Virus record (IMG/VR): IMGVR_UViG_3300031951_000003 | Coordinates: 124,001-188,000 of that record | Length of the DNA stretch: 64,000 nucleotides | Strand: one strand, 5' to 3' | Shown: positions 1 through 64,000 of the stretch, in pieces | Layout: every line of letters begins with the position of its first letter | Position numbering within the stretch: the stretch's first letter is position 1 | The notes under the pieces: generated by a model | What the model saw: only the letters and a program-made list of their open reading frames with translations | Database searches by the model: none | Told to the model about the DNA's origin: nothing | Made by a program: the position numbers and the translations under genes

Positions 1-302
1 TTATATGCCTTTAAAGATAATTTGAGTGCTCCTTGAGCATTTGGAAGATTTTCTTCAACAACGTTAATCGTGTCAAGTTTGTGTACAGTGTCTGTGTGAG
101 ATATTACACAAGGGAAATAAAAACCTTCAGGTAAATCCCCAACCGGTTTCTTTGTTGCATACACATTATTTTTTTCATCGAGATAATATTCGATTTGATT
201 TTCTTCCAACCATTTGGTTAGATAAAGAACCATTAAATCTTCTTTGTATGTGTGTGTTGGAACACTTAAAACTTCTTTGAGTAACTCTAAACTTTTTGTC
301 AT
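1..302 (-). CDS. M20/M28-type metallopeptidase, N-terminal part (runs off window)
   Basis: Hand translation MTKSLELLKEVLSVPTHTYKEDLM...NNVYATK...PCVISHTDTVH; HxDTV Zn-binding motif; TATATTTG just upstream. Confidence 0.7.
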   Translation of the reverse strand, partial: MTKSLELLKEVLSVPTHTYKEDLMVLYLTKWLEENQIEYYLDEKNNVYATKKPVGDLPEGFYFPCVISHTDTVHKLDTINVVEENLPNAQGALKLSLKAY

Positions 303-322
303 ACTGCAAATATATGACAAAA

Positions 323-1369
323 TTACAATTCAACCAAATTAAATAATTCTGGTTGATAAAGTAATTTGTTGAAACCGTCTTCAGAAATTTTGAATTTATT
401 TATACCCGACATCCCTTTCTTCTTTTTCAAAGATATGTCAATTTTTTTTGTTTCCCTATCAAAACCATCGATTCTAAAAATTAAATCCGACCCTTTTGGT
501 ATTTCATACCATATACCGATTTTATGTTTTTTTGTAACCCTATCAATCATATCCATAAAGGTGTTAGAATCACCTGATTCATAATCTTCTTCAATTCTCT
601 CCAAAATTTTTTCCAACGACCTATTTGCTTCTTTATTAAAACTTTCATTGTCGAATACATCATCATCTTGATATTCAAACCTATCTTCATCCCATCCACC
701 AATTGTTCTATTGGAATCTTGGAATATAGTTTTCAGTAATTTTTTGATTGACACGTGTGGAACATTATATTGAATGAAATTTGATATTAAATCACCCACA
801 GTTGTTTTGATTCCATCTCCATGTCTCTGAAAACCAAAATCCCCTAAAAAATTATTCAATTCCGAATTTACATGTTCAGATGCAACGTGTCTTATTTCAA
901 TATTTTTTTCGTGGGTCCAATCAATCACTATTGAGCCAATCTCTCGGGGATAATACTTTTCTAAAAACACTGCAAAACCAGCTCTGTCTTCTTCATCCTC
1001 GTAGTCAAATTTTTTACTATATATAAGTTTGGATATTCTTTGTAAAAGTTCTTTATTATCTGAATCGAAATTGTACCAAGGACCATACCCGTCTAAAAAA
1101 TCTTGTTCGGATGCACTTGAATCTTGAATATCGTAAGTATTGTACGGATTGTTAATTGCCTGTTCGAACCAAATATCATCATCATCCAAACCAATAATTT
1201 TTCCAAACTCATTCATGTCTGTGAATTCTATAATAACTTTTGACAAAGCAGGATTTTCCCTACTCGCAATAACTCTTCCAATGGACTTATCCGCCCCTTC
1301 CAATTCATACTGATTAATTTTTCCTTTTACAAATTTTCTTAAAGCAAAAAAACTATCTCCTGGTTCCAT
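323..1369 (-). CDS. Hypothetical acidic phage protein
   Basis: 348-aa ORF; TATTTATA 4 nt upstream of ATG. Confidence 0.7.
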   Translation of the reverse strand: MEPGDSFFALRKFVKGKINQYELEGADKSIGRVIASRENPALSKVIIEFTDMNEFGKIIGLDDDDIWFEQAINNPYNTYDIQDSSASEQDFLDGYGPWYNFDSDNKELLQRISKLIYSKKFDYEDEEDRAGFAVFLEKYYPREIGSIVIDWTHEKNIEIRHVASEHVNSELNNFLGDFGFQRHGDGIKTTVGDLISNFIQYNVPHVSIKKLLKTIFQDSNRTIGGWDEDRFEYQDDDVFDNESFNKEANRSLEKILERIEEDYESGDSNTFMDMIDRVTKKHKIGIWYEIPKGSDLIFRIDGFDRETKKIDISLKKKKGMSGINKFKISEDGFNKLLYQPELFNLVEL

Positions 1370-1413
1370 ATCGTATAAATAGACTTTTAATTTGGAAATT
1401 TAATATTTATGTA

Positions 1414-1436
1414 TATCTTTGTTGTGTTCTTTGAAA
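1414..1436 (+). promoter_or_regulatory. Bacteroidota-type -7 promoter (TATCTTTG) and boxA-like GTTCTTTGAAA upstream of tmRNA
   Basis: Matches TAnnTTTG; the same boxA-like word precedes tRNA-Glu at 13458-13468. Confidence 0.6.
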
Positions 1437-1441
1437 ATATT

Positions 1442-1834
1442 GGGGAAGTCATGGCAATTGATTGGCGTGTGTAGTTATAGGTGGCACGTAGGAGCTGAGT
1501 TAACTCCTTTATCAACTGATTTGAAAAAACAAATGGCAATACTTTTGCTAAGATGGCTGCTATCGGTTTAATCGCTGAAGAAGCTACTGTTGTTGCTTAA
1601 TTTAAGTCACGACACTCGGGTCGGTTAGGACATTAACCTAGGAACAGAAGTCCAATATACGGGTCACAGGTCAGAGCTCGTTTAAAATAATTCTGAGACC
1701 AAGTTGTTTGTAGGTGGGTTTCTCACATATATCAAACCTAATATTTCGGAACATTGAGAAACAATGTTGTAATAAACGTGTAGTCACTTATAGTTGTCGC
1801 GAACAAGACACGGGTTCGACTCCCGTCTTCTCCA
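1442..1834 (+). ncRNA. ssrA: tmRNA; tag reading frame 1535-1600 (A)GNTFAKMAAIGLIAEEATVVA*
   Basis: Acceptor GGGGAAG/CTTCTCC-A with G3.U70; T-arm GACACGGGTTCGACTCCCGTC; internal Ala-rich tag ORF. Confidence 0.93.
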
Positions 1835-1843
1835 CAGCAGATT

Positions 1844-1871
1844 AACCCCGAGAAACTCTCGGGGTTTTTTA
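1844..1871 (+). terminator. Intrinsic terminator after tmRNA
   Basis: AACCCCGAGA-aac-TCTCGGGGTT + T run. Confidence 0.85.
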
Positions 1872-1954
1872 TTTGACTTGTTAAAGATTTATTAATATTA
1901 TTTAGACGACTTTGGAAATTAAGACCATACTTATTTTAGTCGGAGAGCAATTTT

Positions 1955-2014
1955 ATGAAATATTATTTACTGACGAACTTCAAAACTTGTAATATCGGAA
2001 TCCCGTTGGCTTAG
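1955..2014 (+). CDS. Putative leader peptide MKYYLLTNFKTCNIGIPLA upstream of TonB-dependent receptor
   Basis: GGAGAG upstream; stop codon lies in the loop of a terminator-like hairpin. Confidence 0.4.
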   Translation: MKYYLLTNFKTCNIGIPLA

Positions 2015-2032
2015 CGTCCTCGGGATTTTTTT
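1999..2032 (+). terminator. Terminator-like hairpin in 5' leader of TonB-dependent receptor
   Basis: AATCCCG...CGGGATT followed by T run, ~30 nt before the ATG. Confidence 0.55.
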
Positions 2033-2059
2033 ATTTATAAACCAATAAACAAAAAAGCA

Positions 2060-5000
2060 ATGAAAAAAGCAATCTTGATGTCACTTTTAACCTTATTCGT
2101 GACAATCACATCTTTCGGGCAGATTACAACTTCTTCCCTGTCAGGTGTAGTTAAAAATGAAAAAGGTGAGACTTTGGTAGGTGCTACAGTTCATGCGGTA
2201 CACCAACCAACAGGTTCAGAATACCGTGCAACCACAAACAAAACGGGTGTCTACTCAATTCCGGCTGTACGTGTAGGAGGACCTTATCTTATTCACGTTA
2301 GTTACGTAGGCTACAGAAAAGCTGAACTAACTGACATCAACACTCTTCTTGGGGTTACAAGTAATGTTGACGTAACTCTTATTTCTGAATCAAAAGAGTT
2401 GAAAGAAGTTACTATTGTTGGAACGAGAAACAATTTATTCTCAAAAGACAAAACAGGGGCAGCTCAACAATTCGGACGTAGAGAACTAACTACAATTCCA
2501 ATTACGGGTGCAAGAACAATTGACGGAATTACCAAATACAATCCTTTTGGTGATGGTCGTTCTTTTGGAGCACAGGATTCTCGATTGAATAATTTTACAA
2601 TCGACGGTTCTCAGTTCAACAACAACTTCGGTTTGGGTTCATCAGCGGCTGCTGGTGGTAGAACAGGTGCTTCAGCAATTTCTTTGGATGCGATTGACCA
2701 ATTACAGGTGAACGTCGCTCCTTTTGACATTCGTCAAAGTGGTTTCGTGGGTGCAGGTATTAACGCTGTTACTCGTTCTGGAACTAACGAAATTGAAGGA
2801 AGTGTTTATCAAACACAAAGAAACAATTCAAAAACTTATGTGGGAGACAACGCTAGAGGAACTACAGTAACTGCTCAGAAATTTGATGAAAAAGTTTTCG
2901 GTTTTAGATTGGGTGCACCAATCATCAAAAATAAATTATTCATTTTTGGAAACTATGAAAGCATCGTTAGAACTGAACCAGGCACAACTTGGATTTCTAC
3001 CGGTTCTCCTTTGACAGGTTCACAAGTAAGTCGTGTTAAATACGATGACATGGTGAGACTTTCGAAGTTCATGAGAGATACTTTAGGTTATGAAACAGGT
3101 CCTTTTGAAGGTTATTCTAACACAAACGATTCAAGAAAATTCATGACTCGTTTGGATTGGAACATTAGTCCAAAACACAAGTTAATGGCACGTTTTGTTA
3201 ATCACAACTCATCCGCTGAGATTAACATTTCTAACTCTCAGTCAGCGGGTGCTGGAAACAGAACTACTCAATTCAACGCAATGAGTTTCCAAAACAGTGG
3301 ATACATTATTATGGATAATACTCGTTCAGGTGTATTAGAATTGAATTCTAAGTTTTCAAACACACTCCACAACAATTTGATTATCTCTTATGACAAACAA
3401 ATTGAAGACAGAGCTTACATGAGTCAAATGTTCCCAACAATTGACATCAGAGAAGGTTCAGCAACTTACACTTCTGTAGGTTTTGACCCATTCACACCAG
3501 GAAATAAATTGAACTATTGGACATTCAACGTTACTAACAACGTTACAAAATATTTGGAAAAACACACTTTGGTGGGTGGTTTCAACTATCAAATGTACCA
3601 ATCAAACAATTTATTCTTCCCAGCTTCGAACGGTGTATATATTTTCAACAGTTTGAATGACTTCTACACTGCAGCTAAACAATCAGTTGCTAATAATGGA
3701 GGACCTTCAGCTTTCGCACCAGCGAGATTTCAGTTTCGTTATTCTGCTTTACCTGGAGCGGTTGAACCAATGCAGGTATTGGAAGCTAATCGTTTAGACC
3801 TTTATGTTCAAGACGAGTATAACCTTACTAAGAATTTAAAATTAACAACGGGATTGAGAGCGAACGTAATTTCACTTGGAAATACAGCTCTTGAAAATCC
3901 TGCAATCACATCAATGACATTTGGTGGTGGTGAAAAATTAAACACGAGCGTGATGCCGAAAACACAATTGTTATTCGAACCACGTTTCGGTTTCAACTAT
4001 GATTTAAAAGGTGAAAAGAAAACTCAAATTAGAGGTGGTACAGGTATTTTCACAGGTAGACCTCCATTTGTTTTCTTATCAAACCAAATCGGAAATAACG
4101 GTGTATTAACAGGATTTATCGATGTATCAGGTGCTCAAGCATCACAATACGGATTTACTACAAATCCTAATCAATATTTTATTCCTCAAACACCAACATT
4201 ACCTTCAACTTTTGATTTAGCTTTCACTGACGCAAATTACAAGTTCCCTCAAGTATGGAGAAGTAATTTAGCAATCGACCAAAAACTACCTTGGTTGGGT
4301 TTAGTGGCAAGTGCTGAAGTTCTTTACAATAAGACAATAAACGCAGTTCATTACTACAACGCAAACCAAGATGTTCCTGTAGGAACTTTAGGTGGTCCTG
4401 ACAAAAGAGCATTGTTTGCAAATACTGACCCTGGTGTTAGAGTAAATGATAATGTTTCTATGGCAGCAGTTTTAACAAACAAACAAGGTGCTTACAACAA
4501 GTCTCTTACATTGAAATTAGAAAAACCAATTTCGAAAGGAGTTTGGGGTTATGCAGCTTGGACTACATCAAGAGCTGAAGATTACATGAGTGCTGGTTCA
4601 ATCGCGAGTGGTTCATGGCAATCAGCTCGTTCTATCAACGGAAACAACGATTTACAACTTTCTACTTCAGACTTTGTTGTTAGGAATAGAATCGTAGGTT
4701 TATTAGGTTATAGATTTGATTATGGTAAGAAATACGGTGGAGCAACTACAATCACTATTGGTTACGTAGGTGCTCAAAATAACCCATTCTCTTACACTGT
4801 AGCGGGTGACCTTAACGGTGATAGAGTTAGAGACAACGAACTTATGTTTGTACCTGTAAATGGTTCTGACATTCGTTTCTCAACTTTAACAGTAGGTACA
4901 AGAACTTATACAGAAGCTGAACAACAAGCGGCTTTCGAATCATTTATTTCTCAAGATGACTACCTTTCTACAAGAAGAGGTCAGTACGCTGAAAGAAACG

Positions 5001-5335
5001 CTTCTTTCCTTCCTTGGTTACACAGATTTGACCTTTCAGTGGCTCAAGATGTGTTCATAAAAATCAAAGGAAAAAGAAACACTTTCCAAATCAGAGCTGA
5101 CATCCTTAACTTCGGAAACATGGTTAATAACAAGTGGGGTGTTTCTCAAAGAGCGGCAGTTCCTCAGTTGTTAAACTTTGTAAGTAGAGACGCGAACAAT
5201 GTTCCTTCTTACAGACTTTCAACTCAAATTCTTGATGGACAAACAGTATTGGCAAAACAAACTTACCAATTCAACTCATCAGTATTTGACGTATGGAGTG
5301 CACAGTTAGGTATTAGATATACTTTCGGTAAGTAA
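2060..5335 (+). CDS. TonB-dependent outer-membrane receptor (Oar-like; carboxypeptidase-regulatory N-domain, plug, beta-barrel)
   Basis: Signal peptide; LSGVV..E.LVGATV N-domain; NNFTIDG and GAGINAVTRSGTN plug motifs; C-terminal QLGIRYTF. Confidence 0.92.
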   Translation: MKKAILMSLLTLFVTITSFGQITTSSLSGVVKNEKGETLVGATVHAVHQPTGSEYRATTNKTGVYSIPAVRVGGPYLIHVSYVGYRKAELTDINTLLGVTSNVDVTLISESKELKEVTIVGTRNNLFSKDKTGAAQQFGRRELTTIPITGARTIDGITKYNPFGDGRSFGAQDSRLNNFTIDGSQFNNNFGLGSSAAAGGRTGASAISLDAIDQLQVNVAPFDIRQSGFVGAGINAVTRSGTNEIEGSVYQTQRNNSKTYVGDNARGTTVTAQKFDEKVFGFRLGAPIIKNKLFIFGNYESIVRTEPGTTWISTGSPLTGSQVSRVKYDDMVRLSKFMRDTLGYETGPFEGYSNTNDSRKFMTRLDWNISPKHKLMARFVNHNSSAEINISNSQSAGAGNRTTQFNAMSFQNSGYIIMDNTRSGVLELNSKFSNTLHNNLIISYDKQIEDRAYMSQMFPTIDIREGSATYTSVGFDPFTPGNKLNYWTFNVTNNVTKYLEKHTLVGGFNYQMYQSNNLFFPASNGVYIFNSLNDFYTAAKQSVANNGGPSAFAPARFQFRYSALPGAVEPMQVLEANRLDLYVQDEYNLTKNLKLTTGLRANVISLGNTALENPAITSMTFGGGEKLNTSVMPKTQLLFEPRFGFNYDLKGEKKTQIRGGTGIFTGRPPFVFLSNQIGNNGVLTGFIDVSGAQASQYGFTTNPNQYFIPQTPTLPSTFDLAFTDANYKFPQVWRSNLAIDQKLPWLGLVASAEVLYNKTINAVHYYNANQDVPVGTLGGPDKRALFANTDPGVRVNDNVSMAAVLTNKQGAYNKSLTLKLEKPISKGVWGYAAWTTSRAEDYMSAGSIASGSWQSARSINGNNDLQLSTSDFVVRNRIVGLLGYRFDYGKKYGGATTITIGYVGAQNNPFSYTVAGDLNGDRVRDNELMFVPVNGSDIRFSTLTVGTRTYTEAEQQAAFESFISQDDYLSTRRGQYAERNASFLPWLHRFDLSVAQDVFIKIKGKRNTFQIRADILNFGNMVNNKWGVSQRAAVPQLLNFVSRDANNVPSYRLSTQILDGQTVLAKQTYQFNSSVFDVWSAQLGIRYTFGK

Positions 5336-5354
5336 TATCGAATATTAAAATTTT

Positions 5355-5385
5355 AAACCCTCATCTTCGGATGGGGGTTTTTTTT
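5355..5385 (+). terminator. Intrinsic terminator
   Basis: AAACCCTCATC-ttcg-GATGGGGGTTT + T run. Confidence 0.8.
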
Positions 5386-5413
5386 ATAACAAAAATTTCT
5401 TATCATTCTTTCA

Positions 5414-5764
5414 ATGAATAAGTTAGTTACAATTTTTTTTATTTTATCGGTTTACACCTTTTCACAAATTTTCACATTTTATCAACTACAAGGTCATCTT
5501 TGGAATAAATGGATTAAAGACCACCCTTTCCTGATGAGTTTAATGGGTGTCCCTGTTGGTTATTTTGTAATTCTTGCAAGTAGAGAAATGGTAAGTCTAT
5601 ATGGAGGACAAACTTGGCCAAACAGAATCATAGGATTTGTTTTCGGTGTGTTTGTCTTTAGTTTCATGGCATGGATAATGTTGAAAGAACCAATAACAAC
5701 CAAAACTATAGTTTGTCTCATTCTAAGTTTTGCAGTTCTTTGTATTCAATTGTTTTGGAAATAA
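5414..5764 (+). CDS. Small 4-TM membrane protein (DMT/SMR-like)
   Basis: Four hydrophobic segments; LKEPITTK motif resembling EamA/DMT. Confidence 0.6.
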   Translation: MNKLVTIFFILSVYTFSQIFTFYQLQGHLWNKWIKDHPFLMSLMGVPVGYFVILASREMVSLYGGQTWPNRIIGFVFGVFVFSFMAWIMLKEPITTKTIVCLILSFAVLCIQLFWK

Positions 5765-5780
5765 TTGGTATTTATACCAT

Positions 5781-7262
5781 ATGAAGTTTATTTCCATTTT
5801 ACTTAAGGAAGGTCGTAAAGAAGATTTAAAGAAAAAATATGCCGAGAAGTTTGACGAAGAGACTTTGGATTGGATATTGAACATTGCAGATTTAAAAGAT
5901 TTCAATCACAAATACACGGACTTTGTTTTAAAACATGTACATCCTGATTATGTTGACGGAGATGTTGAAATTGGTATTGATTTAATCAAAAGTTTTGACA
6001 AATATCAATCCCAACTCGAAAAAAAAGATATTAATCAATACAGTGGTTTTGAGGAATTAGACAATGTTTTAGTCCCTATCCACCAAAAACAGAAAGACAG
6101 AGAATTAGAAAAACAGGTAGATAAGATTTACGAAGATGATAAATTTCTTGTAATCAAACCTAAAACACACCAAGCTTCGTGTAAATACGGTTCGAATACT
6201 AAGTGGTGTACAACCGCACAATCCCCTGACCATTTCGAAAGATATACCTCAGGTAGGCAAGGACTATATTACATAATTAACAAAGCCAATTCCACAAACA
6301 AAGATTACTCAAAAATTGCAATACATTTTGACAACTTAGGAACTGAGAGATATTGGGATTCGAAAGATTCTCCAATGAGTGAACGAGAAATTGCAATTTT
6401 TAACTACGCGTTTCCCGAAATAGTTGATGTAATAAAAGCCGATTATAACATGAATGTGGGGTCAATGACCGACAAGTTTTTAGCAGAATCATTCGATAAA
6501 GTTGGTGAGTCATCAGCAGATAAAAGAAACTACTTGAACTCAACTTATACTTTATCAACACTTGTTAGAGGATTTCAAAACATACCTGATTTAGGTTTTG
6601 GTCATACAGAAGGTGTTTTAACAATATCTTTAAGTTCAGATGAAGACAACAAATTAATTGATGAATATAATATTTTTATCACATACAAATCTAAAGATGA
6701 AAAAACCTTTACAGCTAGTATAGGTTTTGGGAGTACTGATGAAGTTTCAAGTGACGATTTTGTAGACCTTGGGCTTGAAGGGTGGGGAATTGATGCGACA
6801 TACTATCTTGGTAAAACCCCCGCAGAAACCGCTGAAGGTGTTAGAAGACACATTGCACATAGAGTTTTAGACCATATTGTAAACAATCAAAAACTTATAC
6901 AAATGGTTGCTGGAACAACAAAAGTATTCAGACCCACGTATGGATATAAATTTGGTAAAAATAAAGGTTGGGTTAAAAAACTTGTTGATTATTTGGACAA
7001 AGGAAAGATAGGAACAAAATTAGATTTTCTTATGGATATTGGATATATTGAACCTGTAATTAAAGATGGTCAAAAAGGTTATAAAAAATCTAAAGGGAAT
7101 CATTTTTACAAGCCACGTGATTTAAGAGGTCAACACTCGTCATTTTTTGCTGCGGCTAAAAATGCCGGTATTTTGGGATACAGAAAAGTTGGAAAGGATT
7201 TTTTCTTGATTAAAGGTCCTAATTTTGATGCATTCAAAAAAGGGGAACTCAAGGCACTTTAG
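5781..7262 (+). CDS. Hypothetical phage protein with KYGxxTxWCTT domain (paralog of 38271-39260)
   Basis: Start reassigned to MKFISILLKEG after TATTTATA at 5769-5776; shares YEDD..LVIKP..AS.KYG..TKWCTT..YYIINK with paralog. Confidence 0.75.
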   Translation: MKFISILLKEGRKEDLKKKYAEKFDEETLDWILNIADLKDFNHKYTDFVLKHVHPDYVDGDVEIGIDLIKSFDKYQSQLEKKDINQYSGFEELDNVLVPIHQKQKDRELEKQVDKIYEDDKFLVIKPKTHQASCKYGSNTKWCTTAQSPDHFERYTSGRQGLYYIINKANSTNKDYSKIAIHFDNLGTERYWDSKDSPMSEREIAIFNYAFPEIVDVIKADYNMNVGSMTDKFLAESFDKVGESSADKRNYLNSTYTLSTLVRGFQNIPDLGFGHTEGVLTISLSSDEDNKLIDEYNIFITYKSKDEKTFTASIGFGSTDEVSSDDFVDLGLEGWGIDATYYLGKTPAETAEGVRRHIAHRVLDHIVNNQKLIQMVAGTTKVFRPTYGYKFGKNKGWVKKLVDYLDKGKIGTKLDFLMDIGYIEPVIKDGQKGYKKSKGNHFYKPRDLRGQHSSFFAAAKNAGILGYRKVGKDFFLIKGPNFDAFKKGELKAL

Positions 7263-7473
7263 ACAATCTTCGAAAATAGATATATAACCCAAAAAATAAT
7301 CCCGCAATACAATACAAAACGAAGTTCGCTTTCCATAAATCTCCTGTCAGTAATATTAGGGAATACTGAACGGCATCGAATCCAAAAGGATTGAAGAACA
7401 GAGCCAACATCAAAAAGATTTGTGATAGATTGTCTTGAAAAGTTTTTTTCCAAGTCTTTATTCTGTTTACCAT
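7249..7473 (-). CDS. Small 2-TM membrane protein
   Basis: 74-aa ORF with two hydrophobic helices. Confidence 0.55.
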   Translation of the reverse strand: MVNRIKTWKKTFQDNLSQIFLMLALFFNPFGFDAVQYSLILLTGDLWKANFVLYCIAGLFFGLYIYFRRLSKVP

Positions 7474-7532
7474 CGTCCATATTATAGTATTACAAATTTA
7501 TTTCTAAGTCAGAATTTTTATAATAAATAGTA

Positions 7533-8153
7533 ATGTTCAAAAAAACTAAAAACTGGATGTATTCTAATACACACAATACGTGTGTGTTAATGCCAATGAA
7601 AACAGCTTCGACTCACGTATCTTGGGTTTTGAAATACTTTGACTTTGAATCTCATGTAAGAATTTTTTATGATGACGGAACACACAAAGATTTTACAAAC
7701 TCTCACGTTCAACCCCATGATTGTTTCATACCAGAAGAATTAGTAAACCCGAAAACAATTCTGACCGTAAGAAACCCTTACGAAAGAATTTTATCTTTTT
7801 TTTTATTCACGAGGAATTACTTACTAAACAAAAATGTTTCACCAAGTGATTTCAGTTATTTTCTCAATGGTTTGAATGATGAAAGTAATGATTTCAAACA
7901 ACTCAATTTTGTAATTGAAGTCCCCCCAACTTATATTATCAGAAAAGAGAATTTATATGAAGACTATTGTAAAATTAATTTCATCAATGAATCCGATTTG
8001 AATCATCTCGGTATTTTACAAAAAATGTGTGTTAAGAAAATTAACAAAACAAATTTGGAAATAGAAAAAGAAGATTTTTTGACTTCAGAAAACAAATCAA
8101 TAATTTACAAATTATTCAAACCACATTTCCATTTATTTGGATATGAAAAATAA
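7533..8153 (+). CDS. Sulfotransferase family 2-like protein
   Basis: PMKTAST (5'-PSB-like) and VRNPYERILS (3'-PB) motifs; C-terminal F..FGY. Confidence 0.75.
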   Translation: MFKKTKNWMYSNTHNTCVLMPMKTASTHVSWVLKYFDFESHVRIFYDDGTHKDFTNSHVQPHDCFIPEELVNPKTILTVRNPYERILSFFLFTRNYLLNKNVSPSDFSYFLNGLNDESNDFKQLNFVIEVPPTYIIRKENLYEDYCKINFINESDLNHLGILQKMCVKKINKTNLEIEKEDFLTSENKSIIYKLFKPHFHLFGYEK

Positions 8154-8178
8154 TTGAAATATAATTGCAATAGAGAAA

Positions 8179-8370
8179 ATGATTGATATAAAAAAACTAA
8201 TTGATGAAGAGGGTCCTATCAGAAAATTTGATGGGATTGCACCTGAGGGATTTGTATTAGTTCATGAAAATACTCTGAGAGATTTAAAGAATTGGAAAAT
8301 TTGGGAAGATTGGAAAAATGATGAAATAACTATACATGATTTGAATAAAAAAAATTTTGACAATACTTAA
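8179..8370 (+). CDS. Hypothetical protein
   Basis: 63-aa ORF in gene-dense context. Confidence 0.55.
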   Translation: MIDIKKLIDEEGPIRKFDGIAPEGFVLVHENTLRDLKNWKIWEDWKNDEITIHDLNKKNFDNT

Positions 8371-8403
8371 TAATAAATTATATTTCTATCACAATAAATT
8401 ATA

Positions 8404-8575
8404 ACGTTGTGGAAAGTCATCAGTTCGGAATATTGGTAGAACTTTATTTGATTGGTGATGATGACAAAATCTATCCGTAACGTGTGGTGGTCATACTGAT
8501 GAAACTATCTGCAGTAGTTTAAGGAAGTCGACTCCGAGGTATAACATCCCATCAGTCCCTGACCACTTTTTTTTT
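8404..8575 (+). ncRNA. Candidate two-domain structured RNA
   Basis: ACGTTGTGGA/TCCGTAACGT with GTCATCA/TGATGAC; GTGGTCA/TGACCAC with ACTGATG/CATCAGT; T9 tail. Confidence 0.5.
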
Positions 8576-8580
8576 ACTTT

Positions 8581-8970
8581 ATGACAACAAAAAATCCAAC
8601 ATTCTTCGTAGACATTGACGGCACAATTGTCAAATACAGAAAGTTTAACGAATTATCCACAGCCGTATTAGAGCCAATTCAAGACGTAATTGACTATCTA
8701 AATCTTCAGTTTGATAAAGGTGCGGTTATAATTGTCACAACAGCTAGACCGAGTTCTTATGAATCTTATACGATAGGTGAGTTAAATAAAATAGGGTTGA
8801 AATACCACAAATTGGTTATGGACTGTGGAAGAGGAACTCGTGTGATATTTAACGATAAAGACCCCGAAAACCCAAATTTAGATAGGGCAGTAGGAATAAA
8901 CTTTACAAGAAATGGTGGATTTGATTCGGTTGGTGGGCCACCAAACATAGAAAATTATGAGTCAAATTAA
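8581..8970 (+). CDS. HAD-superfamily phosphatase-like protein
   Basis: FFVDIDGTI motif I; TTAR motif II. Confidence 0.75.
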   Translation: MTTKNPTFFVDIDGTIVKYRKFNELSTAVLEPIQDVIDYLNLQFDKGAVIIVTTARPSSYESYTIGELNKIGLKYHKLVMDCGRGTRVIFNDKDPENPNLDRAVGINFTRNGGFDSVGGPPNIENYESN

Positions 8971-9322
8971 AGTTTCATATAAAAGACACTTAGCTAAAAC
9001 AATTAGTTATAGATTTCTAAGTACATCAATTGGTTTTTTAGCCATGTGGTGGGCATCAGGTAGTATCAAAGTCGGAGCTGCTTTTGGAATTGTTGAACTT
9101 ATCTACAAACCTCTACAATATTATATACATGAAAGAATTTGGTATAAATACATTAAATTCGGTCTTGTGGGTGATAAAAAAAGAAAGCAAAATTCAATTA
9201 CAGAAGGTAAAATAAAATCACAACCAAAAGTATACGAGTATGATTTACCTATCACTGAACCACCTCCTCCACCGAAACCATCATCAGGAAAAAAAGTTTT
9301 AAATTATTCTTCAAATAGATAA
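8957..9322 (+). CDS. DUF2061-like membrane protein
   Basis: RHLAKTISYR...YYIHERIW signature. Confidence 0.75.
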   Translation: MSQIKVSYKRHLAKTISYRFLSTSIGFLAMWWASGSIKVGAAFGIVELIYKPLQYYIHERIWYKYIKFGLVGDKKRKQNSITEGKIKSQPKVYEYDLPITEPPPPPKPSSGKKVLNYSSNR

Positions 9323-9369
9323 ACCGAGATATCTCGGTTTTTTTTATTTTAAATGTATTTATAGTATCT

Positions 9370-10665
9370 ATGTCGAACATACTAACTAACATACAAAAAC
9401 TTTATAATCAATTTGATAAGAATAAGGATATGGTCTCTGAGGTCTATATAAAACCTGATGAGTCTTTATATCCAAATTTGAAATTTGCTAAAAGAACTAG
9501 ACAAGATGAGATAAATAAAGCTTTATTGGACGACTTACAAAAAGCATCTCAAATGACAGGTTTGGACATCACGATTGATTTCGCAAAGACTGACCACGGC
9601 AAATATGCAAAAAGTGGTAATGTAAGTAGACACTGGTCTCAAAATGCCGTAGACATTGACTATATAGGAGGAAAAGTTGTAAGTCCAAAAAATAGAGACG
9701 TTGTTGACAAGTTTGTAAATGCTCTTCTAAGTATGGGTTACAATAAGAATGCTGAGGGTTCATCACATCCTAAAGCTGTTTTGACCTTCGGTTTTGCAGG
9801 CCACGATAATCACGTTCACGTTTCAAATACAACTGGTTCACCGTCTTCTGTAGACCCCAACTACCAACCAAGTTCAGACGATTCAACTGAAGATGGAACT
9901 TCAGACACAACCAAGGCAGGTGCCTATGGTGAAAAAATCAATATAGGTGGAACAAAATCAAAATCCAAAAGTGCGGAAGAACAAAACCCATTACTTTACT
10001 TAGTCGCTAAAGACATTGGTAGTAAGGTTTTTAATCTTAAAGAAGGTTTCGGAAAAAACATCCAAAGTAATATGGGAACTATTGTAATTCCTGGTTCGAG
10101 TAATCCAAGAGTGAAAAGTCCGATAGATGGTGTAGTAAACAACAAAAGATTTGTTCAAGGATGTAAAAATGAGGTGACAATTGAGTCATCAACACAACCT
10201 CAGTTTTTTTTACAGTATTGTGGAATGACAACCAAGAAAGTAAATAATGGTGACCCTGTTTCTCAAGGTCAAGATATTGGAACTATGGATAGTAAGGACA
10301 ATGCTGAGGTGTTGTTTCTCGACAAATCATATAATAGAAAAAATATAGACCCGCAAAAATTTGATTCTTTTGTTGATAAACAAAAAGAGAAAGAGCCTAA
10401 TAAGAAAGTATATATAAAAGGTAGTAATAGACAATATTCGGACCCTGCACTTGCTGGTTTGATTTTATTACCAAAAAAGATTTTTGGAAATGTATACGAC
10501 AAGGACACAGGTGAACTCAAAACAAAAAAGTGGAAAGATTGGGACTCAAAAAGAGATGTCGACCCATGGATTGCAAACGCCTTCAAAAAAGTTTTCAATA
10601 AGAAAAAACAACAAAACGAAGGTAAATTACAAGAAAATATAAAAAGAATAAAAGGACTATTATAA
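9370..10665 (+). CDS. Putative peptidoglycan peptidase (Hedgehog/DD-peptidase M15-like domain plus degenerate M23-like domain)
   Basis: SRHWSQNAVDI...HDNHVHV Zn ligands; VKSPIDGVV...V.NGD.V.QGQ.IG; TATTTATA upstream. Confidence 0.6.
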   Translation: MSNILTNIQKLYNQFDKNKDMVSEVYIKPDESLYPNLKFAKRTRQDEINKALLDDLQKASQMTGLDITIDFAKTDHGKYAKSGNVSRHWSQNAVDIDYIGGKVVSPKNRDVVDKFVNALLSMGYNKNAEGSSHPKAVLTFGFAGHDNHVHVSNTTGSPSSVDPNYQPSSDDSTEDGTSDTTKAGAYGEKINIGGTKSKSKSAEEQNPLLYLVAKDIGSKVFNLKEGFGKNIQSNMGTIVIPGSSNPRVKSPIDGVVNNKRFVQGCKNEVTIESSTQPQFFLQYCGMTTKKVNNGDPVSQGQDIGTMDSKDNAEVLFLDKSYNRKNIDPQKFDSFVDKQKEKEPNKKVYIKGSNRQYSDPALAGLILLPKKIFGNVYDKDTGELKTKKWKDWDSKRDVDPWIANAFKKVFNKKKQQNEGKLQENIKRIKGLL

Positions 10666-10694
10666 AAAAACCCCCTCAAATGAGGGGTTTTTTA
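10666..10694. terminator. Bidirectional terminator
   Basis: A run-CCCCTCA-aa-TGAGGGG-T run between convergent genes. Confidence 0.75.
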
Positions 10695-10717
10695 TTAGTT
10701 CGTTGTAGAAGAATATA

Positions 10718-10888
10718 TTATTTTACTTCTTCTGCTCTAACAGAATCTACAACTGGAGCTACTGTAGAGTCTACCAATGTTGAGTCTGCTACTACAGCAG
10801 TTGAATCGGTTTTTACTTCGTTTGATGTTGCTCCGTTTCCACATGATGCCAATGCTACGATTGACAAGATTGCAAGGATTTTTTTCAT
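10718..10888 (-). CDS. Small lipoprotein (56 aa), absent from ORF track
   Basis: MKKILAILSIVALASCGNGATSNEVKTDSTAVVADSTLVDSTVAPVVDSVRAEEVK; lipobox LASC. Confidence 0.8.
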   Translation of the reverse strand: MKKILAILSIVALASCGNGATSNEVKTDSTAVVADSTLVDSTVAPVVDSVRAEEVK

Positions 10889-10989
10889 TTTCTTTTTGTT
10901 TTTTTTGTTAATGTTTTAATAACGTCTTGAGTTTATAAATATAGAAAAGTTTTTCAGAATCGTCAATTAGCAGTGTAAACTTTTTTTTG

Positions 10990-11074
10990 CGGAGAGTATT
11001 GGATTCGAACCAATAGGCCAATTGCTCGACCACAGTTTAGCAAACTGCTCCTTTAACCACTCAGGCAACTCTCC
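10990..11074 (-). tRNA. tRNA-Ser(GCT)
   Basis: Cloverleaf with long variable arm; anticodon loop TTGCTAA. Confidence 0.93.
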
Positions 11075-11078
11075 TTTG

Positions 11079-11152
11079 TGTGAACGATGGGGTTCGAACC
11101 CACGACAACTAGCGCCACAAGCTAGTGCTCTTCCAACTGAGCTACGTTCACC
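11079..11152 (-). tRNA. tRNA-His(GTG)
   Basis: Cloverleaf; loop TTGTGGC; encoded G-1. Confidence 0.92.
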
Positions 11153-11164
11153 ATATTACTTACG

Positions 11165-11237
11165 AGGTCTTACTAGGATTCGAACCCAAATTTCTTCGTC
11201 CGTAGCGAAGTGTATTCATCCATTATACGATAAGACC
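11165..11237 (-). tRNA. tRNA-Arg(ACG)
   Basis: Cloverleaf; loop CTACGGA. Confidence 0.9.
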
Positions 11238-11320
11238 TATCTGTTATTTTCTTCTAAACATTTCGGACAAAGTCCGTCTTTGTCTAAAAGTGTTCCGTGA
11301 ATTCCACAAATATTATTCAT
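11237..11320 (-). CDS. 27-aa zinc-finger microprotein within the tRNA array
   Basis: MNNICGIHGTLLDKDGLCPKCLEENNR; CxxH...CxxC. Confidence 0.55.
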   Translation of the reverse strand: MNNICGIHGTLLDKDGLCPKCLEENNR

Positions 11321-11332
11321 AATAAAAATTTG

Positions 11333-11403
11333 TTATCCCCCAAGGATTCGAACCTTGAATAATTGGACCAAAACCAATTGTGTTACCGTTACACCAGAGG
11401 ATA
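11333..11403 (-). tRNA. tRNA-Gln(TTG)
   Basis: Cloverleaf; loop TTTTGGT. Confidence 0.9.
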
Positions 11404-11408
11404 TAATG

Positions 11409-11482
11409 TGGACCCTCACGGACTTGAACCGTGGACCTACTGATTATGAGTCAGCCGCTCTAACCAACTGAGCTAAGGGTCC
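11409..11482 (-). tRNA. tRNA with CAT anticodon, most likely Ile2 (lysidine type)
   Basis: GGACCCTTAGCTCAG...GACTCATAATC resembles Ile2 rather than initiator Met. Confidence 0.85.
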
Positions 11483-11549
11483 TTAAATGATTGTTACACT
11501 TGGTTGTGTTACTTCCTCCTGACACCACTCAGGACTTCAATCATTTTTG

Positions 11550-11631
11550 TGGGAGTAGCTGGACTCGAACCAACGAACTCGAAAGAGGGAAGATTTACAG
11601 TCTTCTGCCATTGCCACTAGGCGATACTCCC
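11550..11631 (-). tRNA. tRNA-Tyr(GTA)
   Basis: Cloverleaf with variable arm; loop CTGTAAA. Confidence 0.93.
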
Positions 11632-11635
11632 ATTA

Positions 11636-11768
11636 AGGAAAGGAGAAGATGGTTGCGTGGACATCTCCTTTTACGATTGGCATTACTCAGGTGTATTTCT
11701 CCCAACTCCGATGATACAGACCGAAATACACTCTCGAGTCATTAGTATCACCATTCCCCAATCAACCT
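11636..11768 (-). ncRNA. Candidate pseudoknotted ncRNA between tRNA-Trp and tRNA-Tyr
   Basis: Nested GATTGG/CCAATC, ACTC/GAGT, GTGTATTTC/GAAATACAC; second hairpin AAAGGAG-ATG/CAT-CTCCTTT; crossing pairs GGTGATAC/GTATCATC and GGTTG/CAACC. Confidence 0.6.
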
Positions 11769-11773
11769 ATTTG

Positions 11774-11846
11774 CACGCACGGTAGGACTCGAACCTACAA
11801 CACCTAGTTTTGGAGACTAGTACTCTACCAATTGAGCTACGCACGC
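11774..11846 (-). tRNA. tRNA-Trp(CCA)
   Basis: Cloverleaf; loop CTCCAAA. Confidence 0.92.
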
Positions 11847-11851
11847 GTGAC

Positions 11852-12400
11852 TTATTTTTTCGTCCATTTACTTTTAGAGAGTAAGTCATCCCAATCTTCA
11901 TATCCTTGTTCACGAGCATACTCATCGTTTTTTTTCCGAGTATATTCTTTCACTTTATCGGGGTCTCTCATTTCATCGGAATCTTTGAAACCTAATGATT
12001 TCGCACATTCCTCTTCACACCAGTTGTGAGAACCTATCTCTATGTTTATTGGTAAGTCAGTTTCCAAGGATTCGATAAAATCTTCGAATTGACTTGCCGA
12101 TTCATAAGGCATTGTGTAGATTCCTTCATGAACCTGATATCCACTTTCATTTTTACTGTCGAAAACCTCGATTCTACCCATTCTGTATTTTTCACCCATG
12201 AGTGAAAATACACCATATCCCACAGTTGAATAACTGAATCTACCACGAGTGCTTACACCTAACATATCAACACATCTTGGATTTGCCTCCATGTAATGCG
12301 CTAAGTGGTCAACAAGCATCTCATCACTTAGTTCTTTTCCTTCTTGTTTTCTTCGGATGTTATTCAGGAACCATAACAAATCCGCTCTATTGATTTTCAT
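11852..12400 (-). CDS. Hypothetical protein
   Basis: 182-aa ORF; TATCTTTG upstream (12416-12423). Confidence 0.7.
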   Translation of the reverse strand: MKINRADLLWFLNNIRRKQEGKELSDEMLVDHLAHYMEANPRCVDMLGVSTRGRFSYSTVGYGVFSLMGEKYRMGRIEVFDSKNESGYQVHEGIYTMPYESASQFEDFIESLETDLPINIEIGSHNWCEEECAKSLGFKDSDEMRDPDKVKEYTRKKNDEYAREQGYEDWDDLLSKSKWTKK

Positions 12401-12428
12401 AATTTTTTATTTATACAAAGATAACGAA

Positions 12429-12953
12429 TTATCTCTCAAGTTTTTTTATACATTCATCTATTTTATCTCTTAATCTACCACCATACCCGAAGTCACCATC
12501 TACCTGAACGTGTCTCCACATCGGAACTCTTGGTTTCATCCATTTATATTGACCATCAAGTTTCATGTCGTCGATTGAAATCCAATTTGAGATTTTATTA
12601 TCTTTTACCCACTTTGTGATTTCTGCTGCTCTTTCCCACTCAATTGAAGGTCTACTAAGTTTATTCCAAAGGTCCTGATGGGTTGTGATATCTACAATCG
12701 GAGCTGTTACACCATAGTATTGGAAAATACGTTTTAATTGTATAAAACTGAAATGTTTTCTCCAATCCGAACTCACAACTAAACTTGCGTTTGTTTCATC
12801 ACAAATTTTTTGAAGTGCTTGACAATCATCTTCAACCCATGGGTAAGGGATTGTAAAAGTTTTACTGTGTTCGTTCAGCGTAACTCTCCCATCACCCCAA
12901 GTTCCCCATGCCAGTGGTCCATCTACATCAATAAAAATAATTTTACGTCTCAT
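12429..12953 (-). CDS. HAD-domain protein of the Swiss-army-knife RNA-repair type (HAD_SAK_2-like)
   Basis: IIFIDVDGPL, VVSSDWR, WISIDD motifs. Confidence 0.75.
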   Translation of the reverse strand: MRRKIIFIDVDGPLAWGTWGDGRVTLNEHSKTFTIPYPWVEDDCQALQKICDETNASLVVSSDWRKHFSFIQLKRIFQYYGVTAPIVDITTHQDLWNKLSRPSIEWERAAEITKWVKDNKISNWISIDDMKLDGQYKWMKPRVPMWRHVQVDGDFGYGGRLRDKIDECIKKLER

Positions 12954-12967
12954 AACAATTTTATTTG

Positions 12968-13041
12968 TTGGAATGGGCGGATTCGAACCGCCGACATCTA
13001 ACGTATCAGATTAGCACTCTAACCAACTGAGTTACATTCCA
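12968..13041 (-). tRNA. tRNA-Ile(GAT)
   Basis: Cloverleaf; loop CTGATAC. Confidence 0.92.
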
Positions 13042-13047
13042 TTATTG

Positions 13048-13119
13048 AGGTCAGGATAGGAATCGAACCTACGTAGAAAGTTTTGCAGACTTCCGCCTAA
13101 GCCACTCGGCCACCCGACC
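13048..13119 (-). tRNA. tRNA-Cys(GCA)
   Basis: Cloverleaf; loop CTGCAAA; U73. Confidence 0.93.
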
Positions 13120-13126
13120 TTAATTG

Positions 13127-13198
13127 TGACCCCTGATGGATTCGAACCATCGACTTCTTCATTAAAAGTGAAGAGCTCTTCCACTGAGCTAAGAGGTC
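13127..13198 (-). tRNA. tRNA-Lys(TTT)
   Basis: Cloverleaf; loop CTTTTAA. Confidence 0.92.
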
Positions 13199-13202
13199 TT
13201 TG

Positions 13203-13275
13203 TGGTAACGGTCAGAATCGAACTGACCACACCTTGGTCTTCAGCCAAGTGCTCTACCAACTGAGCTACGTCACC
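13203..13275 (-). tRNA. tRNA-Phe(GAA)
   Basis: Cloverleaf; loop CTGAAGA. Confidence 0.92.
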
Positions 13276-13280
13276 ATTTG

Positions 13281-13353
13281 TAGTCCCTGTAGGAATCGAA
13301 CCTACGACACCTTGCATGTAAGGCAAGTGCTCTTCCAACTGAGCTAAGAGACT
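13281..13353 (-). tRNA. tRNA-Val(TAC)
   Basis: Cloverleaf; loop CTTACAT. Confidence 0.93.
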
Positions 13354-13360
13354 GAATTTG

Positions 13361-13432
13361 TAGCCCCGCACGGACTCGAACCGAAATCTCCACCGTGAAA
13401 GGGTGGCGTCCTAACCTTTAGACGACGGGGCC
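13361..13432 (-). tRNA. tRNA-Glu(TTC)
   Basis: Cloverleaf; loop CTTTCAC. Confidence 0.92.
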
Positions 13433-13457
13433 AAGAATTACAAACTTACAACCATTA

Positions 13458-13468
13458 TTTCAAAGAAC
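13458..13468 (-). promoter_or_regulatory. boxA-like antitermination element GTTCTTTGAAA
   Basis: Same word upstream of tmRNA; resembles rrn boxA. Confidence 0.5.
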
Positions 13469-13483
13469 CAAAAACTCCTTAAA

Positions 13484-13522
13484 TAAAAAAACCCCGAACT
13501 TCATTTCTGTAGTCCGAGGTTT
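13484..13522 (-). terminator. Attenuator terminator upstream of Glu..Ser tRNA block
   Basis: AAACCTCGGACT/AGTTCGGGGTTT + T run; 5' arm GGACTACAG can pair instead with CTGTAGTCT in the leader ORF. Confidence 0.85.
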
Positions 13523-13555
13523 GTATATATAACTCTTCAGGAATTATAGGCTATC

Positions 13556-13636
13556 TCATGAGACTACAGCGCGTGTCTTAAACCAACAAATCTCTTGTTG
13601 TTTACTATAGACTTTATTACGCACTATTGTTCTCAT
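13556..13636 (-). CDS. Leader peptide 1, MRTIVRNKVYSKQQEICWFKTRAVVS
   Basis: Follows TATATTTG (13654-13661); 3' end carries the antiterminator strand; codons match the downstream tRNAs. Confidence 0.75.
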   Translation of the reverse strand: MRTIVRNKVYSKQQEICWFKTRAVVS

Positions 13637-13695
13637 TATTATTATAATTACTACAAATATAGTAAATCTCTTTTAAAAATCAAATTATTTTTCTG

Positions 13696-13776
13696 TACCC
13701 CAAGAGAGACTCGAACTCTCACGACCGAAGTCATTGGTTCCTAAGACCAACGCGGCTACCATTACGCCATCGGGGT
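13696..13776 (-). tRNA. tRNA-Leu(TAG)
   Basis: Cloverleaf with variable arm; loop CTTAGGA. Confidence 0.92.
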
Positions 13777-13779
13777 ATT

Positions 13780-13995
13780 TTAGTGAGTTCCGTTTGTTAG
13801 AGAAACTCCGTGTTCAAACCCTTTTATGAAATCATTTATTTCTTCTTGGGTCATACTATTATAAACTCTCCCAACAACAAATCCAATTTCATTACCTAAA
13901 TCAGAAATATCGCCGATATAATTAATTTCTTTTTTGTGGTTATCAAATTCATTTAGAATTTTTTCCAAGATTGTATATGTAAACGCTCTAGTCAT
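13780..13995 (-). CDS. Hypothetical protein
   Basis: Start moved to MTRAFTY to avoid overlap with tRNA-Arg. Confidence 0.55.
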   Translation of the reverse strand: MTRAFTYTILEKILNEFDNHKKEINYIGDISDLGNEIGFVVGRVYNSMTQEEINDFIKGFEHGVSLTNGTH

Positions 13996-14007
13996 TTTTT
14001 TAAGTTG

Positions 14008-14079
14008 TAGTCCCGCCAAGAATCGAACTTGGAATTACTGCTTAGAAGGCAGTAGTTATATCCATTTAACTACAGGACC
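14008..14079 (-). tRNA. tRNA-Arg(TCT)
   Basis: Cloverleaf; loop CTTCTAA. Confidence 0.92.
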
Positions 14080-14083
14080 AAAG

Positions 14084-14170
14084 TACCTCAGGTGGGACTT
14101 GAACCCACACGGACATTTTCTGTCCACAAGATTTTAAGTCTTGCGCGTATACCGATTTCGCCACCAAGGT
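14084..14170 (-). tRNA. tRNA-Leu(TAA)
   Basis: Cloverleaf with variable arm; loop CTTAAAA. Confidence 0.93.
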
Positions 14171-14212
14171 ATAAAACAAAAGTAAGGAATCAGTATTGAA
14201 AAAACAAATGAA

Positions 14213-14917
14213 TTAGAACTTTTCTTCCCAAACAGTATCTCTTTCTGTTTCTTCAATATTCATTGTGTGATTTAAGGTTATCTCTTTACGGTCCAAATCA
14301 ATTTCGAAATTACCTTGAGAACCTTCGTTGATTTCCCATCCACCAAAATTATTTTCAAGCATTCTGTATGCGTAGTCTGAAACCACCGCAGGAACAGAAT
14401 CACCATTTGTAAAATCGTCTTCCAAGTAACCAGAGTCACCACTTCCATTGTAGTCAAGTTGAAGGACTCTATCACTAATTTCCTCGTCGTTTTCTAACGT
14501 ATCAAAAAGCTCCATTAAATCCTCATTGTCGTCTTCTTCCAAAGAATGAGTAATAGATTCGGTATTCCCAACATCATAGTAGCTATAGTCATAGGAGATT
14601 GAAATTTCTCTAGTTTTACAATCAATCTCAATCATAACTCTTCCCCAATTGATATCGTCATATTCGGGTTGTTTAATTAGTTCATTTTCACAAACATAAT
14701 AAATGCTTTTCTGAAAAATTGGAATTAATCCTTCAGGAATTTCCGCAACGTAATTATTTGAAAAATGTGTTACATTTTTCCAATCGATATCGTCACAATC
14801 AAAATAAGAGGTATTCATTTCGAATTCGACAAATGCATCTTCCATTCCGATGGAACCTAAATAACGACAGATACGATTTAAATACTTTTTTTCGTCTTTA
14901 GTTAATAAATCTTTCAT
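14213..14917 (-). CDS. DUF6878-like protein
   Basis: YNGSGDSG...GWEINEGSQG C-terminal motif. Confidence 0.6.
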   Translation of the reverse strand: MKDLLTKDEKKYLNRICRYLGSIGMEDAFVEFEMNTSYFDCDDIDWKNVTHFSNNYVAEIPEGLIPIFQKSIYYVCENELIKQPEYDDINWGRVMIEIDCKTREISISYDYSYYDVGNTESITHSLEEDDNEDLMELFDTLENDEEISDRVLQLDYNGSGDSGYLEDDFTNGDSVPAVVSDYAYRMLENNFGGWEINEGSQGNFEIDLDRKEITLNHTMNIEETERDTVWEEKF

Positions 14918-14930
14918 GATAATATAAATA

Positions 14931-15284
14931 TCAATCTTCGAACTCTAATTTTATTGTTTTCAACATCCAAGATGGCCTTGTGTTCGATACCATGTTGTTT
15001 ATCCATTCTTTTGCGGAAGGGATATAATTATTACAATCTTCCTTTACGTGTTGTTCACCAACATATCGGGTGTAGACTGTCTTACCATCACTGTTTTTGA
15101 ATTCAGGACCAAACCTCTTTTCCATTTCGAAAATCCCTTCCGAATGATGTCTAAACATTCTGTGTAAAGAATCCCCGAACCAACCTTTGGTCTCATCCAT
15201 CCACTCATGTAAATGAATATAATCCTCAGGTTTTCCACCAAACTTTTTAGCGGAACTTTTTGCATGTAAATTAGGGTGTGACAT
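14931..15284 (-). CDS. DUF6915-like protein
   Basis: MSHPNLHAKSSAKKFGGKPEDY..H.WMDETK..HRMFRHHSEGIF..EQHVKED; start reassigned. Confidence 0.7.
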   Translation of the reverse strand: MSHPNLHAKSSAKKFGGKPEDYIHLHEWMDETKGWFGDSLHRMFRHHSEGIFEMEKRFGPEFKNSDGKTVYTRYVGEQHVKEDCNNYIPSAKEWINNMVSNTRPSWMLKTIKLEFED

Positions 15285-15870
15285 TTCTCCAAGATTCTTT
15301 TCGATAACCAAATAAATGAAATTGCTCCTCAAAAATTTTATAAACGTAGTTGGATACTTCTTCATCATAAAATTCCTTCCATGGTTTCCTTTTTTCATTC
15401 ATTTGTCCTTCAAATTCTGTTTTGAATTTGTTATTACTTATGAACTCATCAAAGGTTTTCTTGATATCGGAATTCTCCAAATCCAAAAATTTCAAAGACT
15501 TGAGGTCATTCTCCAAATTTTCCTGTTTTATGAATTTATCAAATGGTCTACCCAAAATTTCATAATTTTTATGATATTGTAATTGATAATCATTAATTAT
15601 TTTCGGGTTTTCGAGGGATTCGAAAACCCAAGTTTTGAAATGTTTTTGAAAATCATTCAAATGATGTGAATACAAATAAAACAGGGATACTAGTCTAGAG
15701 TAAGGGTTTCTAACGTTTGATACGAAGAAATAGTCTTTTTTGTTGGAATCAAATGTAAAATGATGGTCAAAAGTTTGAAAACCCATAACACGAAGAAGTT
15801 CTTTAGTTGAACGTGTTCCTGTTCTTTGTGGGGTAAACCAATAAACTTTGTGTTTCTCTGAGATATGCAT
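15271..15870 (-). CDS. Sulfotransferase family 2-like protein
   Basis: PQRTGTRS and VRNPYSRLVS motifs; paralog of 7533-8153. Confidence 0.75.
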   Translation of the reverse strand: MHISEKHKVYWFTPQRTGTRSTKELLRVMGFQTFDHHFTFDSNKKDYFFVSNVRNPYSRLVSLFYLYSHHLNDFQKHFKTWVFESLENPKIINDYQLQYHKNYEILGRPFDKFIKQENLENDLKSLKFLDLENSDIKKTFDEFISNNKFKTEFEGQMNEKRKPWKEFYDEEVSNYVYKIFEEQFHLFGYRKESWRNVTP

Positions 15871-16103
15871 TAGTAAATTTTTGTGTTGTTTCTTCTTGCC
15901 TCTTCCGCTTCCTTATAGATACGTATCCAAGTTAGAGTAATATCAACAGGTGCTAACACCCAACACATGATAATCAAACCTAAAGTATCTAATCCAGGTG
16001 AGATACCAAGACCACCTGCCATAACATCTCTGTTCCATTTTCTTACTGACATGACAAGACAATAAGCCAAACAGATTAAATAATAAGACCAAAAAATTTC
16101 CAT
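15870..16103 (-). CDS. Small membrane protein
   Basis: Two hydrophobic segments; abuts the next gene. Confidence 0.55.
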   Translation of the reverse strand: MEIFWSYYLICLAYCLVMSVRKWNRDVMAGGLGISPGLDTLGLIIMCWVLAPVDITLTWIRIYKEAEEARRNNTKIY

Positions 16104-16119
16104 AACTTTCAAATTTTAG

Positions 16120-16192
16120 TGGAGAATGAGGGAGTCGAACCCACGACAACTTGAATGCAAATCAAGTGCTCTACCAACTGAGCTAATTCCCC
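16120..16192 (-). tRNA. tRNA-Ala(TGC)
   Basis: G3.U70; loop TTTGCAT. Confidence 0.93.
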
Positions 16193-16198
16193 TATTTG

Positions 16199-16271
16199 AG
16201 CCTCCTGTCGGAATCGAACCAACGACCTACTGATTACAAATCAGTTGCTCTACCTGCTGAGCTAAGGAGGC
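16199..16271 (-). tRNA. tRNA-Thr(TGT)
   Basis: Cloverleaf; loop TTTGTAA. Confidence 0.93.
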
Positions 16272-16277
16272 GATGTG

Positions 16278-16350
16278 AGCGGAAGACCAGGCTCGAACTG
16301 GCCACCCCGACCTTGGCAAGGTCGTGCTCTACCGAATGAGCTACTTCCGC
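16278..16350 (-). tRNA. tRNA-Gly(GCC)
   Basis: Cloverleaf; loop TTGCCAA. Confidence 0.94.
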
Positions 16351-16359
16351 AATTTTCTG

Positions 16360-16432
16360 AGCGGGAGACCAGGCTCGAACTGGCCACCTATAGCTTGGAA
16401 GGCTATCGCTCTACCAAATGAGCTACTCCCGC
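16360..16432 (-). tRNA. tRNA-Gly(TCC)
   Basis: Cloverleaf; loop CTTCCAA. Confidence 0.94.
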
Positions 16433-16436
16433 ATAT

Positions 16437-16538
16437 TCCGTTTTTCCTTCACATTTAGCCCAATCACCAGTGAAACAATGATTGGATTTTGGATGGAGAA
16501 GTCTGCAAGGATTTCTCCCATTAGACCGTTACCACGGA
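16437..16538 (-). ncRNA. Candidate structured RNA between tRNA-Asp and tRNA-Gly
   Basis: Closing TCCGT/ACGGA; internal GGAGAA/TTCTCC and CCAATCA/TGATTGG. Confidence 0.4.
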
Positions 16539-16551
16539 CAAACTCTACCAG

Positions 16552-16625
16552 CGGAACGGACGGGGCTCGAACCCGCGACCTCTTGCGTGACAGGCAAGCA
16601 TTCTAGCCAACTGAACTACCGCTCC
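16552..16625 (-). tRNA. tRNA-Asp(GTC)
   Basis: Cloverleaf; loop CTGTCAC. Confidence 0.94.
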
Positions 16626-16630
16626 ATTTG

Positions 16631-16817
16631 AACAGGTTTTTTGTGTCCTTTTACACATCATGACCAACATATTACTACATTGGTGGTTACATTTTCGTCT
16701 TTGGTTAATTACTCCTGACTTATAGTAAACACTACCCTCACCGCTCTGATACCGCGAATCAAGACGGCGTCTTTGGGATTCATATACCGTGGGGTTCCAC
16801 CACAGTCTTCACCTGTT
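16631..16817 (-). ncRNA. Candidate ~190-nt multi-stem ncRNA between tRNA-Asn and tRNA-Asp
   Basis: Ends pair AACAGGT/ACCTGTT; stems CTGTGG/CCACGG, CGTCTT/AAGACG, CCAA/TTGG, TGTGT/ACACA. Confidence 0.5.
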
Positions 16818-16820
16818 TTG

Positions 16821-16892
16821 CGTCCTCTCATGGGCTCGAACCATGGACCCTCTCGTTAACAGCGAGATGCTCTACCGCTGAGCTAAGAAGAC
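16821..16892 (-). tRNA. tRNA-Asn(GTT)
   Basis: Cloverleaf; loop CTGTTAA. Confidence 0.93.
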
Positions 16893-16898
16893 GTTTTG

Positions 16899-16972
16899 TT
16901 GGGAAGACAGGATTCGAACCTGCGGCCCCCTGGTCCCAAACCAGGTGCTCTACCGGGCTGAGCCACTTCCCA
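16899..16972 (-). tRNA. tRNA-Pro(TGG)
   Basis: Cloverleaf; loop TTTGGGA. Confidence 0.93.
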
Positions 16973-16989
16973 TTATTAAACAAAGGTAA

Positions 16990-17023
16990 TAAAAAAACCC
17001 CGAACTTTCAAGATTCAGGGTTT
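16990..17023 (-). terminator. Attenuator terminator upstream of Pro..Leu tRNA block
   Basis: AAACCCTGAAT/GTTCGGGGTTT + T run; CTGAATCT can pair instead with AGATTCAG in the leader ORF. Confidence 0.85.
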
Positions 17024-17045
17024 TAATGTTTGGCTTTGTTTTTTA

Positions 17046-17147
17046 TTATCCTACATCTGTATCTGAATCTAAGCATAGATTACCCCCATCACCATTAGGT
17101 GTTGTAGGTCTGAACACTAAATTCGTATTAACAAAAAGTTGTTTCAT
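17046..17147 (-). CDS. Leader peptide 2, MKQLFVNTNLVFRPTTPNGDGGNLCLDSDTDVG
   Basis: TATTTAT upstream; contains the antiterminator strand; rich in N/T/G/D/L/P and AGA-Arg matching the downstream tRNAs. Confidence 0.72.
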   Translation of the reverse strand: MKQLFVNTNLVFRPTTPNGDGGNLCLDSDTDVG

Positions 17148-17169
17148 ATTCTAATAAATACAAAGGATT

Positions 17170-17442
17170 TTATAAAAGTCTACTGAAGACTTTTTCAAAA
17201 TATTCTTCCTCTTCGTTGGTTAACGAATAATATTTTGATTTTAACTTATCGAGTTTTTCCTCAAATTCCCTTTCACCATACCCTGTAGGTTTGATGGACT
17301 TTTTAACATCACCTTTTTCATTATAGAGAGCCTGAGGTAGATGACCATCATCTACAAGTTCTTTAATCAATTCTTTGATGTCACTTTTGTTACAAGCTCG
17401 AACGAATTCGTATGGTTCGATATCAATATCTATGTATGGCAT
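17170..17442 (-). CDS. Hypothetical protein
   Basis: 90-aa ORF. Confidence 0.65.
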   Translation of the reverse strand: MPYIDIDIEPYEFVRACNKSDIKELIKELVDDGHLPQALYNEKGDVKKSIKPTGYGEREFEEKLDKLKSKYYSLTNEEEEYFEKVFSRLL

Positions 17443-17472
17443 TTTTAATAATTTTCACAAAGTTATGAAAAA

Positions 17473-18141
17473 TTATTGAATACCAAAAAAGTTTTTTCTT
17501 TTTTCTATGTCTTGCATTATTTTCTTGATTCTCTGAACAGTTTGGTCAATCTCTGAATCAAGTTCTTTAACTTTCATTTCGAGGCTTTGGATTTTTTCAG
17601 GTCCCTCTTTTTTATATAGGTATCTTTCCATAGATGTTAAAGGACTTTCGAGAGGTTTTCGCCCTCTTTTCTTTGGTTCTGAAGGTTGAGGTATTTCCTG
17701 TTTTTTCGGAATAAAAGCAATGTCAGTTTTTATTTCGGGTTCAAATTGTTTTTCTTTATTTTTTGAACCTGCGGGTCTTCCTCTTTTTCCTGTTGGTTCA
17801 GGTTTTCCATATCTTAATATCTTGGATGCAATTTTGGGAAACGTTGAGCTTACTGATTTGATGAAAGTTTGTGATTCTTTGGGACTCAACATATTCAAGA
17901 AATCGCCAAGTCTATACAATGCACCGACCAACTCTGAATCTGTATTTGCCTTTTCAGTCGTTTTAAATTTTACGAATGTTCTGAATTGCTCCATATTTGG
18001 TAAGGAATTAATCAACTGGGGTTTCGAATATAATTCCTCGAATAACCATTCTCCGAGGTTCTTAACAATCCAATCGAATTTTTCATCCGACATCAATCTT
18101 GCTTCGGATAATAAGTCTTCGTAAAAAAGAAAAAATTTCAT
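17473..18141 (-). CDS. Hypothetical protein with AT-hook-like motifs and C-terminal coiled coil
   Basis: KRGRP and KKRGRKP motifs; N-terminal LLSE; TATTTAT upstream. Confidence 0.7.
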   Translation of the reverse strand: MKFFLFYEDLLSEARLMSDEKFDWIVKNLGEWLFEELYSKPQLINSLPNMEQFRTFVKFKTTEKANTDSELVGALYRLGDFLNMLSPKESQTFIKSVSSTFPKIASKILRYGKPEPTGKRGRPAGSKNKEKQFEPEIKTDIAFIPKKQEIPQPSEPKKRGRKPLESPLTSMERYLYKKEGPEKIQSLEMKVKELDSEIDQTVQRIKKIMQDIEKRKNFFGIQ

Positions 18142-18177
18142 ATTGATAAATACACCGTTTTTTTAATATTTATGTAA

Positions 18178-18285
18178 ATGATGGATTTAGACAATAACAT
18201 TTCGTGTCTTTTGGGAACTACAAGTTCATATGAGAACCCTTGGGTGATGGAACGCAGGATACCCCGAACCATAAACTATTGCTAA
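18178..18285 (+). CDS. Leader peptide 3, MMDLDNNISCLLGTTSSYENPWVMERRIPRTINYC, upstream of HNH gene
   Basis: TATTTAT upstream; followed by a terminator; GAACCCTT and ACCCC are complementary to the terminator 5' arm. Confidence 0.6.
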   Translation: MMDLDNNISCLLGTTSSYENPWVMERRIPRTINYC

Positions 18286-18300
18286 AAACGTTACATATCT

Positions 18301-18334
18301 AAGGGGTTCATTTTTTGGACCCCTTTTGTTTTTT
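18301..18334 (+). terminator. Terminator/attenuator upstream of HNH endonuclease
   Basis: AAGGGGTTCA/TGGACCCCTT + T-rich tail. Confidence 0.75.
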
Positions 18335-18370
18335 ATTAGAAAATAAACTATTATTGCAAAAAATTACAAA

Positions 18371-18859
18371 ATGGGAAGTGTATTGGTTTTAAATTATGAT
18401 TACACCCCGTTGAATGTAACTACTATTCGACGAGGATTTGTTTTAGTGGATAAGGGTAAGGCAGAAATTGTCAAGTCTGATGAATCCCCTATTACTGCTG
18501 GATTCAAAACATATGTCCGACCTGTGATTATTAGATTACTGAAATACATCAAACATTTCACAAGGAATCTTCGCGCAAATAGGAATAGAATCTATAAGAG
18601 AGACAACTATCAATGTGTTTATTGTGGGTCAAGTAAGCACTTAACTTTGGACCACGTAATTCCAAAATCTAGGGGAGGTAAAAATGATTGGATGAATCTT
18701 GTAACATCTTGTTTCAAATGTAACTTGAAGAAATCTAATAAAACACCAGAAGAGGCTAAAATGCCAATGAGACATAAACCTTTTGCCCCAACATTAGTGG
18801 GGGAGAATGTAACCGTGAGCAAAGTTTGGGAGGATTTCCAAAAATCATTCATTTATTAA
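18371..18859 (+). CDS. HNH endonuclease
   Basis: VLVLN..Y.PL N-terminus; RDNYQCVYCG..LTLDHVIPKSRGG..W.NLVTSC.KCN..K. Confidence 0.92.
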   Translation: MGSVLVLNYDYTPLNVTTIRRGFVLVDKGKAEIVKSDESPITAGFKTYVRPVIIRLLKYIKHFTRNLRANRNRIYKRDNYQCVYCGSSKHLTLDHVIPKSRGGKNDWMNLVTSCFKCNLKKSNKTPEEAKMPMRHKPFAPTLVGENVTVSKVWEDFQKSFIY

Positions 18860-18876
18860 AATAAAAAACTATAATT

Positions 18877-19176
18877 ATGGATACTATGTCAAACAAATCA
18901 CTCAAGATTGTAATCGTTTTTTTAAGTATTTGTCTCATTTGGACTAGCATTAGATTGTCTAACGAAAAACAAAATATTGAGCCGACGAAAATGGAACTAG
19001 TTCAAACAAAAAAAAGTTTGGATAGTTTAAAGATTGTTAGTGATTCACTTTATTATGAATTATTTCCTATACAAGTTGAACTTGGTAGATTCCAAGTGGC
19101 TTATGAAATATTCATGGAAAGGAATCCAAAAGCCGCGTCACAGTATGGTGACATAATCTCACAAGAAACCGAATAA
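18877..19176 (+). CDS. Hypothetical membrane-anchored protein
   Basis: N-terminal TM helix then coiled coil. Confidence 0.65.
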   Translation: MDTMSNKSLKIVIVFLSICLIWTSIRLSNEKQNIEPTKMELVQTKKSLDSLKIVSDSLYYELFPIQVELGRFQVAYEIFMERNPKAASQYGDIISQETE

Positions 19177-19177
19177 T

Positions 19178-19453
19178 ATGGAAAATAATAATGAACTAAA
19201 CGAATTACAAGATTCGAAAAACCCCCAAGACACACTAACATCATCCCTCATACTTGCTAGAGCACTTAGTCTCATACTTCAAGAAAACCAAGGGATTGTT
19301 GTTGACCTTTTAAATAATTTGGATTTAGGTGATGACACATCCAAAGTAATTGTTTTTAAATTTCAAGAACAAATTCACATCTATAAATGCGAAGAGGATT
19401 TGGCTGAGGGAACCGCTGTTATGATGGGTGAACCACCGATGGACTCTGAATAA
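19178..19453 (+). CDS. Hypothetical protein
   Basis: 91-aa ORF in operon. Confidence 0.65.
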   Translation: MENNNELNELQDSKNPQDTLTSSLILARALSLILQENQGIVVDLLNNLDLGDDTSKVIVFKFQEQIHIYKCEEDLAEGTAVMMGEPPMDSE

Positions 19454-19464
19454 AATTTAAATAC

Positions 19465-21135
19465 ATGAGGGTATTAGGATTTTCTGTCGGACACGACAAA
19501 GGTGCTGTTATTGTTGAAAATGGAAAAGTCTTGATTGGAATTACTCAAGAAAGAATTTCAAGAATCAAACATGATGGAGCACATCAAGGTGGATTAATTC
19601 CTGCCGAATCTATAAGATATTGTCTTGAAAATTCAGGATATACTTTTAGAGATATCGATTTATTTGTCTACAGCACAACTGAAATTGTTGATGACGTTCA
19701 AAAAAAGTTTATCGAAGAATTTCAGTTTGACCCTACGGGTAAATTCGAGTTTTTACCTCATCATTTGGCCCACGCATATTCTTCTTTTTTTAGTTCAGGA
19801 TTCGATGATGCCGTTGTGGTTGTTGCAGACGCATCGGGTAGTATTTTGAATGAAAAAAATAAATTACCTGAGTGGTATCCGAAAGTTAGTAGGAAAGGTC
19901 TCAATCACGAAGAAGATTGGACAGAAGCAATTTCAATTTATCATTTTAATAAAAATGATTACAAAGAGGTTTATAAGAAATGGATAAAATATCCTGTTCC
20001 GATTGATACTAACGAAGATGTTTCTGTCGGAACCGTTTACTCTGAAGGTTCACTTCAATTAATTTATGAACCCAATACCAATTCTTGGCCTGCAGGTAAA
20101 CTGATGGGACTTGCGTCATATGCTGACAAGGACATAGTCGAGGAAGCTCCACATTATATTGTTGAAACAGAAGATGGAGATATTTTCATTCCAAATAATA
20201 GAATATATCCCAAAGTGACATATGATTCAGATTTTTTCTCAAGAGCTTGTGTTGCTGGAATATATCAAAGGGAACAAGAAAGGGTATCTCTAATGTTAGC
20301 GAAGAAAGCAAAGGAATTGACCGATTCTGAAAATATTTGCGTGGCAGGTGGGTCTTTCCTTAATTGTAATTCTAACGAAAAAATCCTCAACTCAGGATTG
20401 TTTGAGGGTTGTTACTTCATACCTCCCTCTGACGATAGTGGAATCCCTTTAGGGTGCGCCTGGTATGGTTATCAACTTATGAGTCCGATTGAAAAAAATA
20501 ATTTTCTTTCTCCTTACATAGGTAAAAATTATTCTAACAATGATATTGTTTCAGCAATAAACCAATACCCAAATTTATATCATGAAAGATTTGATGATTT
20601 TGACGAACTTGTTGATAAAGTCTCACATTGGTTAACTCAAAATAGGGTCATAGGCTGGTTTCAAGACCAATCTGAAATTGGACCTAGAGCTCTTGGTAAT
20701 CGTTCAATCTTAGCATCACCTATCAACAAATGGATGACAGGTCACATTAATTCAGACATCAAAAAAAGAGAATGGTATAGACCGTTTGCACCCGCCGTGT
20801 TATTTGAACACCAAAGTGAAATTTTTGATTCTAATGTTTTTTCTCCATATATGTTGGTTACGACTAACGTAAAAGAATCTTGGAGAGATAAAATACCTGC
20901 AGTAACTCACATTGACGGTTCCGCTAGACATCAATCGGTTTCAGAAAAATCTAATTATAAATTTTATAAATTAATCGAGAGTTTTTATAACAAAACAGGA
21001 GTTCCAGTTTTACTCAACACGAGTTTCAATGGCCCTCATGAACCAATTGTTGAAACTCCAAAGAATGCAATTGACACCATGTTAAGTTGTAAACTCGATT
21101 ACTTAGTAATAGGAAATTATTTAATCAAAAGATAG
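19465..21135 (+). CDS. Carbamoyltransferase (NodU/CmcH family)
   Basis: HD..A, ERISRIKH, HHLAHA, GKLMGLASY, GPRALGNRSILA, RPFAP, LLNTSFN..EPIVE. Confidence 0.93.
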   Translation: MRVLGFSVGHDKGAVIVENGKVLIGITQERISRIKHDGAHQGGLIPAESIRYCLENSGYTFRDIDLFVYSTTEIVDDVQKKFIEEFQFDPTGKFEFLPHHLAHAYSSFFSSGFDDAVVVVADASGSILNEKNKLPEWYPKVSRKGLNHEEDWTEAISIYHFNKNDYKEVYKKWIKYPVPIDTNEDVSVGTVYSEGSLQLIYEPNTNSWPAGKLMGLASYADKDIVEEAPHYIVETEDGDIFIPNNRIYPKVTYDSDFFSRACVAGIYQREQERVSLMLAKKAKELTDSENICVAGGSFLNCNSNEKILNSGLFEGCYFIPPSDDSGIPLGCAWYGYQLMSPIEKNNFLSPYIGKNYSNNDIVSAINQYPNLYHERFDDFDELVDKVSHWLTQNRVIGWFQDQSEIGPRALGNRSILASPINKWMTGHINSDIKKREWYRPFAPAVLFEHQSEIFDSNVFSPYMLVTTNVKESWRDKIPAVTHIDGSARHQSVSEKSNYKFYKLIESFYNKTGVPVLLNTSFNGPHEPIVETPKNAIDTMLSCKLDYLVIGNYLIKR

Positions 21136-21136
21136 T

Positions 21137-22729
21137 ATGAGCACGATTTATGGTTTTTTTGGTGGTTCTCATAGTCCATCCGCGTGTTTAATTAGAAATG
21201 GAAAGATTGTATCATGTATAGAAGAAGAAAGATTAACCAGAATTAAGGCTGGTGACAACTTCGACAGTTTTCCAGAATTATCCTCAGAAGAAATTCAAAA
21301 ATACACAGGTCTTAATGTTCACGATGCTGATTATAGGGTTTTTGTTGAGCCGGTAATCGATGCGTTCGCAAAAAAATTGACCAAGGATAATTTTGAGAGA
21401 GTTGGTCATCACGATGCTCATTGCTATGGTTCTTATTTTACAAGTGGTATGGATGGAAAAGTTTTAAGTATTTCATACGACGGTGGAGGAGACAAAACCG
21501 TAATGAAAGTCTACCTTTGTGAAGATGGTAAAATGAATTTGGCATATTCTTATGATTTTGCAACAACGGGAAGTATACCTCATCTTTGGGCATTCAGTGT
21601 GACCTCAATTAGAGGATATAACGAGAATGGAGAGAGCATTTGGAAAATGTGTAAAGACGAAGGGAAACTTATGGGAATGGCACCTGATGGGTTTTACGAT
21701 GAGAGGATATATAAAATTCTGAATTCAATAATCGATTACAAAGACTTCAAATTTTTCCCATCGAATACGGGTGCGAAAGCTAGATTTGTTGTAGACACAA
21801 TGTTCAGGAAAGGTTATTTCGACTCACAAGAGAAACTTCAGGTTTTTTCGTTTAACTTACAAAAATTAACTGAAGACCTTTTCCTTAATTTTTTAGACGA
21901 CCTTCACACTAGATTTCCCGATTATAAAAAATTATGTTTTTCTGGTGGTTTGTTTGCCAACGTAAAATTAAATCAAAAAATTAATCAACTACCTTGGGTT
22001 GAGGAAATATATATTGTTCCACCTATGGGAGACGAAGGGTTAAGCTTAGGTGCATGTATAAAGAAAGCAGTAGACTTGGGTGAAATCACAAAACCATTCA
22101 AATTGGATAATGTTTTTTTTGGTAAAGAGTATGATGATGACCAAATTTCATTGATTAGTCAAAAATATAATTTTGAGAAAAAGATATATAACCCTTCTGA
22201 AATCGCTAAGAATATTGATGAGGGTGAAATTATCGGTTGGTTTCAACACGGATTTGAATTTGGTCCACGAGCCTTGGGTGGTAGAAGTATTCTTATGAGA
22301 CCAACAAGCTCAGACACTCATAGTAAATTAAACAAAAGGTTGAAAAGACATGATTCGATGCCATTTGCACCTATTGTAATGTCAGAATATTTTGATGAAA
22401 TTTTCTTTGAAACAAAGTCAAAATACTCCGCAGAATTTATGACTATTTGTTATCAAACTAAAGAGAATTGGATTGAAAAAATACCTGCGGTAATCCAAAA
22501 ATCAGATAAGACTGCGAGACCTCAGATTGTAAAAAGAGAGAAGAACTACAAATTTTGGGAAATACTTGATGAATACTATAAAATTTCAAATATACCTGTT
22601 TTGTTAAATACTTCTTTCAACACTCACAATGAACCAATTGTAGATAACCCCGAACAAGCCTTTTCTAAATTACAAGATAAAACTTTAGATAAATTAGTTA
22701 TTGGAAATTATGTTTACACAAATAGGTGA
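21137..22729 (+). CDS. Carbamoyltransferase (NodU/CmcH family), second copy
   Basis: EEERLTRIK, HHDAH, DGGGD, EGKLMGMA, GPRALGGRS, LLNTSFN. Confidence 0.93.
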   Translation: MSTIYGFFGGSHSPSACLIRNGKIVSCIEEERLTRIKAGDNFDSFPELSSEEIQKYTGLNVHDADYRVFVEPVIDAFAKKLTKDNFERVGHHDAHCYGSYFTSGMDGKVLSISYDGGGDKTVMKVYLCEDGKMNLAYSYDFATTGSIPHLWAFSVTSIRGYNENGESIWKMCKDEGKLMGMAPDGFYDERIYKILNSIIDYKDFKFFPSNTGAKARFVVDTMFRKGYFDSQEKLQVFSFNLQKLTEDLFLNFLDDLHTRFPDYKKLCFSGGLFANVKLNQKINQLPWVEEIYIVPPMGDEGLSLGACIKKAVDLGEITKPFKLDNVFFGKEYDDDQISLISQKYNFEKKIYNPSEIAKNIDEGEIIGWFQHGFEFGPRALGGRSILMRPTSSDTHSKLNKRLKRHDSMPFAPIVMSEYFDEIFFETKSKYSAEFMTICYQTKENWIEKIPAVIQKSDKTARPQIVKREKNYKFWEILDEYYKISNIPVLLNTSFNTHNEPIVDNPEQAFSKLQDKTLDKLVIGNYVYTNR

Positions 22730-23351
22730 TGAAAAAATTGTGATTGACTTTAACAAAGGAATTACAGTCAGAGTTGGTGGACCCGAACAATTATATTATG
22801 TTGAATTACATGAATTTAAAAAAGGGGACCAACAACCTTATATCGTTGAGGGAATTCATTTCACAACTATGAATGACTGGTATATGAAAGAGTTTCATCT
22901 ACCTATAGAGTTTTACATGGACTTCGAAATCATAATTTATAAGTTTGATGATACTTTTGGATTGAAAAGAATTTACTCTCACAGATATAATGACCGAGAC
23001 CAACTTGTTAGATTTATTTTGGATACGGATAATTTAGACGAAGCTTCAGTGTGGTTGAAAAGATGTATGACATACAAAAAAAGAAATGAATGTCACGTAG
23101 AAATTATTTCAAATTTTGATGAAATTAACTCATACTCAGAAACAAGATTCAAAGATAGAAATCTGACACCTTATAAGACATACAGGATAGGTAAATTTCC
23201 AAAGAACAGTAATGATTGGAAAACAGTAGACCCGAGAAAAGAGGGTGTCATTTGGTTCGGTAATTGGAAAACTTTTTGGTCTTACCAACATCCAAGATTA
23301 TGGAAATCTTTATCAAGCCAAGAAATTGTAGACGATATTTTGGGTTTGTAA
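22710..23351 (+). CDS. Hypothetical protein
   Basis: ORF overlapping the stop of the carbamoyltransferase. Confidence 0.65.
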   Translation: MFTQIGDEKIVIDFNKGITVRVGGPEQLYYVELHEFKKGDQQPYIVEGIHFTTMNDWYMKEFHLPIEFYMDFEIIIYKFDDTFGLKRIYSHRYNDRDQLVRFILDTDNLDEASVWLKRCMTYKKRNECHVEIISNFDEINSYSETRFKDRNLTPYKTYRIGKFPKNSNDWKTVDPRKEGVIWFGNWKTFWSYQHPRLWKSLSSQEIVDDILGL

Positions 23352-23386
23352 CTTTTTTTATCTAATTTTGTTACAAATAATAAATT

Positions 23387-24064
23387 ATGAATATCGGTAA
23401 CGAATTTACATCCTATTACACAAAACATTTAGGGAAAGGTTCACTTGACCTACACTACTTCAATCAACAAATTGAATCTTCAATGACTCCATATATTTTG
23501 GAAGAAAGGGAGATGAGAGCAACTCAGATTGACATATTCTCACGTTTGATGAGAGACAGAATAATTTGGGTGGCTGGTGGTGTTGATGATAGAATGTCGA
23601 CCGTAGTTCAAGCACAATTAATGTTCTTAGATAATAGTGATAAAACTGACATAACGATGCACATTGACTCACCAGGTGGCAGCGTGAAATCAGGACTCTC
23701 AATGGTTGATGTCATGCAATATGTCACTTGTGATATCCGAACTGTTAACACAGGTATGGCGGCTTCTATGGGTTCAGTTTTACTTGGTGCAGGAACCAAA
23801 GGCAAACGCTCCTCCCTCAAGTTCTCTAAAACGATGCTTCACCAGACATCAGGTGGTGCGGGCGGAAATATTCAAGATGCGAGAATCAATTTCATTGAGT
23901 GGGAAAAAACCAACAAAATATTGTTTGAATTATTAGGTGAGTTTTGTGGTAAAACTCCCGAACAAGTTATGGAAGACTCCTCTCGAGATTTTTGGTTATC
24001 TGCTGAAGAGTCCGTTGAATATGGTATTATTGACGAGATTGTTAAAACAAAAAAGAAGGGTTAA
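23387..24064 (+). CDS. clpP: ATP-dependent Clp protease proteolytic subunit
   Basis: DIFSRLMRDRII, SPGGSV, AASMG (Ser), MLHQ (His), RDFWLSAEE (Asp). Confidence 0.96.
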   Translation: MNIGNEFTSYYTKHLGKGSLDLHYFNQQIESSMTPYILEEREMRATQIDIFSRLMRDRIIWVAGGVDDRMSTVVQAQLMFLDNSDKTDITMHIDSPGGSVKSGLSMVDVMQYVTCDIRTVNTGMAASMGSVLLGAGTKGKRSSLKFSKTMLHQTSGGAGGNIQDARINFIEWEKTNKILFELLGEFCGKTPEQVMEDSSRDFWLSAEESVEYGIIDEIVKTKKKG

Positions 24065-24130
24065 CCCCTTCTTTTCGTTTTTTTGAACACCCCCCTTTTT
24101 GTTTTTTACCACTTTATGGTGGTTTCATTA

Positions 24131-24784
24131 TTAAGCCACCGCAGGTTTTGCCTGAACTTTATTTAAAACATTTTCAGCTTTGTCCGTGAAACTTCCAAAG
24201 AGCTTGCATACACCATCTGACATTTGTTTTTCGAGGCCCTTGATGAATTCAGTATCTTTGATTGCTCCACCCAATAAGTTTCTTATTATACCGTAACCTG
24301 TCCCGTCCATACCTTTCGATTGCATCATAGTTCTGACCAAAGCCTCTGCTAAACTCTCAGCAACCAATTTTGTTAATTCTCTACAGTCGGATAATGCATT
24401 TGCTAATCTTCTTGGGTCTGATGCAATGAATGATGATACAAATTTTGCGAAAGGACCTTTCATATTGAACCAACCAAAAATAGAATCAATCATAGGTTCT
24501 ACAATTGCCTGTCCTAATACGCTCCATCCTTGTCCAAATAGTTTATCTAATATATCTGTGAATTTGAATTCCTCATTAATTAGACCTTGTGATTCAAGAA
24601 CATTAATCTCTTTCAATACTTGAATGAAAACCTTTTTTTGTTTTTCCTCAGATAAAGACCTGAATTTTGATTTAGATTCAACAATAACTTTCAATCTACT
24701 TTCAACTAATGTTGTTTCAACAAGTCTATTATCTCTTTTCTTTTTTTCCTCGAGTAATTTTTTTCTTACAATTTTATTTACCAT
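24131..24784 (-). CDS. Hypothetical (putative virion-associated) protein
   Basis: Repeated LLEE/LVE/IVE/INE motifs in the N-terminus. Confidence 0.65.
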   Translation of the reverse strand: MVNKIVRKKLLEEKKKRDNRLVETTLVESRLKVIVESKSKFRSLSEEKQKKVFIQVLKEINVLESQGLINEEFKFTDILDKLFGQGWSVLGQAIVEPMIDSIFGWFNMKGPFAKFVSSFIASDPRRLANALSDCRELTKLVAESLAEALVRTMMQSKGMDGTGYGIIRNLLGGAIKDTEFIKGLEKQMSDGVCKLFGSFTDKAENVLNKVQAKPAVA

Positions 24785-24793
24785 AAAAATTTT

Positions 24794-25756
24794 TTAAACT
24801 TTTAAATCTTTTAATTTTTTCTTCAATTCGAATCTGAAGTTGAACATTCCTTTGTTTGCCCTTTCTTTACAAATTCTAACAACACTTTTCAGATTAGCTC
24901 TTTCTGCATCACCCAAAGGATATGTTCTAGAACCTAACTCTTGATTATTCCAAAGTGTTTCGATAGCCGTCTTACAATTTTGTGAATTTACCTCAAGTTT
25001 TGTTCCTTGTTTAGCATCTGCAACTTTTTGTATCTTTCTGTATACGTAGAATTTGTCTTTCAATTTTTCGAAATAAGGATAATACTGACTATAGTCTCCG
25101 CTTATCTTACCATTATTTTCAGCATCTTTACCTGTTAAATCTAATTTCTCATACTCACCGCCGTCCCTTAATTGATATTCTGATGGGGGTTGTGCCATTT
25201 CGAACCAATTTTCCGTTCTGAGTTGTTTAATTATATCTTTTTGACTATTATCTAAACTTGGTTTTCCTGCGGTCTGTCCTGCCTGATTAGTTTGACCAGT
25301 GTTTTGAGAAGATACGGTAGAAACATTTGCTTCAGGACAGTAAAATTTATCGTAAACTTTACCTTGTTGATTCAGAATGTTCATATCACTTGTAAAATAA
25401 TATGTTAGTCCCTGTCTTGATTTTCTTGACACAAAATATATCCCATCTTTTAATTTCCTTATCTCACTCCTTTTACCACCGAGACATTTTGACTCAACCA
25501 CTTTTATGAAGTTGTTTAGAACATCCGCATCAGTTTTGGTTAATGTATTAGTTTCTACTTTCGAGTCTGTTTTTGTTGTCTCAACAGTTGAAATAGTGGG
25601 CGTTGTTGTTTTAGTCGTTCCGTCAGCGTTGTATGGTGATGCAGGGTCTCCTGGTGCAACATCATCAGGTCCTAAACCACTTGCCTGTTCTTTAATGAAA
25701 CCATGCATTTTCAAGATTTCAATTTTGTAACTTTCGTCTATTCTTAAACTTTTCAT
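24794..25756 (-). CDS. Hypothetical (putative virion-associated) protein
   Basis: N-terminal I.ES.K.EILKMH..IKEQ. Confidence 0.65.
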   Translation of the reverse strand: MKSLRIDESYKIEILKMHGFIKEQASGLGPDDVAPGDPASPYNADGTTKTTTPTISTVETTKTDSKVETNTLTKTDADVLNNFIKVVESKCLGGKRSEIRKLKDGIYFVSRKSRQGLTYYFTSDMNILNQQGKVYDKFYCPEANVSTVSSQNTGQTNQAGQTAGKPSLDNSQKDIIKQLRTENWFEMAQPPSEYQLRDGGEYEKLDLTGKDAENNGKISGDYSQYYPYFEKLKDKFYVYRKIQKVADAKQGTKLEVNSQNCKTAIETLWNNQELGSRTYPLGDAERANLKSVVRICKERANKGMFNFRFELKKKLKDLKV

Positions 25757-25757
25757 A

Positions 25758-26609
25758 TTAATTATTTTGTAGAAATTCGTCAGGAGTTAAGCCGAAGACT
25801 GATTCGGATTCTTTAGCAAAATCATTTGTTGTTTTAGTAGTTGTTCCACCTTTCAAATAATTTTCATATTCTTTTCTGACATCTTGATTATTCCATTGTT
25901 TTTGTGTTCTCGGTCCAAACCTTCCATATCCACCTCCGTTCTGACCTTGGTTTAAAATTCCATCTTTATAACCTGTTGCCCATCCTGCCTTATTTTTATC
26001 GAGCCAATCTTGAAACTTTTTCACGTCAAGTCCAGCTGGGGCTGAAGGATTTGTAACAGTAGTTTGTTTCTTTTTTGCTACACCAGTTTCTATTGCTTTT
26101 TTAGTAGCATCTAGTCCCGCAGTAATCCCTTTGGCCACGTCACCAACAGCAGTGTTGGCTGTAGATGTTGTTGTTGGGATATTTGTAATTTTAAAAGTAT
26201 TTTCTTTAAACTTACCGAGGCTGTTGAACTCCGCAGTTGCGTCAACACCTATAGATTTTAGATGATTGATTATTTGATTCACTGAATCAGTATTGTCACT
26301 TCCGAAGTCATTATTGACCCATTCATCAATAGCCAAATTACTATTAAAATAAGCAACTTGAGAATTTACTCTCTGAAATTGGGCCGGCGTTTTAATTTTT
26401 TTTAGACCTGACAAAAACATATTTTCATTAGTTCCAGCACCACCAACTCCATTCCAAATTTCACTCGCAATTTTGTAATCTGGGTCTGTCCTTGGTAATG
26501 ACGCTTCGGTCATTTCAAGGTTTTCATTGAGAGTTTTTTTGGAATCGTATTTCATCCTCAATAAAATTGCATCTAGTGATTCTTGTGGATTTAGTTTTTT
26601 CCTATACAT
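25758..26609 (-). CDS. Hypothetical protein with C-terminal peptidoglycan-binding-like motif
   Basis: MKYDSKKTLNEN N-terminus; VKKFQDWL...G.FGPRT. Confidence 0.6.
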   Translation of the reverse strand: MYRKKLNPQESLDAILLRMKYDSKKTLNENLEMTEASLPRTDPDYKIASEIWNGVGGAGTNENMFLSGLKKIKTPAQFQRVNSQVAYFNSNLAIDEWVNNDFGSDNTDSVNQIINHLKSIGVDATAEFNSLGKFKENTFKITNIPTTTSTANTAVGDVAKGITAGLDATKKAIETGVAKKKQTTVTNPSAPAGLDVKKFQDWLDKNKAGWATGYKDGILNQGQNGGGYGRFGPRTQKQWNNQDVRKEYENYLKGGTTTKTTNDFAKESESVFGLTPDEFLQNN

Positions 26610-26647
26610 AAGATTTTTCTTTATAAATATTACGATATTCCCTATTT

Positions 26648-26953
26648 TTATACAAAATCAGTTCCGCCAGTTTTTCCCATAACTCTATCCGACTTCCAAA
26701 CGTATTTTGGGTCATTCATGTAAGTTTTTCCAAACTTTCTCCCTGATTCCCATTTGGTAATTGCAGTTTGATTTGACTTTCCACGAGCGAGACCAGTTTC
26801 CCATTTTTTTATCGCCTTACCTGTTGATGCACCTCCGGCTGAACCAGACTCACCTGAAGGTGGAGGAGTATCCTGTTCATCAAGTTCCTTTCCTTTTCCT
26901 TTAGAGGAATGTTTCTCAAAAAAATTAATTAAAAAATCTACGTCTAATATCAT
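26648..26953 (-). CDS. Hypothetical protein with KWE(T/S)G repeats
   Basis: KWETGLARGK, KWESGRKFGK, VWKSDRVMGK. Confidence 0.65.
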   Translation of the reverse strand: MILDVDFLINFFEKHSSKGKGKELDEQDTPPPSGESGSAGGASTGKAIKKWETGLARGKSNQTAITKWESGRKFGKTYMNDPKYVWKSDRVMGKTGGTDFV

Positions 26954-27001
26954 TCAAATAAATATTTTTGTATTCGATAAAAAAACTCTACTTTTGCAAA
27001 C

Positions 27002-27532
27002 ATGAAAAAATATATTCTGATTCTCTCGCTTTTCTTAATTTCTTGTGAAAGATATGTGACTGAGGTCTCTGACCTTACAATGAGTGGAAAGTATGTTGTC
27101 TCTAAATTACAGGTTATTCAAATAGTTAATCCTGTTAGTAAAGATTCTACATACCTATCAAATCAAATTTTTATCGAAAAAAGTCTCCCCGACCCATTTG
27201 ACACAATCAAAATAAACGATTTTTATATCCATTTTACTTATTCAAATGTTATGATTGGGTGGGAACGATATTATGAACGTTGGGAATACGGAAATCCTCA
27301 GACTGAGCCAATTTTTTATAATAGAATACCTTGGACATTCGATGCTTATGCTCTCGGCAAGATACAATTCAATTATATTCCTAAAAATAAAGGGGTAGTC
27401 TTTCCAGTAATATTACAGGTTGATAGTGATAGATTCGAAACACTTCAACTTTCAGGTTTGGAATACACTCCCCTTGGAGCTAATGGTCCAAGATATCGAT
27501 TAATATTTTCTCTCACAAGAGTTGGACCCTAA
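27002..27532 (+). CDS. Lipoprotein
   Basis: MKKYILILSLFLISC lipobox; TACTTTTG upstream. Confidence 0.75.
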   Translation: MKKYILILSLFLISCERYVTEVSDLTMSGKYVVSKLQVIQIVNPVSKDSTYLSNQIFIEKSLPDPFDTIKINDFYIHFTYSNVMIGWERYYERWEYGNPQTEPIFYNRIPWTFDAYALGKIQFNYIPKNKGVVFPVILQVDSDRFETLQLSGLEYTPLGANGPRYRLIFSLTRVGP

Positions 27533-27831
27533 TACGATTGTGATTTCGGAAGAAATTTAGGGTTAATTGTGTAATATTCATTCAAAAATATTATTAACTC
27601 TTCTTCGTCCAACTCAATTTTTTCTTCACCTGCCACAACGTCATCTTCGAATTCATCTTCAAAAAAATTAAATGATTCTGTAATCAAATCAAATCCATAT
27701 TCTTCTATAATTCTATAGTCAATATTATCCGTTCTTATTTCCTCATCACTGTCACTTATTGTTCTAAATACAACTTCTACGATGTTACTCTCGTTGTTAA
27801 AGAAATAAGAAATAATTTCTTTTACTTCCAT
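27529..27831 (-). CDS. Hypothetical acidic protein
   Basis: 100-aa ORF. Confidence 0.65.
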   Translation of the reverse strand: MEVKEIISYFFNNESNIVEVVFRTISDSDEEIRTDNIDYRIIEEYGFDLITESFNFFEDEFEDDVVAGEEKIELDEEELIIFLNEYYTINPKFLPKSQSY

Positions 27832-27945
27832 AATTTGTTTTTATAAGAAATATTATAAAATCACATAAAAGTCATTCCTTGAAATTTTATTTTACCATTT
27901 TTTTTAACTGTATTTATTGTTATAATTTATTATAAAAACTTTAAG

Positions 27946-28542
27946 ATGAGATTTAATTCACTTACAATAGATGATTTTTACGCTAACCCAATGGATGTAA
28001 GAAATTTTGCTTTGAGTCAAGAATTCAAAGTGAGAGGAAATTATCCAGGACAAAGAACAAGGTCCTTTCTGAATGAACCGTTAAAAAAGAAACTCAGGGA
28101 CATTTTATACCCATTCGCGGGTGAAATTACTTATTGGGGAAGTGATGACCCTGAAAATAACTACACGGGTTCTTTTCAATACACATTAGCATCCGATAGG
28201 TCTTGGATTCATGCAGACTCTACAACCGATTGGGCGGCAGTTTGTTATTTAACTCCTAATGCACCATTGAGTTCTGGAACAGGCATTTTCAGACACAAAT
28301 CGACAGGGTGGATGCGTTATGATTACAAAAGAGAAAATGAGGTAGGATATAAAGAATCTGCTCCTCCCGGTTACGACATGCAAGATTACACTAAATGGGA
28401 AATTGTTGATAGAATTGGAAATGTTTTCAACAGATTAATAATGTATCGTGCCGACAACTATCATGTTTCTTTAGATTATTTTGGTAAAGACATGAATGAT
28501 GGAAGATTGTTTCAAGTTTTTTTCTTCAATACTGAACGTTAA
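27946..28542 (+). CDS. 2OG-Fe(II) oxygenase-like (DUF6445-type)
   Basis: IDDFY.NP, NYPG.RT, WIHAD, CYLTP, FNRLIMY...H, RLFQVFF. Confidence 0.8.
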   Translation: MRFNSLTIDDFYANPMDVRNFALSQEFKVRGNYPGQRTRSFLNEPLKKKLRDILYPFAGEITYWGSDDPENNYTGSFQYTLASDRSWIHADSTTDWAAVCYLTPNAPLSSGTGIFRHKSTGWMRYDYKRENEVGYKESAPPGYDMQDYTKWEIVDRIGNVFNRLIMYRADNYHVSLDYFGKDMNDGRLFQVFFFNTER

Positions 28543-28949
28543 TCTAACTCAAATTTTAACAATAACTCGGGATTTAGTTTTGCTATAACCTCCATTATCC
28601 CCTCAGAACAATAACATAAATGTGAGGTGCTCCAAACGAACCTTCCATAATTAAATCCTAAAACAGATGCACCAATATCCTTTCCCTCCGATATTGGTTT
28701 CAAGAAAAAATCATCCAAATTTACTAAAAAATCTAATGCATCACTGATTCTTGTTTCGTAAACGGGAATTTGGACTTGCTGAATTATTTCTTTGAAAGTG
28801 TGATAATCAGTTTTTTCACATGGCGGTTCCGAAATTGGTTGAATGTCTAAAAGTTCATTCCTTGTATTAGGGGTAAGATGCCATAACCAATATTGGTTAG
28901 ATACACTTATTTTCCTGAAGTCTTTAACTTCAATTTTATTATTAATCAT
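28539..28949 (-). CDS. Hypothetical protein
   Basis: 136-aa ORF coupled to the oxygenase. Confidence 0.6.
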   Translation of the reverse strand: MINNKIEVKDFRKISVSNQYWLWHLTPNTRNELLDIQPISEPPCEKTDYHTFKEIIQQVQIPVYETRISDALDFLVNLDDFFLKPISEGKDIGASVLGFNYGRFVWSTSHLCYCSEGIMEVIAKLNPELLLKFELD

Positions 28950-29551
28950 TATCTCAAATTAGCTCCACACAGCCAAGTTACAAGTGACCTTCTCAAACCA
29001 GAAGAAAGAGGTGTTACTCTGTGTAAAACAAATGAAGGGAAAAAACATATTAACCCCTTTTCTCTTGGAACTGAAAGAATGCTACCACCCAAATTCATTT
29101 GTAAATCGCCTCCTTCATACTCAGTGGGTTCTGATAGTTGTAAAACAACAGACAACTTTCTGTTGGAGATGCCAACACCCAAATCAGCATGCCAATCATA
29201 ATGACCACCATTACCATAATATGTTGTATATTGTAAATCATCCTGAAAATCCCAAATGTCAAAATTCCACATTTCAGCATTTGCCTTAATTGCTAAATCT
29301 GAAATTCTATCAAATATCCATTGAGATTCTGTGTTTTTTCCCATCCAAGAAATATCACTTACTCTATAGTCAGATGTGCTTTCAGAGTTTCCGTCATCAC
29401 CAACGACAGTCCCCTTGATTTTGTTAAGAGAGTCACCGTATTTGATTATAGAATCAAGTTCCTCAGAACTGAAAGCGTTTGTGAAATAATAATAATTGAA
29501 GTGATTTACATTGTTTCTTTGGTTAGACACAAATTTATTTTCGTTGGCCAT
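28949..29551 (-). CDS. PKHD-type 2OG-Fe(II) hydroxylase
   Basis: YDWHAD, RKLS.V.QLS...YEGGDL, FPSFVLHRVTP...G.R.SLV.W. Confidence 0.88.
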   Translation of the reverse strand: MANENKFVSNQRNNVNHFNYYYFTNAFSSEELDSIIKYGDSLNKIKGTVVGDDGNSESTSDYRVSDISWMGKNTESQWIFDRISDLAIKANAEMWNFDIWDFQDDLQYTTYYGNGGHYDWHADLGVGISNRKLSVVLQLSEPTEYEGGDLQMNLGGSILSVPREKGLICFFPSFVLHRVTPLSSGLRRSLVTWLCGANLR

Positions 29552-29597
29552 GTTTTTTTCTTTAATTTTAGGTTTAATCCGATACTATTTCAATAGT

Positions 29598-30518
29598 ATG
29601 TTTCAAAAAAAAATAATTTTTGATGTAGTAATCCTGAAAGAAAATTCGAGCCTAATAGATATACGGATACAAGAAAATAAAGATTACATCGACCATTTTA
29701 TTATCATCGGTAAAGAAAATTTAATTGATGAAATACAAGATTTGATTAAGACGTATCCCAATATAATTTTTAAAACTACAAATGAGTTTGATAATTTAAA
29801 ATTATCTAAATTAATAAAAGAAACTATAAAACCGTTGTTCAAAAATTTTGAGGATTTGATACTAATTTCCGATGAATTTTCAATCCCCTATATCAAAAAT
29901 TTTAAAGACGAAGACCTTGATTTTTATGCATATAAATTCAATTCTCATAAAGTAATCGATTCGACTTTTGAAAAAAGACGTAAATTTTTGGAGTTGGGCA
30001 CTGCAATTATGGATTACAGTTTCATAGTATACCAAAAAGATTTTCTCACAATTTTGGAAAAAAATAAAAACAAAGTTTTTGATTTTCTACAAACAGAACC
30101 GAAGGGAATAAAAATTGAAAAAACTTCCTCAACCTATCTTTGTCCGATTTCGAATATTGATGTCTTATGGATTCATGAAAAAAATAGTGAAACAGACTCA
30201 AAAAAAATTCTAATCAATTTTGATGATAATTTCGAATATGAATTTGATTCATACGATAAAATAATTGAAATAGAACCTGTCCATACGTTTCCTGAATCGA
30301 CCTACTATGACCCACAACATAAAGTTAATCGTTTGAAGATATTTGTTCCAAATAACGAGATGTATGAATCACCAAATTTTTTGAAAAGTTATTTGAAAAA
30401 TGAAATTTTGAGAATTTTAAATTTTCTACCAACACAGGATAATGATGAAATATTTTTAAAATATGAAGACGAAAAAATGACCATTCATATTTCAATGGAA
30501 TTAAAAAACCCCTCATGA
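29598..30518 (+). CDS. Hypothetical protein, N-terminus weakly like glycosyltransferase family 17
   Basis: IDIRIQE..DYIDHFIII and DLILISDE..IP. Confidence 0.45.
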   Translation: MFQKKIIFDVVILKENSSLIDIRIQENKDYIDHFIIIGKENLIDEIQDLIKTYPNIIFKTTNEFDNLKLSKLIKETIKPLFKNFEDLILISDEFSIPYIKNFKDEDLDFYAYKFNSHKVIDSTFEKRRKFLELGTAIMDYSFIVYQKDFLTILEKNKNKVFDFLQTEPKGIKIEKTSSTYLCPISNIDVLWIHEKNSETDSKKILINFDDNFEYEFDSYDKIIEIEPVHTFPESTYYDPQHKVNRLKIFVPNNEMYESPNFLKSYLKNEILRILNFLPTQDNDEIFLKYEDEKMTIHISMELKNPS

Positions 30519-30528
30519 GAGGGGTTTT
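30503..30528. terminator. Bidirectional terminator
   Basis: AAAACCCCTC-atga-GAGGGGTTTT. Confidence 0.7.
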
Positions 30529-30531
30529 AAA

Positions 30532-31764
30532 TTATTTGATAACTTTCATTCTTAACATCATTTCCATTATTCTATTTTTCTTATTGATGAAATTCTCTCT
30601 GAGGTCCTCATCAATTTCATCCCAATTTCCTGTATGAGCTTTGATTTCTTCCCATGATTTATCTTCAGGATTAAATTTTGTCAAATCTAAATCAAGTTCA
30701 TCTTTAGCCAAATCTTTTTTCCAATATACATCATCTTCTGCAGTATCATCACTATTTGTTTCACCGTAACTTGACGTTTGGTATGGTCCTGCACTTCCTG
30801 GCCCTTCACTATCGAAATCATATGCTGGTTCCATATCACCATATATTCCTTGAACTCCTGAGATATCATTTGCTTCTTCGAGCTCATCGTCTTCAAAAGC
30901 AGATTCCATAAATTCAAAGTCATCTTCTTCATCCAATTCACTTTCAGTTGGATAAACTGAATCAGGTCCGTTGCTTTGGAATTCGTATGCCTTTCCTTCC
31001 TCACTTTTATCCAAATCCATATCATCCGCTTCTATATCGAATGGACCATCTCCAATTTTAGGTCCCTCTGATTCAAAATCATATGCTGGGTCAATATTAC
31101 TTATATCCATGTCGGGTGCATTTCCACCACCTGTATATCCTTGTTCATACATCTCACCACCATCCGCTTGCAAATCTTCAAAACCATCATCTTCATTATC
31201 AGGGTCCTCGTAATCATCTTCTACTTGTTCATTTTTGATTCCCTTCATATGATGCATTTTTTCAAATGTTCCGTATTTGTTTCCACCACCTTCAACATAA
31301 TCAAATTCATCATCACCCAAATCTTCTACGTTGTAGATATCATCTAAGTGTCCAACTTCTTCGATTTCTTCCATTTTGTATCCACACTCCATACATTCTC
31401 CTTCCGTCATGGCACCTCCACATTCTGAACACATTAATTCTTTAGACTCTTCCATTGCACCCACTTCACCTTTCCAACCACACTCCATACATTCTCCTTC
31501 CATCATCATTGAACCACATTTATCGCAAACTTCTTTTTGTTCCTTTTGTTCGTTGATTCCAACGTTTGTATATGGTTTTACGACTCCTTTGTTATTAAGA
31601 ACCGCACCTTCTTTATCTTTAGCAAAATCCTGAACATAAAGTGGTTGTTCGTTATTAACATGTGGTTGCATAGTTCTATAACCATCATATAAAGTTCTGT
31701 GTTGTTTTAGAATGTCTTCTTTCTCGTTTGGAGACAATCTATTTGCGGCAAAAAATGCGTTCAT
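30532..31764 (-). CDS. Highly acidic protein with two Zn-ribbon repeats and AY(D/E)FxSxGP repeats (scaffold/core-like)
   Basis: CxxCG..M.EGECMECG twice; PAYDFESEGP, AYEFQSNGP, PAYDFDSEGP; many L/I-x-E sites. Confidence 0.7.
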   Translation of the reverse strand: MNAFFAANRLSPNEKEDILKQHRTLYDGYRTMQPHVNNEQPLYVQDFAKDKEGAVLNNKGVVKPYTNVGINEQKEQKEVCDKCGSMMMEGECMECGWKGEVGAMEESKELMCSECGGAMTEGECMECGYKMEEIEEVGHLDDIYNVEDLGDDEFDYVEGGGNKYGTFEKMHHMKGIKNEQVEDDYEDPDNEDDGFEDLQADGGEMYEQGYTGGGNAPDMDISNIDPAYDFESEGPKIGDGPFDIEADDMDLDKSEEGKAYEFQSNGPDSVYPTESELDEEDDFEFMESAFEDDELEEANDISGVQGIYGDMEPAYDFDSEGPGSAGPYQTSSYGETNSDDTAEDDVYWKKDLAKDELDLDLTKFNPEDKSWEEIKAHTGNWDEIDEDLRENFINKKNRIMEMMLRMKVIK

Positions 31765-31845
31765 AAAAAGATATTTTCAATAAATACCACAGAATTTTTA
31801 AATTTTAGATTTTACTTGATAAACTCCTTCTATTAATATTGTTTG

Positions 31846-31919
31846 ACAGGTTGGTCTACAAAATGATAGTATCTTGGTAATTTACTTATCGCCCTTTAGA
31901 TTGACCTGTTTTTTTTTTT
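31846..31919 (+). other. Long hairpin with T tail (small RNA or terminator)
   Basis: ACAGGTTGGTCTA/TAGATTGACCTGT closing a 38-nt inner region, then a long T run. Confidence 0.45.
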
Positions 31920-31956
31920 GGAAAATACTTTCAATTTCTATATATTTGTATTCAGA

Positions 31957-32145
31957 ATGAAAAATTGGTTCATTACACATAATAGGTTTATAAAAACAAA
32001 AAATAGCTTACATCTATTACCCGAACTATGTTTTTGGTATGATAGAAACTATTTTTTAGAAACCGGTGTTGGTTCTCCCGCTTTTGGGTTTCAAATTGGT
32101 TGGATAAAATGGAAATGGTATTTCGGATTACAAAAAGGTTATTAA
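31957..32145 (+). CDS. Hypothetical protein
   Basis: MKNWFITH start after TATATTTG. Confidence 0.55.
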   Translation: MKNWFITHNRFIKTKNSLHLLPELCFWYDRNYFLETGVGSPAFGFQIGWIKWKWYFGLQKGY

Positions 32146-32146
32146 A

Positions 32147-32380
32147 ATGATAAATCCATTCTGTTTTATAGGTGCTCATAATTGGGAGTATAGAAAAGAA
32201 AAACATAAAGTTGAAGGTCATCCTCAAAATCGTGAATACATCCGCGTAGTTGTTAGAGAATGTGTTTGGTGTGGACACAGAGAACACCACCCTCTCCCAA
32301 GAGTTGAACGTAAATTCACTAACTGGAAACCCTTTGACGATATTCAGAAAGATGATACAATAAATTTTGAAAGATTATAA
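32147..32380 (+). CDS. Small Zn-binding phage protein
   Basis: FCFIGAHNW...RECVWCG. Confidence 0.6.
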   Translation: MINPFCFIGAHNWEYRKEKHKVEGHPQNREYIRVVVRECVWCGHREHHPLPRVERKFTNWKPFDDIQKDDTINFERL

Positions 32381-32393
32381 AAAACAAAAAAAA

Positions 32394-32606
32394 ATGCAAA
32401 CATTAGTTTTCAACACAACAACAAAAACTGTAAAATTACTCGATTCCAAAACAGCAACTGGTTCCCTCCTTTTAGAATATTCAAATATTCCAACAGTAAA
32501 AGTTTTGGAGGGTTATTATGAGGTTATCCAAAGTGACGAATTTGAAAAAAAATACCCCGTTCTCAGAGTTCCAATTGCGAATACTAATATGATTATAAGC
32601 AAATGA
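32394..32606 (+). CDS. Hypothetical protein
   Basis: MQTLVFNT... in operon. Confidence 0.6.
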   Translation: MQTLVFNTTTKTVKLLDSKTATGSLLLEYSNIPTVKVLEGYYEVIQSDEFEKKYPVLRVPIANTNMIISK

Positions 32607-32806
32607 TAAAAGACTCCCGATTTACAGAGATTTTTGAGAATACAATTCCTCATGGTTCCTTCTTAAGTGAAAGTGCGATAAAGAGCTGCATGTATCAATC
32701 ATATAAATTGGGAAATGAAGATGTTATAAAATGGTTATTAGAAAATAAACACCTTTCTGACAACATTCAATATATTGTTGACGAATGGAATAATCAAAAC
32801 CGATAG
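32603..32806 (+). CDS. Hypothetical protein
   Basis: ATGA overlap with upstream gene. Confidence 0.6.
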   Translation: MIKDSRFTEIFENTIPHGSFLSESAIKSCMYQSYKLGNEDVIKWLLENKHLSDNIQYIVDEWNNQNR

Positions 32807-32808
32807 AA

Positions 32809-32967
32809 ATGACTAGCGAAGACATTGTTCAAGAAATATTATTCGAAGCACACTCGTTCGGTCTTATGGATGAAGTTCGTGAGACCGCAAGACTAATCAT
32901 ATTGGAAGACCCCAAAATTGATAGGGTTGTCGCATATCAAATGGCATTTGAAGAATGGGTAAAATAA
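32809..32967 (+). CDS. Hypothetical 52-aa protein (not in ORF track)
   Basis: MTSEDIVQEILFEAHSFGLMDEVRETARLIILEDPKIDRVVAYQMAFEEWVK fills the operon gap. Confidence 0.6.
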   Translation: MTSEDIVQEILFEAHSFGLMDEVRETARLIILEDPKIDRVVAYQMAFEEWVK

Positions 32968-33176
32968 AAGAACTTGATTTACATGGTCTCACAAATCTTG
33001 AGGCTCGAGACAAAGTTGAAAATTTTGTTTTACTTTATTCTACTGAATTACCAATTAGAATTATTACAGGAGGTTCGGAAAGAATGAGAAACATGACCGT
33101 AAACATTCTCCAAAAACATAAATTTACTTATGACATACCCGCACATAACACAGGTGAAATAATCGTTTTATCATGA
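32955..33176 (+). CDS. Stand-alone Smr (small MutS-related) domain protein
   Basis: ELDLHG...EA...IRIITG...N.G. Confidence 0.8.
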   Translation: MGKIKELDLHGLTNLEARDKVENFVLLYSTELPIRIITGGSERMRNMTVNILQKHKFTYDIPAHNTGEIIVLS

Positions 33177-34267
33177 ACAATTTGGACAAACAATATCAAC
33201 AACTTTTACAAGACATAATTGATTATGGCGTAGAAAAAACTGATAGGACCGGCACAGGTACCAAATCAATCTTTGGTTATACCATTCGACATAACATGAA
33301 GGATGGTTTTCCACTCCTGACCACAAAAAAAATGGCTTGGAAAACAATGGTTACGGAGTTACTATGGTTTTTAAGGGGAGACACCAATATCAAATTTCTT
33401 GTAGATAACAATTGTCATATTTGGGATGGAGATGCATATAAAAACTATTTGAAGGTCACCAAACGTGAATTCGAATTGAATTCGTCGATGTCGAGTCATC
33501 CTCATTTCAATTTGAAAACCAAAGAGGATTTCATTGATAAAATTAAAACCGATAAGAAGTTTGCAAAAGAATATGGTGAACTAGGACCAATCTACGGTAA
33601 GCAATGGAGACAATGGCAAGGATGGATGACTTATGATGAGAATAAAAAGGGCTCGTTGTGGTTTGACCAAATTTCAAGAGCAATTCAACTTTTGAAAACC
33701 GACCCCGACAGTAGGAGAATAATGGTTTCTGCGTGGAACGTGGCAGAAATTGATGAAATGGTTCTACCCCCATGTCATTATGGATTTCAAGTTTATACGA
33801 GAGAGTTGAGTCATCAAGAAAGAAGTGATTTAAAAAATTCTCCACCTTTTAATTATGGCAAACCAGCAAATGGTAAATTAATTGATAAGAGATTATTAGA
33901 TAGTTGTAATGTACCAACCCGAGCAATCTCTTTAATGTGGAATCAACGCTCAGTTGATACTTTCTTAGGCTTGCCCTTCAATATTGCATCTTACGGTTTA
34001 CTACTGACTTTGTTCGGCAAACTTTTAAACATGGTCCCAGAACAGTTAATTGGAAATTTGGGTGATACACATCTTTATATGAATCATTTAGACCAAGCAA
34101 TAGAGCAAAAGTCGAGACAATCCTACGAGCTTCCTTGGGTTAATTTAAATTTCGAGTTCCAATATAGAGATGGTTATTTAGTGGACTGGAACAAAATACG
34201 TGTAACTGATATCGAATTGATGAATTACCTTTCAGCTCCACCAATCAAAGCCCCTCTGAGTAATTAA
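33173..34267 (+). CDS. thyA: Thymidylate synthase
   Basis: DRTGTGT, ELLWFLRG, LGPIYGKQWR, SRRIMVSAWN, LPPCH, QRSVD.FLGLPFNIASY. Confidence 0.97.
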   Translation: MNNLDKQYQQLLQDIIDYGVEKTDRTGTGTKSIFGYTIRHNMKDGFPLLTTKKMAWKTMVTELLWFLRGDTNIKFLVDNNCHIWDGDAYKNYLKVTKREFELNSSMSSHPHFNLKTKEDFIDKIKTDKKFAKEYGELGPIYGKQWRQWQGWMTYDENKKGSLWFDQISRAIQLLKTDPDSRRIMVSAWNVAEIDEMVLPPCHYGFQVYTRELSHQERSDLKNSPPFNYGKPANGKLIDKRLLDSCNVPTRAISLMWNQRSVDTFLGLPFNIASYGLLLTLFGKLLNMVPEQLIGNLGDTHLYMNHLDQAIEQKSRQSYELPWVNLNFEFQYRDGYLVDWNKIRVTDIELMNYLSAPPIKAPLSN

Positions 34268-34881
34268 TTGTTTCTAAGACCCGATAATACAATGTAAAGT
34301 TCCAAAATATCTTTTGAGAATTTTCTTGCATAAAAATTTACTTGGTCCATGTTTTCCAAATCTTTGTTGTGCTTTACCATGTAATTTACAACTCCCTGAA
34401 TAATCTTATCTTTCGCAATGTCGGCTTCTTTCAAAAATTCTTGAAAATCTTCGTCATCCTCTCTACCTTCACCATAGTATCTGTCGATATGTTCACTTCC
34501 CGAATATAACAATGGAAATGAGCCCATCATGTTTACAATTCCTGTATCTCTCAACTTATACAAAAATTTTTCTAACCATCTCCAATCGAAATTTTCAAAA
34601 ATATCTTCTTTTTTTGTAATTGTGTTCCAAACTGTGTCACCCTTTTGCTCTTGAATATTTTTTGCTTCGACTATTCTCCAAGCATCGGAGGAAGTCACTA
34701 AAGATAATGAACTCCCGTTATCCCAATTAACTTCAATTAAAAAATCGTTTTCTTCAAACGGGTCTCTAACCACTTTTTTAACTATTCCGACGGTTCCAGG
34801 TGGAACTCCCGTTTCCCCTTCCATGTGAAGACACATAACCTTATCTCCTAAACCAGGAATGACGTTTATTTTTTTGTCCAT
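34264..34881 (-). CDS. DUF4314-like N-domain fusion protein
   Basis: GDKV....M......PGT.G.V...V.WDNGSSLSL...D.W; RDTGIVNM second domain. Confidence 0.6.
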   Translation of the reverse strand: MDKKINVIPGLGDKVMCLHMEGETGVPPGTVGIVKKVVRDPFEENDFLIEVNWDNGSSLSLVTSSDAWRIVEAKNIQEQKGDTVWNTITKKEDIFENFDWRWLEKFLYKLRDTGIVNMMGSFPLLYSGSEHIDRYYGEGREDDEDFQEFLKEADIAKDKIIQGVVNYMVKHNKDLENMDQVNFYARKFSKDILELYIVLSGLRNN

Positions 34882-34914
34882 AACAATAAATATAACACGA
34901 GTATTTATAATTGT

Positions 34915-35538
34915 ATGGAGTTTATTTTAACAGAATCACAATTGTTGAGAATTATCAAAGAGAATAAATCCGAAGGTGATTTAACCAATTCACTTAAGAG
35001 GATGTCTTCCTTTATGAACAATTTCGTTAATAGAATTGGAAAAAGTTATGGTTTGAATTTGAGAATGTTCCTTACGTGGGGAACTTCAATTGCGGGTTTA
35101 GTTATGCCCTTGGATGAATTTTTGAAAACAGGTAACTTTGGATTGACAGAAAGTCAGAGATATTTGGTTTTAGCTGGTGTGGCATTTCTTATATTTTTTG
35201 AAGGAAAAAGAGGAATGATTAAACTTTTAAATAAAATCAAAGAGCAGGGGTTGGAGGAAGTTTTTGATACCACTCTAATGAAAGGTTATGAACTTAAAGA
35301 TTCATTCGTTGGATTCCTACGTTCTTTTAGAATTATATCGAGTCAGGTATTAGAAATCATTTCATATGCCTTTCTTATTCCAATAATTGTGGATATTCAA
35401 AATTATTCTACTGACTCTGTAAATTTATCTGAAACAGCATTAATGATTGCTGAAAGACTTGTTGCCTCAGGTGCAATTCTACTTTCCAAAGAATTTTTAT
35501 TCGAACTTATTCGAAAATTAATTAAGAAATTTCAATAA
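34915..35538 (+). CDS. Hypothetical membrane-associated (putative virion) protein
   Basis: MEFILTESQLLRIIKE N-terminus; TATTTATA upstream. Confidence 0.65.
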   Translation: MEFILTESQLLRIIKENKSEGDLTNSLKRMSSFMNNFVNRIGKSYGLNLRMFLTWGTSIAGLVMPLDEFLKTGNFGLTESQRYLVLAGVAFLIFFEGKRGMIKLLNKIKEQGLEEVFDTTLMKGYELKDSFVGFLRSFRIISSQVLEIISYAFLIPIIVDIQNYSTDSVNLSETALMIAERLVASGAILLSKEFLFELIRKLIKKFQ

Positions 35539-36283
35539 AAAAGTCGGGTTGTATTTTCCAATAACTCTCTTTTTGCTTTACAAGTTCACCATTTAATCTG
35601 TTTACACGAATCATCACCTGAGCATAAACATCATTTACTTTATCAATTTTTGTTTCAGGTATAATTTCAGTGTAAATGATATCTTCGATTACAGGAACAA
35701 ACCAATCTCTGTCAGATAAAATTGTATATAAAGTTCCCGCAACATCCTCTTTGATTTCGGGATTGGGAACAACTTTCACACCATCCAATACAAAATCTGA
35801 TAACTCCAATTTGATATGAAAATTAACGTTGTCATCATGAGAATTATAGGGAAATTTTTCCCAACTCATTCTACAATTCATATCGAGTGGTTTATCCCCT
35901 TCACCAAAGTCAACTGAAATACCAATTCTTGAAAACTTTTCATTACAAACTTGCATTATATTGATAAGGGAATCTTTTCTGATGTGTGTATAAGTTGATG
36001 GAAACAATTCCTGACCATTTATTGTAATTGTAATTGAGTAGGAATAAGTCTGCCCTAAAAATTTGAAAGATTCATATATTTGACTTTGGATTATATCATT
36101 CAGCACCGCAGCAATATAGGATTGTTTTGGTTCAGGAAGAAGAACATCAACCTTAAAGCTAAATGCGTTGGCAAAATCTTTTTCTATGTTGATATCAAAA
36201 TATTGAAAAATTAAACCGTATTCTTTGATTGGTTCTTTGAAAAATTTTTTCAAAAAATTTAACACCTTATAATTTTCACTCAT
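35522..36283 (-). CDS. Hypothetical protein
   Basis: 253-aa ORF. Confidence 0.65.
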   Translation of the reverse strand: MSENYKVLNFLKKFFKEPIKEYGLIFQYFDINIEKDFANAFSFKVDVLLPEPKQSYIAAVLNDIIQSQIYESFKFLGQTYSYSITITINGQELFPSTYTHIRKDSLINIMQVCNEKFSRIGISVDFGEGDKPLDMNCRMSWEKFPYNSHDDNVNFHIKLELSDFVLDGVKVVPNPEIKEDVAGTLYTILSDRDWFVPVIEDIIYTEIIPETKIDKVNDVYAQVMIRVNRLNGELVKQKESYWKIQPDFFIEIS

Positions 36284-36867
36284 TTTTCACTAAGAATTTT
36301 TTGAATTACCTTTTCTGCCTCGTTTGGACTCAAGTTATGTTTATGTTTATTCTCTTCAAACCATCTCCTAACTAAACTTTCATAATCATTTTTGGCTATT
36401 TTTGACCTTCTTTTAAATCCTTTTCTTTGGGCATCTAACTCATGTTGTTGAGTATAGTATTTTAAAGGTTTTTTAGGTTCACGTTTTGGGAACTCATAAC
36501 CACTTTCATGTTGTTTAACATGTTCTAACTCATGAGCAATCAATTCGTTTAACTCACCTATCAAATCATAAATTACACTTGTGTGGAATTTTGGATTGGA
36601 AACAATAGTAACGTGGATTAGGTCTTCATCTCTATAATAATCCGCATCCGCATCGAAACCCTCAACATTCTCATCGTCCTCTATTTCCAAAAAAACCTGG
36701 ATTGGATTTTGTAATTGTTTGAATTCGTATGCATGAAGATTTGAATTTAAGTCTTCGGGTAAACCAAACTCCCCTGTTTTGTTTGTTCTATAAATTGTGA
36801 TAATATCTCTTACAATCTGTCTTGTAACGCTATCCAATTTACCTTCATTAATATTATCTTTCATCAT
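36280..36867 (-). CDS. Putative zincin metallopeptidase
   Basis: IAHELEHVKQ...Y.....E.DA. Confidence 0.6.
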   Translation of the reverse strand: MMKDNINEGKLDSVTRQIVRDIITIYRTNKTGEFGLPEDLNSNLHAYEFKQLQNPIQVFLEIEDDENVEGFDADADYYRDEDLIHVTIVSNPKFHTSVIYDLIGELNELIAHELEHVKQHESGYEFPKREPKKPLKYYTQQHELDAQRKGFKRRSKIAKNDYESLVRRWFEENKHKHNLSPNEAEKVIQKILSEK

Positions 36868-37301
36868 TAATAAATACCACGGAAAGGGATTGATAAACCA
36901 ACACCATATCTCACACCTTTCATGTAATTAACACCCAAAGACAAGTCAATTCCTTTATTGGTCTTGGTAAGGATTCTTATGGGGTGAATTTTGAGCCAAA
37001 TATCAGGTTTGATTGATACACTATCGTAATAAGATTCACCGAAAATACCACCCATAATTGATATCTGATGATTTGTTAAACTTAGACCCACACGATTAAT
37101 TCGAGACATTGGGGTTGTATATATGTATGGTGCGGGGAAGGTCGCAACAAGATAACCACCAACATAGAATCCGACTCCGTTGAAATTATTGTGATAGGTC
37201 ACAACCAATGTTTTTTGGTCGGGAACATACATAACATCACTCGTTTGTCCTTTACATAGAATCGTGATAAATAAAAATATAGAAGTAATTATTGTTTTCA
37301 T
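36867..37301 (-). CDS. Secreted/outer-membrane beta-rich protein
   Basis: Signal peptide; alternating G/aromatic beta strands. Confidence 0.6.
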   Translation of the reverse strand: MKTIITSIFLFITILCKGQTSDVMYVPDQKTLVVTYHNNFNGVGFYVGGYLVATFPAPYIYTTPMSRINRVGLSLTNHQISIMGGIFGESYYDSVSIKPDIWLKIHPIRILTKTNKGIDLSLGVNYMKGVRYGVGLSIPFRGIY

Positions 37302-37394
37302 ACAACAAATATAATATCTTTGTAGAACATAACAAAATGTATTAGTTTTCCTAACTACTACATATAAAAATCGTAGGGGTAAAAAAAATTAAAT

Positions 37395-37482
37395 GGAAAG
37401 ATGGCAGAGCTGGTCGATTGCACCTGACTTGAAATCAGGAGAACGGGGAACTGTTCCGTGGGTTCGAATCCTACTCTTTCCG
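37395..37482 (+). tRNA. tRNA-Ser(TGA)
   Basis: Cloverleaf with long variable arm; loop CTTGAAA. Confidence 0.93.
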
Positions 37483-37487
37483 CACTT

Positions 37488-37645
37488 TGTAAGGTGGTGA
37501 AACGTCCCGCGGACTTGGCATACACACCCCCTCGTCTCGGGGGCGCTGAATTTGAGATAGGTGTTGGATATGGGTTGACCACAAAGCGCGCTAAATGTGT
37601 CCACCACCGAATCACAGCATGAAGGTTCGAATCCTTCCCTTACAG
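37488..37645 (+). ncRNA. Aberrant tRNA-like RNA (158 nt) with D-loop hairpin and giant variable arm
   Basis: Acceptor TGTAAGG/CCTTACA; T-arm GAAGG-TTCGAAT-CCTTC; anticodon-like arm CCCCC-TCGTCTC-GGGGG. Confidence 0.7.
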
Positions 37646-37647
37646 CA

Positions 37648-38220
37648 ATGGTTCATATAAAAAATAATTTTATCGATGAAACAGAAAATAACTTCCTGTT
37701 TTCCTTTCTTAATGAAAAAACCAACAAATCTTTTTCCACTGAGGAAAATTTTTATGAATGGTATGAAATTTCTAAAGATGATGATATTTTCAACTCTCCA
37801 CTTTTTTTGAGAATCTTCAACAGAAATCTTTTTTTTGTAAGAAATTCATATGGCACAAATTTAAAATTACATTACTGTGGATTTGCGAATCAAACAAGAG
37901 GTTTCGATTATCACGCAGATTCAGTTTGGCCAGAAATCCCTGAAAATAGAGTCATGGGTCTTCCATCCAAAGAAAATAACACATATTCAAACTATCAAGG
38001 AAATTGGATACCGAATTATGTTCCGAATAGAAAATACACTACTGTCTTATATCTGAACGAAGGTTTTGATGGTGGTGAAACTCATTTCCCTGTTTTAGAC
38101 ATTTTAGTTAAACCTGAAAAAAATAAAATTCTTGGATTTGGTTGCGATGAGAAATTTGTTCATGGTGTTATGCCAACCACAAATGGGGTGAGAAAAGCGT
38201 TTATCTGCTGGTTTGAATAA
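37648..38220 (+). CDS. 2OG-Fe(II) oxygenase (prolyl-hydroxylase-like)
   Basis: YHAD, RKYTTVLYLN..F.GGET.F, HGV.P...G.R. Confidence 0.82.
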   Translation: MVHIKNNFIDETENNFLFSFLNEKTNKSFSTEENFYEWYEISKDDDIFNSPLFLRIFNRNLFFVRNSYGTNLKLHYCGFANQTRGFDYHADSVWPEIPENRVMGLPSKENNTYSNYQGNWIPNYVPNRKYTTVLYLNEGFDGGETHFPVLDILVKPEKNKILGFGCDEKFVHGVMPTTNGVRKAFICWFE

Positions 38221-38270
38221 TTCATTTGACATCAAGTTTTATTTTTCATAATTTTTACAAAAAAGAAGTC

Positions 38271-39260
38271 ATGTCTCGATTAGATGAATTAAAAAAACAA
38301 TACCCTGAACTCAACGTTAGTTTATTCGATGTCTTAATTAAATTGGACTCGTCAAAGTCATACAAATACCTACCCCTCCTTTGTAAAATTTTCGGGAAAA
38401 GGTTCAATATGAAAAAAGAATTTAGTGAAAATTTTTCAGAAATTAAACTTGAGGCTGAAATTTCTTTAATTAATAAAGGAATTTCGACCAACAATTTGTC
38501 GGACAATGAACTATACGTTTTTCATACTTTGAGTGAATTTTTTTCTCAAGATTATTTTTTCACCATGAAAGAATTCATTCATTACATGGATAAAAATCAG
38601 ATTGAAAATAACGATGTAACATCTTATTCCACAATTGATGAATTGAGGGGTGCTATTACCTTGGCTTCTATTAAAGAATGGAATAAAGAACTCGAGGGTC
38701 AGGTCATATCCGAATATGAGGATAATATTTGGGTATGTGTGAGGCCATTAACATTCTCATCATCAACAAAATATGGTGCAGGGACAAGATGGTGCACAAC
38801 TTATCAAAAAGAAAAAAATTATTTTGAAAAGTATTGGAGACAAGGTATTCTTGTTTATTTTATCAACAAAAAAACGGGATATAAGTTTGCAGGATATAGA
38901 GATTTACAAAATAAAGAAATGAGTTTTTGGAATGCCGCAGACAATCGTGTTGATTACTTAGATTTAGAAATCGATGATTATATGTTTTCTCATGTTAGGA
39001 AAATATTTTCATCCGATATGAGTAATAAGAATCTATCTTCAGATGAAATCCAAGAGCAAGTTCACAAAGAATGTATTGATGAATATGCCAAAGTAATGCC
39101 AATTTCAATTGAGGAACCTGAACCAGCTTACGTTGAAGATGTTCCAAGACTTGAAAGATTAATTTCACAGGAAACGGATGTAATGGTTATGGCAAGATTA
39201 CGAGAAGCCGCTCGGGAATATGAACAAATGATAATCCCTAATGAAATTGGAATAGCTTAA
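38271..39260 (+). CDS. Hypothetical phage protein with KYGxxTxWCTT domain
   Basis: YEDNIWVCVRP...KYGAGTRWCTT...YFINKK; paralog of 5781-7262. Confidence 0.75.
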   Translation: MSRLDELKKQYPELNVSLFDVLIKLDSSKSYKYLPLLCKIFGKRFNMKKEFSENFSEIKLEAEISLINKGISTNNLSDNELYVFHTLSEFFSQDYFFTMKEFIHYMDKNQIENNDVTSYSTIDELRGAITLASIKEWNKELEGQVISEYEDNIWVCVRPLTFSSSTKYGAGTRWCTTYQKEKNYFEKYWRQGILVYFINKKTGYKFAGYRDLQNKEMSFWNAADNRVDYLDLEIDDYMFSHVRKIFSSDMSNKNLSSDEIQEQVHKECIDEYAKVMPISIEEPEPAYVEDVPRLERLISQETDVMVMARLREAAREYEQMIIPNEIGIA

Positions 39261-39318
39261 AATTAAGACCCACATAACTGTGGGTTTTTTAATACTCCAT
39301 TCATGGTATTTATAACAT

Positions 39319-40086
39319 ATGTCATTACTCAACGAAATATTGGACAAATACAACGTAAGTGAAAAAAATGGTTCGCTTGGTAATTTAAAAGCGTTGGAAA
39401 AAACAATCGATGAACTTTCAAAATTGGATAAAGTTCTACTATTACCTTGTTCGAATCGTTATAATTGGGATTTAAATAAAATGGATATACCCAAATCTAC
39501 AATCTTAGCAATGGTGATTGATGAATACTTGGGTGAAAAGTCTGTTTTGATTGATGTTCCTGAATTGAAAATTTATCCCTGTGAAGGGAATGTTTCGAGA
39601 GCCGAGGGAAACTCATGTGGACTTAAGAAAGCCAAATTGAACGACAAAACAAAAAATCCTTCAGGAGAGCACAGATGTTGGGCTAGTTTGAATAACAAAG
39701 ACGATGAACTTTGGAAAATATCTAAAGAACTCCTTGAATCTGATGCTGTAATATTTTTCTCATCTGTGAGGTGGGGTCAGGCAAATATGTTTTATCAAAA
39801 ACTTATTGAGAGATTGACTTGGTTAGAAAATAGACATACAACATTAGGAGAATCAAATATAATAAAAGATATTCAGAGCGGTTTCATATGTGTTGGTCAA
39901 AACTGGAAAGGTATTGATGTTGTCGACACTCAAAAAAGAGTTCACTTCTATTACGGATTCAGACCGAACGACACTTTCTATTGGAATTGGCAATTTACGA
40001 ACAAGATTTCGGATGAGACACAAACATCTTATAAGGAGGCTTTCCCTAAGTTTGTTGAAAAATTCGATATAAGAGATTTAATTTAG
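39319..40086 (+). CDS. Flavodoxin-like / NADPH-dependent FMN reductase family protein
   Basis: L.IYPCEG.VS...C...CW..DDE...I...LLESDAVIF.S.VRWG...QKLIERL. Confidence 0.75.
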   Translation: MSLLNEILDKYNVSEKNGSLGNLKALEKTIDELSKLDKVLLLPCSNRYNWDLNKMDIPKSTILAMVIDEYLGEKSVLIDVPELKIYPCEGNVSRAEGNSCGLKKAKLNDKTKNPSGEHRCWASLNNKDDELWKISKELLESDAVIFFSSVRWGQANMFYQKLIERLTWLENRHTTLGESNIIKDIQSGFICVGQNWKGIDVVDTQKRVHFYYGFRPNDTFYWNWQFTNKISDETQTSYKEAFPKFVEKFDIRDLI

Positions 40087-40653
40087 TCCCTTAATAATTT
40101 TTTCTATATTTTTCCAGTTTCTCGAGATTTGATTTTGGGTTTTACCTTCAGTCATTATCAGTGTGACATCATCATACCTGTCAACCGGTATTTCATGTTT
40201 TAACTTGTGATATAAATTTTGGTTATCAACAAAACCTAACACCCCTTTTCTTTGGTATTTTCTTAATTCTTCTAAAAAATCATTTTTCTTCAAAGGGAGT
40301 TTGTAAGTCGGGTTATGATAGAAGAATTTCTTATTTGTTTCAGGATTCATCAATTCTACACCACTTCCCCTGATTTCTTTAGAGGTTTTAGCTAATTTGT
40401 CGTAAACATCACTGTAGTGGTTGTCATCTTTGATGTGTCCTGAACACGATGGAGTTGTCGGAATATTTTTCGAATGTAGATGAATGACAAGATTTTTTAA
40501 ATCATCGTCCAACGTGGAATAAAAGTTTTTGTTTTTCGGTATTTTGTATTCTCTTGGTGCCTCATAGAAAAAAAACCAAGGACATTGTTCTGTTTTTAAC
40601 CAAAATCCTTTGTGAAACTTTTCATGGGGTATCAAATCGGATTGTAATTTCAT
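40078..40653 (-). CDS. Hypothetical protein with T.SCSGH motif
   Basis: IPTTPSCSGH. Confidence 0.6.
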   Translation of the reverse strand: MKLQSDLIPHEKFHKGFWLKTEQCPWFFFYEAPREYKIPKNKNFYSTLDDDLKNLVIHLHSKNIPTTPSCSGHIKDDNHYSDVYDKLAKTSKEIRGSGVELMNPETNKKFFYHNPTYKLPLKKNDFLEELRKYQRKGVLGFVDNQNLYHKLKHEIPVDRYDDVTLIMTEGKTQNQISRNWKNIEKIIKGLN

Positions 40654-40946
40654 GATTCAATTTCTTCTATTTCCACCACTAAAGGTCTGTTACCTTTTAT
40701 AACTCTATGCCAAACTAATTTAGGGATGTAAAATTGTTTGGCATCCTCTAACTTAGTTGGCAAACAATCTTCAATTTGAAATTCCCATCCACCTCCTTCA
40801 ACAACAGTAACTTTTCTATCCTTAAGGTCTTGATGCCATTTTAGTTCTTCTGAATCAACATCAATATTGAAAACCCTTCGAATTTTACCATCGATAAATT
40901 CTTGTTCAAATGGAAAATTTGTTATTTCCTCTGACTTAATTACCAT
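40650..40946 (-). CDS. Small cupin-like phage protein
   Basis: ELKWHQD..DR.V...W.FQ...IPK..WHRVIKG. Confidence 0.7.
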   Translation of the reverse strand: MVIKSEEITNFPFEQEFIDGKIRRVFNIDVDSEELKWHQDLKDRKVTVVEGGGWEFQIEDCLPTKLEDAKQFYIPKLVWHRVIKGNRPLVVEIEEIES

Positions 40947-41557
40947 GAGTTTGAAGATGAAAGTCCGAGTTGTTTAGCATATCTCCCCACATTACAGGAC
41001 CAATATCCTGCTGTAGTTCTATCTTTCTTTTGGTCACATCTGTGTCTGGCTCTAAAAGATTTAGCCGCCCCTTTATTTCTATTTCTAACTTTCAAATTAG
41101 GGTCACCAAAAGTAACCTTTTTTACTCCACCACCTTTAGATTTTACATATACTGCAAACTTCTTTGGTCCACCTGGTGTTCGGAATGGTTTACCTAATTT
41201 AACGTTTTTTCCTCTATGTTTAGCCTCTCCCAAAACTTCCTCATCATCTAACTCAAATGGGGCATCTAAATAAACAATCTGTTCACCAATCTGAACTCTC
41301 TTACCCAAATCAGATTCAACCATCATAGTATCTTCTTCATTTAATCTAATCTTACCTTGTTTCCATAAATTTCTCACTTCATTTACCAAATCAAAATATC
41401 CCTCCGAATAAACTCTAAAAATATTGTTGGTAAGGGATAATTTATTTTCTATATGATATTTTAGTGCTTCTGAAATTTTAACTTCTTCCCTTAGGATTAG
41501 TGTTTTTTCTAATTCTGCATTCAATGTTTCAGAAATTATTTTTCTTAGGTTTTTCAT
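40940..41557 (-). CDS. Basic conserved phage protein (DUF6321-like C-domain)
   Basis: KKFAVYVK...VKKVTFGDP...SFRARHRC...AGYWSC. Confidence 0.7.
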   Translation of the reverse strand: MKNLRKIISETLNAELEKTLILREEVKISEALKYHIENKLSLTNNIFRVYSEGYFDLVNEVRNLWKQGKIRLNEEDTMMVESDLGKRVQIGEQIVYLDAPFELDDEEVLGEAKHRGKNVKLGKPFRTPGGPKKFAVYVKSKGGGVKKVTFGDPNLKVRNRNKGAAKSFRARHRCDQKKDRTTAGYWSCNVGRYAKQLGLSSSNSW

Positions 41558-41559
41558 AA

Positions 41560-42666
41560 TTAAGAATTTGGTTTTAGAACTGCCAACACTTCAGGAAATT
41601 CTTTATCAAGAACTTTTTCATTTTTCCCTTCGTATGGTATGTTTTGTAGAACATATCTAATGGCATTTAATCCAGACACTCTTTTGTCTTCAGCATCAAT
41701 TATAACCCAAGGGTGATTAAGTGTGGATGTTTTATCGAACAATTTTTCTTTGAACTCTGTGAATCTATCCCACAAGTCTTGCATTTTTGAGTCGTTAGGT
41801 GAGTATTTCCAATATTTGAGAGGAGATTGTTGTCTCATTTTGAATCTTCTTGCTTGAGTGTCTTTGTCGATTGAAAACCAAAGTTTGAATAAATAATCTC
41901 CGTCTTTTACCAAATCATTCTCAAAATCGGCTACATTCTCCATAAAATCTTCATACTCTTCAGGGTTTCCATATCCCATAACAGGTTCTATTAATCCTCT
42001 ATTATACCAACTTCTGTCAAACAAGTTAATCATTCCTGGTCTGATTTGTTTTCTGTAACGATTCCACCAATCCTTTCTATCTTCAGGTGTCGGAACTCCT
42101 AAAGCAATTACATTATAGTATCTTGGATTTAAATTTTCGACAAATTTTTTGATTGTTGCACCTTTACCTGCGGAATCTCTACCTTCGAAAACTATAATCA
42201 CTGTCTTTCCTGTGTGTTTCAACCATTCCTGTAGTTTCAATAATTCAACTTGTAATTCATAAAGCTCCTTCCTGAAAACCTTTTTTGGTATAATTGAAGG
42301 CTCTTCAATTTCGAACTCATAGTCTTCACTTTCAGGTTCTATGCCATATCCACTTCTATCTCTGTATCTGAGAGATGAGATTATTTTACCGAGGTAGTCC
42401 TCAACATTTTTTTTCTTGTCCCCTTTTTTCAACAAAACTTTTCTTAGTCCACGATTCATCATATCAAAATCAATAATTTGTTTGGTCGCAAATTTTGATA
42501 TATCAATTAACATTCTTACAACTTTCGGGCTAAATAATTTCAAAAATTGGAGTGTCTCCACGAATGATTTCAGGTTCACATTCATCTTTGCTCCCTCCAA
42601 TGAATTTTCTTCATTTACAACACCCATCAAAGATTTAAACCTATCTATTTCTGACAATAATTTCAT
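41560..42666 (-). CDS. ppk2: Polyphosphate kinase 2 with ~125-aa N-terminal extension
   Basis: LQVELLKLQ, FEGRDSAGKG, FDRSWYNR, K.WK.SP.D, PWVII...DKR. Confidence 0.93.
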   Translation of the reverse strand: MKLLSEIDRFKSLMGVVNEENSLEGAKMNVNLKSFVETLQFLKLFSPKVVRMLIDISKFATKQIIDFDMMNRGLRKVLLKKGDKKKNVEDYLGKIISSLRYRDRSGYGIEPESEDYEFEIEEPSIIPKKVFRKELYELQVELLKLQEWLKHTGKTVIIVFEGRDSAGKGATIKKFVENLNPRYYNVIALGVPTPEDRKDWWNRYRKQIRPGMINLFDRSWYNRGLIEPVMGYGNPEEYEDFMENVADFENDLVKDGDYLFKLWFSIDKDTQARRFKMRQQSPLKYWKYSPNDSKMQDLWDRFTEFKEKLFDKTSTLNHPWVIIDAEDKRVSGLNAIRYVLQNIPYEGKNEKVLDKEFPEVLAVLKPNS

Positions 42667-42736
42667 GTAAAGTTTATTATAAATACTCCATAAGATGTAG
42701 TTTGAAAGTATTTATTGATACCAAGATACTATCGAT

Positions 42737-43237
42737 ATGAAATTATTATTCTCTTTCATATTAGCAACATTTTTGCTAATCCCTGGCCACCACAAAATTC
42801 AAGAACCTAAAAAGGTATTTTTATTACCAATCGAAAATAAAATTGTCATAGGTCCGATGGCAAAAAATCGTAACCTGACGTTTGGTGTTAAAAATATAGT
42901 CTTAGAAAATCTCCAAGAATTAAATTACACCCTCTCAGATTCATTACATAAATCAGACTTTTCTTTGAAGATAGAAATTGTTTATTTCGACATTATGCAA
43001 ACAAATACGGGAATATCTGTGTTCCATAAAAACGATAATGAAACAATCCTTAGAATTAAAGGAACATTGTATAATCAATCAGGTAAAAAATTAAACGATT
43101 ACCTATCTACAGGAAAATCCTCGGAAATCTCTATGTCTACACTGATAATTTCAGAAGGGGGTTCAATAAATCAGCAGTCCGTTTCGAATGTTATAAAAAA
43201 GTCCTCAGAGACATTAATTTTAAATCTTTTCAAGTAA
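42737..43237 (+). CDS. Secreted protein, first gene of surface operon
   Basis: Signal peptide; alpha/beta pattern. Confidence 0.65.
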   Translation: MKLLFSFILATFLLIPGHHKIQEPKKVFLLPIENKIVIGPMAKNRNLTFGVKNIVLENLQELNYTLSDSLHKSDFSLKIEIVYFDIMQTNTGISVFHKNDNETILRIKGTLYNQSGKKLNDYLSTGKSSEISMSTLIISEGGSINQQSVSNVIKKSSETLILNLFK

Positions 43238-43238
43238 A

Positions 43239-45146
43239 ATGAAAAAAACCCTTTTGGGGTTGTTACTATTAATAAGTGGTATTAATGGTTACGCACAAAC
43301 CCCAGAAATAGGGCATTTTCAACAACTCGCTACAGTGCGAAGAGGAGACACATTGGATGTTGCATGGTATTACAAACCAGCACAAGGTGTAGACATCCGT
43401 GGTTTCCAAGTCGATTGGCAGTTTAAGAAAACCCTATTTACCCACATTTCAACCACGGTGGATGCTTCAGTGAATAGCAATACACCTGTTGTTGATTATA
43501 AATCATGGGAAAGCTTCAAGTTCGATTCCTACTCCAATGGGAATTACAACTATACAGCTGACGCAGATTGGACCATCGGAAGAAACTATTTGATTTTATC
43601 AAATGGTAATTCCGTAAGTTCAAATGGTTATATAATTCACAACAAATACAAAATTAATAACGTAGGTCCGAACTACGTTTCAGATTCCATAACCTTAAAT
43701 TGGGCTAGGATGATAAAATTAGATGGGACATCAATAGGTGATAACGTAGCAACACTATCATATAAAAAATTAGCAGTTAAACTTCTTGGTAACTTAACAA
43801 TCTCTGGAAAAGTCTTTTTACCTAGCTCAGTGACTTCATCAGGTTTATTACCAACAATCAATTGTTATGATTTCAATACAAATCAACTAATTTCCTCTAC
43901 AGTTCCTAATTCATCTACAGGTAATTACACTTTAACAAATATTGATGAAAATAAGAAATACAAGATTGAGTTGAAATTCCCACAAGATAGTTTGGCTTCT
44001 TTGAGAGATAGAGCTGTTACAATTTCAGATGCGGTAAAAACATATAATGAATTCACTTCAACAGATGTAAATCAAGTTTATGGTCGACAGTTTTTAAGAC
44101 ATCCTCTTTCATATTTGATAGCAGATTTGAATTTGACAGGAACTTTGGATGCTGGAGACCCATATGGAATTTACGCATCAGTATCAGGTCTTAGACCAAT
44201 TGATTTAACAAAATTGATTAATGTTTTCAAAAAGAGTGAGTATGATAGTTTAGTTACAGTATCCTCTACATGGTCAACTTGGAGCTCATACTCTAATCGA
44301 GGTATAATAGTTACAGATTCTGTTGGACTGACAAATCTTACGTTAGATTTGAAATACTTCATACTAGGAGACGTTGATAGAACTCACTCTTCTCCAGTGT
44401 TTGATGCACAAGGTGGTGAAATTATGGCTGCAAATTTCTCAGGAAATTTCAATATTGATATACCAAATCAATATGTTGTTGGTCAACCAATGTATGTTCC
44501 ATTCAATATTCAAACAAATGGATTACAAAACACAGGTCTACAGTTCGAAATGTCTTACGATATCAACAAGGTTAAATTTGAAGAAATACAATCCAATTTG
44601 GGTGGCCCGTGGTTACAATATGTGAATCACGACCCTCAAAAAGGAATAATCCGTTTCGGTGGAATGAATAATCAAAAAACGGGGGCACTGATTGGAGCGG
44701 TGACCCCGTTTAAATTAAAATTTACCGCTGTCAATCCAAGTGAGGATATCGCCACATCAGTTTATGTAAGAAAATTAATGGATGCGTCGCATTCGAATGG
44801 TGACCACTTCAACATAACACTAAATTCAAGTGTAACAGTCCTTACATATAGAGCCATGATGGTTGTAACACCGTCAGAAACAGACAAAATCACGTTTAGA
44901 CTTTTTCCAAATCCAACAGAGAGTTCGATTAACTTAGAAATAAATTTACCAAAACAAACAGTGGTCAATGCATCTATTTATGATATAGGTGGTAAAGAAA
45001 TACTTAATTTAGGTAAAATCCAATCTAATGATGTTGACGTGAAAATAATTAAAAGATTGAACGTTCAAGGTTTAGCCAATGGAGTTTATCAATTAGTAAT
45101 TTTTGACTCCAAGAATAAAACAACTAAACAATTTATAAAAATTTAA
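43239..45146 (+). CDS. Secreted multidomain protein with dockerin-like and cohesin-like domains and T9SS C-terminal sorting domain
   Basis: ADLNLTGTLDAGD; GLQFEMSYD...IRFGG..FKLKF; FPNPT...IYDIGGK...LANGVY...TKQFIK. Confidence 0.78.
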   Translation: MKKTLLGLLLLISGINGYAQTPEIGHFQQLATVRRGDTLDVAWYYKPAQGVDIRGFQVDWQFKKTLFTHISTTVDASVNSNTPVVDYKSWESFKFDSYSNGNYNYTADADWTIGRNYLILSNGNSVSSNGYIIHNKYKINNVGPNYVSDSITLNWARMIKLDGTSIGDNVATLSYKKLAVKLLGNLTISGKVFLPSSVTSSGLLPTINCYDFNTNQLISSTVPNSSTGNYTLTNIDENKKYKIELKFPQDSLASLRDRAVTISDAVKTYNEFTSTDVNQVYGRQFLRHPLSYLIADLNLTGTLDAGDPYGIYASVSGLRPIDLTKLINVFKKSEYDSLVTVSSTWSTWSSYSNRGIIVTDSVGLTNLTLDLKYFILGDVDRTHSSPVFDAQGGEIMAANFSGNFNIDIPNQYVVGQPMYVPFNIQTNGLQNTGLQFEMSYDINKVKFEEIQSNLGGPWLQYVNHDPQKGIIRFGGMNNQKTGALIGAVTPFKLKFTAVNPSEDIATSVYVRKLMDASHSNGDHFNITLNSSVTVLTYRAMMVVTPSETDKITFRLFPNPTESSINLEINLPKQTVVNASIYDIGGKEILNLGKIQSNDVDVKIIKRLNVQGLANGVYQLVIFDSKNKTTKQFIKI

Positions 45147-45150
45147 AAAA

Positions 45151-45480
45151 ATGTCAGAAGAACAAACACAAGAGCATAATGACGGAACATGGTCAGGTCT
45201 TAAAAAAACAATCGTAGGAACATTAGGAACAGTAGTTGCTGGGGGAGGTGTGTGGTTAAGCACATTATTATTTGGTGGAAATTCGGATGAGGGCTCTCAA
45301 CAACCTCAACCTGCAACACCAAACATTATCATCAACAACACTCAACAACAGCAACAAGCACCAGCTGGTAAGACAGTAGTCATAAAAGAAGTAAGTCCTT
45401 CATCTTCACCTGCTCAACCAAAAAAGGAAGAGCCGAAACCAAAAAAAGATGACTGGACTAAAGAAGACCCAAAATGGTAA
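45151..45480 (+). CDS. Single-TM protein with Q/P-rich tail
   Basis: TM helix then QQPQPATPNIIINNTQQQQ. Confidence 0.65.
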   Translation: MSEEQTQEHNDGTWSGLKKTIVGTLGTVVAGGGVWLSTLLFGGNSDEGSQQPQPATPNIIINNTQQQQQAPAGKTVVIKEVSPSSSPAQPKKEEPKPKKDDWTKEDPKW

Positions 45481-45483
45481 TTT

Positions 45484-46029
45484 ATGCAACCTAATAATGG
45501 ATTTAGAGAACTCTTGAGTTCCATGATGAAAAGAAGATGGTGGATTACCGCATTAGTCCTTGGTGGATTTGTGGTGATAATCGGGGCCATTTTCATGGCA
45601 ATTTTTGAACAAAGTGCAATTAGCGGCGAATGGAAAGAATTATTACTTTTATTACTCGGGGCATTTATCGGGTCATATGGTAAAATCATCGACTATTGGT
45701 TTAGTGATACGGATAAAGACAAAATGTTAGTTCAGAAAATGGATGAGGAAGATGGTATCTCATTTTCAAACACTCAAGACGGGACCGTAAAACCAAAAGA
45801 AGAATCAGTAGCAATACTACCAAAATCTGAGGAATACCAAACCACACCATCAAAAACGGGTGTAGAGATAGACGAGGATGGTGATGGTATAATGGATGGT
45901 ATAGATGAAGATGGTGATGGTATAATCGACATGTATTTCGAACATCGTCAGTGTGAACACGTATGGGGAGACATGGACGGTGATGGGGATGAAGAATGTC
46001 TAAAATGTGGTCTAATTAAAAATATTTAA
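45484..46029 (+). CDS. 2-TM protein with DxDGDG Ca-binding-like repeats and C-terminal Zn motif
   Basis: LLLGAFIGSYGKIIDYWF; DEDGDG twice, DMDGDG; CEH...CLKCG. Confidence 0.7.
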   Translation: MQPNNGFRELLSSMMKRRWWITALVLGGFVVIIGAIFMAIFEQSAISGEWKELLLLLLGAFIGSYGKIIDYWFSDTDKDKMLVQKMDEEDGISFSNTQDGTVKPKEESVAILPKSEEYQTTPSKTGVEIDEDGDGIMDGIDEDGDGIIDMYFEHRQCEHVWGDMDGDGDEECLKCGLIKNI

Positions 46030-46030
46030 A

Positions 46031-46783
46031 ATGAAAAACTTTTTCAAAAGAAATCAGTATGCAATCATTACAATAATCTGGTTTCTGTTAATGTTTTTGA
46101 TTGCAATTAATTTACCTGCCCAGACTGTTGGAACAACAAAGACTGAACAATATAAAGCAAGTTTTGAAACAAAAATCAATATTGACTCATTGATAGACTA
46201 TGATGGTCCTCAAGTTCCTATTCAAATATTAACAATTGGAATAAGTGATGAGGTATATGAACAATACCCTGAACTTAAAGAGAAGAAAGTTGGTTTGGGA
46301 GTTGCGAATATTGTTTTGGAATACTTGTCCGACTTGAATAGATTTACATTCACTGAAGATAAAACTGAAATTAAAAACAGAATGGTTAAACAATTTCAGG
46401 CTTCTCAGAGTGGAATTTCTCAAGACAAATTAGATGGCAGGGGAAAAATAAGATTAGCACATTATTTTGTCACTGTAGAGGTCTATGATTTTTCTGTGTC
46501 GGAAGATGAAACGGTAAATTTAAAGGATGGTGTCAAGAATACTGTCAATACGAGACTTGGTCTTCAAGTTAGATTTACAGATGCAGAAACAGGTGAAATA
46601 GTTGCTGCAAGTGGTCTTGGTGAAGCAAAAACAGTGAGAGAGCTAACATTACTTAACGATGACAATCTAAGTGATGTAAAGTTCAATCAATCAACTATAG
46701 GAATTACCACGAAAAAAGCATTAGATATTGCTTGTAGTAGAATTCTTGTGAGATTAATTAAAAAGGGTAAATTCCCAAGATAA
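46031..46783 (+). CDS. CsgG/TolB-N-like assembly/transport protein
   Basis: GLGVANIV..L..LNRF..E...LQVRFTDAETGEIVAASGLGEA. Confidence 0.7.
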   Translation: MKNFFKRNQYAIITIIWFLLMFLIAINLPAQTVGTTKTEQYKASFETKINIDSLIDYDGPQVPIQILTIGISDEVYEQYPELKEKKVGLGVANIVLEYLSDLNRFTFTEDKTEIKNRMVKQFQASQSGISQDKLDGRGKIRLAHYFVTVEVYDFSVSEDETVNLKDGVKNTVNTRLGLQVRFTDAETGEIVAASGLGEAKTVRELTLLNDDNLSDVKFNQSTIGITTKKALDIACSRILVRLIKKGKFPR

Positions 46784-48159
46784 TGTGCAAAAGATTAAGA
46801 ACTTTTTTAAGTATATTCTTTATCTTATTTCTCAGCTCGAAAGTTGAGGGTCAAGTTATGACCACATCATTTACTGACCCGTGTACCAAAGCTGTCACTA
46901 ATTTTACAATACCTCTCCAAGGAGGGACTGTGATATATTTTTATGGTCAATCAAGAACATTCACCGCAGCAGATGTTGCCAGCGGTGAATTTACCAATTG
47001 GACCAACCAAGTTTATGGGGAATACAGAAAAGTTTCCCCATGTTCGGTTCAATCTACGAATGTAATAAGAAATCAAATAACTTCGCAAGTTATCGGGAAC
47101 GTAATCTCAAGTGTTGTTGGGGCTTTGGCATCCGAAACATCAGGAAACTTAGTAACGGACAATTCAAAATCATCAGATAGTAAAAAAACAAAAAAGAACA
47201 ATGAAAATAGTAATAATTCTAATATCTCTCCCTCTTCTAATAGTGGTAATTCTGGGAATGTTGGGTCTACTGGCGGACTTGGCGGTAGCAGTTCGAACAA
47301 TAGTTCGGGGGATAAAAACAGCAATAGTTCTAATGGTGGCGGTGGGAATAGCACATCTTCAACTTCTCAAGGAGGGAATCAAAATAATCAAGGTGAAAAT
47401 TCTTCAACTAATTCAAAAAATCAAAATGAAGAAGTAGCTGTTACTACTCAGATGAACGTTGACTCAAAGAACGAAAAGGGTGGTAGTAATGGGGGTTCGA
47501 AGGCAACAAGGAATAATCCTGTTGTAGTATCCTCCGATTTAACAAGTGCACAAAATTTAGATAAATCATTTACGGGTATCATTAATGTTGGAATGTCACA
47601 GTCCTCGATGACTGGAGCATCGAGTTGGGGGATAACTTCCATGGTTTGGTTTAATTTTAAACAATTCGCTTTGAATGGGAGATACACCAAAATTCATTTC
47701 AGTAATAATGGAAAACTGAAATGGATTCACAACATCAATCTGACTGGCTTGTATACCTATGGTAATTACATGGGATTTGTTGGTTATAGTGCAATTTTGA
47801 ATGCTGGAAAATATGGAGTAACGGGTATGAACGTGAGTGGTATGATAACAAAAGTCACCGACGATAATAATCTTTTCATAAGTCCATCCATTACCGCCTT
47901 TTATACAAGACCTTTCAAATCGGGAAAAAGATTAATTATTTCACCCGAATTATACATAATATCAACACCCCTTGTTTATTCATCGGTCGATAAAGTCACT
48001 GTAAGTGATAGAACGTTTAGTGGATTTTTGGGTTCGGGTTTTGATTATCAACTTACAAGAAGATTTAAAATAAACGTTAATTATAAAGCAAACCTTAGCA
48101 CAAACCCTGAATTTCCAATCTTGTCGTTCTTTTTAATCGGAAGTAAAATAAATCTATGA
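46783..48159 (+). CDS. Secreted protein with S/N/G low-complexity linker and C-terminal beta-barrel-like domain
   Basis: Signal peptide; SNNSSG-rich linker; amphipathic strands ending IGSKINL. Confidence 0.65.
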   Translation: MCKRLRTFLSIFFILFLSSKVEGQVMTTSFTDPCTKAVTNFTIPLQGGTVIYFYGQSRTFTAADVASGEFTNWTNQVYGEYRKVSPCSVQSTNVIRNQITSQVIGNVISSVVGALASETSGNLVTDNSKSSDSKKTKKNNENSNNSNISPSSNSGNSGNVGSTGGLGGSSSNNSSGDKNSNSSNGGGGNSTSSTSQGGNQNNQGENSSTNSKNQNEEVAVTTQMNVDSKNEKGGSNGGSKATRNNPVVVSSDLTSAQNLDKSFTGIINVGMSQSSMTGASSWGITSMVWFNFKQFALNGRYTKIHFSNNGKLKWIHNINLTGLYTYGNYMGFVGYSAILNAGKYGVTGMNVSGMITKVTDDNNLFISPSITAFYTRPFKSGKRLIISPELYIISTPLVYSSVDKVTVSDRTFSGFLGSGFDYQLTRRFKINVNYKANLSTNPEFPILSFFLIGSKINL

Positions 48160-49589
48160 GAAAATTAATTCTATTATTTCTTCTACTATCATGTTTGGTT
48201 GGATTTTCTCAATCAATAACGGCCCCTGTATCGAGAACATATCAAGTTAATACTTCGAGTCAGGACGCTAGTGGATTTGTTATTAACGGATTTGGTTCTG
48301 AAACGCTTCTAACTTCTATCGGTTTGGTAAATCCACCTGCGGGGGTTACATTTTCAATAACCACAACATTAGGTCTCTCATTTACCACGGGATATAACTC
48401 ATGGAATAATTTGACAAGGATAAGTTTCACGGGAACCATGACAAGTATCAATAATGCACTTGCATCACTTAAAATTAATACGGGTTCATCGACTGGTAAT
48501 GTTCAAATATCGGTTTCAACAACAATAAATCCTGTAGGTTATTATTATAACCCAACCAACGGACACTTTTACAGACCAATTTCTTCACCCGCCACATATG
48601 ACAATTCGAAGGTCTTATCAAATCAACAAACATTTAAAGGTCAAACAGGGTATCTCGTCACAATTACCTCTTCTACAGAGGAGAACTTCATTTTTGCTAA
48701 CGTCCCTCAGAGTAACATTTGGTTTGCACTCAGCGATAGATTACAAGAGGGTTATTGGAGAGTAGATGCTGGTCCTGAGAATGGAACACTTATCAATATT
48801 GGAAATTACAACGGGAATCCACAATCAGGGACTTACCAAAATTGGTGTGGTGGTGAACCTAATGATGCGGGTGGGGAGGATTATGCGGTAACTAAATGGG
48901 GTAGTGGAGGTTGTTGGAACGACTTACCTGGAAGTTGGTCGAACCCCTATATCGTAGAATTTGGAACATGGTCCAATCCTCAAGATGCGACTTTCACCGA
49001 TTTTTATGTTGCAAACACAACTAATAATGTCGCAATAACTAACACTCTTTCAGGAACTGTCTCAATTCCATCTTTATCCCCACTACCAACGTTATCACTA
49101 TATAGGGTTGTGAGCAATTCTGACGTGTTTGTAGAGACGAAAACAGTTAATTCCAATGGAACATACTCATTTACTCTGCCGTCTCAAAATTCGACCTATA
49201 AATTAGTCCCTTCATTAACGACTCAAGGTATATCTAATGTAGATTTCAATTTAGTTTTTGATGAAATCAAAAATGTTAATACACCTCCAATCACACAGTC
49301 AGGTTTGATTATGACAGGGACTAAACAATGGAAAGCTGCAGATGTCAACGAAGATGGTTTAGTTAATTTAGCCGACGCTTATCTAGTTGCCGCACACATA
49401 ACTAATTTTAGACCGATAACGAAGGTATTGTGGTTTCAACCTTCATCATATGACTCAATCACCAAGAACAATTTTGGTTCTGTGAGCCCCGTTACTTTTT
49501 TTTCAGTCACAGTTACAACTTCGAATGTAACTCAAAACATAAAATATTGTATTTTGGGTGATGTCAATCTTTCTCATTCTTCACAATAA
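48156..49589 (+). CDS. Secreted C-type-lectin-domain protein with dockerin-like module
   Basis: NGHFY, GYLVTITS..E..FI, W.ALSD...EG.W, NW..GEPN...EDY...WNDL; AADVNEDG.VNLAD. Confidence 0.8.
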   Translation: MRKLILLFLLLSCLVGFSQSITAPVSRTYQVNTSSQDASGFVINGFGSETLLTSIGLVNPPAGVTFSITTTLGLSFTTGYNSWNNLTRISFTGTMTSINNALASLKINTGSSTGNVQISVSTTINPVGYYYNPTNGHFYRPISSPATYDNSKVLSNQQTFKGQTGYLVTITSSTEENFIFANVPQSNIWFALSDRLQEGYWRVDAGPENGTLINIGNYNGNPQSGTYQNWCGGEPNDAGGEDYAVTKWGSGGCWNDLPGSWSNPYIVEFGTWSNPQDATFTDFYVANTTNNVAITNTLSGTVSIPSLSPLPTLSLYRVVSNSDVFVETKTVNSNGTYSFTLPSQNSTYKLVPSLTTQGISNVDFNLVFDEIKNVNTPPITQSGLIMTGTKQWKAADVNEDGLVNLADAYLVAAHITNFRPITKVLWFQPSSYDSITKNNFGSVSPVTFFSVTVTTSNVTQNIKYCILGDVNLSHSSQ

Positions 49590-49617
49590 AATAATATTTA
49601 TTGTAAAGTAAATTACT

Positions 49618-50457
49618 ATGATACTAAAAGTTGGGTCTAAAGGAGAGGACGTAAAACAACTCCAACAGAAATTAGGGTTGGGCGCCGATGGTATATTCGG
49701 AAGGGGAACCGAAGAAGCGGTTAAAGCTTTTCAATTAAAAAATGGTTTGAACCCTGATGGGATTGTTGGTCCGAATACTTGGCAAAAGATTATGGGACAA
49801 GGTATTACCACCCCTCAAGTTGCCCCTCAAGTTGCTTCTCAAGTTGCCCCTCAAGTCGGAGGATTAAAATTAGAAAAATTGAAAGGTCATATACCTGACA
49901 ATGTAATTGCACAAATACCTGATACAGCATCTAAATTCGGAATCGACACTCCCTTGAAACTTGCTCACTTCTTGGCACAATGTGGTCATGAGAGTGCGGG
50001 TTTCAAAGTTGTAAACGAAAATTTGAACTATTCCGCGAGTGGTTTGAAAGGTATTTTCGGAAAATATTTTAAGGAATCAGGATTGGCTGAGTCATATCAA
50101 AGAAATCCTCAGAAGATTGCAAGTAGAGTTTATGGGGGAAGAATGGGAAATGGACCTGAGTCAACAGGAGAAGGTTTTAAATTTAGAGGTAGAGGATATA
50201 TTCAGTTGACAGGTAAAGACAACTACACTGCTTTTGGAAAAGCAATAAATGAAGATGTTGTATCTAACCCTGATTTGGTATCGACGAAATATCCATTATT
50301 GTCTGCAGCTTGGTTCTTCAGTAAAAATTGCTTGAAAAAATGTGTTGACGCTTCTGATGCAACGGTAACCTCTGTCACAAAGTGTGTCAATGGAGGAACT
50401 ATCGGACTACCCGATAGATTAAAACACTTCAAAGAATATTACAAACTTCTGTCTTAG
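49618..50457 (+). CDS. Endolysin: PG-binding domain plus GH19 catalytic domain
   Basis: LKVGSKGEDVK.LQ..DGIFG..T; AHFLAQCGHES, ENLNYS, FRGRGYIQLTGK.NY, VNGG..GL.DR. Confidence 0.92.
   Translation: MILKVGSKGEDVKQLQQKLGLGADGIFGRGTEEAVKAFQLKNGLNPDGIVGPNTWQKIMGQGITTPQVAPQVASQVAPQVGGLKLEKLKGHIPDNVIAQIPDTASKFGIDTPLKLAHFLAQCGHESAGFKVVNENLNYSASGLKGIFGKYFKESGLAESYQRNPQKIASRVYGGRMGNGPESTGEGFKFRGRGYIQLTGKDNYTAFGKAINEDVVSNPDLVSTKYPLLSAAWFFSKNCLKKCVDASDATVTSVTKCVNGGTIGLPDRLKHFKEYYKLLS
49812..49857 (+). repeat. 12-bp tandem repeat (about 4x) encoding PQVA linker
   Basis: CCTCAAGTTGCC-like units. Confidence 0.8.
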
Positions 50458-50510
50458 TTTTTTTGTAAAGACAGTTTTTGTTTGTAATTTTGATGAAATC
50501 TAAAAAAAAA

Positions 50511-50747
50511 ATGACACTCATCGTGGATATCAACAAAGCAAACAAAGAGATTTCTTGGGTTATCAAAATGATTGAGTCAGTTCAGACTAAACAACAATTA
50601 GAAGTTGTTCTCAAATGTTTTTTATTGTGGGATTTGAAACATGATGCTACTCACAATTACAACCCTCTGAAATCTACCTTGAAAAGTAAGTTTTGGGCTG
50701 TATATAAAACTAAAGAAACTCAGTTTTTGTCTTCACAGACTATGTAA
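50511..50747 (+). CDS. Hypothetical protein
   Basis: ORF after TAATTTTG. Confidence 0.55.
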   Translation: MTLIVDINKANKEISWVIKMIESVQTKQQLEVVLKCFLLWDLKHDATHNYNPLKSTLKSKFWAVYKTKETQFLSSQTM

Positions 50748-50825
50748 AATTGATTTTTTTTCAATTCTTGGATATATTTATTCTTACATCACTCTTAAGG
50801 AGTGTTCTCATATATCCCTTTCTCA

Positions 50826-50864
50826 AAAGACCCGTCAAATTTATTTGTCGGGTCTTATTTTTTT
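50826..50864 (+). terminator. Terminator ending a short ORF-less TATTTAT-driven unit
   Basis: AAGACCCG.CAAAT/ATTTG.CGGGTCTT + T run. Confidence 0.65.
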
Positions 50865-50880
50865 ATTACATTTGTAATCT

Positions 50881-51120
50881 ATGAGTTATAATTGTCCAAA
50901 TTGTGGAAACAAAGAAAATTTTCATTTCAACTACGATTGGTCCAAACAGAACAGACCGATAATTGACGTTATGTGTAATGAGTGTGGTGAAATTTTTGAT
51001 GACCCAGAAGAAATTTATAGAAAGATAGAACAACTCATAATTTCTTGGTCAAACGATGGGACAAAAACTGCAGGAACATTGACTAGACAAATTATTGAAA
51101 TTATAAAAAATTCAAAATGA
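50881..51120 (+). CDS. Zn-ribbon protein
   Basis: CPNCG...CNECG. Confidence 0.65.
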   Translation: MSYNCPNCGNKENFHFNYDWSKQNRPIIDVMCNECGEIFDDPEEIYRKIEQLIISWSNDGTKTAGTLTRQIIEIIKNSK

Positions 51121-51719
51121 AAATTACATTCTCAGATAGTTTTTGGAAATCCTTGAAAAGGCTTTCCATGCACCAAACTTGGTGGTATAAAACCTACGAA
51201 GTTTTTAGATATAAAATACCAATGTTTTTTGAAAATCTATGGTATTTTAGAAAAGAACTGTGGTATTTTAGGTCTTGGGATTACACATTCAATCTAAGCA
51301 TCTTTGCTCGTTCTTTGGAAAAAAGTGCCCATACCCTTGAATTTCATGGAAACGAGGTAGAAATCACTAGAATGAAAAAGGTTTCCAAAATGAAAAGAGT
51401 AATAGAAATTATTAAAAATTTAGATGAGAGTAATTACATTACATTGGCTGAGAATGAATTGGGTGAACTTAAAAATGTTTGGGGATGGATTGATGACCGT
51501 GAAGATACACCTGAGGAAGAAGAACACAATCGACGAATATACGATAGGTCAACTGAACTCGAAAAACAGGAATTCGAAGAACTTTGGCAAATTCTTAAGG
51601 GACAAAATAAAGATGAATTTATTGAAATTTATAAAAATTTATCGGATGATGAAAAATCAAATCACTCTCATTGGGAAAAATGGTTTGATGGTTCAGGTAT
51701 AAAAAATTGGTGGGATTAG
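51117..51719 (+). CDS. Hypothetical phage protein
   Basis: 200 aa, ends WWD; ATGA coupled. Confidence 0.7.
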   Translation: MKITFSDSFWKSLKRLSMHQTWWYKTYEVFRYKIPMFFENLWYFRKELWYFRSWDYTFNLSIFARSLEKSAHTLEFHGNEVEITRMKKVSKMKRVIEIIKNLDESNYITLAENELGELKNVWGWIDDREDTPEEEEHNRRIYDRSTELEKQEFEELWQILKGQNKDEFIEIYKNLSDDEKSNHSHWEKWFDGSGIKNWWD

Positions 51720-51747
51720 AAAATTTATAAACAAATAGTTAAATAAT

Positions 51748-51948
51748 ATGGCAGCAATACTAATAACACTTATCTTCGTGGTTCCAATATCGGTTTATTG
51801 GGCTCATCTAATTCACAATATGAAAGAAAATTTTCCTGATTATAAAGGCGAAGATTTTCTAAATTGGGGTGAGAACGAAATGAAAAAAGAAACTGAAACT
51901 AACGAATGGGATGACAATCAAGTTCATACTGAAGGTGGGTTTCACTAA
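51748..51948 (+). CDS. Small membrane protein
   Basis: N-terminal TM; PDYKGEDFL. Confidence 0.6.
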   Translation: MAAILITLIFVVPISVYWAHLIHNMKENFPDYKGEDFLNWGENEMKKETETNEWDDNQVHTEGGFH

Positions 51949-51957
51949 ACATATTTT

Positions 51958-52632
51958 ATGAAAATAACATTCATCAGCGACACACACAACAAACATAATC
52001 ACTTGACAAGTAATGCCTACAATAACATTCTTGGTGGTGGAGACGTTCTTGTTCATGCTGGTGACTGCACTAGCATGGGAAAGAGTCATGAGATTACAAA
52101 TTTCCTGAATTGGTTCAGTATGACTGATTTTAAACATAAAATCTTCATTGCTGGTAATCACGATTTCGGTTTTGAAACTCACACTGACATTGCTGAAGAA
52201 TTCAAAGATAGAGGTGTCATATATCTTTTTGATAGTGAAGTTGTAATCGATGGTGTAAAATTCTATGGTAGCCCTTGGCAACCCGAGTTTTACGATTGGG
52301 CTTTCAATTTGCCTAGAGGGGAAAAACTTGCGGAAAAATGGGCTAAAATCCCTGGTAATACCGATATCTTAATCACTCACGGACCTGCTCATGGAATGCT
52401 CGATTGGACTCCATCAGGTCAAAGAGTTGGTTGTGAGGATTTATTCAAAAGGATTATGGAAGTTCAACCAAAAATTCATGTTTGTGGACACATCCACTGT
52501 GCATACGGACAAAAAAATTTCAATGGTGTTGAGTTCTTGAACGCATCTGTTCTCAATGAAAGATACGAATATGAAAACAAACCAATTGTTGTAGATTTTG
52601 ATATTGAAACAAAACAAATAGATTATCCATGA
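51958..52632 (+). CDS. Calcineurin-like metallophosphoesterase
   Basis: ISDTH, HAGD, IAGNHD, LITHGP, CGHIH. Confidence 0.92.
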   Translation: MKITFISDTHNKHNHLTSNAYNNILGGGDVLVHAGDCTSMGKSHEITNFLNWFSMTDFKHKIFIAGNHDFGFETHTDIAEEFKDRGVIYLFDSEVVIDGVKFYGSPWQPEFYDWAFNLPRGEKLAEKWAKIPGNTDILITHGPAHGMLDWTPSGQRVGCEDLFKRIMEVQPKIHVCGHIHCAYGQKNFNGVEFLNASVLNERYEYENKPIVVDFDIETKQIDYP

Positions 52633-53111
52633 AAAATCAAAATGCAATCGAGGAATTAAAAAAACTAAATTCCGATGATTACGTAAAAGTTACAATTGAC
52701 CTTTATAGAAAGTCATTACTCGAAATTTGTTACCACACAGGTTCCAAATTTGATAAAACATTTACCTGTGATACTGAAACCACTTGGAGAGGTGCCAGCC
52801 TTGTTTGTGAACAATTTGTTGTTTCTGAACTTTTAGAACTTTTGGAATCAAAAGACCTAATCGAAATGCAAGATGTGGACTTTCCTGATTTGTCAATAGA
52901 GACATCTACGGACGGCGACGTTGACGTAACAAATATTGAGTGGGAAGAACCATTGACTGAAGAGGAAGAGTCAGAATTTAGTCCTATGGACTTATATTGG
53001 GATTCCGAAATTACAGACTCTGAACTAAACTTTGGAACCGGAAGTATTCACACAATGGTTATAGAAAACTCTGATTCAATAATTACTAAAATCACTGAAG
53101 ATGAAAAATAA
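52629..53111 (+). CDS. Hypothetical acidic protein
   Basis: 160-aa coupled ORF. Confidence 0.65.
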   Translation: MKNQNAIEELKKLNSDDYVKVTIDLYRKSLLEICYHTGSKFDKTFTCDTETTWRGASLVCEQFVVSELLELLESKDLIEMQDVDFPDLSIETSTDGDVDVTNIEWEEPLTEEEESEFSPMDLYWDSEITDSELNFGTGSIHTMVIENSDSIITKITEDEK

Positions 53112-53352
53112 AATCAACAATGGTCATTATTTGGAATTGATGGATAGACTTCACGTTCAATCTTCGATGATTGAGGAGCATTTAGTAAATCATCCCTTAA
53201 CAAAAAAAATAAAAAAAGTAAAAAAGTTGATTGACAATGCAAGTTGGACCTTGATTGAGGCATACCAAATTGTTGGTCAGAAATCATATGAAAAAGAAAA
53301 TAACCCAATTGAAAAAGTTATACTTAGACGACGTAAGAAACCCAAAAACTGA
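53101..53352 (+). CDS. Hypothetical protein
   Basis: 83-aa coupled ORF. Confidence 0.6.
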   Translation: MKNKINNGHYLELMDRLHVQSSMIEEHLVNHPLTKKIKKVKKLIDNASWTLIEAYQIVGQKSYEKENNPIEKVILRRRKKPKN

Positions 53353-53608
53353 AGGGTGGACAATTGTCAGAAATTATGATGAATTTGTCAAATATATTAA
53401 TGAAAATGGATTACCTGATGAAATTTCATTTGACCACGATTTAGGGGAAAATACAAAAACAGGATACGATTGCGCTAAGTGGTTTTGTGAATATTGTTGG
53501 GGAAATGGATTACCAATCCCAAATTATAATGTCCACTCCGCAAATCCCGTGGGTCGAGATAATATAATTCAAATTCTCAAAAGTTTTGAACGTAAACTTA
53601 ATGATTAA
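53288..53608 (+). CDS. Cyclic-phosphate-processing receiver-like domain protein
   Basis: LYLDDVR.P, ISFDHDLG, TGYD, VHSANPVG. Confidence 0.8.
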   Translation: MKKKITQLKKLYLDDVRNPKTEGWTIVRNYDEFVKYINENGLPDEISFDHDLGENTKTGYDCAKWFCEYCWGNGLPIPNYNVHSANPVGRDNIIQILKSFERKLND

Positions 53609-53648
53609 AGAGGTGAGATAATTCTCACCTTTTTTTGTATTTATATGT

Positions 53649-54269
53649 ATGAGTTATTTTACCCTTCAACCATTAAAAATTCTTGTAACTATTGCGGAAT
53701 CGCTTTACTCAACGGATTTTGACTTTTCAAGACCTTGGGATGATGCTGATGAAAATTACAAAATATTGAAAGAGAAATCTTCTTGGACGGGGGTAAATTC
53801 TGAGATTGAGGACATGGAATTTATGGCGGCATTAATCAATATAAATGAACCTATTTTTCAACAACTGAAAGAGGGTTCTATATCTATAAAAGAAGCAATC
53901 GCAAATTTAACTTTACCTGAACTTCAGAAATACAAAATTTACTATGAAATTTGGGGTCCAGCAACTTTGACTGAAAAATATTCTACAACTTGGCAAAGTT
54001 ATGATAGAAAATGGGTAAGTGCAAATATCAGACACTCATATAATGAAGGGACATTCGATTATTATGATGGAAATTACGAAGAATACGAAACAGATAATTT
54101 CGAACCCGATAATTTTGATATAACGGATGTTAGAACACTTAGCGAATCCAAAAAACCAATTTTATCCAAATTGGTTGTCGAAAATACGAAAGAAATATTG
54201 AATAATTTGGATAAAGAGACTTTGATAGAATTAAGAAATCTAATTAATCAGAAACTTTCTTCTTCTTAG
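53649..54269 (+). CDS. Hypothetical protein
   Basis: 206 aa; TATTTATA upstream. Confidence 0.65.
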   Translation: MSYFTLQPLKILVTIAESLYSTDFDFSRPWDDADENYKILKEKSSWTGVNSEIEDMEFMAALININEPIFQQLKEGSISIKEAIANLTLPELQKYKIYYEIWGPATLTEKYSTTWQSYDRKWVSANIRHSYNEGTFDYYDGNYEEYETDNFEPDNFDITDVRTLSESKKPILSKLVVENTKEILNNLDKETLIELRNLINQKLSSS

Positions 54270-54465
54270 ATTCTTTTGCCAATTCACCCAATGTTTTTTT
54301 CTTAGTTCCAGGGTGAACATAACCTCTTTTATATTTATACTCAACTTCTACAGGACCGTTAGTAGTAATTTTAGAATTATATCTCCAAATTGAAATGCAA
54401 TCCTCATCTTCAAACACATATTCGTATTTCGTGGGTTTCGGTTCTGGTTTTTTTTCAAAAGGCAT
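54244..54465 (-). CDS. Hypothetical protein
   Basis: MPFEKKPEP... Confidence 0.55.
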   Translation of the reverse strand: MPFEKKPEPKPTKYEYVFEDEDCISIWRYNSKITTNGPVEVEYKYKRGYVHPGTKKKTLGELAKESKKKKVSD

Positions 54466-54480
54466 ACACAAAAATAAAGA

Positions 54481-55848
54481 TTATTTGTTCATAGCAAAAT
54501 AATCGTCGGGTAAAGTTTTTCCTAAAACTTTTTCCAAAGCCCTTATTTCTTTTTCTGAATACTTAGCTTTTTTTTCTTCATCCGACAAAGGTAAATCAAC
54601 TTCTTTGTCTGTTCTTAGATAATTCTGATTGAAACTTTTGGATTCTTTGTTATTTTGTTCGGAAAAATATAAAAATTCATAAGGGTTTTTTCTTCTTCTA
54701 ACACCTGGCTCAGGAAGTCTTCCTGGAAATACAGAGAGATAAGGGATTTTCAGACTCTTAACAAAAGCACTTTTGGCTTTACCTTCTCCATTTTTAACTT
54801 GAACTAATCTGAATCCGTCAATAAATTTTGCTGTCATATCAACACCAAATACCATATCAATTACATTACCCCATGTAGAATATTTCTTTATTTCAGTAAC
54901 TTTAGTTGGAGCATTTTGGATTAAATCAACAAAGTTTTTTTCAGCCGTCTCACCAAGTGTTGTAGTAAATTTCAGTTTTCTTTTCATATCCTGAAAATCT
55001 TTCTCTTTTTCTTCATGAAATTTTTCCAATAAATCCACATGAGCCATACTGATTGACTTTATGTCGACATTTTTTTCTTTCATCATTCTATCCAAAATAG
55101 GTTGCCATTTTTTAGGTAGAGCAGATTCGAGTCTTTTTGGGGTGAAATATAATTCGATAACTTTAATGTCCGAACCCATAGGTAAGTCTCCACCTTCTTG
55201 TCTTTTTGTTATTTCGTCCGCCCAAAATGTGTAGTTTGTATCTACATGGTTCAGAATACTCCAATCATCCTCTTCGATGAGTCCAAACCAATTTTCATTT
55301 TCCAACTTATTTTTTAGTTCGGTTATTTTCTCACCGATGGTCATAGCAGGGCCTTCTACCCATTTTACAAAATTATTTTTCCAAGGTTCAACATCTTTTT
55401 CGAAACGATTTAATAAAATTAGATTTTGTTTGAACCATCCTTTCCCTGGCTTTCCTATTCTCATATTAAATTTGGGATTAAAAGCTTGGTTAAAGAAAAC
55501 TGAGAGATTTGTTTGTATTAAATCTAAATAAGCCTTTCTTCCTAATTCTGTAATTTTGTTTTGTTGGTCTTTTGGTGGATTGAAAAAATTCTGCTTTGTC
55601 CTCATCATTTTTCCAGACATTGTATTTGTAGAAGTTTTTCTCCTCTGTATTTCATTTTTCAAAAAATCTTCGAAAAAAACATACTCGTCATCTTCAATTG
55701 GTATTTTGAGTTGTAACTTTGCTTGAATATTCTTCAATCTATTACCTACCTCGGGGTCATCTGTATCACCAACCCATCTTCGGATTTTTGTTTCGAGTTC
55801 TTTCCTGTCAACTTCTTCCCTTAGTAATTTTTTAATCAAATCTCTCAT
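54481..55848 (-). CDS. Hypothetical protein, possible PD-(D/E)xK-like C-domain
   Basis: MRDLIKKLLREE start; GE.AE...D...GVD.....VQVK. Confidence 0.6.
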   Translation of the reverse strand: MRDLIKKLLREEVDRKELETKIRRWVGDTDDPEVGNRLKNIQAKLQLKIPIEDDEYVFFEDFLKNEIQRRKTSTNTMSGKMMRTKQNFFNPPKDQQNKITELGRKAYLDLIQTNLSVFFNQAFNPKFNMRIGKPGKGWFKQNLILLNRFEKDVEPWKNNFVKWVEGPAMTIGEKITELKNKLENENWFGLIEEDDWSILNHVDTNYTFWADEITKRQEGGDLPMGSDIKVIELYFTPKRLESALPKKWQPILDRMMKEKNVDIKSISMAHVDLLEKFHEEKEKDFQDMKRKLKFTTTLGETAEKNFVDLIQNAPTKVTEIKKYSTWGNVIDMVFGVDMTAKFIDGFRLVQVKNGEGKAKSAFVKSLKIPYLSVFPGRLPEPGVRRRKNPYEFLYFSEQNNKESKSFNQNYLRTDKEVDLPLSDEEKKAKYSEKEIRALEKVLGKTLPDDYFAMNK

Positions 55849-55871
55849 ATATGAATAAATAGTAAATAAAA

Positions 55872-56879
55872 TTAGAAACCAAATCTTGTTTTGGTTGCGT
55901 CAAAATTTTGTACTACTTCTGAGGCTGTCAAAACATCGTAGTATATCATAACCTCAGACACATTACCTGTGAATTGATAACTTCCACCCAAATATGCAGA
56001 TTTTCCAATCCAAGCAGTTTGGTTATTAGTAATTGAACCAACTAAAGTATTTGCAACACTACTGATTTCCACACCATTCACATACAATTTCATAGTTGAA
56101 CTATTTCTAGTAAAAACTACATTATACCAATTACCATTGTTGTATGAAGAAAGTGGTGAGTTTATTGATTGACTTATTCCACTACTCTGCCTAATGTCCC
56201 CTATAATTTGACCACCATTTAGCCAAATTCTGTAATTCCATGGGTATCCACCATTAGTTTCTTTGGAAATAATCATTTGTATCCCACCTTGTGATGTTTT
56301 ATACCAAACAGAAACGCTAAAAGTTTCAGCGTTGAGGAAGTTATTTGTATCAACATATTGAGTTCCCGCAAAAGTTAAAGTTCCTCCATTTATCGCAGAA
56401 TATCCAACCCCATTTGTTAGTGTTGCGGTATAAGCGTTTGGAGATAAATCATACCAATTTATCCCTGAACCAGGATATGAGGCTACATTACCAGCAGTCA
56501 AATAAAGTTGTAAGTCAGATGTCACTATACCTGAACCTGTGAATGTTGTATAGTATCCGTTGGCACTAATCCAATTCAGAGCTTGGGTAGACCCTGTAAA
56601 GGTCTGACCAGCAACACTACTCGCCAATTCAATGAATTTATTTTCAGTTTTACCATCAGTTCTAAAAAACCCCAAATAGGCGGGTATACCAACTGGATTT
56701 GGTTGGTTACCTGCTGGTACTGGTTGAGCAATGATGTATCCCAAATCTTCATCAGGTCCATTCCAAAATTGTGGAGAGTTTGTATATCCTGATGTTGGAG
56801 TTCCGATAGCGAAATCTCCTGATTGAGTTGTTCCAGGGATTACTATTTGACTTGGATTGTATGCGTAGGGTGTTGCCAT
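55872..56879 (-). CDS. LamG/concanavalin-A-like domain protein (putative virion fibre/decoration)
   Basis: L.LYL.AG...SYPGSG..WYDLS; WYNVVFT..LYVNG; IG...F.G.VSEV.IY..L...EV.QNF.A.K.RFG. Confidence 0.8.
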   Translation of the reverse strand: MATPYAYNPSQIVIPGTTQSGDFAIGTPTSGYTNSPQFWNGPDEDLGYIIAQPVPAGNQPNPVGIPAYLGFFRTDGKTENKFIELASSVAGQTFTGSTQALNWISANGYYTTFTGSGIVTSDLQLYLTAGNVASYPGSGINWYDLSPNAYTATLTNGVGYSAINGGTLTFAGTQYVDTNNFLNAETFSVSVWYKTSQGGIQMIISKETNGGYPWNYRIWLNGGQIIGDIRQSSGISQSINSPLSSYNNGNWYNVVFTRNSSTMKLYVNGVEISSVANTLVGSITNNQTAWIGKSAYLGGSYQFTGNVSEVMIYYDVLTASEVVQNFDATKTRFGF

Positions 56880-56913
56880 CCTTTATAAATATTCTATCAA
56901 ACTAAAATTATTT

Positions 56914-57480
56914 TTAATAACATTGTCCCCAATTCACAATGTTCGTTCCTACCACTTGAATGAATGTGGCCCCATCTGTGATTGTAAATTCCGCACCTAT
57001 CGGGGGGATTGTTAGTTCTTTATTTCCGAAAACTTGGTCTCCTTGTCTAAGTTCTGTAAATGGTTTGTATGAATAAATTGTAACATTACTTGGAGTTCCA
57101 AAATGAATAGAATTACAAACATCTTGATACCAACCACCCGTGATTAACCTTTCCATGAATATGGGTGTTGGGGTGAGTGTTGGTGTCGGGGTGTTTGTGG
57201 CTGTCGGGGTTGGGCTATGTTGTGTTGGTGTAACTGTCGGAGTAGGTGTCATTGATGATGTCATCGTGGGCGTAGGTGTTGATGAAGGACAAAGTCCTGT
57301 ATTAATAATTGTGAGTGGTGCACCATAATCTTCCTGAATCAAATCTTCAGCACAAACTAAGACCCTATCTAACGGACTTAATGAATTGACACTGATGATT
57401 CCACCTGTACATCCTGTCCATCTGTAATACCCATCCTCAACACTGTTAAAATTGGTAATTTCGTAATAGTTACACGCCAT
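56914..57480 (-). CDS. Protein with Pro/Thr-repeat linker (putative virion surface protein)
   Basis: Start MACNYY after TATTTAT; (TP)n tract at 57160-57280. Confidence 0.7.
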   Translation of the reverse strand: MACNYYEITNFNSVEDGYYRWTGCTGGIISVNSLSPLDRVLVCAEDLIQEDYGAPLTIINTGLCPSSTPTPTMTSSMTPTPTVTPTQHSPTPTATNTPTPTLTPTPIFMERLITGGWYQDVCNSIHFGTPSNVTIYSYKPFTELRQGDQVFGNKELTIPPIGAEFTITDGATFIQVVGTNIVNWGQCY

Positions 57481-57503
57481 GTAAATAAATAGAACAAGAG
57501 TAT

Positions 57504-57812
57504 AAAAAAAGGGGACACCGTCGTGTCCCCTCGATTCTCCGTCGAGAAAATTTTGGTCGGATTTTTTTTGAACTGAGGGGCTAAAGACCAATAAACCCGT
57601 GGGAGTGGACAACTCCTGTTTTGGATACATGTCTCAAAACATTCAAAAAAAGACGTGGTTGTTAGTTTATTAAGGATGAAACTAGAATGACCTTTCTTCG
57701 TAAACCTCCCGTGTTTTGATAAACCTTTTTTTTCTAATTTATAGAGCGGAGAAGAAAATAGGTCGGGTGAGTATGGGGAACCACCACATGAAAAACCATT
57801 CCGCTGTCCATT
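57504..57812 (-). ncRNA. Candidate ~310-nt structured RNA with own promoter and terminator
   Basis: TATCTTTG at 57820-57827; several hairpins; terminator AGGGGACAC-gacg-GTGTCCCCT + T run. Confidence 0.5.
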
Positions 57813-57888
57813 TGTTTTACAAAGATAAGAAAGATAAAATTAAATTCCAAATCTTTTCAAAAGATTCAGATAAAATCTGAAAATTTCG

Positions 57889-57977
57889 TGGTTGGGAGTG
57901 GAGTCGAACCACTGGCACACGGCTTTCATACCGCTGCTCTACCTTAAACCCCGAAGAGTTACTGAGCTACCTCAACC
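57889..57977 (-). ncRNA. Aberrant tRNA-like RNA (Phe-like) with UUCG hairpin in the D-loop and 6-nt anticodon loop
   Basis: GGTTG(A)GG/CCCAACC acceptor; GCTC/GAGC D-stem; GCGGT-ATGAAA-GCCGT; AGTGG-TTCGACT-CCACT. Confidence 0.7.
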
Positions 57978-58140
57978 AATTGTCTTACAAAAATAATAAA
58001 TCTTTATTAGACCACCAACATTTGTAAGAACTTTTTTTTTGAATTTGAATACCGAGTGTCTTTCATCGCCTATAAGTTTCAAACTCATTACAAAATTAAA
58101 GAATCTTTTTCAATCGGTCAAATTTTTGATATTTATTTTT

Positions 58141-58779
58141 ATGAAAAATTTGATATTATTTCCGATTCTTTGTTTGAGTTTTATTTTCTCAAACGCTCAA
58201 GACACTGTAAGAATAAAACACACAAACTATACTACAGTATTTTCTAAATCTAAAAAATATCCGGTTCTTGTTGAATGGTGGGTTACAAAAAAAATGGTTG
58301 ATTGCCCGACACCACTCAAAAGGAAGGATAATTTCAAACCTGACCCAAAGTTAGTTGTTGATACTGACATTTCCAAAGATTATGTTGGTAGTGGTTTTGA
58401 CAGGGGTCATATGATGCCAGCTGCGGACAATTTATGTCAAACTCAACAAGTCCAAGATGAATGTTTTTATTTTTCCAACATGTCCGCACAATATCACAGC
58501 CTTAATGCTGGAGATTGGAAATCTCTTGAAACCTTGGTTCGTGACGAGGCAAAAACTCAGGATTCAATAAAGGTGTGGTGTGGTAATATCGGTGAAATTC
58601 AAAAAATTGGAAAGGTTTCGGTTCCTAAACAATGCTGGAAGGTCATTTACATTAAAAAGCAGAACGTTTGGAAGTCTTACCTGTTCGAAAACGATAAGTC
58701 AAAACCTGATGGAATCAAAAATAATGAAGTAACTTTATCTGTGATAGAAAAATTAACAGGGCTCAAGTTCAAATTATAG
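58141..58779 (+). CDS. Secreted DNA/RNA non-specific endonuclease (NucA/EndoG family)
   Basis: Signal peptide; R..NFKPD, GFDRGHM.PA, F..SNM.AQ...LN...W..LE. Confidence 0.9.
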   Translation: MKNLILFPILCLSFIFSNAQDTVRIKHTNYTTVFSKSKKYPVLVEWWVTKKMVDCPTPLKRKDNFKPDPKLVVDTDISKDYVGSGFDRGHMMPAADNLCQTQQVQDECFYFSNMSAQYHSLNAGDWKSLETLVRDEAKTQDSIKVWCGNIGEIQKIGKVSVPKQCWKVIYIKKQNVWKSYLFENDKSKPDGIKNNEVTLSVIEKLTGLKFKL

Positions 58780-59463
58780 ATTCTGTAAATCTTGAACAGT
58801 ACCTTTAAAATAATTCATATCAACGTTTCCATTAATTCCCTTAATCCTTCCTGTAGTTGAGTGTTGCCAAAATTGATTTTCTTGGTTTTGAAAAATGTAT
58901 GGTTCAGAGTTTCCATGTTTTAATAACCAAAAAGTATTGTCGTTAAAATTATCTTTTATGAAATCATATTGTATTTTTCCATTCAAGTAGAATATAGGAC
59001 TTTTACCATATCTCTTTTTTAACAAATCAGTGAAAACCTTCAATTCTCGAATAACATGAACTTTTCTTTCTTCAGGACACACACTGAGATTTAATAAATC
59101 AATAGAGGGAGGCAACATCCCTTTTAAAACTGGTACAATTTCACTGTAGTTTTTAAATTGTTGGGTGCCAGAGCTTGAAATAGAGAATCTGTGATATGCA
59201 CTTGTCCTTATCTTTCTTGAAAGGGCTCCGTTCAGATTTTTTCTGAACATTCGGTCTTTATGACTACTACCTTCAGATGACTTTATGAAGACGAATTTTA
59301 CTTTAGTTGTATCAATTGAACTCCAATCTATATTACCTTGATATTTGGAAATGTCGATGCCTGAGAGATAGGTTACATTGGTTTGTTTTTTGGTTTCACA
59401 TACATTTTTACCGAAAAACATAGATAGTACCAAAACCGAAGAAAGAATTAAATATTTTATCAT
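58774..59463 (-). CDS. GH25 muramidase (lysozyme)
   Basis: GIDISKYQG.IDW, FVFIKSSEG, AYH.F, LPPSID, FWQHS..G.I.GI.GNVD.N. Confidence 0.85.
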   Translation of the reverse strand: MIKYLILSSVLVLSMFFGKNVCETKKQTNVTYLSGIDISKYQGNIDWSSIDTTKVKFVFIKSSEGSSHKDRMFRKNLNGALSRKIRTSAYHRFSISSSGTQQFKNYSEIVPVLKGMLPPSIDLLNLSVCPEERKVHVIRELKVFTDLLKKRYGKSPIFYLNGKIQYDFIKDNFNDNTFWLLKHGNSEPYIFQNQENQFWQHSTTGRIKGINGNVDMNYFKGTVQDLQNL

Positions 59464-59519
59464 AAAAACAAAATTACGAATAAAAGTTGAACTACGAACA
59501 TTTATGATATTTATTTTTT

Positions 59520-60704
59520 ATGGGAAGAATTGTCAAATTGAAAGAATCAGACTTAGTTAATATCATTAATAAAATAATGAACGAACAAAAAGTCACTTCA
59601 CAAATCATCAAACCGAGATATGGTGTTGACCCATCTACAGCACCCTCGGATTATTTAGGGAAAGGCAGACAATTTGAAAAAGAATCTAAGTTCAAAAAAC
59701 TAACGGATTTTTCAAATTATGAAAATATGGTGAGTAAAATACCTAATATGGAATGCTTACCAAACAATCAAATGAGATATTTCGTTTTATTCGTTACAGC
59801 AAAGAAAAAAGACTTAATGAAAGATTTAGGAGTCGATGAAAAAACACTGAGTTATTTAACCAAAATTGCCATCGCAATTATGGGTTGGCAGTCTGATTTT
59901 GGTAAAACGGACAAACTCTATGATATTAAGCCTATTGCAAAATACATAAACCCTTGGGATGTTTATAACACAGTAGACGGAATTCTAAAAAATATTGTTG
60001 GTAGTGGGACAGCAGCAAAAGGGACTGAATGGCTTGCTAAAAAATTTGGTGTTGATGAGCCATCTTTTGGTCCTGCGGAATTCATGCCATCAACATTTGC
60101 CAAAACGGGTGTTGAAAAAAAATATGGTAAGGGTATGGAAACTGTTATTGGGTCAGGTCTTGCAGTGATATACAACATGTTGTCAAAATACAGACAAGCA
60201 GAAAAAAATGGGTTGAGTAGTCAACCCTCAGTAAATCAAATTGCAAAAACTAAGGGTATTTATGGGTGGGTAGGTAATATTGGGACAGGAAATCATTTAT
60301 GGGATGTGGCAATAGCATCTCACACTTATCCAGATGAAAAAATTTTAGTAAAATATTGTGCAACTAACAGACCCGATTTCATGGCGCCTTGTTCAAATAG
60401 TACTTATGAACCATTCAGTTCTGATTCAGCTTGGCAATCTTTCAGAAAACATAAGTGGAACCAAATTTATTATGGTAAAAATAAAAATTTGGATGTTTTT
60501 CCAGGTAAATTGACTGTAAATCGCGGACAACAAATTCCCAACTATTTACCTTACCTAACAGGAACTCATGGAACAATATCGGGTCAAGAAGAAGGGATAA
60601 TGGACAATTTGCGTTTAATTAGTAGAACTAACGACCGTATAAATCAATTCAAGTGTGTGGACGATGCAATTAGAACTAACGTTTCCTATCCTAAATTTTC
60701 TTAA
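59520..60704 (+). CDS. Putative virion protein, lysozyme/SLT-like (paralog of 62891-63835)
   Basis: VKLKESDL..II..IMNEQ N-terminus; shares SFGPAEF and GTGN..WDVAIASH blocks with paralog. Confidence 0.6.
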   Translation: MGRIVKLKESDLVNIINKIMNEQKVTSQIIKPRYGVDPSTAPSDYLGKGRQFEKESKFKKLTDFSNYENMVSKIPNMECLPNNQMRYFVLFVTAKKKDLMKDLGVDEKTLSYLTKIAIAIMGWQSDFGKTDKLYDIKPIAKYINPWDVYNTVDGILKNIVGSGTAAKGTEWLAKKFGVDEPSFGPAEFMPSTFAKTGVEKKYGKGMETVIGSGLAVIYNMLSKYRQAEKNGLSSQPSVNQIAKTKGIYGWVGNIGTGNHLWDVAIASHTYPDEKILVKYCATNRPDFMAPCSNSTYEPFSSDSAWQSFRKHKWNQIYYGKNKNLDVFPGKLTVNRGQQIPNYLPYLTGTHGTISGQEEGIMDNLRLISRTNDRINQFKCVDDAIRTNVSYPKFS

Positions 60705-60998
60705 GAATTCATTACTCCATCCAAATATTTCTTGATTGTTCTCCTAATTTTTTTCTCACCTAAAGCAACCCAATCGTTAACAATTGAATTATAAATTACT
60801 GACACCAAATATTTTTTATTGGACAAAAGTGGTTTTGATTTATCATCCACTTTGATAAATTTGAATTTCCCACCGAATGTAGTCTCAACTTCTGTGACAG
60901 GAAAATGTCTTTTCAAGTGAGTCAGTAACTCATCCGAGGTATCATCAATATATTTCGATAAAATTTGTTTTCTTTCTTCTTCTGAGATACGCATATTC
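60701..60998 (-). CDS. Hypothetical protein
   Basis: MNMRISEEERKQILSKY after TATTTAT. Confidence 0.6.
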
Positions 60999-61034
60999 AT
61001 AAATATACGTCTATTTATTTGTAAAATCAAAGAC

Positions 61035-61169
61035 ATGGCAAAAGCAAAAGGTGGAGCGAGAGCTGAATCAAGAAAAGTAACTTTTGGTAAGAGAAAAACT
61101 GGAGCAGCAAAAAAATCTTACAACAAACACAATCCAAGACCAAAAGCATATAGAGGTCAAGGACGCTGA
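61035..61169 (+). CDS. 44-aa highly basic protein ending YRGQGR (not in ORF track)
   Basis: MAKAKGGARAESRKVTFGKRKTGAAKKSYNKHNPRPKAYRGQGR. Confidence 0.75.
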   Translation: MAKAKGGARAESRKVTFGKRKTGAAKKSYNKHNPRPKAYRGQGR

Positions 61170-61204
61170 CTTTAATTTCAATAATACGTTATTATATTTT
61201 TATC

Positions 61205-61492
61205 ATGCCAGATAAAAAACAGAGACTCTTTCGCCTCATTGAATCTTATTTGAACGACTATCAGAAAGAATCTGTAGAACAAGTCTATGGTAAGGGAACA
61301 AAAATAAAGATTCACACAATATCTGAATCTGTCACACAGAATAGTCTTCTAATCGAAGCGGTAATTGTTTTAGGTGAAACAATATCCGAGGAAGTTATGG
61401 ATAGAAAGTTAGCTGATGTATTGATACAAGACGCATTGGTCTATTTTTTTCCCGACCAACACATTAAAACATATGTTAGATGGGACGTTTAA
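61205..61492 (+). CDS. Hypothetical protein
   Basis: 95-aa ORF. Confidence 0.65.
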   Translation: MPDKKQRLFRLIESYLNDYQKESVEQVYGKGTKIKIHTISESVTQNSLLIEAVIVLGETISEEVMDRKLADVLIQDALVYFFPDQHIKTYVRWDV

Positions 61493-61794
61493 ATTCCCTT
61501 ATTCAATCTTAGAATGAGTTCTGAATTTTCTTTCTGTAGATAATCAACTTTCACTGCAAGTGCTGAAACTTGTTCTGTCAATTTTAAGATTGTTGCTCTC
61601 ATCTCATCTTTTTCCTTGGAGGAATTTTCCAACAAAACTTCTAACTTTGCAATTCTATCTTTACAATCATGACGAATAAATTCTTCATCTCTTTCTTTCC
61701 TCATGGCTCTTTTCTCATAGAATCTCCATGCACTTGCTGAACCTAATACGGTTACAACCGTAATTAATACTGTATATAATGATTGTGTTTCCAT
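61489..61794 (-). CDS. N-terminal TM plus coiled-coil protein (possible lysis accessory)
   Basis: TM helix then heptad repeats. Confidence 0.6.
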   Translation of the reverse strand: METQSLYTVLITVVTVLGSASAWRFYEKRAMRKERDEEFIRHDCKDRIAKLEVLLENSSKEKDEMRATILKLTEQVSALAVKVDYLQKENSELILRLNKGI

Positions 61795-61795
61795 T

Positions 61796-62845
61796 TTACG
61801 CTTTTGCTGGTCTTGCCCAAACTATGTTAAATTCACCTCCCATTTGGGATAAAGGTGTTGCTTTTAATGTGTCGGTCACGTAGTGATAAATGATTGGTTC
61901 TCCTGATGGTGTTTTTCCCCCAACAAAACCTAAGTGAGTGTTGAAACCAAAACGTTCTCCCTTCTTTGTTAAAGTATCACCTGGAACAAATTTCAATTTT
62001 TTTCCCATATCACTTGGCTGCCAAGCTCTTATTTTTCCACCTTCCAAAACACCAAAGAAAGGACCATTGGTTGCTCTTTCTCCTTTTGATGTTAATCCCG
62101 TTGCCCCATAAAAGAAAGCTTCTCCTGTGTGTGATGAACCAGGATAATAAATTCCAACAACATCTCCCAAATCTAAGTCGCTAAAAGAAGACTGAGATGG
62201 AACAGCTTGTGAAATTAAGGACTTAATTCTACCGAATTGACCTGATGAATTAATTTGATTTTCACTTAAGCCTTTCGAATTTTGGTTGATTTGTGAAAAA
62301 ATGTCAGCCATTTCATTGAGATTACCTCCTTTGAATATTTTACTAAACCCATCTCCTTTGTTTGGAAATGAATTAGACAATCTGTATGCATGCCACGCAT
62401 TACCCTGTCTTACACCCGTCTGACTTGCAACATATTGAGAGCATCCTATTGGACCTTTTTTTGCAACATTTTCCTTTCCTTTACAAACATCGTTCAAAGT
62501 ATCTTTAACGGTGGGGTATAATACATATCTACCACAACGTTTGGTCAACCCACTATCACTAGGAACAGTTCCTTCTTGATTTCCCTCAAAATATGGTATT
62601 CCTAATTTTTTTGACGTATAAGGACCTAATACCCCCTTACCGTTACCTCCATTTTTTAATTGGAAATCCTTTATTGCAATTTTTGTCAATTTTCCTATAA
62701 TCCCATCAACTCCATCCCTATTTGGACCAGATTTCCCTAAGTTGTATCCTAATTCCTTAAGTTTTGTTTGAGCGGCTTTAACGAAATCAGTGTAAGATTC
62801 GTATTGTTCGAGAATGACTCTCATTTTATTTCTTAAATTTTTCAT
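61796..62845 (-). CDS. PG-binding-domain protein with putative CHAP/NlpC-like Cys-His catalytic domain
   Basis: AQ.KL..LGY.LG..GVDG.IG..T..AIK.FQ; GCSQYV..GNAW; THLGFV; IYH. Confidence 0.65.
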   Translation of the reverse strand: MKNLRNKMRVILEQYESYTDFVKAAQTKLKELGYNLGKSGPNRDGVDGIIGKLTKIAIKDFQLKNGGNGKGVLGPYTSKKLGIPYFEGNQEGTVPSDSGLTKRCGRYVLYPTVKDTLNDVCKGKENVAKKGPIGCSQYVASQTGVRQGNAWHAYRLSNSFPNKGDGFSKIFKGGNLNEMADIFSQINQNSKGLSENQINSSGQFGRIKSLISQAVPSQSSFSDLDLGDVVGIYYPGSSHTGEAFFYGATGLTSKGERATNGPFFGVLEGGKIRAWQPSDMGKKLKFVPGDTLTKKGERFGFNTHLGFVGGKTPSGEPIIYHYVTDTLKATPLSQMGGEFNIVWARPAKA

Positions 62846-62890
62846 ACTTTAATAAATATGTTTTTATTTCTATTCTACCATCAGTTTTAT

Positions 62891-63835
62891 TTAAAACTTC
62901 AAACAACCAAAACTATTCATGTATCTTACTACTTTTTCCAAGTAACCAATACTTGTTTGTTGACCCGAACCTTTGTTTGGAAAATAATTGGCAATTGGTT
63001 TGTTTTGTAAAACCATAATTTTCAGTTCAGGTTTAGATTGTGGAAAGGGTTGATATAACGTTTTGTCACACGGTGCAGCATAATTCGGGTCTTTTGTTTC
63101 ACACCATCTAGTGATTAGACCTGGCATGTTGTGTGCAACTATTGCTAAATCCATTGCGTTGTTACCTGTCCCATCAATTCCCTTGATACCCTTAGTTCTA
63201 ACTGCAATCGGATTAACGGATGGACCTGTTCCATTACCTACTTTTAAGGCTCTTTTGTAATCATCATTGATTCTGTGTAATGTCCCTATTCCTTGTTTCA
63301 AAGAACTGAAAGAATCTGAATAGGAACCAACTTTTTTATCTAAACCATAATCATTCCAAGTTTTTTCGGTAAATTGTGCTGAACCCAAACTCATTTGTTT
63401 CTGAGGTTTACCTGAAATTTTATTCACCAAATTTAACCCACCCACAGCGGATTTTGGGAGAAATCCAAACCCTATCGAATGTAAAAATTCTGCCGCGTCA
63501 TCACTCCATTCACTATAAGTACGGAATAAAGTTTCCCTTCCAATAATTCCGATTGCGGCTTTGGCCATGAAAAGCAGTGTATTAGCATCAACCCCAAGTT
63601 CACTCATCAATTTTTGTTTGTTTTGAACTACGTATTCTGCAAATGGTCTTACGTCCTCGGGAATACACGGGTATTTCTTCTCTAAACTGATATTTTCATT
63701 TTGTTTACTGACTCTTGCGTTTTCACGTGAATTATCTAGCCCAAATGAAGTTATTCCTGGTCCTGTTTGTTCTTTAAGAATTCGTAAGATAATATTCTCT
63801 AAATCCGTCTCAGTTAATTTGATACTTTTTTTCAT
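62891..63835 (-). CDS. Putative virion protein with lytic-transglycosylase-like motifs
   Basis: IKLTETDLENII.RILKEQ N-terminus; GIIGRET, SLGSAQF, AIVAHN, YLEKV. Confidence 0.6.
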   Translation of the reverse strand: MKKSIKLTETDLENIILRILKEQTGPGITSFGLDNSRENARVSKQNENISLEKKYPCIPEDVRPFAEYVVQNKQKLMSELGVDANTLLFMAKAAIGIIGRETLFRTYSEWSDDAAEFLHSIGFGFLPKSAVGGLNLVNKISGKPQKQMSLGSAQFTEKTWNDYGLDKKVGSYSDSFSSLKQGIGTLHRINDDYKRALKVGNGTGPSVNPIAVRTKGIKGIDGTGNNAMDLAIVAHNMPGLITRWCETKDPNYAAPCDKTLYQPFPQSKPELKIMVLQNKPIANYFPNKGSGQQTSIGYLEKVVRYMNSFGCLKF

Positions 63836-64000
63836 TATGAAATAAATATCCACCAAAAATGACTTTTAGTGATGAGGGAAATAATTATTATTCTTTCAGA
63901 ATAATAATAAGAATTAATAAAAATAAAAAAAAAAGAAAAAAAACTAGTAATACTAGTTCTAGGGATTTTAGCAAACCGCCACACAAGAATCGAAACCTAA

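What the first reader, a model, noticed from the sequence alone, without database searches (positions are those of the whole stretch)
37488..37645. 158-nt tRNA mimic with non-canonical anticodon loop and ~75-nt variable arm
Seen: perfect acceptor and T arms, a Leu-like D arm with an inserted GUCC/GGAC hairpin, and loop UCGUCUC lacking U33 and purine 37. The huge variable domain is closed by GCUG/CAGC. It directly follows tRNA-Ser. Inference: not a decoding tRNA; possibly a decoy for anticodon nucleases or synthetases, or a Y-RNA-like scaffold.
Basis: partly seen in the sequence, partly recalled or inferred. Interest (0 to 1): 0.65.

Follow-up and report, generated by a model that had tools for sequence, protein, structure and literature searches.

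The report
Giant Asp-type tRNA-like RNA family
The 158-nt element is a real member of a widespread, apparently undescribed family of oversized tRNA-like RNAs shared by Bacteroidota bacteria and their phages; it carries the marks of an aspartate-accepting tRNA and, in bacteria, sits next to the asparagine regulator AsnC, which suggests a role in making asparagine rather than in ordinary decoding.

Summary
Window 37488-37645 (+) folds as a tRNA cloverleaf with a 77-nt structured variable domain, 4 nt after tRNA-Ser(UGA). ARAGORN and Rfam miss it. It is neither chance nor a pseudogene. More than 120 viral contigs and about 80 Bacteroidota chromosomal loci carry homologues. 29 of 35 base pairs show compensatory changes, and 96% of cells are paired against 43-51% in slid controls. 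The body is tRNA-Leu-like. The anticodon loop is tRNA-Asp-like: G34-U35-C36 is kept in every confirmed member, C38 and U37 in nearly all. G73, G2-C71 and U1-A72 are near-invariant, C74 is always encoded, and CCA is often encoded in bacteria. These are the published Asp identity determinants plus the GatCAB determinant U1-A72. In 46 of 81 bacterial loci the RNA is transcribed divergently from an AsnC orthologue. The carrier lineages keep GatCAB despite having AsnRS and GlnRS, and Pedobacter heparinus lacks AsnA and AsnB. Best reading (inferred, about 0.35): an AspRS-charged, GatCAB-amidated, non-decoding carrier for asparagine synthesis, copied by phages. The decoy and Y-RNA readings are not supported. 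No description was found in Rfam or the literature searched.

The parts
37395..37483 (+). tRNA-Ser(UGA), 4 nt upstream of the element; probably the same transcript
   Evidence: ARAGORN and Rfam tRNA at 57.7 bits. A tRNA-Ser lies within 150 nt upstream in 26 of 110 distinct viral copies; no other tRNA type exceeds 2.
37488..37645 (+). The whole tRNA-like RNA ('X'), from U1 to discriminator G73; C74 is encoded at 37646
   Evidence: Sequence. Covariance model R1 scores it at 146.5 bits (the window sequence was in the seed). Family alignment A1. C74 is encoded in 110 of 110 viral and 78 of 78 bacterial copies. All 24 ordinary tRNAs of the window also end N73-C.
37488..37494 (+). Acceptor stem, 5' strand (UGUAAGG); pairs with 37638-37644 (CCUUACA). 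U1-A72 and G2-C71 are near-invariant.
   Evidence: All 7 pairs covary and 100% of cells are paired. U1-A72 in 84 of 85 viral copies, G2-C71 in 83 of 85. In bacteria, 112 and 116 of 116 cells with letters.
37497..37525 (+). D arm. The 3-bp stem is G10-C25, U11-A24, G12-C23 (37497-37499 with 37523-37525). The Leu-like D loop AAA...UUGGCAUA carries the G18-G19 equivalents at 37517-37518.
   Evidence: Pairs 10-25 and 11-24 covary (GC/AU/UA and UA/CG). The sequence resembles the window's tRNA-Leu(UAA) D arm. tRNA-Leu(UAA) is the best-scoring ordinary tRNA with model R1, at 38.6 bits.
37504..37514 (+). Lineage-variable hairpin inserted in the D loop (GUCC-CGC-GGAC)
   Evidence: Absent in many relatives and replaced by other self-complementary inserts in others (alignment columns 16-45).
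37527..37543 (+). Anticodon arm: 5-bp stem CCCCC/GGGGG and 7-nt loop UCGUCUC (37532-37538), with G34-U35-C36 at 37534-37536, U37 at 37537 and C38 at 37538
   Evidence: The stem covaries (for example CCCAC/GUGGG) and 100% of cells are paired. GUC is kept in members found without any constraint on the loop.
37544..37620 (+). 77-nt variable domain. It has a closing helix (37545-37548 with 37615-37618), a 2-bp mini-helix (37554-37555 with 37612-37613), a conserved non-Watson-Crick internal loop (GAGAUA / GAA), and a second helix (37560-37568 with 37600-37608).
   Evidence: The closing helix is 99.7% paired with 3 of 4 pairs covarying. The mini-helix has 2 of 2 covarying. The second helix has 8 of 9 covarying.
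37569..37599 (+). Apical part of the variable domain: conserved AUAUGGGUUGACCAC (GACCAC at 37577-37582), a small variable hairpin (37585-37592), and a conserved UG
   Evidence: Conserved in the 5 variants found by the 3'-end search, which put no constraint on this motif. Replaced by a plain hairpin in the short bacterial paralogues. Reads GACAAC in L267.
37621..37637 (+). T arm: GAAGG / UUCGAAU / CCUUC
   Evidence: 100% of cells paired, 3 of 5 pairs covary.
37648..38220 (+). Next ORF, a 2OG-Fe(II) oxygenase-domain protein whose ATG is 3 nt after G73. Listed as context only; no link to the RNA is shown.
   Evidence: Pfam PF13640, E = 4.7e-9.

Best explanation
The element is a functional gene for a large tRNA-like RNA, called X here. 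It has a class-II, tRNA-Leu-type core, a tRNA-Asp-type anticodon loop and acceptor end, and a structured 77-nt variable domain. X belongs to a family that is chromosomal in Bacteroidota and has been copied into many of their phages.

Proposed mechanism; every step below is inferred and none is shown:
1. X is cut out of a tRNA-type transcript, completed to CCA, and aspartylated by AspRS. AspRS would read G34-U35-C36, C38, G73 and G2-C71.
2. Because X has U1-A72, the Asp on it is amidated by GatCAB to Asn.
3. U37, the often non-U33 loop and the huge variable domain keep Asn-X away from Asp codons on the ribosome. X therefore acts as a reusable carrier on which asparagine is made and then released, or passed to a non-ribosomal acceptor.
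4. In the bacteria, X would be switched on by AsnC when asparagine is scarce.
5. The phage copy, transcribed with tRNA-Ser, would raise the asparagine supply for an AT-rich, Asn-rich proteome independently of host control.
For: Shown:
- The RNA is real and under structural selection.
- It has a tRNA-type 3' end. G73-C74 is encoded in 188 of 188 copies, and full CCA in 23 of 78 bacterial copies. The window's 24 ordinary tRNAs end the same way.
- G34-U35-C36 is kept in all members found without any loop constraint. Variants occur only at positions 33, 37 and 38.
- G73, G2-C71 and U1-A72 are near-invariant.
- 46 of 81 bacterial loci, covering Pedobacter, Chitinophaga, other Chitinophagales and Cytophagales, have a divergent gene at a median of 223 nt. 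Its best matches are specifically AsnC: NCBIfam NF008384 at 156-179 bits against about 70 bits for other Lrp-type models; PDB 2CG4 E. coli AsnC at 132 bits against 84 bits for the next; JGI names it 'regulator for asnA, asnC and gidA'. These proteins are 42-100% identical to one another.

From papers:
- Asp identity rests on G73, G34, U35, C36 and C38, with G2-C71 as a minor determinant (PMC9976931).
- Bacterial GatCAB amidation is promoted by U1-A72 and blocked by G1-C72 plus U20a (PMC9976931; PMC1635274).
- Pedobacter heparinus has no asnA or asnB but has gatCAB, asnS and glnS. Chitinophaga, Niastella, Haliscomenobacter, Dyadobacter and Emticicia also combine gatCAB with asnS and glnS. The listed Flavobacteriaceae-type and Bacteroidales genomes have no gatCAB (PMC4206432 Table S1).
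- Among about 80 confirmed bacterial X loci, none with a listed title is named as Flavobacteriales; one is a 'Bacteroidaceae' MAG (titles were listed for only part of the loci).

Established knowledge: in E. coli, asnC is transcribed divergently from asnA and activates it when asparagine is low.

Context: the window's predicted proteins contain 6.7% Asn.
Against: - No step of charging, amidation or release has been observed.
- AspRS approaches tRNA from the variable-region side (my recollection of the yeast AspRS-tRNA complex). A 77-nt arm could clash with it.
- The enlarged D loop, which carries a hairpin in the window, might act like the U20a antideterminant for GatCAB.
- G73 plus a long variable arm is also the SerRS recognition set (PMC7609411), and tRNA-Ser is the preferred upstream neighbour in phages.
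- Chitinophaga has three asnB genes, so X is not confined to genomes without an Asn synthetase.
- Saprospiraceae copies are not next to AsnC.
- The phage window encodes no GatCAB, AspRS or Asn synthetase.
- The link between X and GatCAB is only at genus or order level.
- No release mechanism for Asn is known.
Confidence: 0.35

Rival explanations
1. X is serylated by SerRS, which reads a long variable arm plus G73. It then acts as a special Ser carrier, either as a substrate for an on-tRNA conversion in the manner of tRNA-Sec or as a donor for a non-ribosomal reaction. Some other protein would read the conserved GUC loop.
For: Class-II body, G73 and G2-C71. [quoted passage not shown]
Against: SerRS ignores the anticodon, so this does not explain the near-absolute conservation of G34-U35-C36 and C38. 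It also leaves U1-A72 and the AsnC neighbour unexplained. The core is Leu-like, not Ser-like. From memory, E. coli Ser identity uses G1-C72, A3-U70 and C11-G24; X has U1-A72, U3-A70 and a variable 11-24 pair.
Confidence: 0.15
2. X is a specialised decoding tRNA-Asp isoacceptor. It would be charged with Asp and read GAC/GAU on the ribosome under particular conditions, perhaps with a dedicated factor that binds the variable domain, as SelB does for tRNA-Sec.
For: Complete Asp identity set. A standard 7/5 acceptor/T helix. U33 in about 95% of bacterial copies. It sits in phage tRNA clusters.
Against: A pyrimidine at position 37 is family-wide, and U33 is replaced by C or A in many phage copies, including the window's. 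The window and 22 other viral loci already carry a normal tRNA-Asp(GUC). No conserved candidate factor gene was found beside X in phages or bacteria. This reading gives no reason for the AsnC linkage or for U1-A72.
Confidence: 0.12
3. One reading: X is a decoy or sponge. It would soak up a host anticodon nuclease aimed at GUN anticodons, or it would titrate AspRS or the queuine-inserting enzyme.
For: The loop is a near copy of the tRNA-Asp loop (CUGUCAC in the window's tRNA-Asp, CUGUCUC in most X). The phage has an RNA-repair-type HAD_SAK_2 gene inside its tRNA array and a cREC_REC-domain gene elsewhere in the window. These hint at a contest over tRNAs.
Against: The same RNA is a conserved chromosomal gene, with a dedicated regulator, in free-living Bacteroidota. 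A decoy needs neither a conserved acceptor end with C74/CCA nor a conserved variable domain. No defence genes are conserved beside it.
Confidence: 0.1
4. X is a regulatory tRNA mimic that is not aminoacylated for transfer. Its charged or uncharged state, or its variable domain, would be sensed by a protein to report Asp or Asn status. Precedents are Y-RNA-like scaffolds and the B. cereus pseudo-tRNA.
For: The AsnC linkage. Conserved single-stranded motifs (GACCAC and the internal loop) that could bind a protein. A precedent exists for a non-translational pseudo-tRNA (PMC3399842).
Against: No partner gene is conserved nearby. The short paralogues lack the GACCAC part yet keep the acceptor end and the anticodon loop, so those two ends, which are the ends used for charging, are the constrained features.
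Confidence: 0.1
5. The variable domain is an intron that is spliced out to give an ordinary tRNA, or the locus is a decaying tRNA pseudogene.
For: Only the size of the insert, and the fact that tRNA finders miss the gene.
Against: Removing the domain would still leave the U37 loop. No intron family matches, and 77 nt is far below the size of self-splicing introns. The insert lies in the variable region and has covarying helices. A metatranscriptome contig of a relative keeps it, and no cut-out joint was seen. 29 to 31 of 35 pairs covary, which excludes decay.
Confidence: 0.03

Closest known systems
tRNA-Asp (bacterial)
   Same: Anticodon loop CUGUCNC with G34-U35-C36 and C38; G73; G2-C71. These are the published Asp identity determinants.
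   Different: X has U1-A72 instead of G1-C72 and U37 instead of a purine. It has a Leu-type D arm with a 3-bp stem and a variable domain of 45 to about 95 nt instead of 5 nt. tRNA models do not detect it.
tRNA-Asn as cofactor of the AspRS/GatCAB transamidation pathway
   Same: An Asp-accepting RNA with the U1-A72 pair that licenses GatCAB. It occurs in lineages that keep GatCAB although they have AsnRS and GlnRS.
   Different: The anticodon is GUC, not GUU, so the product could not be used faithfully in translation. The RNA is much larger. It is placed next to asnC. No experimental evidence exists.
Class-II tRNAs (tRNA-Leu, tRNA-Ser) and tRNA-Sec / allo-tRNAs
   Same: Long base-paired variable arm and a 3-bp D stem. 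The D-arm sequence is close to tRNA-Leu. G73 as in Ser and Sec.
   Different: The variable arm is several times longer and carries conserved internal and apical motifs. X has a 7/5 acceptor/T helix (not 8/5, 8/4 or 9/3), G73 rather than the A73 of tRNA-Leu, and an Asp-type anticodon loop.
Non-proteinogenic tRNAs and pseudo-tRNAs (S. aureus cell-wall tRNA-Gly; B. cereus tRNA-Other, PMC3399842)
   Same: tRNA-shaped RNAs that appear to be kept away from ribosomal decoding and serve another process.
   Different: Those are of normal tRNA size. X has a large extra domain, a different proposed amino acid and pathway, and copies in phages.
Bacterial Y RNA-like YrlA and the tRNA-like domain of tmRNA
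   Same: Large non-coding RNAs that contain a tRNA-like module; both also occur in phages (PMC4201824 listed; tmRNA at window 1442-1837).
   Different: In YrlA the termini form the Ro-binding stem and there is no anticodon arm. tmRNA has no anticodon arm but has an ORF and pseudoknots. X has a complete cloverleaf whose termini form the acceptor stem, and no ORF.

Membership tests
Canonical elongator tRNA | Cloverleaf with 7-bp acceptor stem, 5-bp T stem, GGUUCGAAUCC-type T loop, and a D loop with GG | tested here: met
   Sequence; covariation in every stem.
Canonical elongator tRNA | Recognised by general tRNA models (ARAGORN; Rfam RF00005 at 29 bits or more) | tested here: not met
   No call at 37488-37645. 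ARAGORN calls none of the family except one false 'tRNA-Glu' on a 3' half in L197.
Canonical elongator tRNA | U33 and a purine at position 37 in a 7-nt anticodon loop | tested here: not met
   The window loop is UCGUCUC (C33, U37). U37 is nearly family-wide; U33 is present in most relatives but not all.
Canonical elongator tRNA | Decodes a codon on the ribosome | not testable with these tools
   Needs EF-Tu or ribosome binding assays, or reporter assays.
tRNA-Asp identity (AspRS substrate) | G73, G34, U35, C36 and C38 (strong determinants) and G2-C71 (minor) | tested here: met
   Determinants from PMC9976931. All are present in the window. GUC is in every member found without a loop constraint; G73 in 112 of 115 and G2-C71 in 116 of 116 bacterial copies.
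tRNA-Asp identity (AspRS substrate) | G1-C72, strictly conserved in bacterial tRNA-Asp | tested here: not met
   U1-A72 in 84 of 85 viral and 112 of 116 bacterial copies.
tRNA-Asp identity (AspRS substrate) | Actually aspartylated | not testable with these tools
   Needs a biochemical assay.
Bacterial GatCAB substrate (tRNA-Asn/Gln type) | U1-A72 base pair | tested here: met
   Rule from PMC1635274 and PMC9976931; counts.
Bacterial GatCAB substrate (tRNA-Asn/Gln type) | No D-loop antideterminant (U20a) | tested here: inconclusive
   The D loop is enlarged and carries a hairpin in the window and in many phage copies. The effect on GatCAB is unknown.
Bacterial GatCAB substrate (tRNA-Asn/Gln type) | The organism encodes GatCAB | tested here: inconclusive
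   Literature table only: Pedobacter heparinus and Chitinophaga pinensis are gatCAB-positive. Not checked genome by genome; the host of this phage is unknown.
tRNA-Ser / SerRS substrate | Long variable arm plus G73 | tested here: met
   rule from PMC7609411.
tRNA-Ser / SerRS substrate | Ser-type acceptor and D-stem pairs (G1-C72, A3-U70, C11-G24 in E. coli; recalled from memory) | tested here: not met
   U1-A72 and U3-A70; pair 11-24 is U-A or C-G.
tRNA-Leu | Leu-type D arm and core | tested here: met
   The D arm is close to the window's tRNA-Leu(UAA), which is also the best ordinary tRNA for model R1.
tRNA-Leu | A73 discriminator and a Leu anticodon | tested here: not met
   G73 and GUC.
tmRNA | tRNA-like domain without an anticodon arm, plus a tag ORF and pseudoknots | tested here: not met
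   Not called as tmRNA. An anticodon arm is present and there is no ORF. The window has a separate tmRNA at 1442-1837.
YrlA / bacterial Y RNA | Termini form a Ro60-binding stem, and the gene lies next to rsr | tested here: not met
   The termini form an acceptor stem with G73-C74(CA). No Ro/TROVE family appears among the 25 (of 27) window Pfam families listed or the neighbours scanned.
Intron-containing tRNA (group I or other) | An insert that matches an intron family and is removed to give a normal tRNA | tested here: not met
   No Rfam intron match at E up to 10. The insert is in the variable region. No cut-out joint in the contigs laid on it. The loop would remain non-canonical after removal.

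The most novel reading that the evidence does not exclude
X is an RNA cofactor for amino-acid biosynthesis that works outside translation. It would be an AsnC-controlled, tRNA-derived carrier on which AspRS and GatCAB make asparagine for release as the free amino acid. In Bacteroidota that have AsnRS, GlnRS and GatCAB, and in some cases no AsnA or AsnB, it would take the genomic and regulatory place of asnA. Phages would carry their own copy to boost asparagine supply. This would explain why these bacteria keep GatCAB, and it would be the first dedicated non-decoding tRNA-like scaffold for making a standard amino acid.
Probability: 0.3. Interest if true: 0.9.

Novelty: new variant of a known kind. 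Interest (0 to 1): 0.8.

Why it matters
It is strongly structured and invisible to tRNA finders and to Rfam, so it goes unannotated in thousands of genomes.

Its features give a directly testable answer to an open question raised in PMC4206432: why bacteria that have both AsnRS and GlnRS keep GatCAB, and how genera such as Pedobacter, which lack AsnA and AsnB, make asparagine.

If the carrier model holds, it adds a new functional class of tRNA-derived RNA: a regulated metabolic cofactor kept off the ribosome. It would also add a new kind of phage auxiliary metabolic gene, one that is an RNA.

If the model fails, the family is still a new, large and well-defined non-coding RNA whose conserved variable domain needs explaining.

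Tried and rejected
- GenBank phage collection, blastn with the element and with a consensus-like relative: no match. A 2-kb query matched only through tRNA-Ser.
- Rfam at E up to 10 on the window copy and on a Pedobacter copy: nothing relevant.
- Pairing of GACCAC with the 5' GGUGGU: rejected, because positions 10-11 covary with 24-25 while GACCAC stays fixed.
- Pairing of the anticodon loop with GAGAU in the variable domain: present in the window but not conserved, since most relatives have GAAAU.
- Search for a conserved protein partner beside X in phages: the commonest neighbours are unannotated ORFs, an RNaseH-like PF04308 protein and a metallophosphatase. None is in more than 23 of 136 loci. 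The top 'ORF' cluster, 39 loci about 98 nt upstream on the same strand, may be an artefact of reading through the upstream tRNA region; this was not checked.
- Neighbours of X in Saprospiraceae and other loci without AsnC: GH113, dethiobiotin-synthase-like, Mg-chelatase-like, OmpH, epimerase. Nothing is related to Asn.
- Test of whether more distant AsnC-like proteins (45-52% identity) sit beside asnA: the six looked up lie in unrelated contexts or on short contigs, so this was uninformative. A weak model hit beside one of them (L344, 14.6 bits) does not look like X.
- Reads: only assembled contigs were available. One metatranscriptome contig of a relative covers 37505-37648. No ends, strand or expression level could be read, and the one 'joint' is a replacement by a relative's domain, not a deletion.
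- No complex or structure prediction was attempted, because the partner in question is an RNA.
Full report
**1. What is in the window**

Positions 37488-37645 (+) read as a cloverleaf. The parts are:
- Acceptor stem UGUAAGG/CCUUACA, followed by U8 and G9.
- A 3-bp D stem (GUG/CAC). Its D loop contains AAA, an inserted GUCC-CGC-GGAC hairpin, and UUGGCAUA.
- A26, then the anticodon stem CCCCC/GGGGG with the loop UCGUCUC.
- A 77-nt variable domain.
- The T arm GAAGG-UUCGAAU-CCUUC and the discriminator G.

tRNA-Ser(UGA) ends 4 nt upstream. ARAGORN finds 24 tRNAs and a tmRNA in the window but not this element. Rfam finds nothing here at gathering thresholds or at E up to 10. The single-sequence fold recovers the acceptor, anticodon and T stems and the closing helix of the variable domain, but it is not significantly more stable than shuffles (z = -1.25).

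**2. It belongs to a large family**

- An exact search with the last 25 nt found identical copies on viral contigs of about 320 kb, plus four diverged variants.
It hit the limit again in the species-representative genome collection. About 80 of those hits are true members, nearly all from Bacteroidota: Pedobacter, Chitinophaga and other Chitinophagales, Cytophagales such as Aquirufa, and Saprospiraceae. The GC-rich actinobacterial hits are chance matches.
- GenBank phages hold nothing similar.
- The window itself is a phage of a Bacteroidota host. It is 33% GC, carries a tRNA array and a tmRNA, and encodes a protein with a T9SS sorting domain.

**3. Structure**

I mapped a hand-drawn structure onto a MAFFT alignment of 85 distinct viral members. 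96.2% of cells form standard pairs, and 29 of 35 pairs have changes on both sides. No shuffle out of 500 reaches the observed values. Sliding the 3' partners by 1-3 columns drops pairing to 43-51%.

A covariance model built from these viral sequences alone recovered the bacterial members at 90-147 bits. On that alignment 91.9% of cells are paired and 31 of 35 pairs covary. This second alignment is fitted to the model, so the first figure is the cleaner one.

All seven helices are supported: acceptor, D, anticodon, T, the closing helix of the variable domain, a 2-bp mini-helix, and a 9-bp second helix. The D-loop hairpin is a variable insertion. It is absent in many members and replaced by other hairpins in others.

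**4. What is conserved, allowing for search bias**

The gapped pattern forces GTCTCG, GACCAC and the T loop, so their invariance in alignment A1 is partly by construction. Three searches put no constraint on the anticodon loop:
- The 3'-end search: 5 variants.
- A search anchored only on the D arm and T loop: 17 further members.
- The model search in bacterial loci: 35 distinct members that lack GACCAC.

In all of these G34-U35-C36 is kept. The only loop variants are CAGUCCC, CAGUCAC, UCGUCUA and CAGUCUC, that is, changes at positions 33, 37 and 38.

Most members have U33, including about 95% of bacterial ones. The window's subtype has C33. U37 is nearly universal. U1-A72, G2-C71 and G73 are near-invariant. 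C74 is encoded in 188 of 188 copies, and full CCA in 23 of 78 bacterial and 10 of 110 viral copies. The window's 24 ordinary tRNAs also end N73-C followed by A-rich sequence, so X shares their 3'-end signature.

The D arm resembles the window's tRNA-Leu(UAA), which is also the best-scoring ordinary tRNA for the model. The loop differs from the window's own tRNA-Asp loop, CUGUCAC, essentially at position 37.

**5. Paralogues**

Many bacterial loci carry a second, shorter form of 107-121 nt just upstream of X. [quoted passage not shown] A simple hairpin replaces the GACCAC-containing apex. Saprospiraceae and some other genomes have tandem arrays of up to five copies. The two 'business ends' of a tRNA and the base of the variable arm are therefore the constant features. 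The apex is an accessory.

**6. Context**

*Phages.* 26 of 110 distinct copies have a tRNA-Ser within 150 nt upstream (18 UGA, 8 GCU). No other tRNA type exceeds two. tRNA-Leu is the commonest downstream neighbour. No protein family is consistently adjacent.

*Bacteria.* 46 of 81 loci have a divergently transcribed gene of about 157 aa at a median distance of 223 nt. Several of the other loci lack enough upstream sequence to tell. This gene is specifically AsnC-like:
- NCBIfam AsnC model: 156-179 bits, against about 70 bits for other Lrp-type models, though below the equivalog cut-off of 227.
- Best solved structure: E. coli AsnC (2CG4), 132 bits against 84 bits for the next.
- JGI annotates close relatives as the regulator of asnA, asnC and gidA.

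The association spans proteins only 42% identical to each other, from Sphingobacteriales, Chitinophagales and Cytophagales. By eye, a Bacteroidota-type TAnnTTTG element lies upstream of the RNA in a Pedobacter and a Chitinophaga locus. This is weak evidence.

**7. Interpretation**

According to the identity review PMC9976931:
- Aspartate identity rests on G73, G34, U35, C36 and C38, with G2-C71 as a minor element. The anticodon determinants are strongest in bacteria.
- Amidation of Asp-tRNA by bacterial GatCAB is conferred by U1-A72. It is prevented by G1-C72 and U20a. This is also the result of PMC1635274.

X has every positive element of both sets. In E. coli, asnC is divergent from asnA and activates it when asparagine is low (established knowledge). 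In these Bacteroidota the slot opposite asnC is occupied by X.

The survey in PMC4206432 lists:
- Pedobacter heparinus and Solitalea: no asnA or asnB, but gatCAB, asnS and glnS.
- Chitinophaga, Niastella, Haliscomenobacter, Dyadobacter and Emticicia: gatCAB together with asnS and glnS.
- The listed Flavobacteriaceae-type genomes and the Bacteroidales: no gatCAB.

Among the confirmed bacterial loci whose titles were listed, none is named as Flavobacteriales and one is a 'Bacteroidaceae' MAG.

The most economical reading is that X is charged with Asp by AspRS and amidated by GatCAB. It would serve as a carrier for asparagine synthesis, and its U37 loop and huge variable domain would keep Asn-X from reading Asp codons. 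A phage with an AT-rich, Asn-rich proteome (6.7% Asn) would gain from its own unregulated copy. Every biochemical step is inference. I put the whole chain at about 0.35, and the narrower claim that X is a functional, aminoacylatable tRNA-like RNA of host origin at above 0.9.

**8. Problems and rivals**

- G73 plus a long variable arm is also what SerRS recognises (PMC7609411), and tRNA-Ser is the favoured upstream neighbour in phages. However, SerRS does not read the anticodon, so the conserved GUC/C38 would have no explanation.
- From memory, AspRS binds tRNA from the variable-region side, so the big arm might interfere.
- The enlarged D loop might hinder GatCAB.
- Chitinophaga has asnB genes.
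- Saprospiraceae copies are not beside asnC.
- The window encodes no GatCAB, AspRS or Asn synthetase.
- A decoy role is conceivable for phage copies, and the phage has an RNA-repair HAD_SAK_2 gene in its tRNA array. It does not explain the regulated chromosomal gene.
- Splicing and pseudogene readings are effectively excluded.

**9. Novelty**

Seven full-text searches found no description of such an RNA. A review of non-canonical tRNAs does not mention anything like it. Rfam 15 has no matching family. The nearest concepts are the tRNA-Asn cofactor of the transamidation pathway, class-II tRNAs and tRNA-Sec, non-proteinogenic tRNAs and the B. cereus pseudo-tRNA, YrlA, and the tRNA-like domain of tmRNA. 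X fails at least one defining feature of each. I class it as a new variant of a known kind (tRNA-derived non-coding RNA), with a substantial chance of a new functional class.

**10. Limits**

- Many members are related to one another (several Pedobacter species), so counts are not independent events.
- The GatCAB and Asn-synthetase data are from a 2014 table of one genome per genus.
- Expression evidence is one contig of a relative in one metatranscriptome.
- Statements marked 'from memory' were not checked against a source.

Noticed in passing
window 1442-1837 (+): Phage-encoded tmRNA (Rfam 76.4 bits) with the short predicted tag AEEATVVA*.
   Followed up: no
window 10989-16972 (-): Array of 23 tRNA genes covering nearly all amino acids. 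Every one, like tRNA-Ser at 37395-37483 and X, encodes N73-C and then A-rich sequence rather than a full CCA. Only one CAU-anticodon tRNA is present in the window.
   Followed up: partly
window 12432-12953 (-): ORF with a HAD_SAK_2 domain ('Swiss Army Knife' RNA-repair proteins), embedded in the tRNA array between tRNA-Trp and tRNA-Ile. A cREC_REC (cyclic-phosphate processing) domain protein is also somewhere in the window but was not localised.
   Followed up: partly
window, ORFs not localised: The phage window encodes a protein with a Por_Secre_tail (T9SS sorting) domain, which points to a Bacteroidota host. It also encodes PPK2, ClpP, thymidylate synthase (33173-34267), two carbamoyltransferases and two 2OG-Fe(II) oxygenases.
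   Followed up: no
L152:5197-5310 (+), L151:5234-5341 (+), L165:5095-5202 (+), L139:3384-3504 and 3611-3731 (+): Short paralogues of X (107-121 nt). They have the same acceptor end, D arm, GUCUC loop and T arm, but a plain hairpin replaces the GACCAC apex. In Pedobacter they lie between asnC and the long form.
   Followed up: partly
L215:3688-4630 (-), L153:6974-7744 (-), L128:3758-4451 (-), L212:6010-6436 (-): Tandem arrays of two to five near-identical copies of X in Saprospiraceae and other Bacteroidota MAGs, without an adjacent asnC.
   Followed up: partly
L004:9302-9471 (-), L012:2645-2814 (+), L015, L024, L120, L123, L124, L142: In one subset, the D-loop insertion is a 5-6-bp hairpin with a conserved 7-nt loop CUCAGUU. 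It looks like a second anticodon-type stem-loop (CAG with U at '37').
   Followed up: no
L264:7049-7209 (+): A different 161-nt tRNA-like sequence on a viral contig. It has a GGGGAUG/CAUCCCC acceptor stem, A73, a Leu-type D arm, a normal T arm and a long unrelated insert. No Rfam match.
   Followed up: partly
L127:3391-4098 (+) and 9 other Chitinophagales loci: The tRNA (m7G46) methyltransferase gene trmB lies about 120-270 nt downstream of X on the same strand. TrmB acts on the variable region of tRNAs.
   Followed up: no
L186:3706-3848 (-): A degenerate copy between two intact copies. It keeps the 5' half through the anticodon arm but has lost the T arm (35 bits), so it looks like a true pseudogene of the family.
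   Followed up: no
L197:3282-3367 (+): ARAGORN calls a 'tRNA-Glu(CUC)' on the 3' half of an X copy. This shows how the family can be mis-annotated.
   Followed up: no
L142:1998-2258 (-): A 3.6-kb contig binned as a Bacteroidetes MAG carries the phage subtype of X directly after a tRNA-Ser(UGA). It is probably a phage fragment.
   Followed up: no
L152:5100-5115 and L140:5195-5212: The motif TTAAAATATTTGCAA is shared by the asnC-X intergenic regions of a Pedobacter and a Chitinophaga locus. It could be a regulator-binding site or a promoter element.
   Followed up: no

What the first reader, a model, noticed from the sequence alone, without database searches (positions are those of the whole stretch)
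42737..49589. Seven-gene phage-encoded cell-surface assembly: CsgG-like protein, T9SS cohesin/dockerin scaffold and dockerin-bearing C-type lectin
Seen: a tightly packed operon of exported or membrane proteins. 43239-45146 and 48156-49589 share a paralogous module (SG.V...G.Y....D.N..G....D.Y...RPI...YDS...KY.ILGDV..(T/S)HSS). Only the first has a cohesin-like domain and a T9SS sorting domain. Inference: the lectin docks on the scaffold, giving a cellulosome-like adhesin displayed on infected cells (aggregation, grazer avoidance or receptor masking), with CsgG-like and barrel proteins as an accessory channel.
Basis: partly seen in the sequence, partly recalled or inferred. Interest (0 to 1): 0.68.

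Follow-up and report, generated by a model that had tools for sequence, protein, structure and literature searches.

The report
Phage cassette of exported cell-envelope proteins
A 321-kb T4-like freshwater phage of Flavobacterium-type bacteria carries a conserved, phage-only block of seven exported or membrane proteins that most likely re-dresses the infected cell's outer surface with a sugar-binding assembly, although no experiment has yet shown what it does.

Summary
Seven same-strand genes (42737-49589) are separated by at most 4 nt or overlap. Five have signal peptides and two have membrane anchors. The shared module of o2 and o7 is real (28% identity, E 6e-11).

Most domain calls are confirmed:
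- T9SS type A sorting domain: above cut-off.
- C-type lectin: above cut-off, with EPN...WND kept in 44 of 44 relatives.
- Two cohesin domains in o2: shown through homologues that pass Pfam's cut-off.
- o5 has a CsgG fold (Z 12.8 to CsgG; profile E 1e-4); o1 is a short paralogue of o5.
- The "dockerin" is one dockerin-type calcium loop-helix inside a larger module, not a canonical dockerin.
- The o6 barrel is probable only.

The cassette recurs in the same order in most of 80 viral loci examined. Its best marker is found in 528 viral contigs, in Flavobacterium phage immuto and in marine phage contigs. It is absent from 185,579 prokaryote genomes apart from one 2.7-kb contig. It lies 54 kb from the virion genes.

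Gene fusions and fissions at the module/cohesin junction support it indirectly. A curli-type pore role for o5 is doubtful.

Function is unproven. Interest is moderate to high.

The parts
42737..43237 (+). o1, 166 aa: signal peptide plus a short CsgG-fold domain, a trimmed paralogue of o5
   Evidence: Profile-profile comparison of the o1 family (A2) with the o5 family (A3): probability 93.6%, E 2.2e-7 over 120 columns. Homologue im19 in phage immuto. Present in 74 of 82 loci. No Pfam, PHROG or PDB sequence hit.
43239..45146 (+). o2, 635 aa scaffold: signal peptide, N-terminal cohesin-like domain (residues 21-184), shared module (185-390), second cohesin (391-550), T9SS type A sorting domain (555-633)
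   Evidence: Por_Secre_tail 3.2e-9 and TIGR04183 2.1e-8, both above cut-off. Residues 420-634 match immuto im15 at E 3e-14. im15 itself hits Pfam Cohesin at 5.9e-9. The N-terminal domain's homologue in L075 hits Cohesin at 24.8 bits against a cut-off of 24.1. Architecture census.
44901..45137 (+). T9SS type A C-terminal sorting domain of o2
   Evidence: It is the only such domain in the 321-kb genome.
45151..45480 (+). o3, 109 aa: N-in single-span inner-membrane protein with a proline/glutamine/lysine-rich periplasmic linker and an invariant C-terminal peptide ending in Trp
   Evidence: Sequence. Family comparison of N- and C-termini. Homologue im16 at 57% identity over residues 1-53. Present in 73-79 loci.
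45484..46029 (+). o4, 181 aa: two-span inner-membrane protein with an acidic DxDxDG-rich tail that also carries His and Cys; topology inferred as N-in, C-in
   Evidence: Hydrophobic spans and sequence. 53-85% identity across loci. No family hit. The tail is missing in the CTD-less lineage.
46031..46783 (+). o5, 250 aa: signal peptide plus a CsgG-fold domain. It is the most conserved gene of the cassette and is phage-specific.
   Evidence: AlphaFold2 model at pLDDT 80.4. Foldseek top hits are all CsgG, E 3e-7. VIA Z 12.8, rmsd 4.3 A, 166 residues aligned. Family profile against the CsgG PDB chain, E 1.2e-4. 16 of 38 family members hit Pfam CsgG, best 1.9e-17. Nearest named Atlas clusters are all CsgG/HfaB. 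5751 relatives, 528 viral contigs, and one hit in prokaryote genomes.
46783..48159 (+). o6, 458 aa: signal peptide, small N-domain with two invariant cysteines (46852-47133), variable Ser/Asn/Gly-rich linker (47134-47499), and a C-terminal domain that is probably an outer-membrane beta-barrel (47500-48156)
   Evidence: Domain limits. Linker composition. Alignments A6 and A7. Sub-threshold OMP_b-brl hits in 4 of 23 members and one DUF5777 hit. Nearest named Atlas clusters are porins at 0.92. Alternating hydrophobic pattern and a hydrophobic C-terminus. No PDB sequence hit.
48156..49589 (+). o7, 477 aa: signal peptide, N-domain, C-type lectin (48639-48953; EPN...WND at 48855-48923), and the shared module (49023-49586) containing one dockerin-type loop-helix (49317-49400)
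   Evidence: Lectin_C 1.1e-5, 26.5 bits against a cut-off of 22.6; Dockerin_1 0.0022, 18.6 bits against 22.9. EPN...WND is kept in 44 of 44 distinct relatives. The module profile hits only dockerins in the PDB, E 0.004-1, always through the one repeat. Heads are swapped for PA14 or gain an Ig_7 domain in other loci.
49618..50457 (+). o8, neighbouring endolysin (PG_binding_1 + GH19), not a constant member of the cassette
   Evidence: Adjacent in only 32 of 82 loci.

Best explanation
The cassette is a phage-encoded set of proteins that the infected Flavobacterium-type cell exports through its own Sec pathway and builds into its envelope.

Shown:
- o2 is a scaffold with two cohesin domains and a C-terminal tag that the host's type IX secretion system recognises.
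- o7 is a calcium-type lectin whose sugar-binding residues (EPN...WND) are intact.
- o2 and o7 share a roughly 190-residue module made of a beta-sandwich and one dockerin-type calcium loop-helix.
- o5 and o1 have the CsgG/LptE/PelC fold.

Inferred:
- The module is the docking piece. It binds a cohesin, so the lectin, which has no sorting tag of its own, rides on or joins o2. The host T9SS carries the pair across the outer membrane and leaves it on the cell surface.
- o6 (an outer-membrane barrel with a stalk and a small head) and the two CsgG-fold proteins form an outer-membrane platform or plug-and-barrel unit rather than a curli-type pore.
- o3 tethers this platform to the inner membrane through its invariant C-terminal peptide, and o4 also takes part.

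Most likely purpose: to put a glycan-binding coat on the infected cell. Either it grips polysaccharide particles or neighbouring cells, or it covers the host's own surface glycans and so blocks further phage adsorption.
For: - Export signals on five proteins and membrane spans on two.
- Sorting domain above cut-off.
- Cohesins confirmed through homologues.
- Lectin above cut-off, with EPN...WND in 44 of 44 relatives.
- Heads vary (lectin, PA14, added Ig_7) on a constant module tail, as expected for an anchored, outward-facing binding subunit.
- Fusion and fission evidence: in immuto the o2 gene is split exactly at the module/cohesin junction into im14 (which ends in LGDVNGTGLN) and im15 (its own signal peptide, cohesin, sorting domain). 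In 14 loci the lectin-module protein carries its own cohesin. The module is always followed either by a cohesin or by the end of the protein.
- In the lineage without a fused sorting domain, small lipoproteins with recurrent sub-threshold sorting-domain/DUF3244 hits appear, and only there. This suggests another way of surface anchoring.
- CsgG fold of o5 and o1. Other proteins with this fold work with barrels or rings at the outer membrane: LptE, PelC and TraT are all in the hit list.
- Conserved gene order in freshwater, Baltic and marine phages.
- Position away from the virion genes.
- Phage-encoded T9SS cargo has a precedent (PMC7468147).
Against:
- o2 itself gives no direct Pfam cohesin hit.
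- The dockerin-like element is a single repeat below cut-off, so classical cohesin-dockerin binding cannot be assumed.
- 15 scaffold-type and 14 lectin-type proteins lack any sorting domain, so T9SS display is not the conserved core.
- The most conserved genes are o5 and o4, whose roles are the least understood.
- There are no expression data.
- The host is inferred only from immuto and from the sorting domain.
- The barrel assignment rests on sub-threshold hits.
Confidence: 0.5

Rival explanations
1. Glycan-capture or nutrient-uptake aid. The cassette works like a miniature polysaccharide-utilisation surface complex: lectin and cohesin proteins catch glycans at the surface and hand them to outer-membrane transport, which feeds the infected cell and raises the burst size.
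For: Carbohydrate-binding heads (C-type lectin, PA14). In a sister lineage a TonB-dependent receptor of the CarbopepD_reg-Plug-barrel type and a class-3 lipase are inserted inside the cassette. The Cryophage T9SS cargo includes glycoside hydrolases.
Against: The window's cassette has no transporter, no SusD-like protein and no glycoside hydrolase. The TonB-dependent receptor is found in only 10 of 82 loci.
Confidence: 0.17
2. Surface exclusion or receptor masking centred on the periplasmic and outer-membrane proteins. o5 and o1 form rings like TraT or LptE plugs, and together with o6 they alter or block a host outer-membrane machine or receptor. The lectin coat shields surface glycans, so other phages and the phage's own progeny do not adsorb to infected cells or debris.
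For: o5 is conserved at 73-100% identity while its neighbours fall to 22-50%, which fits a conserved host target. The decameric surface-exclusion lipoprotein TraT is among the fold matches at Z 8.0. In immuto the cassette lies among early-type replication genes.
Against: TraT sits far down the hit list, in the range where fold matches can be generic. No receptor is known. Nothing was tested directly.
Confidence: 0.18
3. Lysis or egress device. o3 (a type II inner-membrane protein reaching across the periplasm) and the outer-membrane proteins act like a spanin or outer-membrane disruptor. They would work together with the neighbouring endolysin.
For: The endolysin follows the cassette directly in the window and in 32 of 82 loci. 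o3 has the topology of an i-spanin and a conserved C-terminal docking peptide. o4 and a 99-aa two-span protein in other loci have holin-like topologies.
Against: The endolysin is not adjacent in most loci or in immuto. o3 has a low-complexity linker rather than a coiled coil. The window has no small outer-membrane lipoprotein partner. Lectins, cohesins and a sorting domain have no role in lysis.
Confidence: 0.1
4. The proteins are virion parts, such as fibres or decoration proteins with lectin heads.
For: Lectin, Ig-like and PA14 domains also occur on phage fibres and capsids. The heads vary between lineages, as receptor-binding proteins do.
Against: Sec signal peptides are kept across homologues, and there is a T9SS sorting domain. 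There are no PHROG structural hits. The cassette lies 54 kb from the capsid-terminase block and, in immuto, among replication genes.
Confidence: 0.04

Closest known systems
Non-cellulosomal cohesin-dockerin pairs and the cellulosome scaffoldin principle
   Same: Cohesin domains on a surface-anchored scaffold. A partner protein carries a dockerin-type calcium loop-helix with the DxNxDGxxNxxD pattern. Functional heads are modular.
   Different: Only one dockerin repeat is present, embedded in a roughly 190-residue module with a beta-sandwich, and it scores below the Pfam cut-off. There are no enzymes or CBM scaffoldin. Anchoring is by a T9SS sorting domain rather than an SLH domain or sortase. 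The system is encoded by a phage. Binding is untested.
T9SS-secreted surface adhesins of Flavobacterium, such as the lectin-domain gliding adhesin RemA (from my own knowledge, not tested here)
   Same: A lectin-bearing protein displayed on the surface through the type IX system. Possible roles are binding polysaccharide and cell aggregation.
   Different: Here the lectin has no sorting domain of its own and would need the scaffold. The genes are viral. The lectin type differs (C-type against SUEL-type).
Phage-encoded T9SS cargo in 'Cryophage' (Bellas et al. 2020, PMC7468147)
   Same: A large phage of Bacteroidota-type hosts that carries genes with type A sorting domains, including a PA14 protein. 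They are variable between strains and were proposed to change the host surface or to act in superinfection.
   Different: Those are single enzymes or binding proteins. Here there is a fixed seven-gene cassette with cohesins, CsgG-fold proteins, a barrel and inner-membrane tethers.
CsgG curli channel and CsgG-fold partners of outer-membrane barrels (LptE-LptD, PelC-PelB)
   Same: o5 shares the fold (Z 12.8 to CsgG, 10.1 to PelC, 9.4 to LptE) and is encoded next to a probable barrel.
   Different: About 10% sequence identity. No lipobox. Acidic residues in the hairpin that spans the membrane in CsgG. No curlin-like substrate identified. Oligomeric state unknown.
Flavobacterium phage vB_FspM_immuto genes 13-19 (MW353175)
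   Same: Homologous cassette: lectin-module, domain-module, cohesin-sorting domain, small membrane protein, o5 homologue at 54.5% identity, o6 homologue and o1 homologue. It is the only cultured phage that carries it.
   Different: The gene order is rotated, the scaffold is split into two genes, there is no o4, and no endolysin is adjacent. All are annotated as hypothetical except the lectin and the cohesin.

Membership tests
T9SS type A cargo (Por_Secre_tail PF18962 / TIGR04183) | C-terminal sorting domain scoring above the curated cut-offs, at the very end of the protein | tested here: met
   o2 residues 555-633 of 635: 37.4 bits against 27 (Pfam) and 34 bits against 23 (NCBIfam).
T9SS type A cargo (Por_Secre_tail PF18962 / TIGR04183) | N-terminal Sec signal peptide | tested here: met
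   o2 starts with a basic N-region, a hydrophobic core and an ...YAQ|T site. This is by inspection only; no predictor was run.
T9SS type A cargo (Por_Secre_tail PF18962 / TIGR04183) | Secretion depends on a host T9SS | not testable with these tools
   The host is inferred as Flavobacterium from immuto. Sister lineages lack the domain.
Cohesin (PF00963) | Profile match of the protein itself | tested here: not met
   No Cohesin hit for o2 even at E 10.
Cohesin (PF00963) | Homology to proteins that pass the profile cut-off | tested here: met
   For the C-terminal domain, o2 420-634 matches im15 at E 3e-14, and im15 hits Cohesin at 36.7 bits against a cut-off of 24.1. For the N-terminal domain, the L075 homologue hits Cohesin at 24.8 bits against 24.1.
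Dockerin type I (PF00404) | Two tandem loop-helix (F-hand) repeats scoring above cut-off | tested here: not met
   One repeat only (o7 388-415), 18.6 bits against 22.9. The second GDVN loop is cut off by the end of the protein.
Dockerin type I (PF00404) | Calcium-ligand pattern in the repeat | tested here: met
   The o7 repeat DVNEDGLVNLAD fits positions 1, 3, 5, 9 and 12. The module profile's PDB hits are all dockerins.
Dockerin type I (PF00404) | Binds a cohesin | not tested
C-type lectin (PF00059) | Profile above cut-off, and calcium/sugar-site motifs EPN and WND | tested here: met
   26.5 bits against 22.6. EPN...WND at o7 234-256 and in 44 of 44 relatives.
CsgG/HfaB family (PF03783) | Sequence-profile relation to CsgG | tested here: met
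   o5 alone gives no Pfam hit. The family profile A3 hits E. coli CsgG at E 1.2e-4, and 16 of 38 members hit PF03783.
CsgG/HfaB family (PF03783) | CsgG fold | tested here: met
   Foldseek E 3e-7, probability 1.0. VIA Z 12.8, and the top eight entries are all CsgG.
CsgG/HfaB family (PF03783) | Lipoprotein (lipobox cysteine) | tested here: not met
   The window's o5 and its close relatives end the signal peptide with ...AQ|T(V/I)G and have no Cys there. Distant relatives do have one.
CsgG/HfaB family (PF03783) | Nonameric pore with membrane-spanning hairpins and a curlin-type substrate | tested here: inconclusive
   The model has a long hairpin at 145-184, but it carries the conserved acidic run S-E-D-E (E158 nearly invariant, D159 and E160 invariant). 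The oligomer was not modelled. No curlin-like gene was seen.
Outer-membrane beta-barrel (o6 C-domain) | Profile match or fold of a barrel | tested here: inconclusive
   OMP_b-brl at 0.0092-0.051 in 4 of 23 members, and DUF5777 at 0.0057. Atlas porin clusters at 0.92.
Two-component spanin | Type II inner-membrane protein with a periplasmic coiled coil, plus a small outer-membrane lipoprotein | tested here: not met
   o3 has the topology but a low-complexity linker. The window's cassette has no lipoprotein.

The most novel reading that the evidence does not exclude
The cassette is a self-contained, phage-built trans-envelope apparatus. It would consist of an inner-membrane tether (o3 and o4), a ring of CsgG-fold proteins (o5 and o1) and a barrel (o6). 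This apparatus itself would export or anchor a polymerising cohesin/half-dockerin lectin array on the cell surface. The host T9SS tag would be only an optional add-on, since whole lineages do without it.
Probability: 0.12. Interest if true: 0.85.

Novelty: new variant of a known kind. Interest (0 to 1): 0.62.

Why it matters
Large T4-like phages of Bacteroidota are abundant in lakes and seas. This cassette is among their best-conserved accessory blocks: its marker protein o5 has 5751 relatives at 90% clustering and occurs in 528 viral contigs, and near-identical DNA is found in at least 16 freshwater studies. No member of the cassette has a known function.

If the phage re-dresses infected cells with a lectin coat through the host's type IX secretion system, that would be a new way for viruses to change particle attachment, aggregation or phage susceptibility in key polysaccharide degraders. 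It would also extend cohesin-dockerin-type assembly to viruses.

The cultured phage immuto and its Flavobacterium host make this directly testable.

Tried and rejected
Docking therefore has no verdict.
- The first fold of o5, made with a shallow alignment, was poor (pLDDT 60) and was not used.
- PDB profile searches gave nothing meaningful for o1, the o6 C-domain, the o6 N-domain and o2.
- PHROGs gave nothing for o1, o2 or o4-o7, and only a low-complexity 'Zot-like' match for o3. I discount that match.
- NCBIfam added nothing beyond the sorting domain.
- The sigma-70 promoter scan was at chance level, and the terminator scan (10 sites against 4.6 expected) was not pursued.
- Searches restricted to the o7 module and to the o6 barrel found only the same phage families, with no named bacterial relatives.
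- The sequencing-run search found DNA holders only and no RNA.
- Literature searches found no paper on phage cohesin-dockerin, on phage CsgG together with T9SS, or on the immuto cassette.
- The cellulosome reading was rejected as a membership claim because the cassette has no enzymes and no canonical dockerin.
- The virion-part reading was rejected, as set out under the rival explanations.
- Only genetic code 11 was used.
Full report
**The setting**

The window is bases 124001-188000 of a 321,139-bp virus record with direct terminal repeats. The record has a T4-type major capsid gene at 103-105 kb, a large terminase at 112-113 kb and a sheath-like gene at 51 kb. The window carries 24 tRNAs and a tmRNA. 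This is a T4-like jumbo phage. Only genetic code 11 was used.

**The observation**

| Gene | Coordinates |
|---|---|
| o1 | 42737-43237 |
| o2 | 43239-45146 |
| o3 | 45151-45480 |
| o4 | 45484-46029 |
| o5 | 46031-46783 |
| o6 | 46783-48159 |
| o7 | 48156-49589 |

- The gaps are 1-4 nt, and the last two junctions overlap.
- o1, o2, o5, o6 and o7 start with signal-peptide-like sequences. o3 has one hydrophobic span and o4 has two.

**Domain claims**

*Sorting domain.* The T9SS type A sorting domain of o2 is above both curated cut-offs. It is the only one in the genome.

*Lectin.* The C-type lectin of o7 is above cut-off. All 44 distinct relatives keep the EPN...WND calcium/sugar site. From general knowledge of C-type lectins, this site points to mannose/GlcNAc-type ligands.

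*Cohesins.* o2 itself gives no Pfam cohesin hit.
- Residues 420-634 match protein im15 of Flavobacterium phage immuto at E 3e-14. im15 hits Cohesin at 5.9e-9 and also carries the sorting domain.
- The N-terminal domain of an o2 homologue (L075) also passes the Cohesin cut-off.
- o2 therefore has two cohesin-type domains flanking the shared module.

*Dockerin-like element.* It is one repeat (o7 388-415) that scores 18.6 bits against a cut-off of 22.9.
- A profile of the module finds only dockerins in the PDB, weakly (E 0.004-1), and always through that single loop-helix.
- The module starts with a Cna-B/CarboxypepD_reg-type beta-sandwich. It ends in a GDVN loop that is cut short by the end of the protein.
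- It is dockerin-like but not a dockerin.

*o5 and o1.* A fold of o5 from a shallow alignment failed (pLDDT 60).
- A whole-library profile search gave 268 representative clusters. An alignment that included distant members (A3) was built from them.
- 16 of 38 members of A3 hit Pfam CsgG, best 1.9e-17. The A3 profile hits E. coli CsgG structures at E 1.2e-4.
- The new model has pLDDT 80.4.
- Foldseek's top hits are all CsgG, E 3e-7.
- VIA gives Z 12.8 (rmsd 4.3 A, 166 residues aligned) for CsgG, ahead of PelC (10.1), LptE (9.4), FlgT and TraT (8.0).
- The Atlas feature search independently pointed to CsgG/HfaB.
- o1 is a shorter paralogue of o5 (hhalign probability 93.6%, E 2.2e-7).

Several features argue against a curli-type pore:
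- Close relatives of o5 have no lipobox cysteine.
- The model's long hairpin carries the conserved acidic run S-E-D-E.
- Distant bacterial relatives use the domain as a periplasmic module fused to caspase-like domains or to Ser/Thr kinases.

*o6.* It has three parts:
- a small N-domain with two invariant cysteines;
- a Ser/Asn/Gly-rich linker of variable length;
- a conserved 215-residue C-domain.

The C-domain shows alternating hydrophobicity and has a hydrophobic C-terminus. It gives sub-threshold OMP_b-brl hits and has porin-like Atlas neighbours. A barrel is probable but not shown.

*o3.* It is an N-in single-span protein. A variable proline/alanine/lysine/glutamine linker ends in an invariant peptide...GDEFKE.P.W at the C-terminus. 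This suggests a docking peptide that reaches across the periplasm.

*o4.* It has two spans and an acidic tail with His and Cys. Its function is unknown.

**Distribution**

- o5 has 5751 relatives in the word search. The best 120 are 75-100% identical to o5, and none has a Pfam domain on record.
- 528 IMG/VR contigs encode it.
- Among one genome each of 185,579 prokaryote species, there is a single hit, on a 2.7-kb MAG contig.
- Among 50,697 GenBank phage records, only the immuto phages carry it. Their host is Flavobacterium sp. LMO8.
- In 82 loci, all seven genes recur in the same order in 66-75 of them. The endolysin o8 is adjacent in only 32.
- A 32%-identical o5 relative lies in Tara Oceans phage-like contigs. 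There it sits next to a 646-aa Cohesin + Por_Secre_tail protein, among recombination and replication genes.
- Near-identical DNA of the window's cassette is held by lake and freshwater metagenomes from at least 16 studies. No RNA run holds it.

**Architecture census** (Pfam checks)

| Count | Architecture |
|---|---|
| 55 | cohesin-module-cohesin-sorting domain |
| 15 | cohesin-module-cohesin, without a sorting domain |
| 36 | N-domain-lectin-module |
| 16 | lectin-insert-module (for example Ig_7) |
| 14 | N-domain-lectin-module-cohesin |
| a few (one checked in Pfam: L066) | PA14-module |

- The module is always followed either by a cohesin or by the end of the protein.
- In immuto, the scaffold is split precisely at that junction.
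- This fusion and fission pattern is the best indirect support for a functional link between module and cohesin.

The loci without a fused sorting domain, and only those, carry two small lipoproteins. One of them gives recurrent sub-threshold Por_Secre_tail/DUF3244 hits. Some of these loci also hold a class-3 lipase and a TonB-dependent receptor inside the cassette.

**Interpretation**

Four lines of evidence place the products in the host envelope rather than in the virion:
- the export signals;
- the sorting tag or lipoprotein anchors;
- the variable sugar-binding heads on a constant tail;
- the position of the cassette outside the virion block.

My best reading (confidence about 0.5) is a phage-directed surface assembly.
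- o2 is displayed through the host T9SS.
- The lectin o7 joins o2 through the module.
- o6, o5 and o1 form an outer-membrane platform that o3 and o4 tether to the inner membrane.

The purpose (adhesion or aggregation, glycan capture, or masking against further adsorption) cannot be settled here. The rival explanations are scored separately.

**Novelty**

- Phage-encoded T9SS cargo has been reported (PMC7468147).
- A phage protein named CsgG already exists in BFVD.
- I found no description of this cassette, or of cohesin/dockerin-like assemblies in phages.
- I class it as a new variant of known kinds, namely phage accessory genes that remodel the host surface.
- It is well suited to experiment in the immuto-Flavobacterium pair.

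Noticed in passing
window 1442-1835 and 10989-16972, 37395-37483: A tmRNA gene (tag AEEATVVA) and 24 tRNA genes, most of them in a dense minus-strand array. This is typical of a jumbo phage.
   Followed up: no
window 49618-50457: Endolysin with PG_binding_1 and a GH19 chitinase-like domain and no signal peptide. No obvious holin lies in the three ORFs downstream.
   Followed up: partly
window 45151-45480 (o3) and homologues in about 45 loci: The o3 family keeps an invariant C-terminal peptide that ends in Trp, after a hypervariable low-complexity linker. It looks like a docking peptide for an unknown partner.
   Followed up: partly
L063:8718-9458, 10679-13162, 13159-14355: A sister phage lineage carries a class-3 lipase, an 827-aa TonB-dependent receptor (CarbopepD_reg + Plug + barrel) and a 398-aa unknown protein, all inserted between the o5 and o6 homologues.
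   Followed up: partly
L063:6184-6528 and 6525-6896 (also L057-L081): Two small lipoproteins are found only in loci whose cohesin proteins lack a fused T9SS sorting domain. One gives recurrent sub-threshold Por_Secre_tail/DUF3244 hits, and its mature N-terminus is acidic.
   Followed up: partly
L063:7620-7919 and 37 other loci: A 99-aa protein with two hydrophobic spans sits between the o4 and o5 homologues in 38 loci. It is absent from the window.
   Followed up: no
P0223, P0244, P0249, P0259, P0264: Distant bacterial relatives of o5 are fused to caspase-like (HC dyad) domains, or form the extracytoplasmic part of Ser/Thr protein kinases.
   Followed up: no
L085:2824-7724 (Tara Oceans contig): A marine phage-like contig holds a divergent version of the cassette: a 646-aa Cohesin + sorting-domain protein, small proteins, an Endonuclease_NS gene inserted among them, an o5 relative at 32% identity, and proteins of 343 and 170 aa.
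   Followed up: partly
window 37597-38220: An ORF with a 2OG-Fe(II) oxygenase-type match (phrog_61, 3.3e-16), upstream of the cassette.
   Followed up: no
window 42737-48700: Near-identical DNA is present in lake and freshwater metagenomes, and in 'fungus metagenome'-labelled runs, from at least 16 studies between 2017 and 2025. No RNA run holds it.
   Followed up: no
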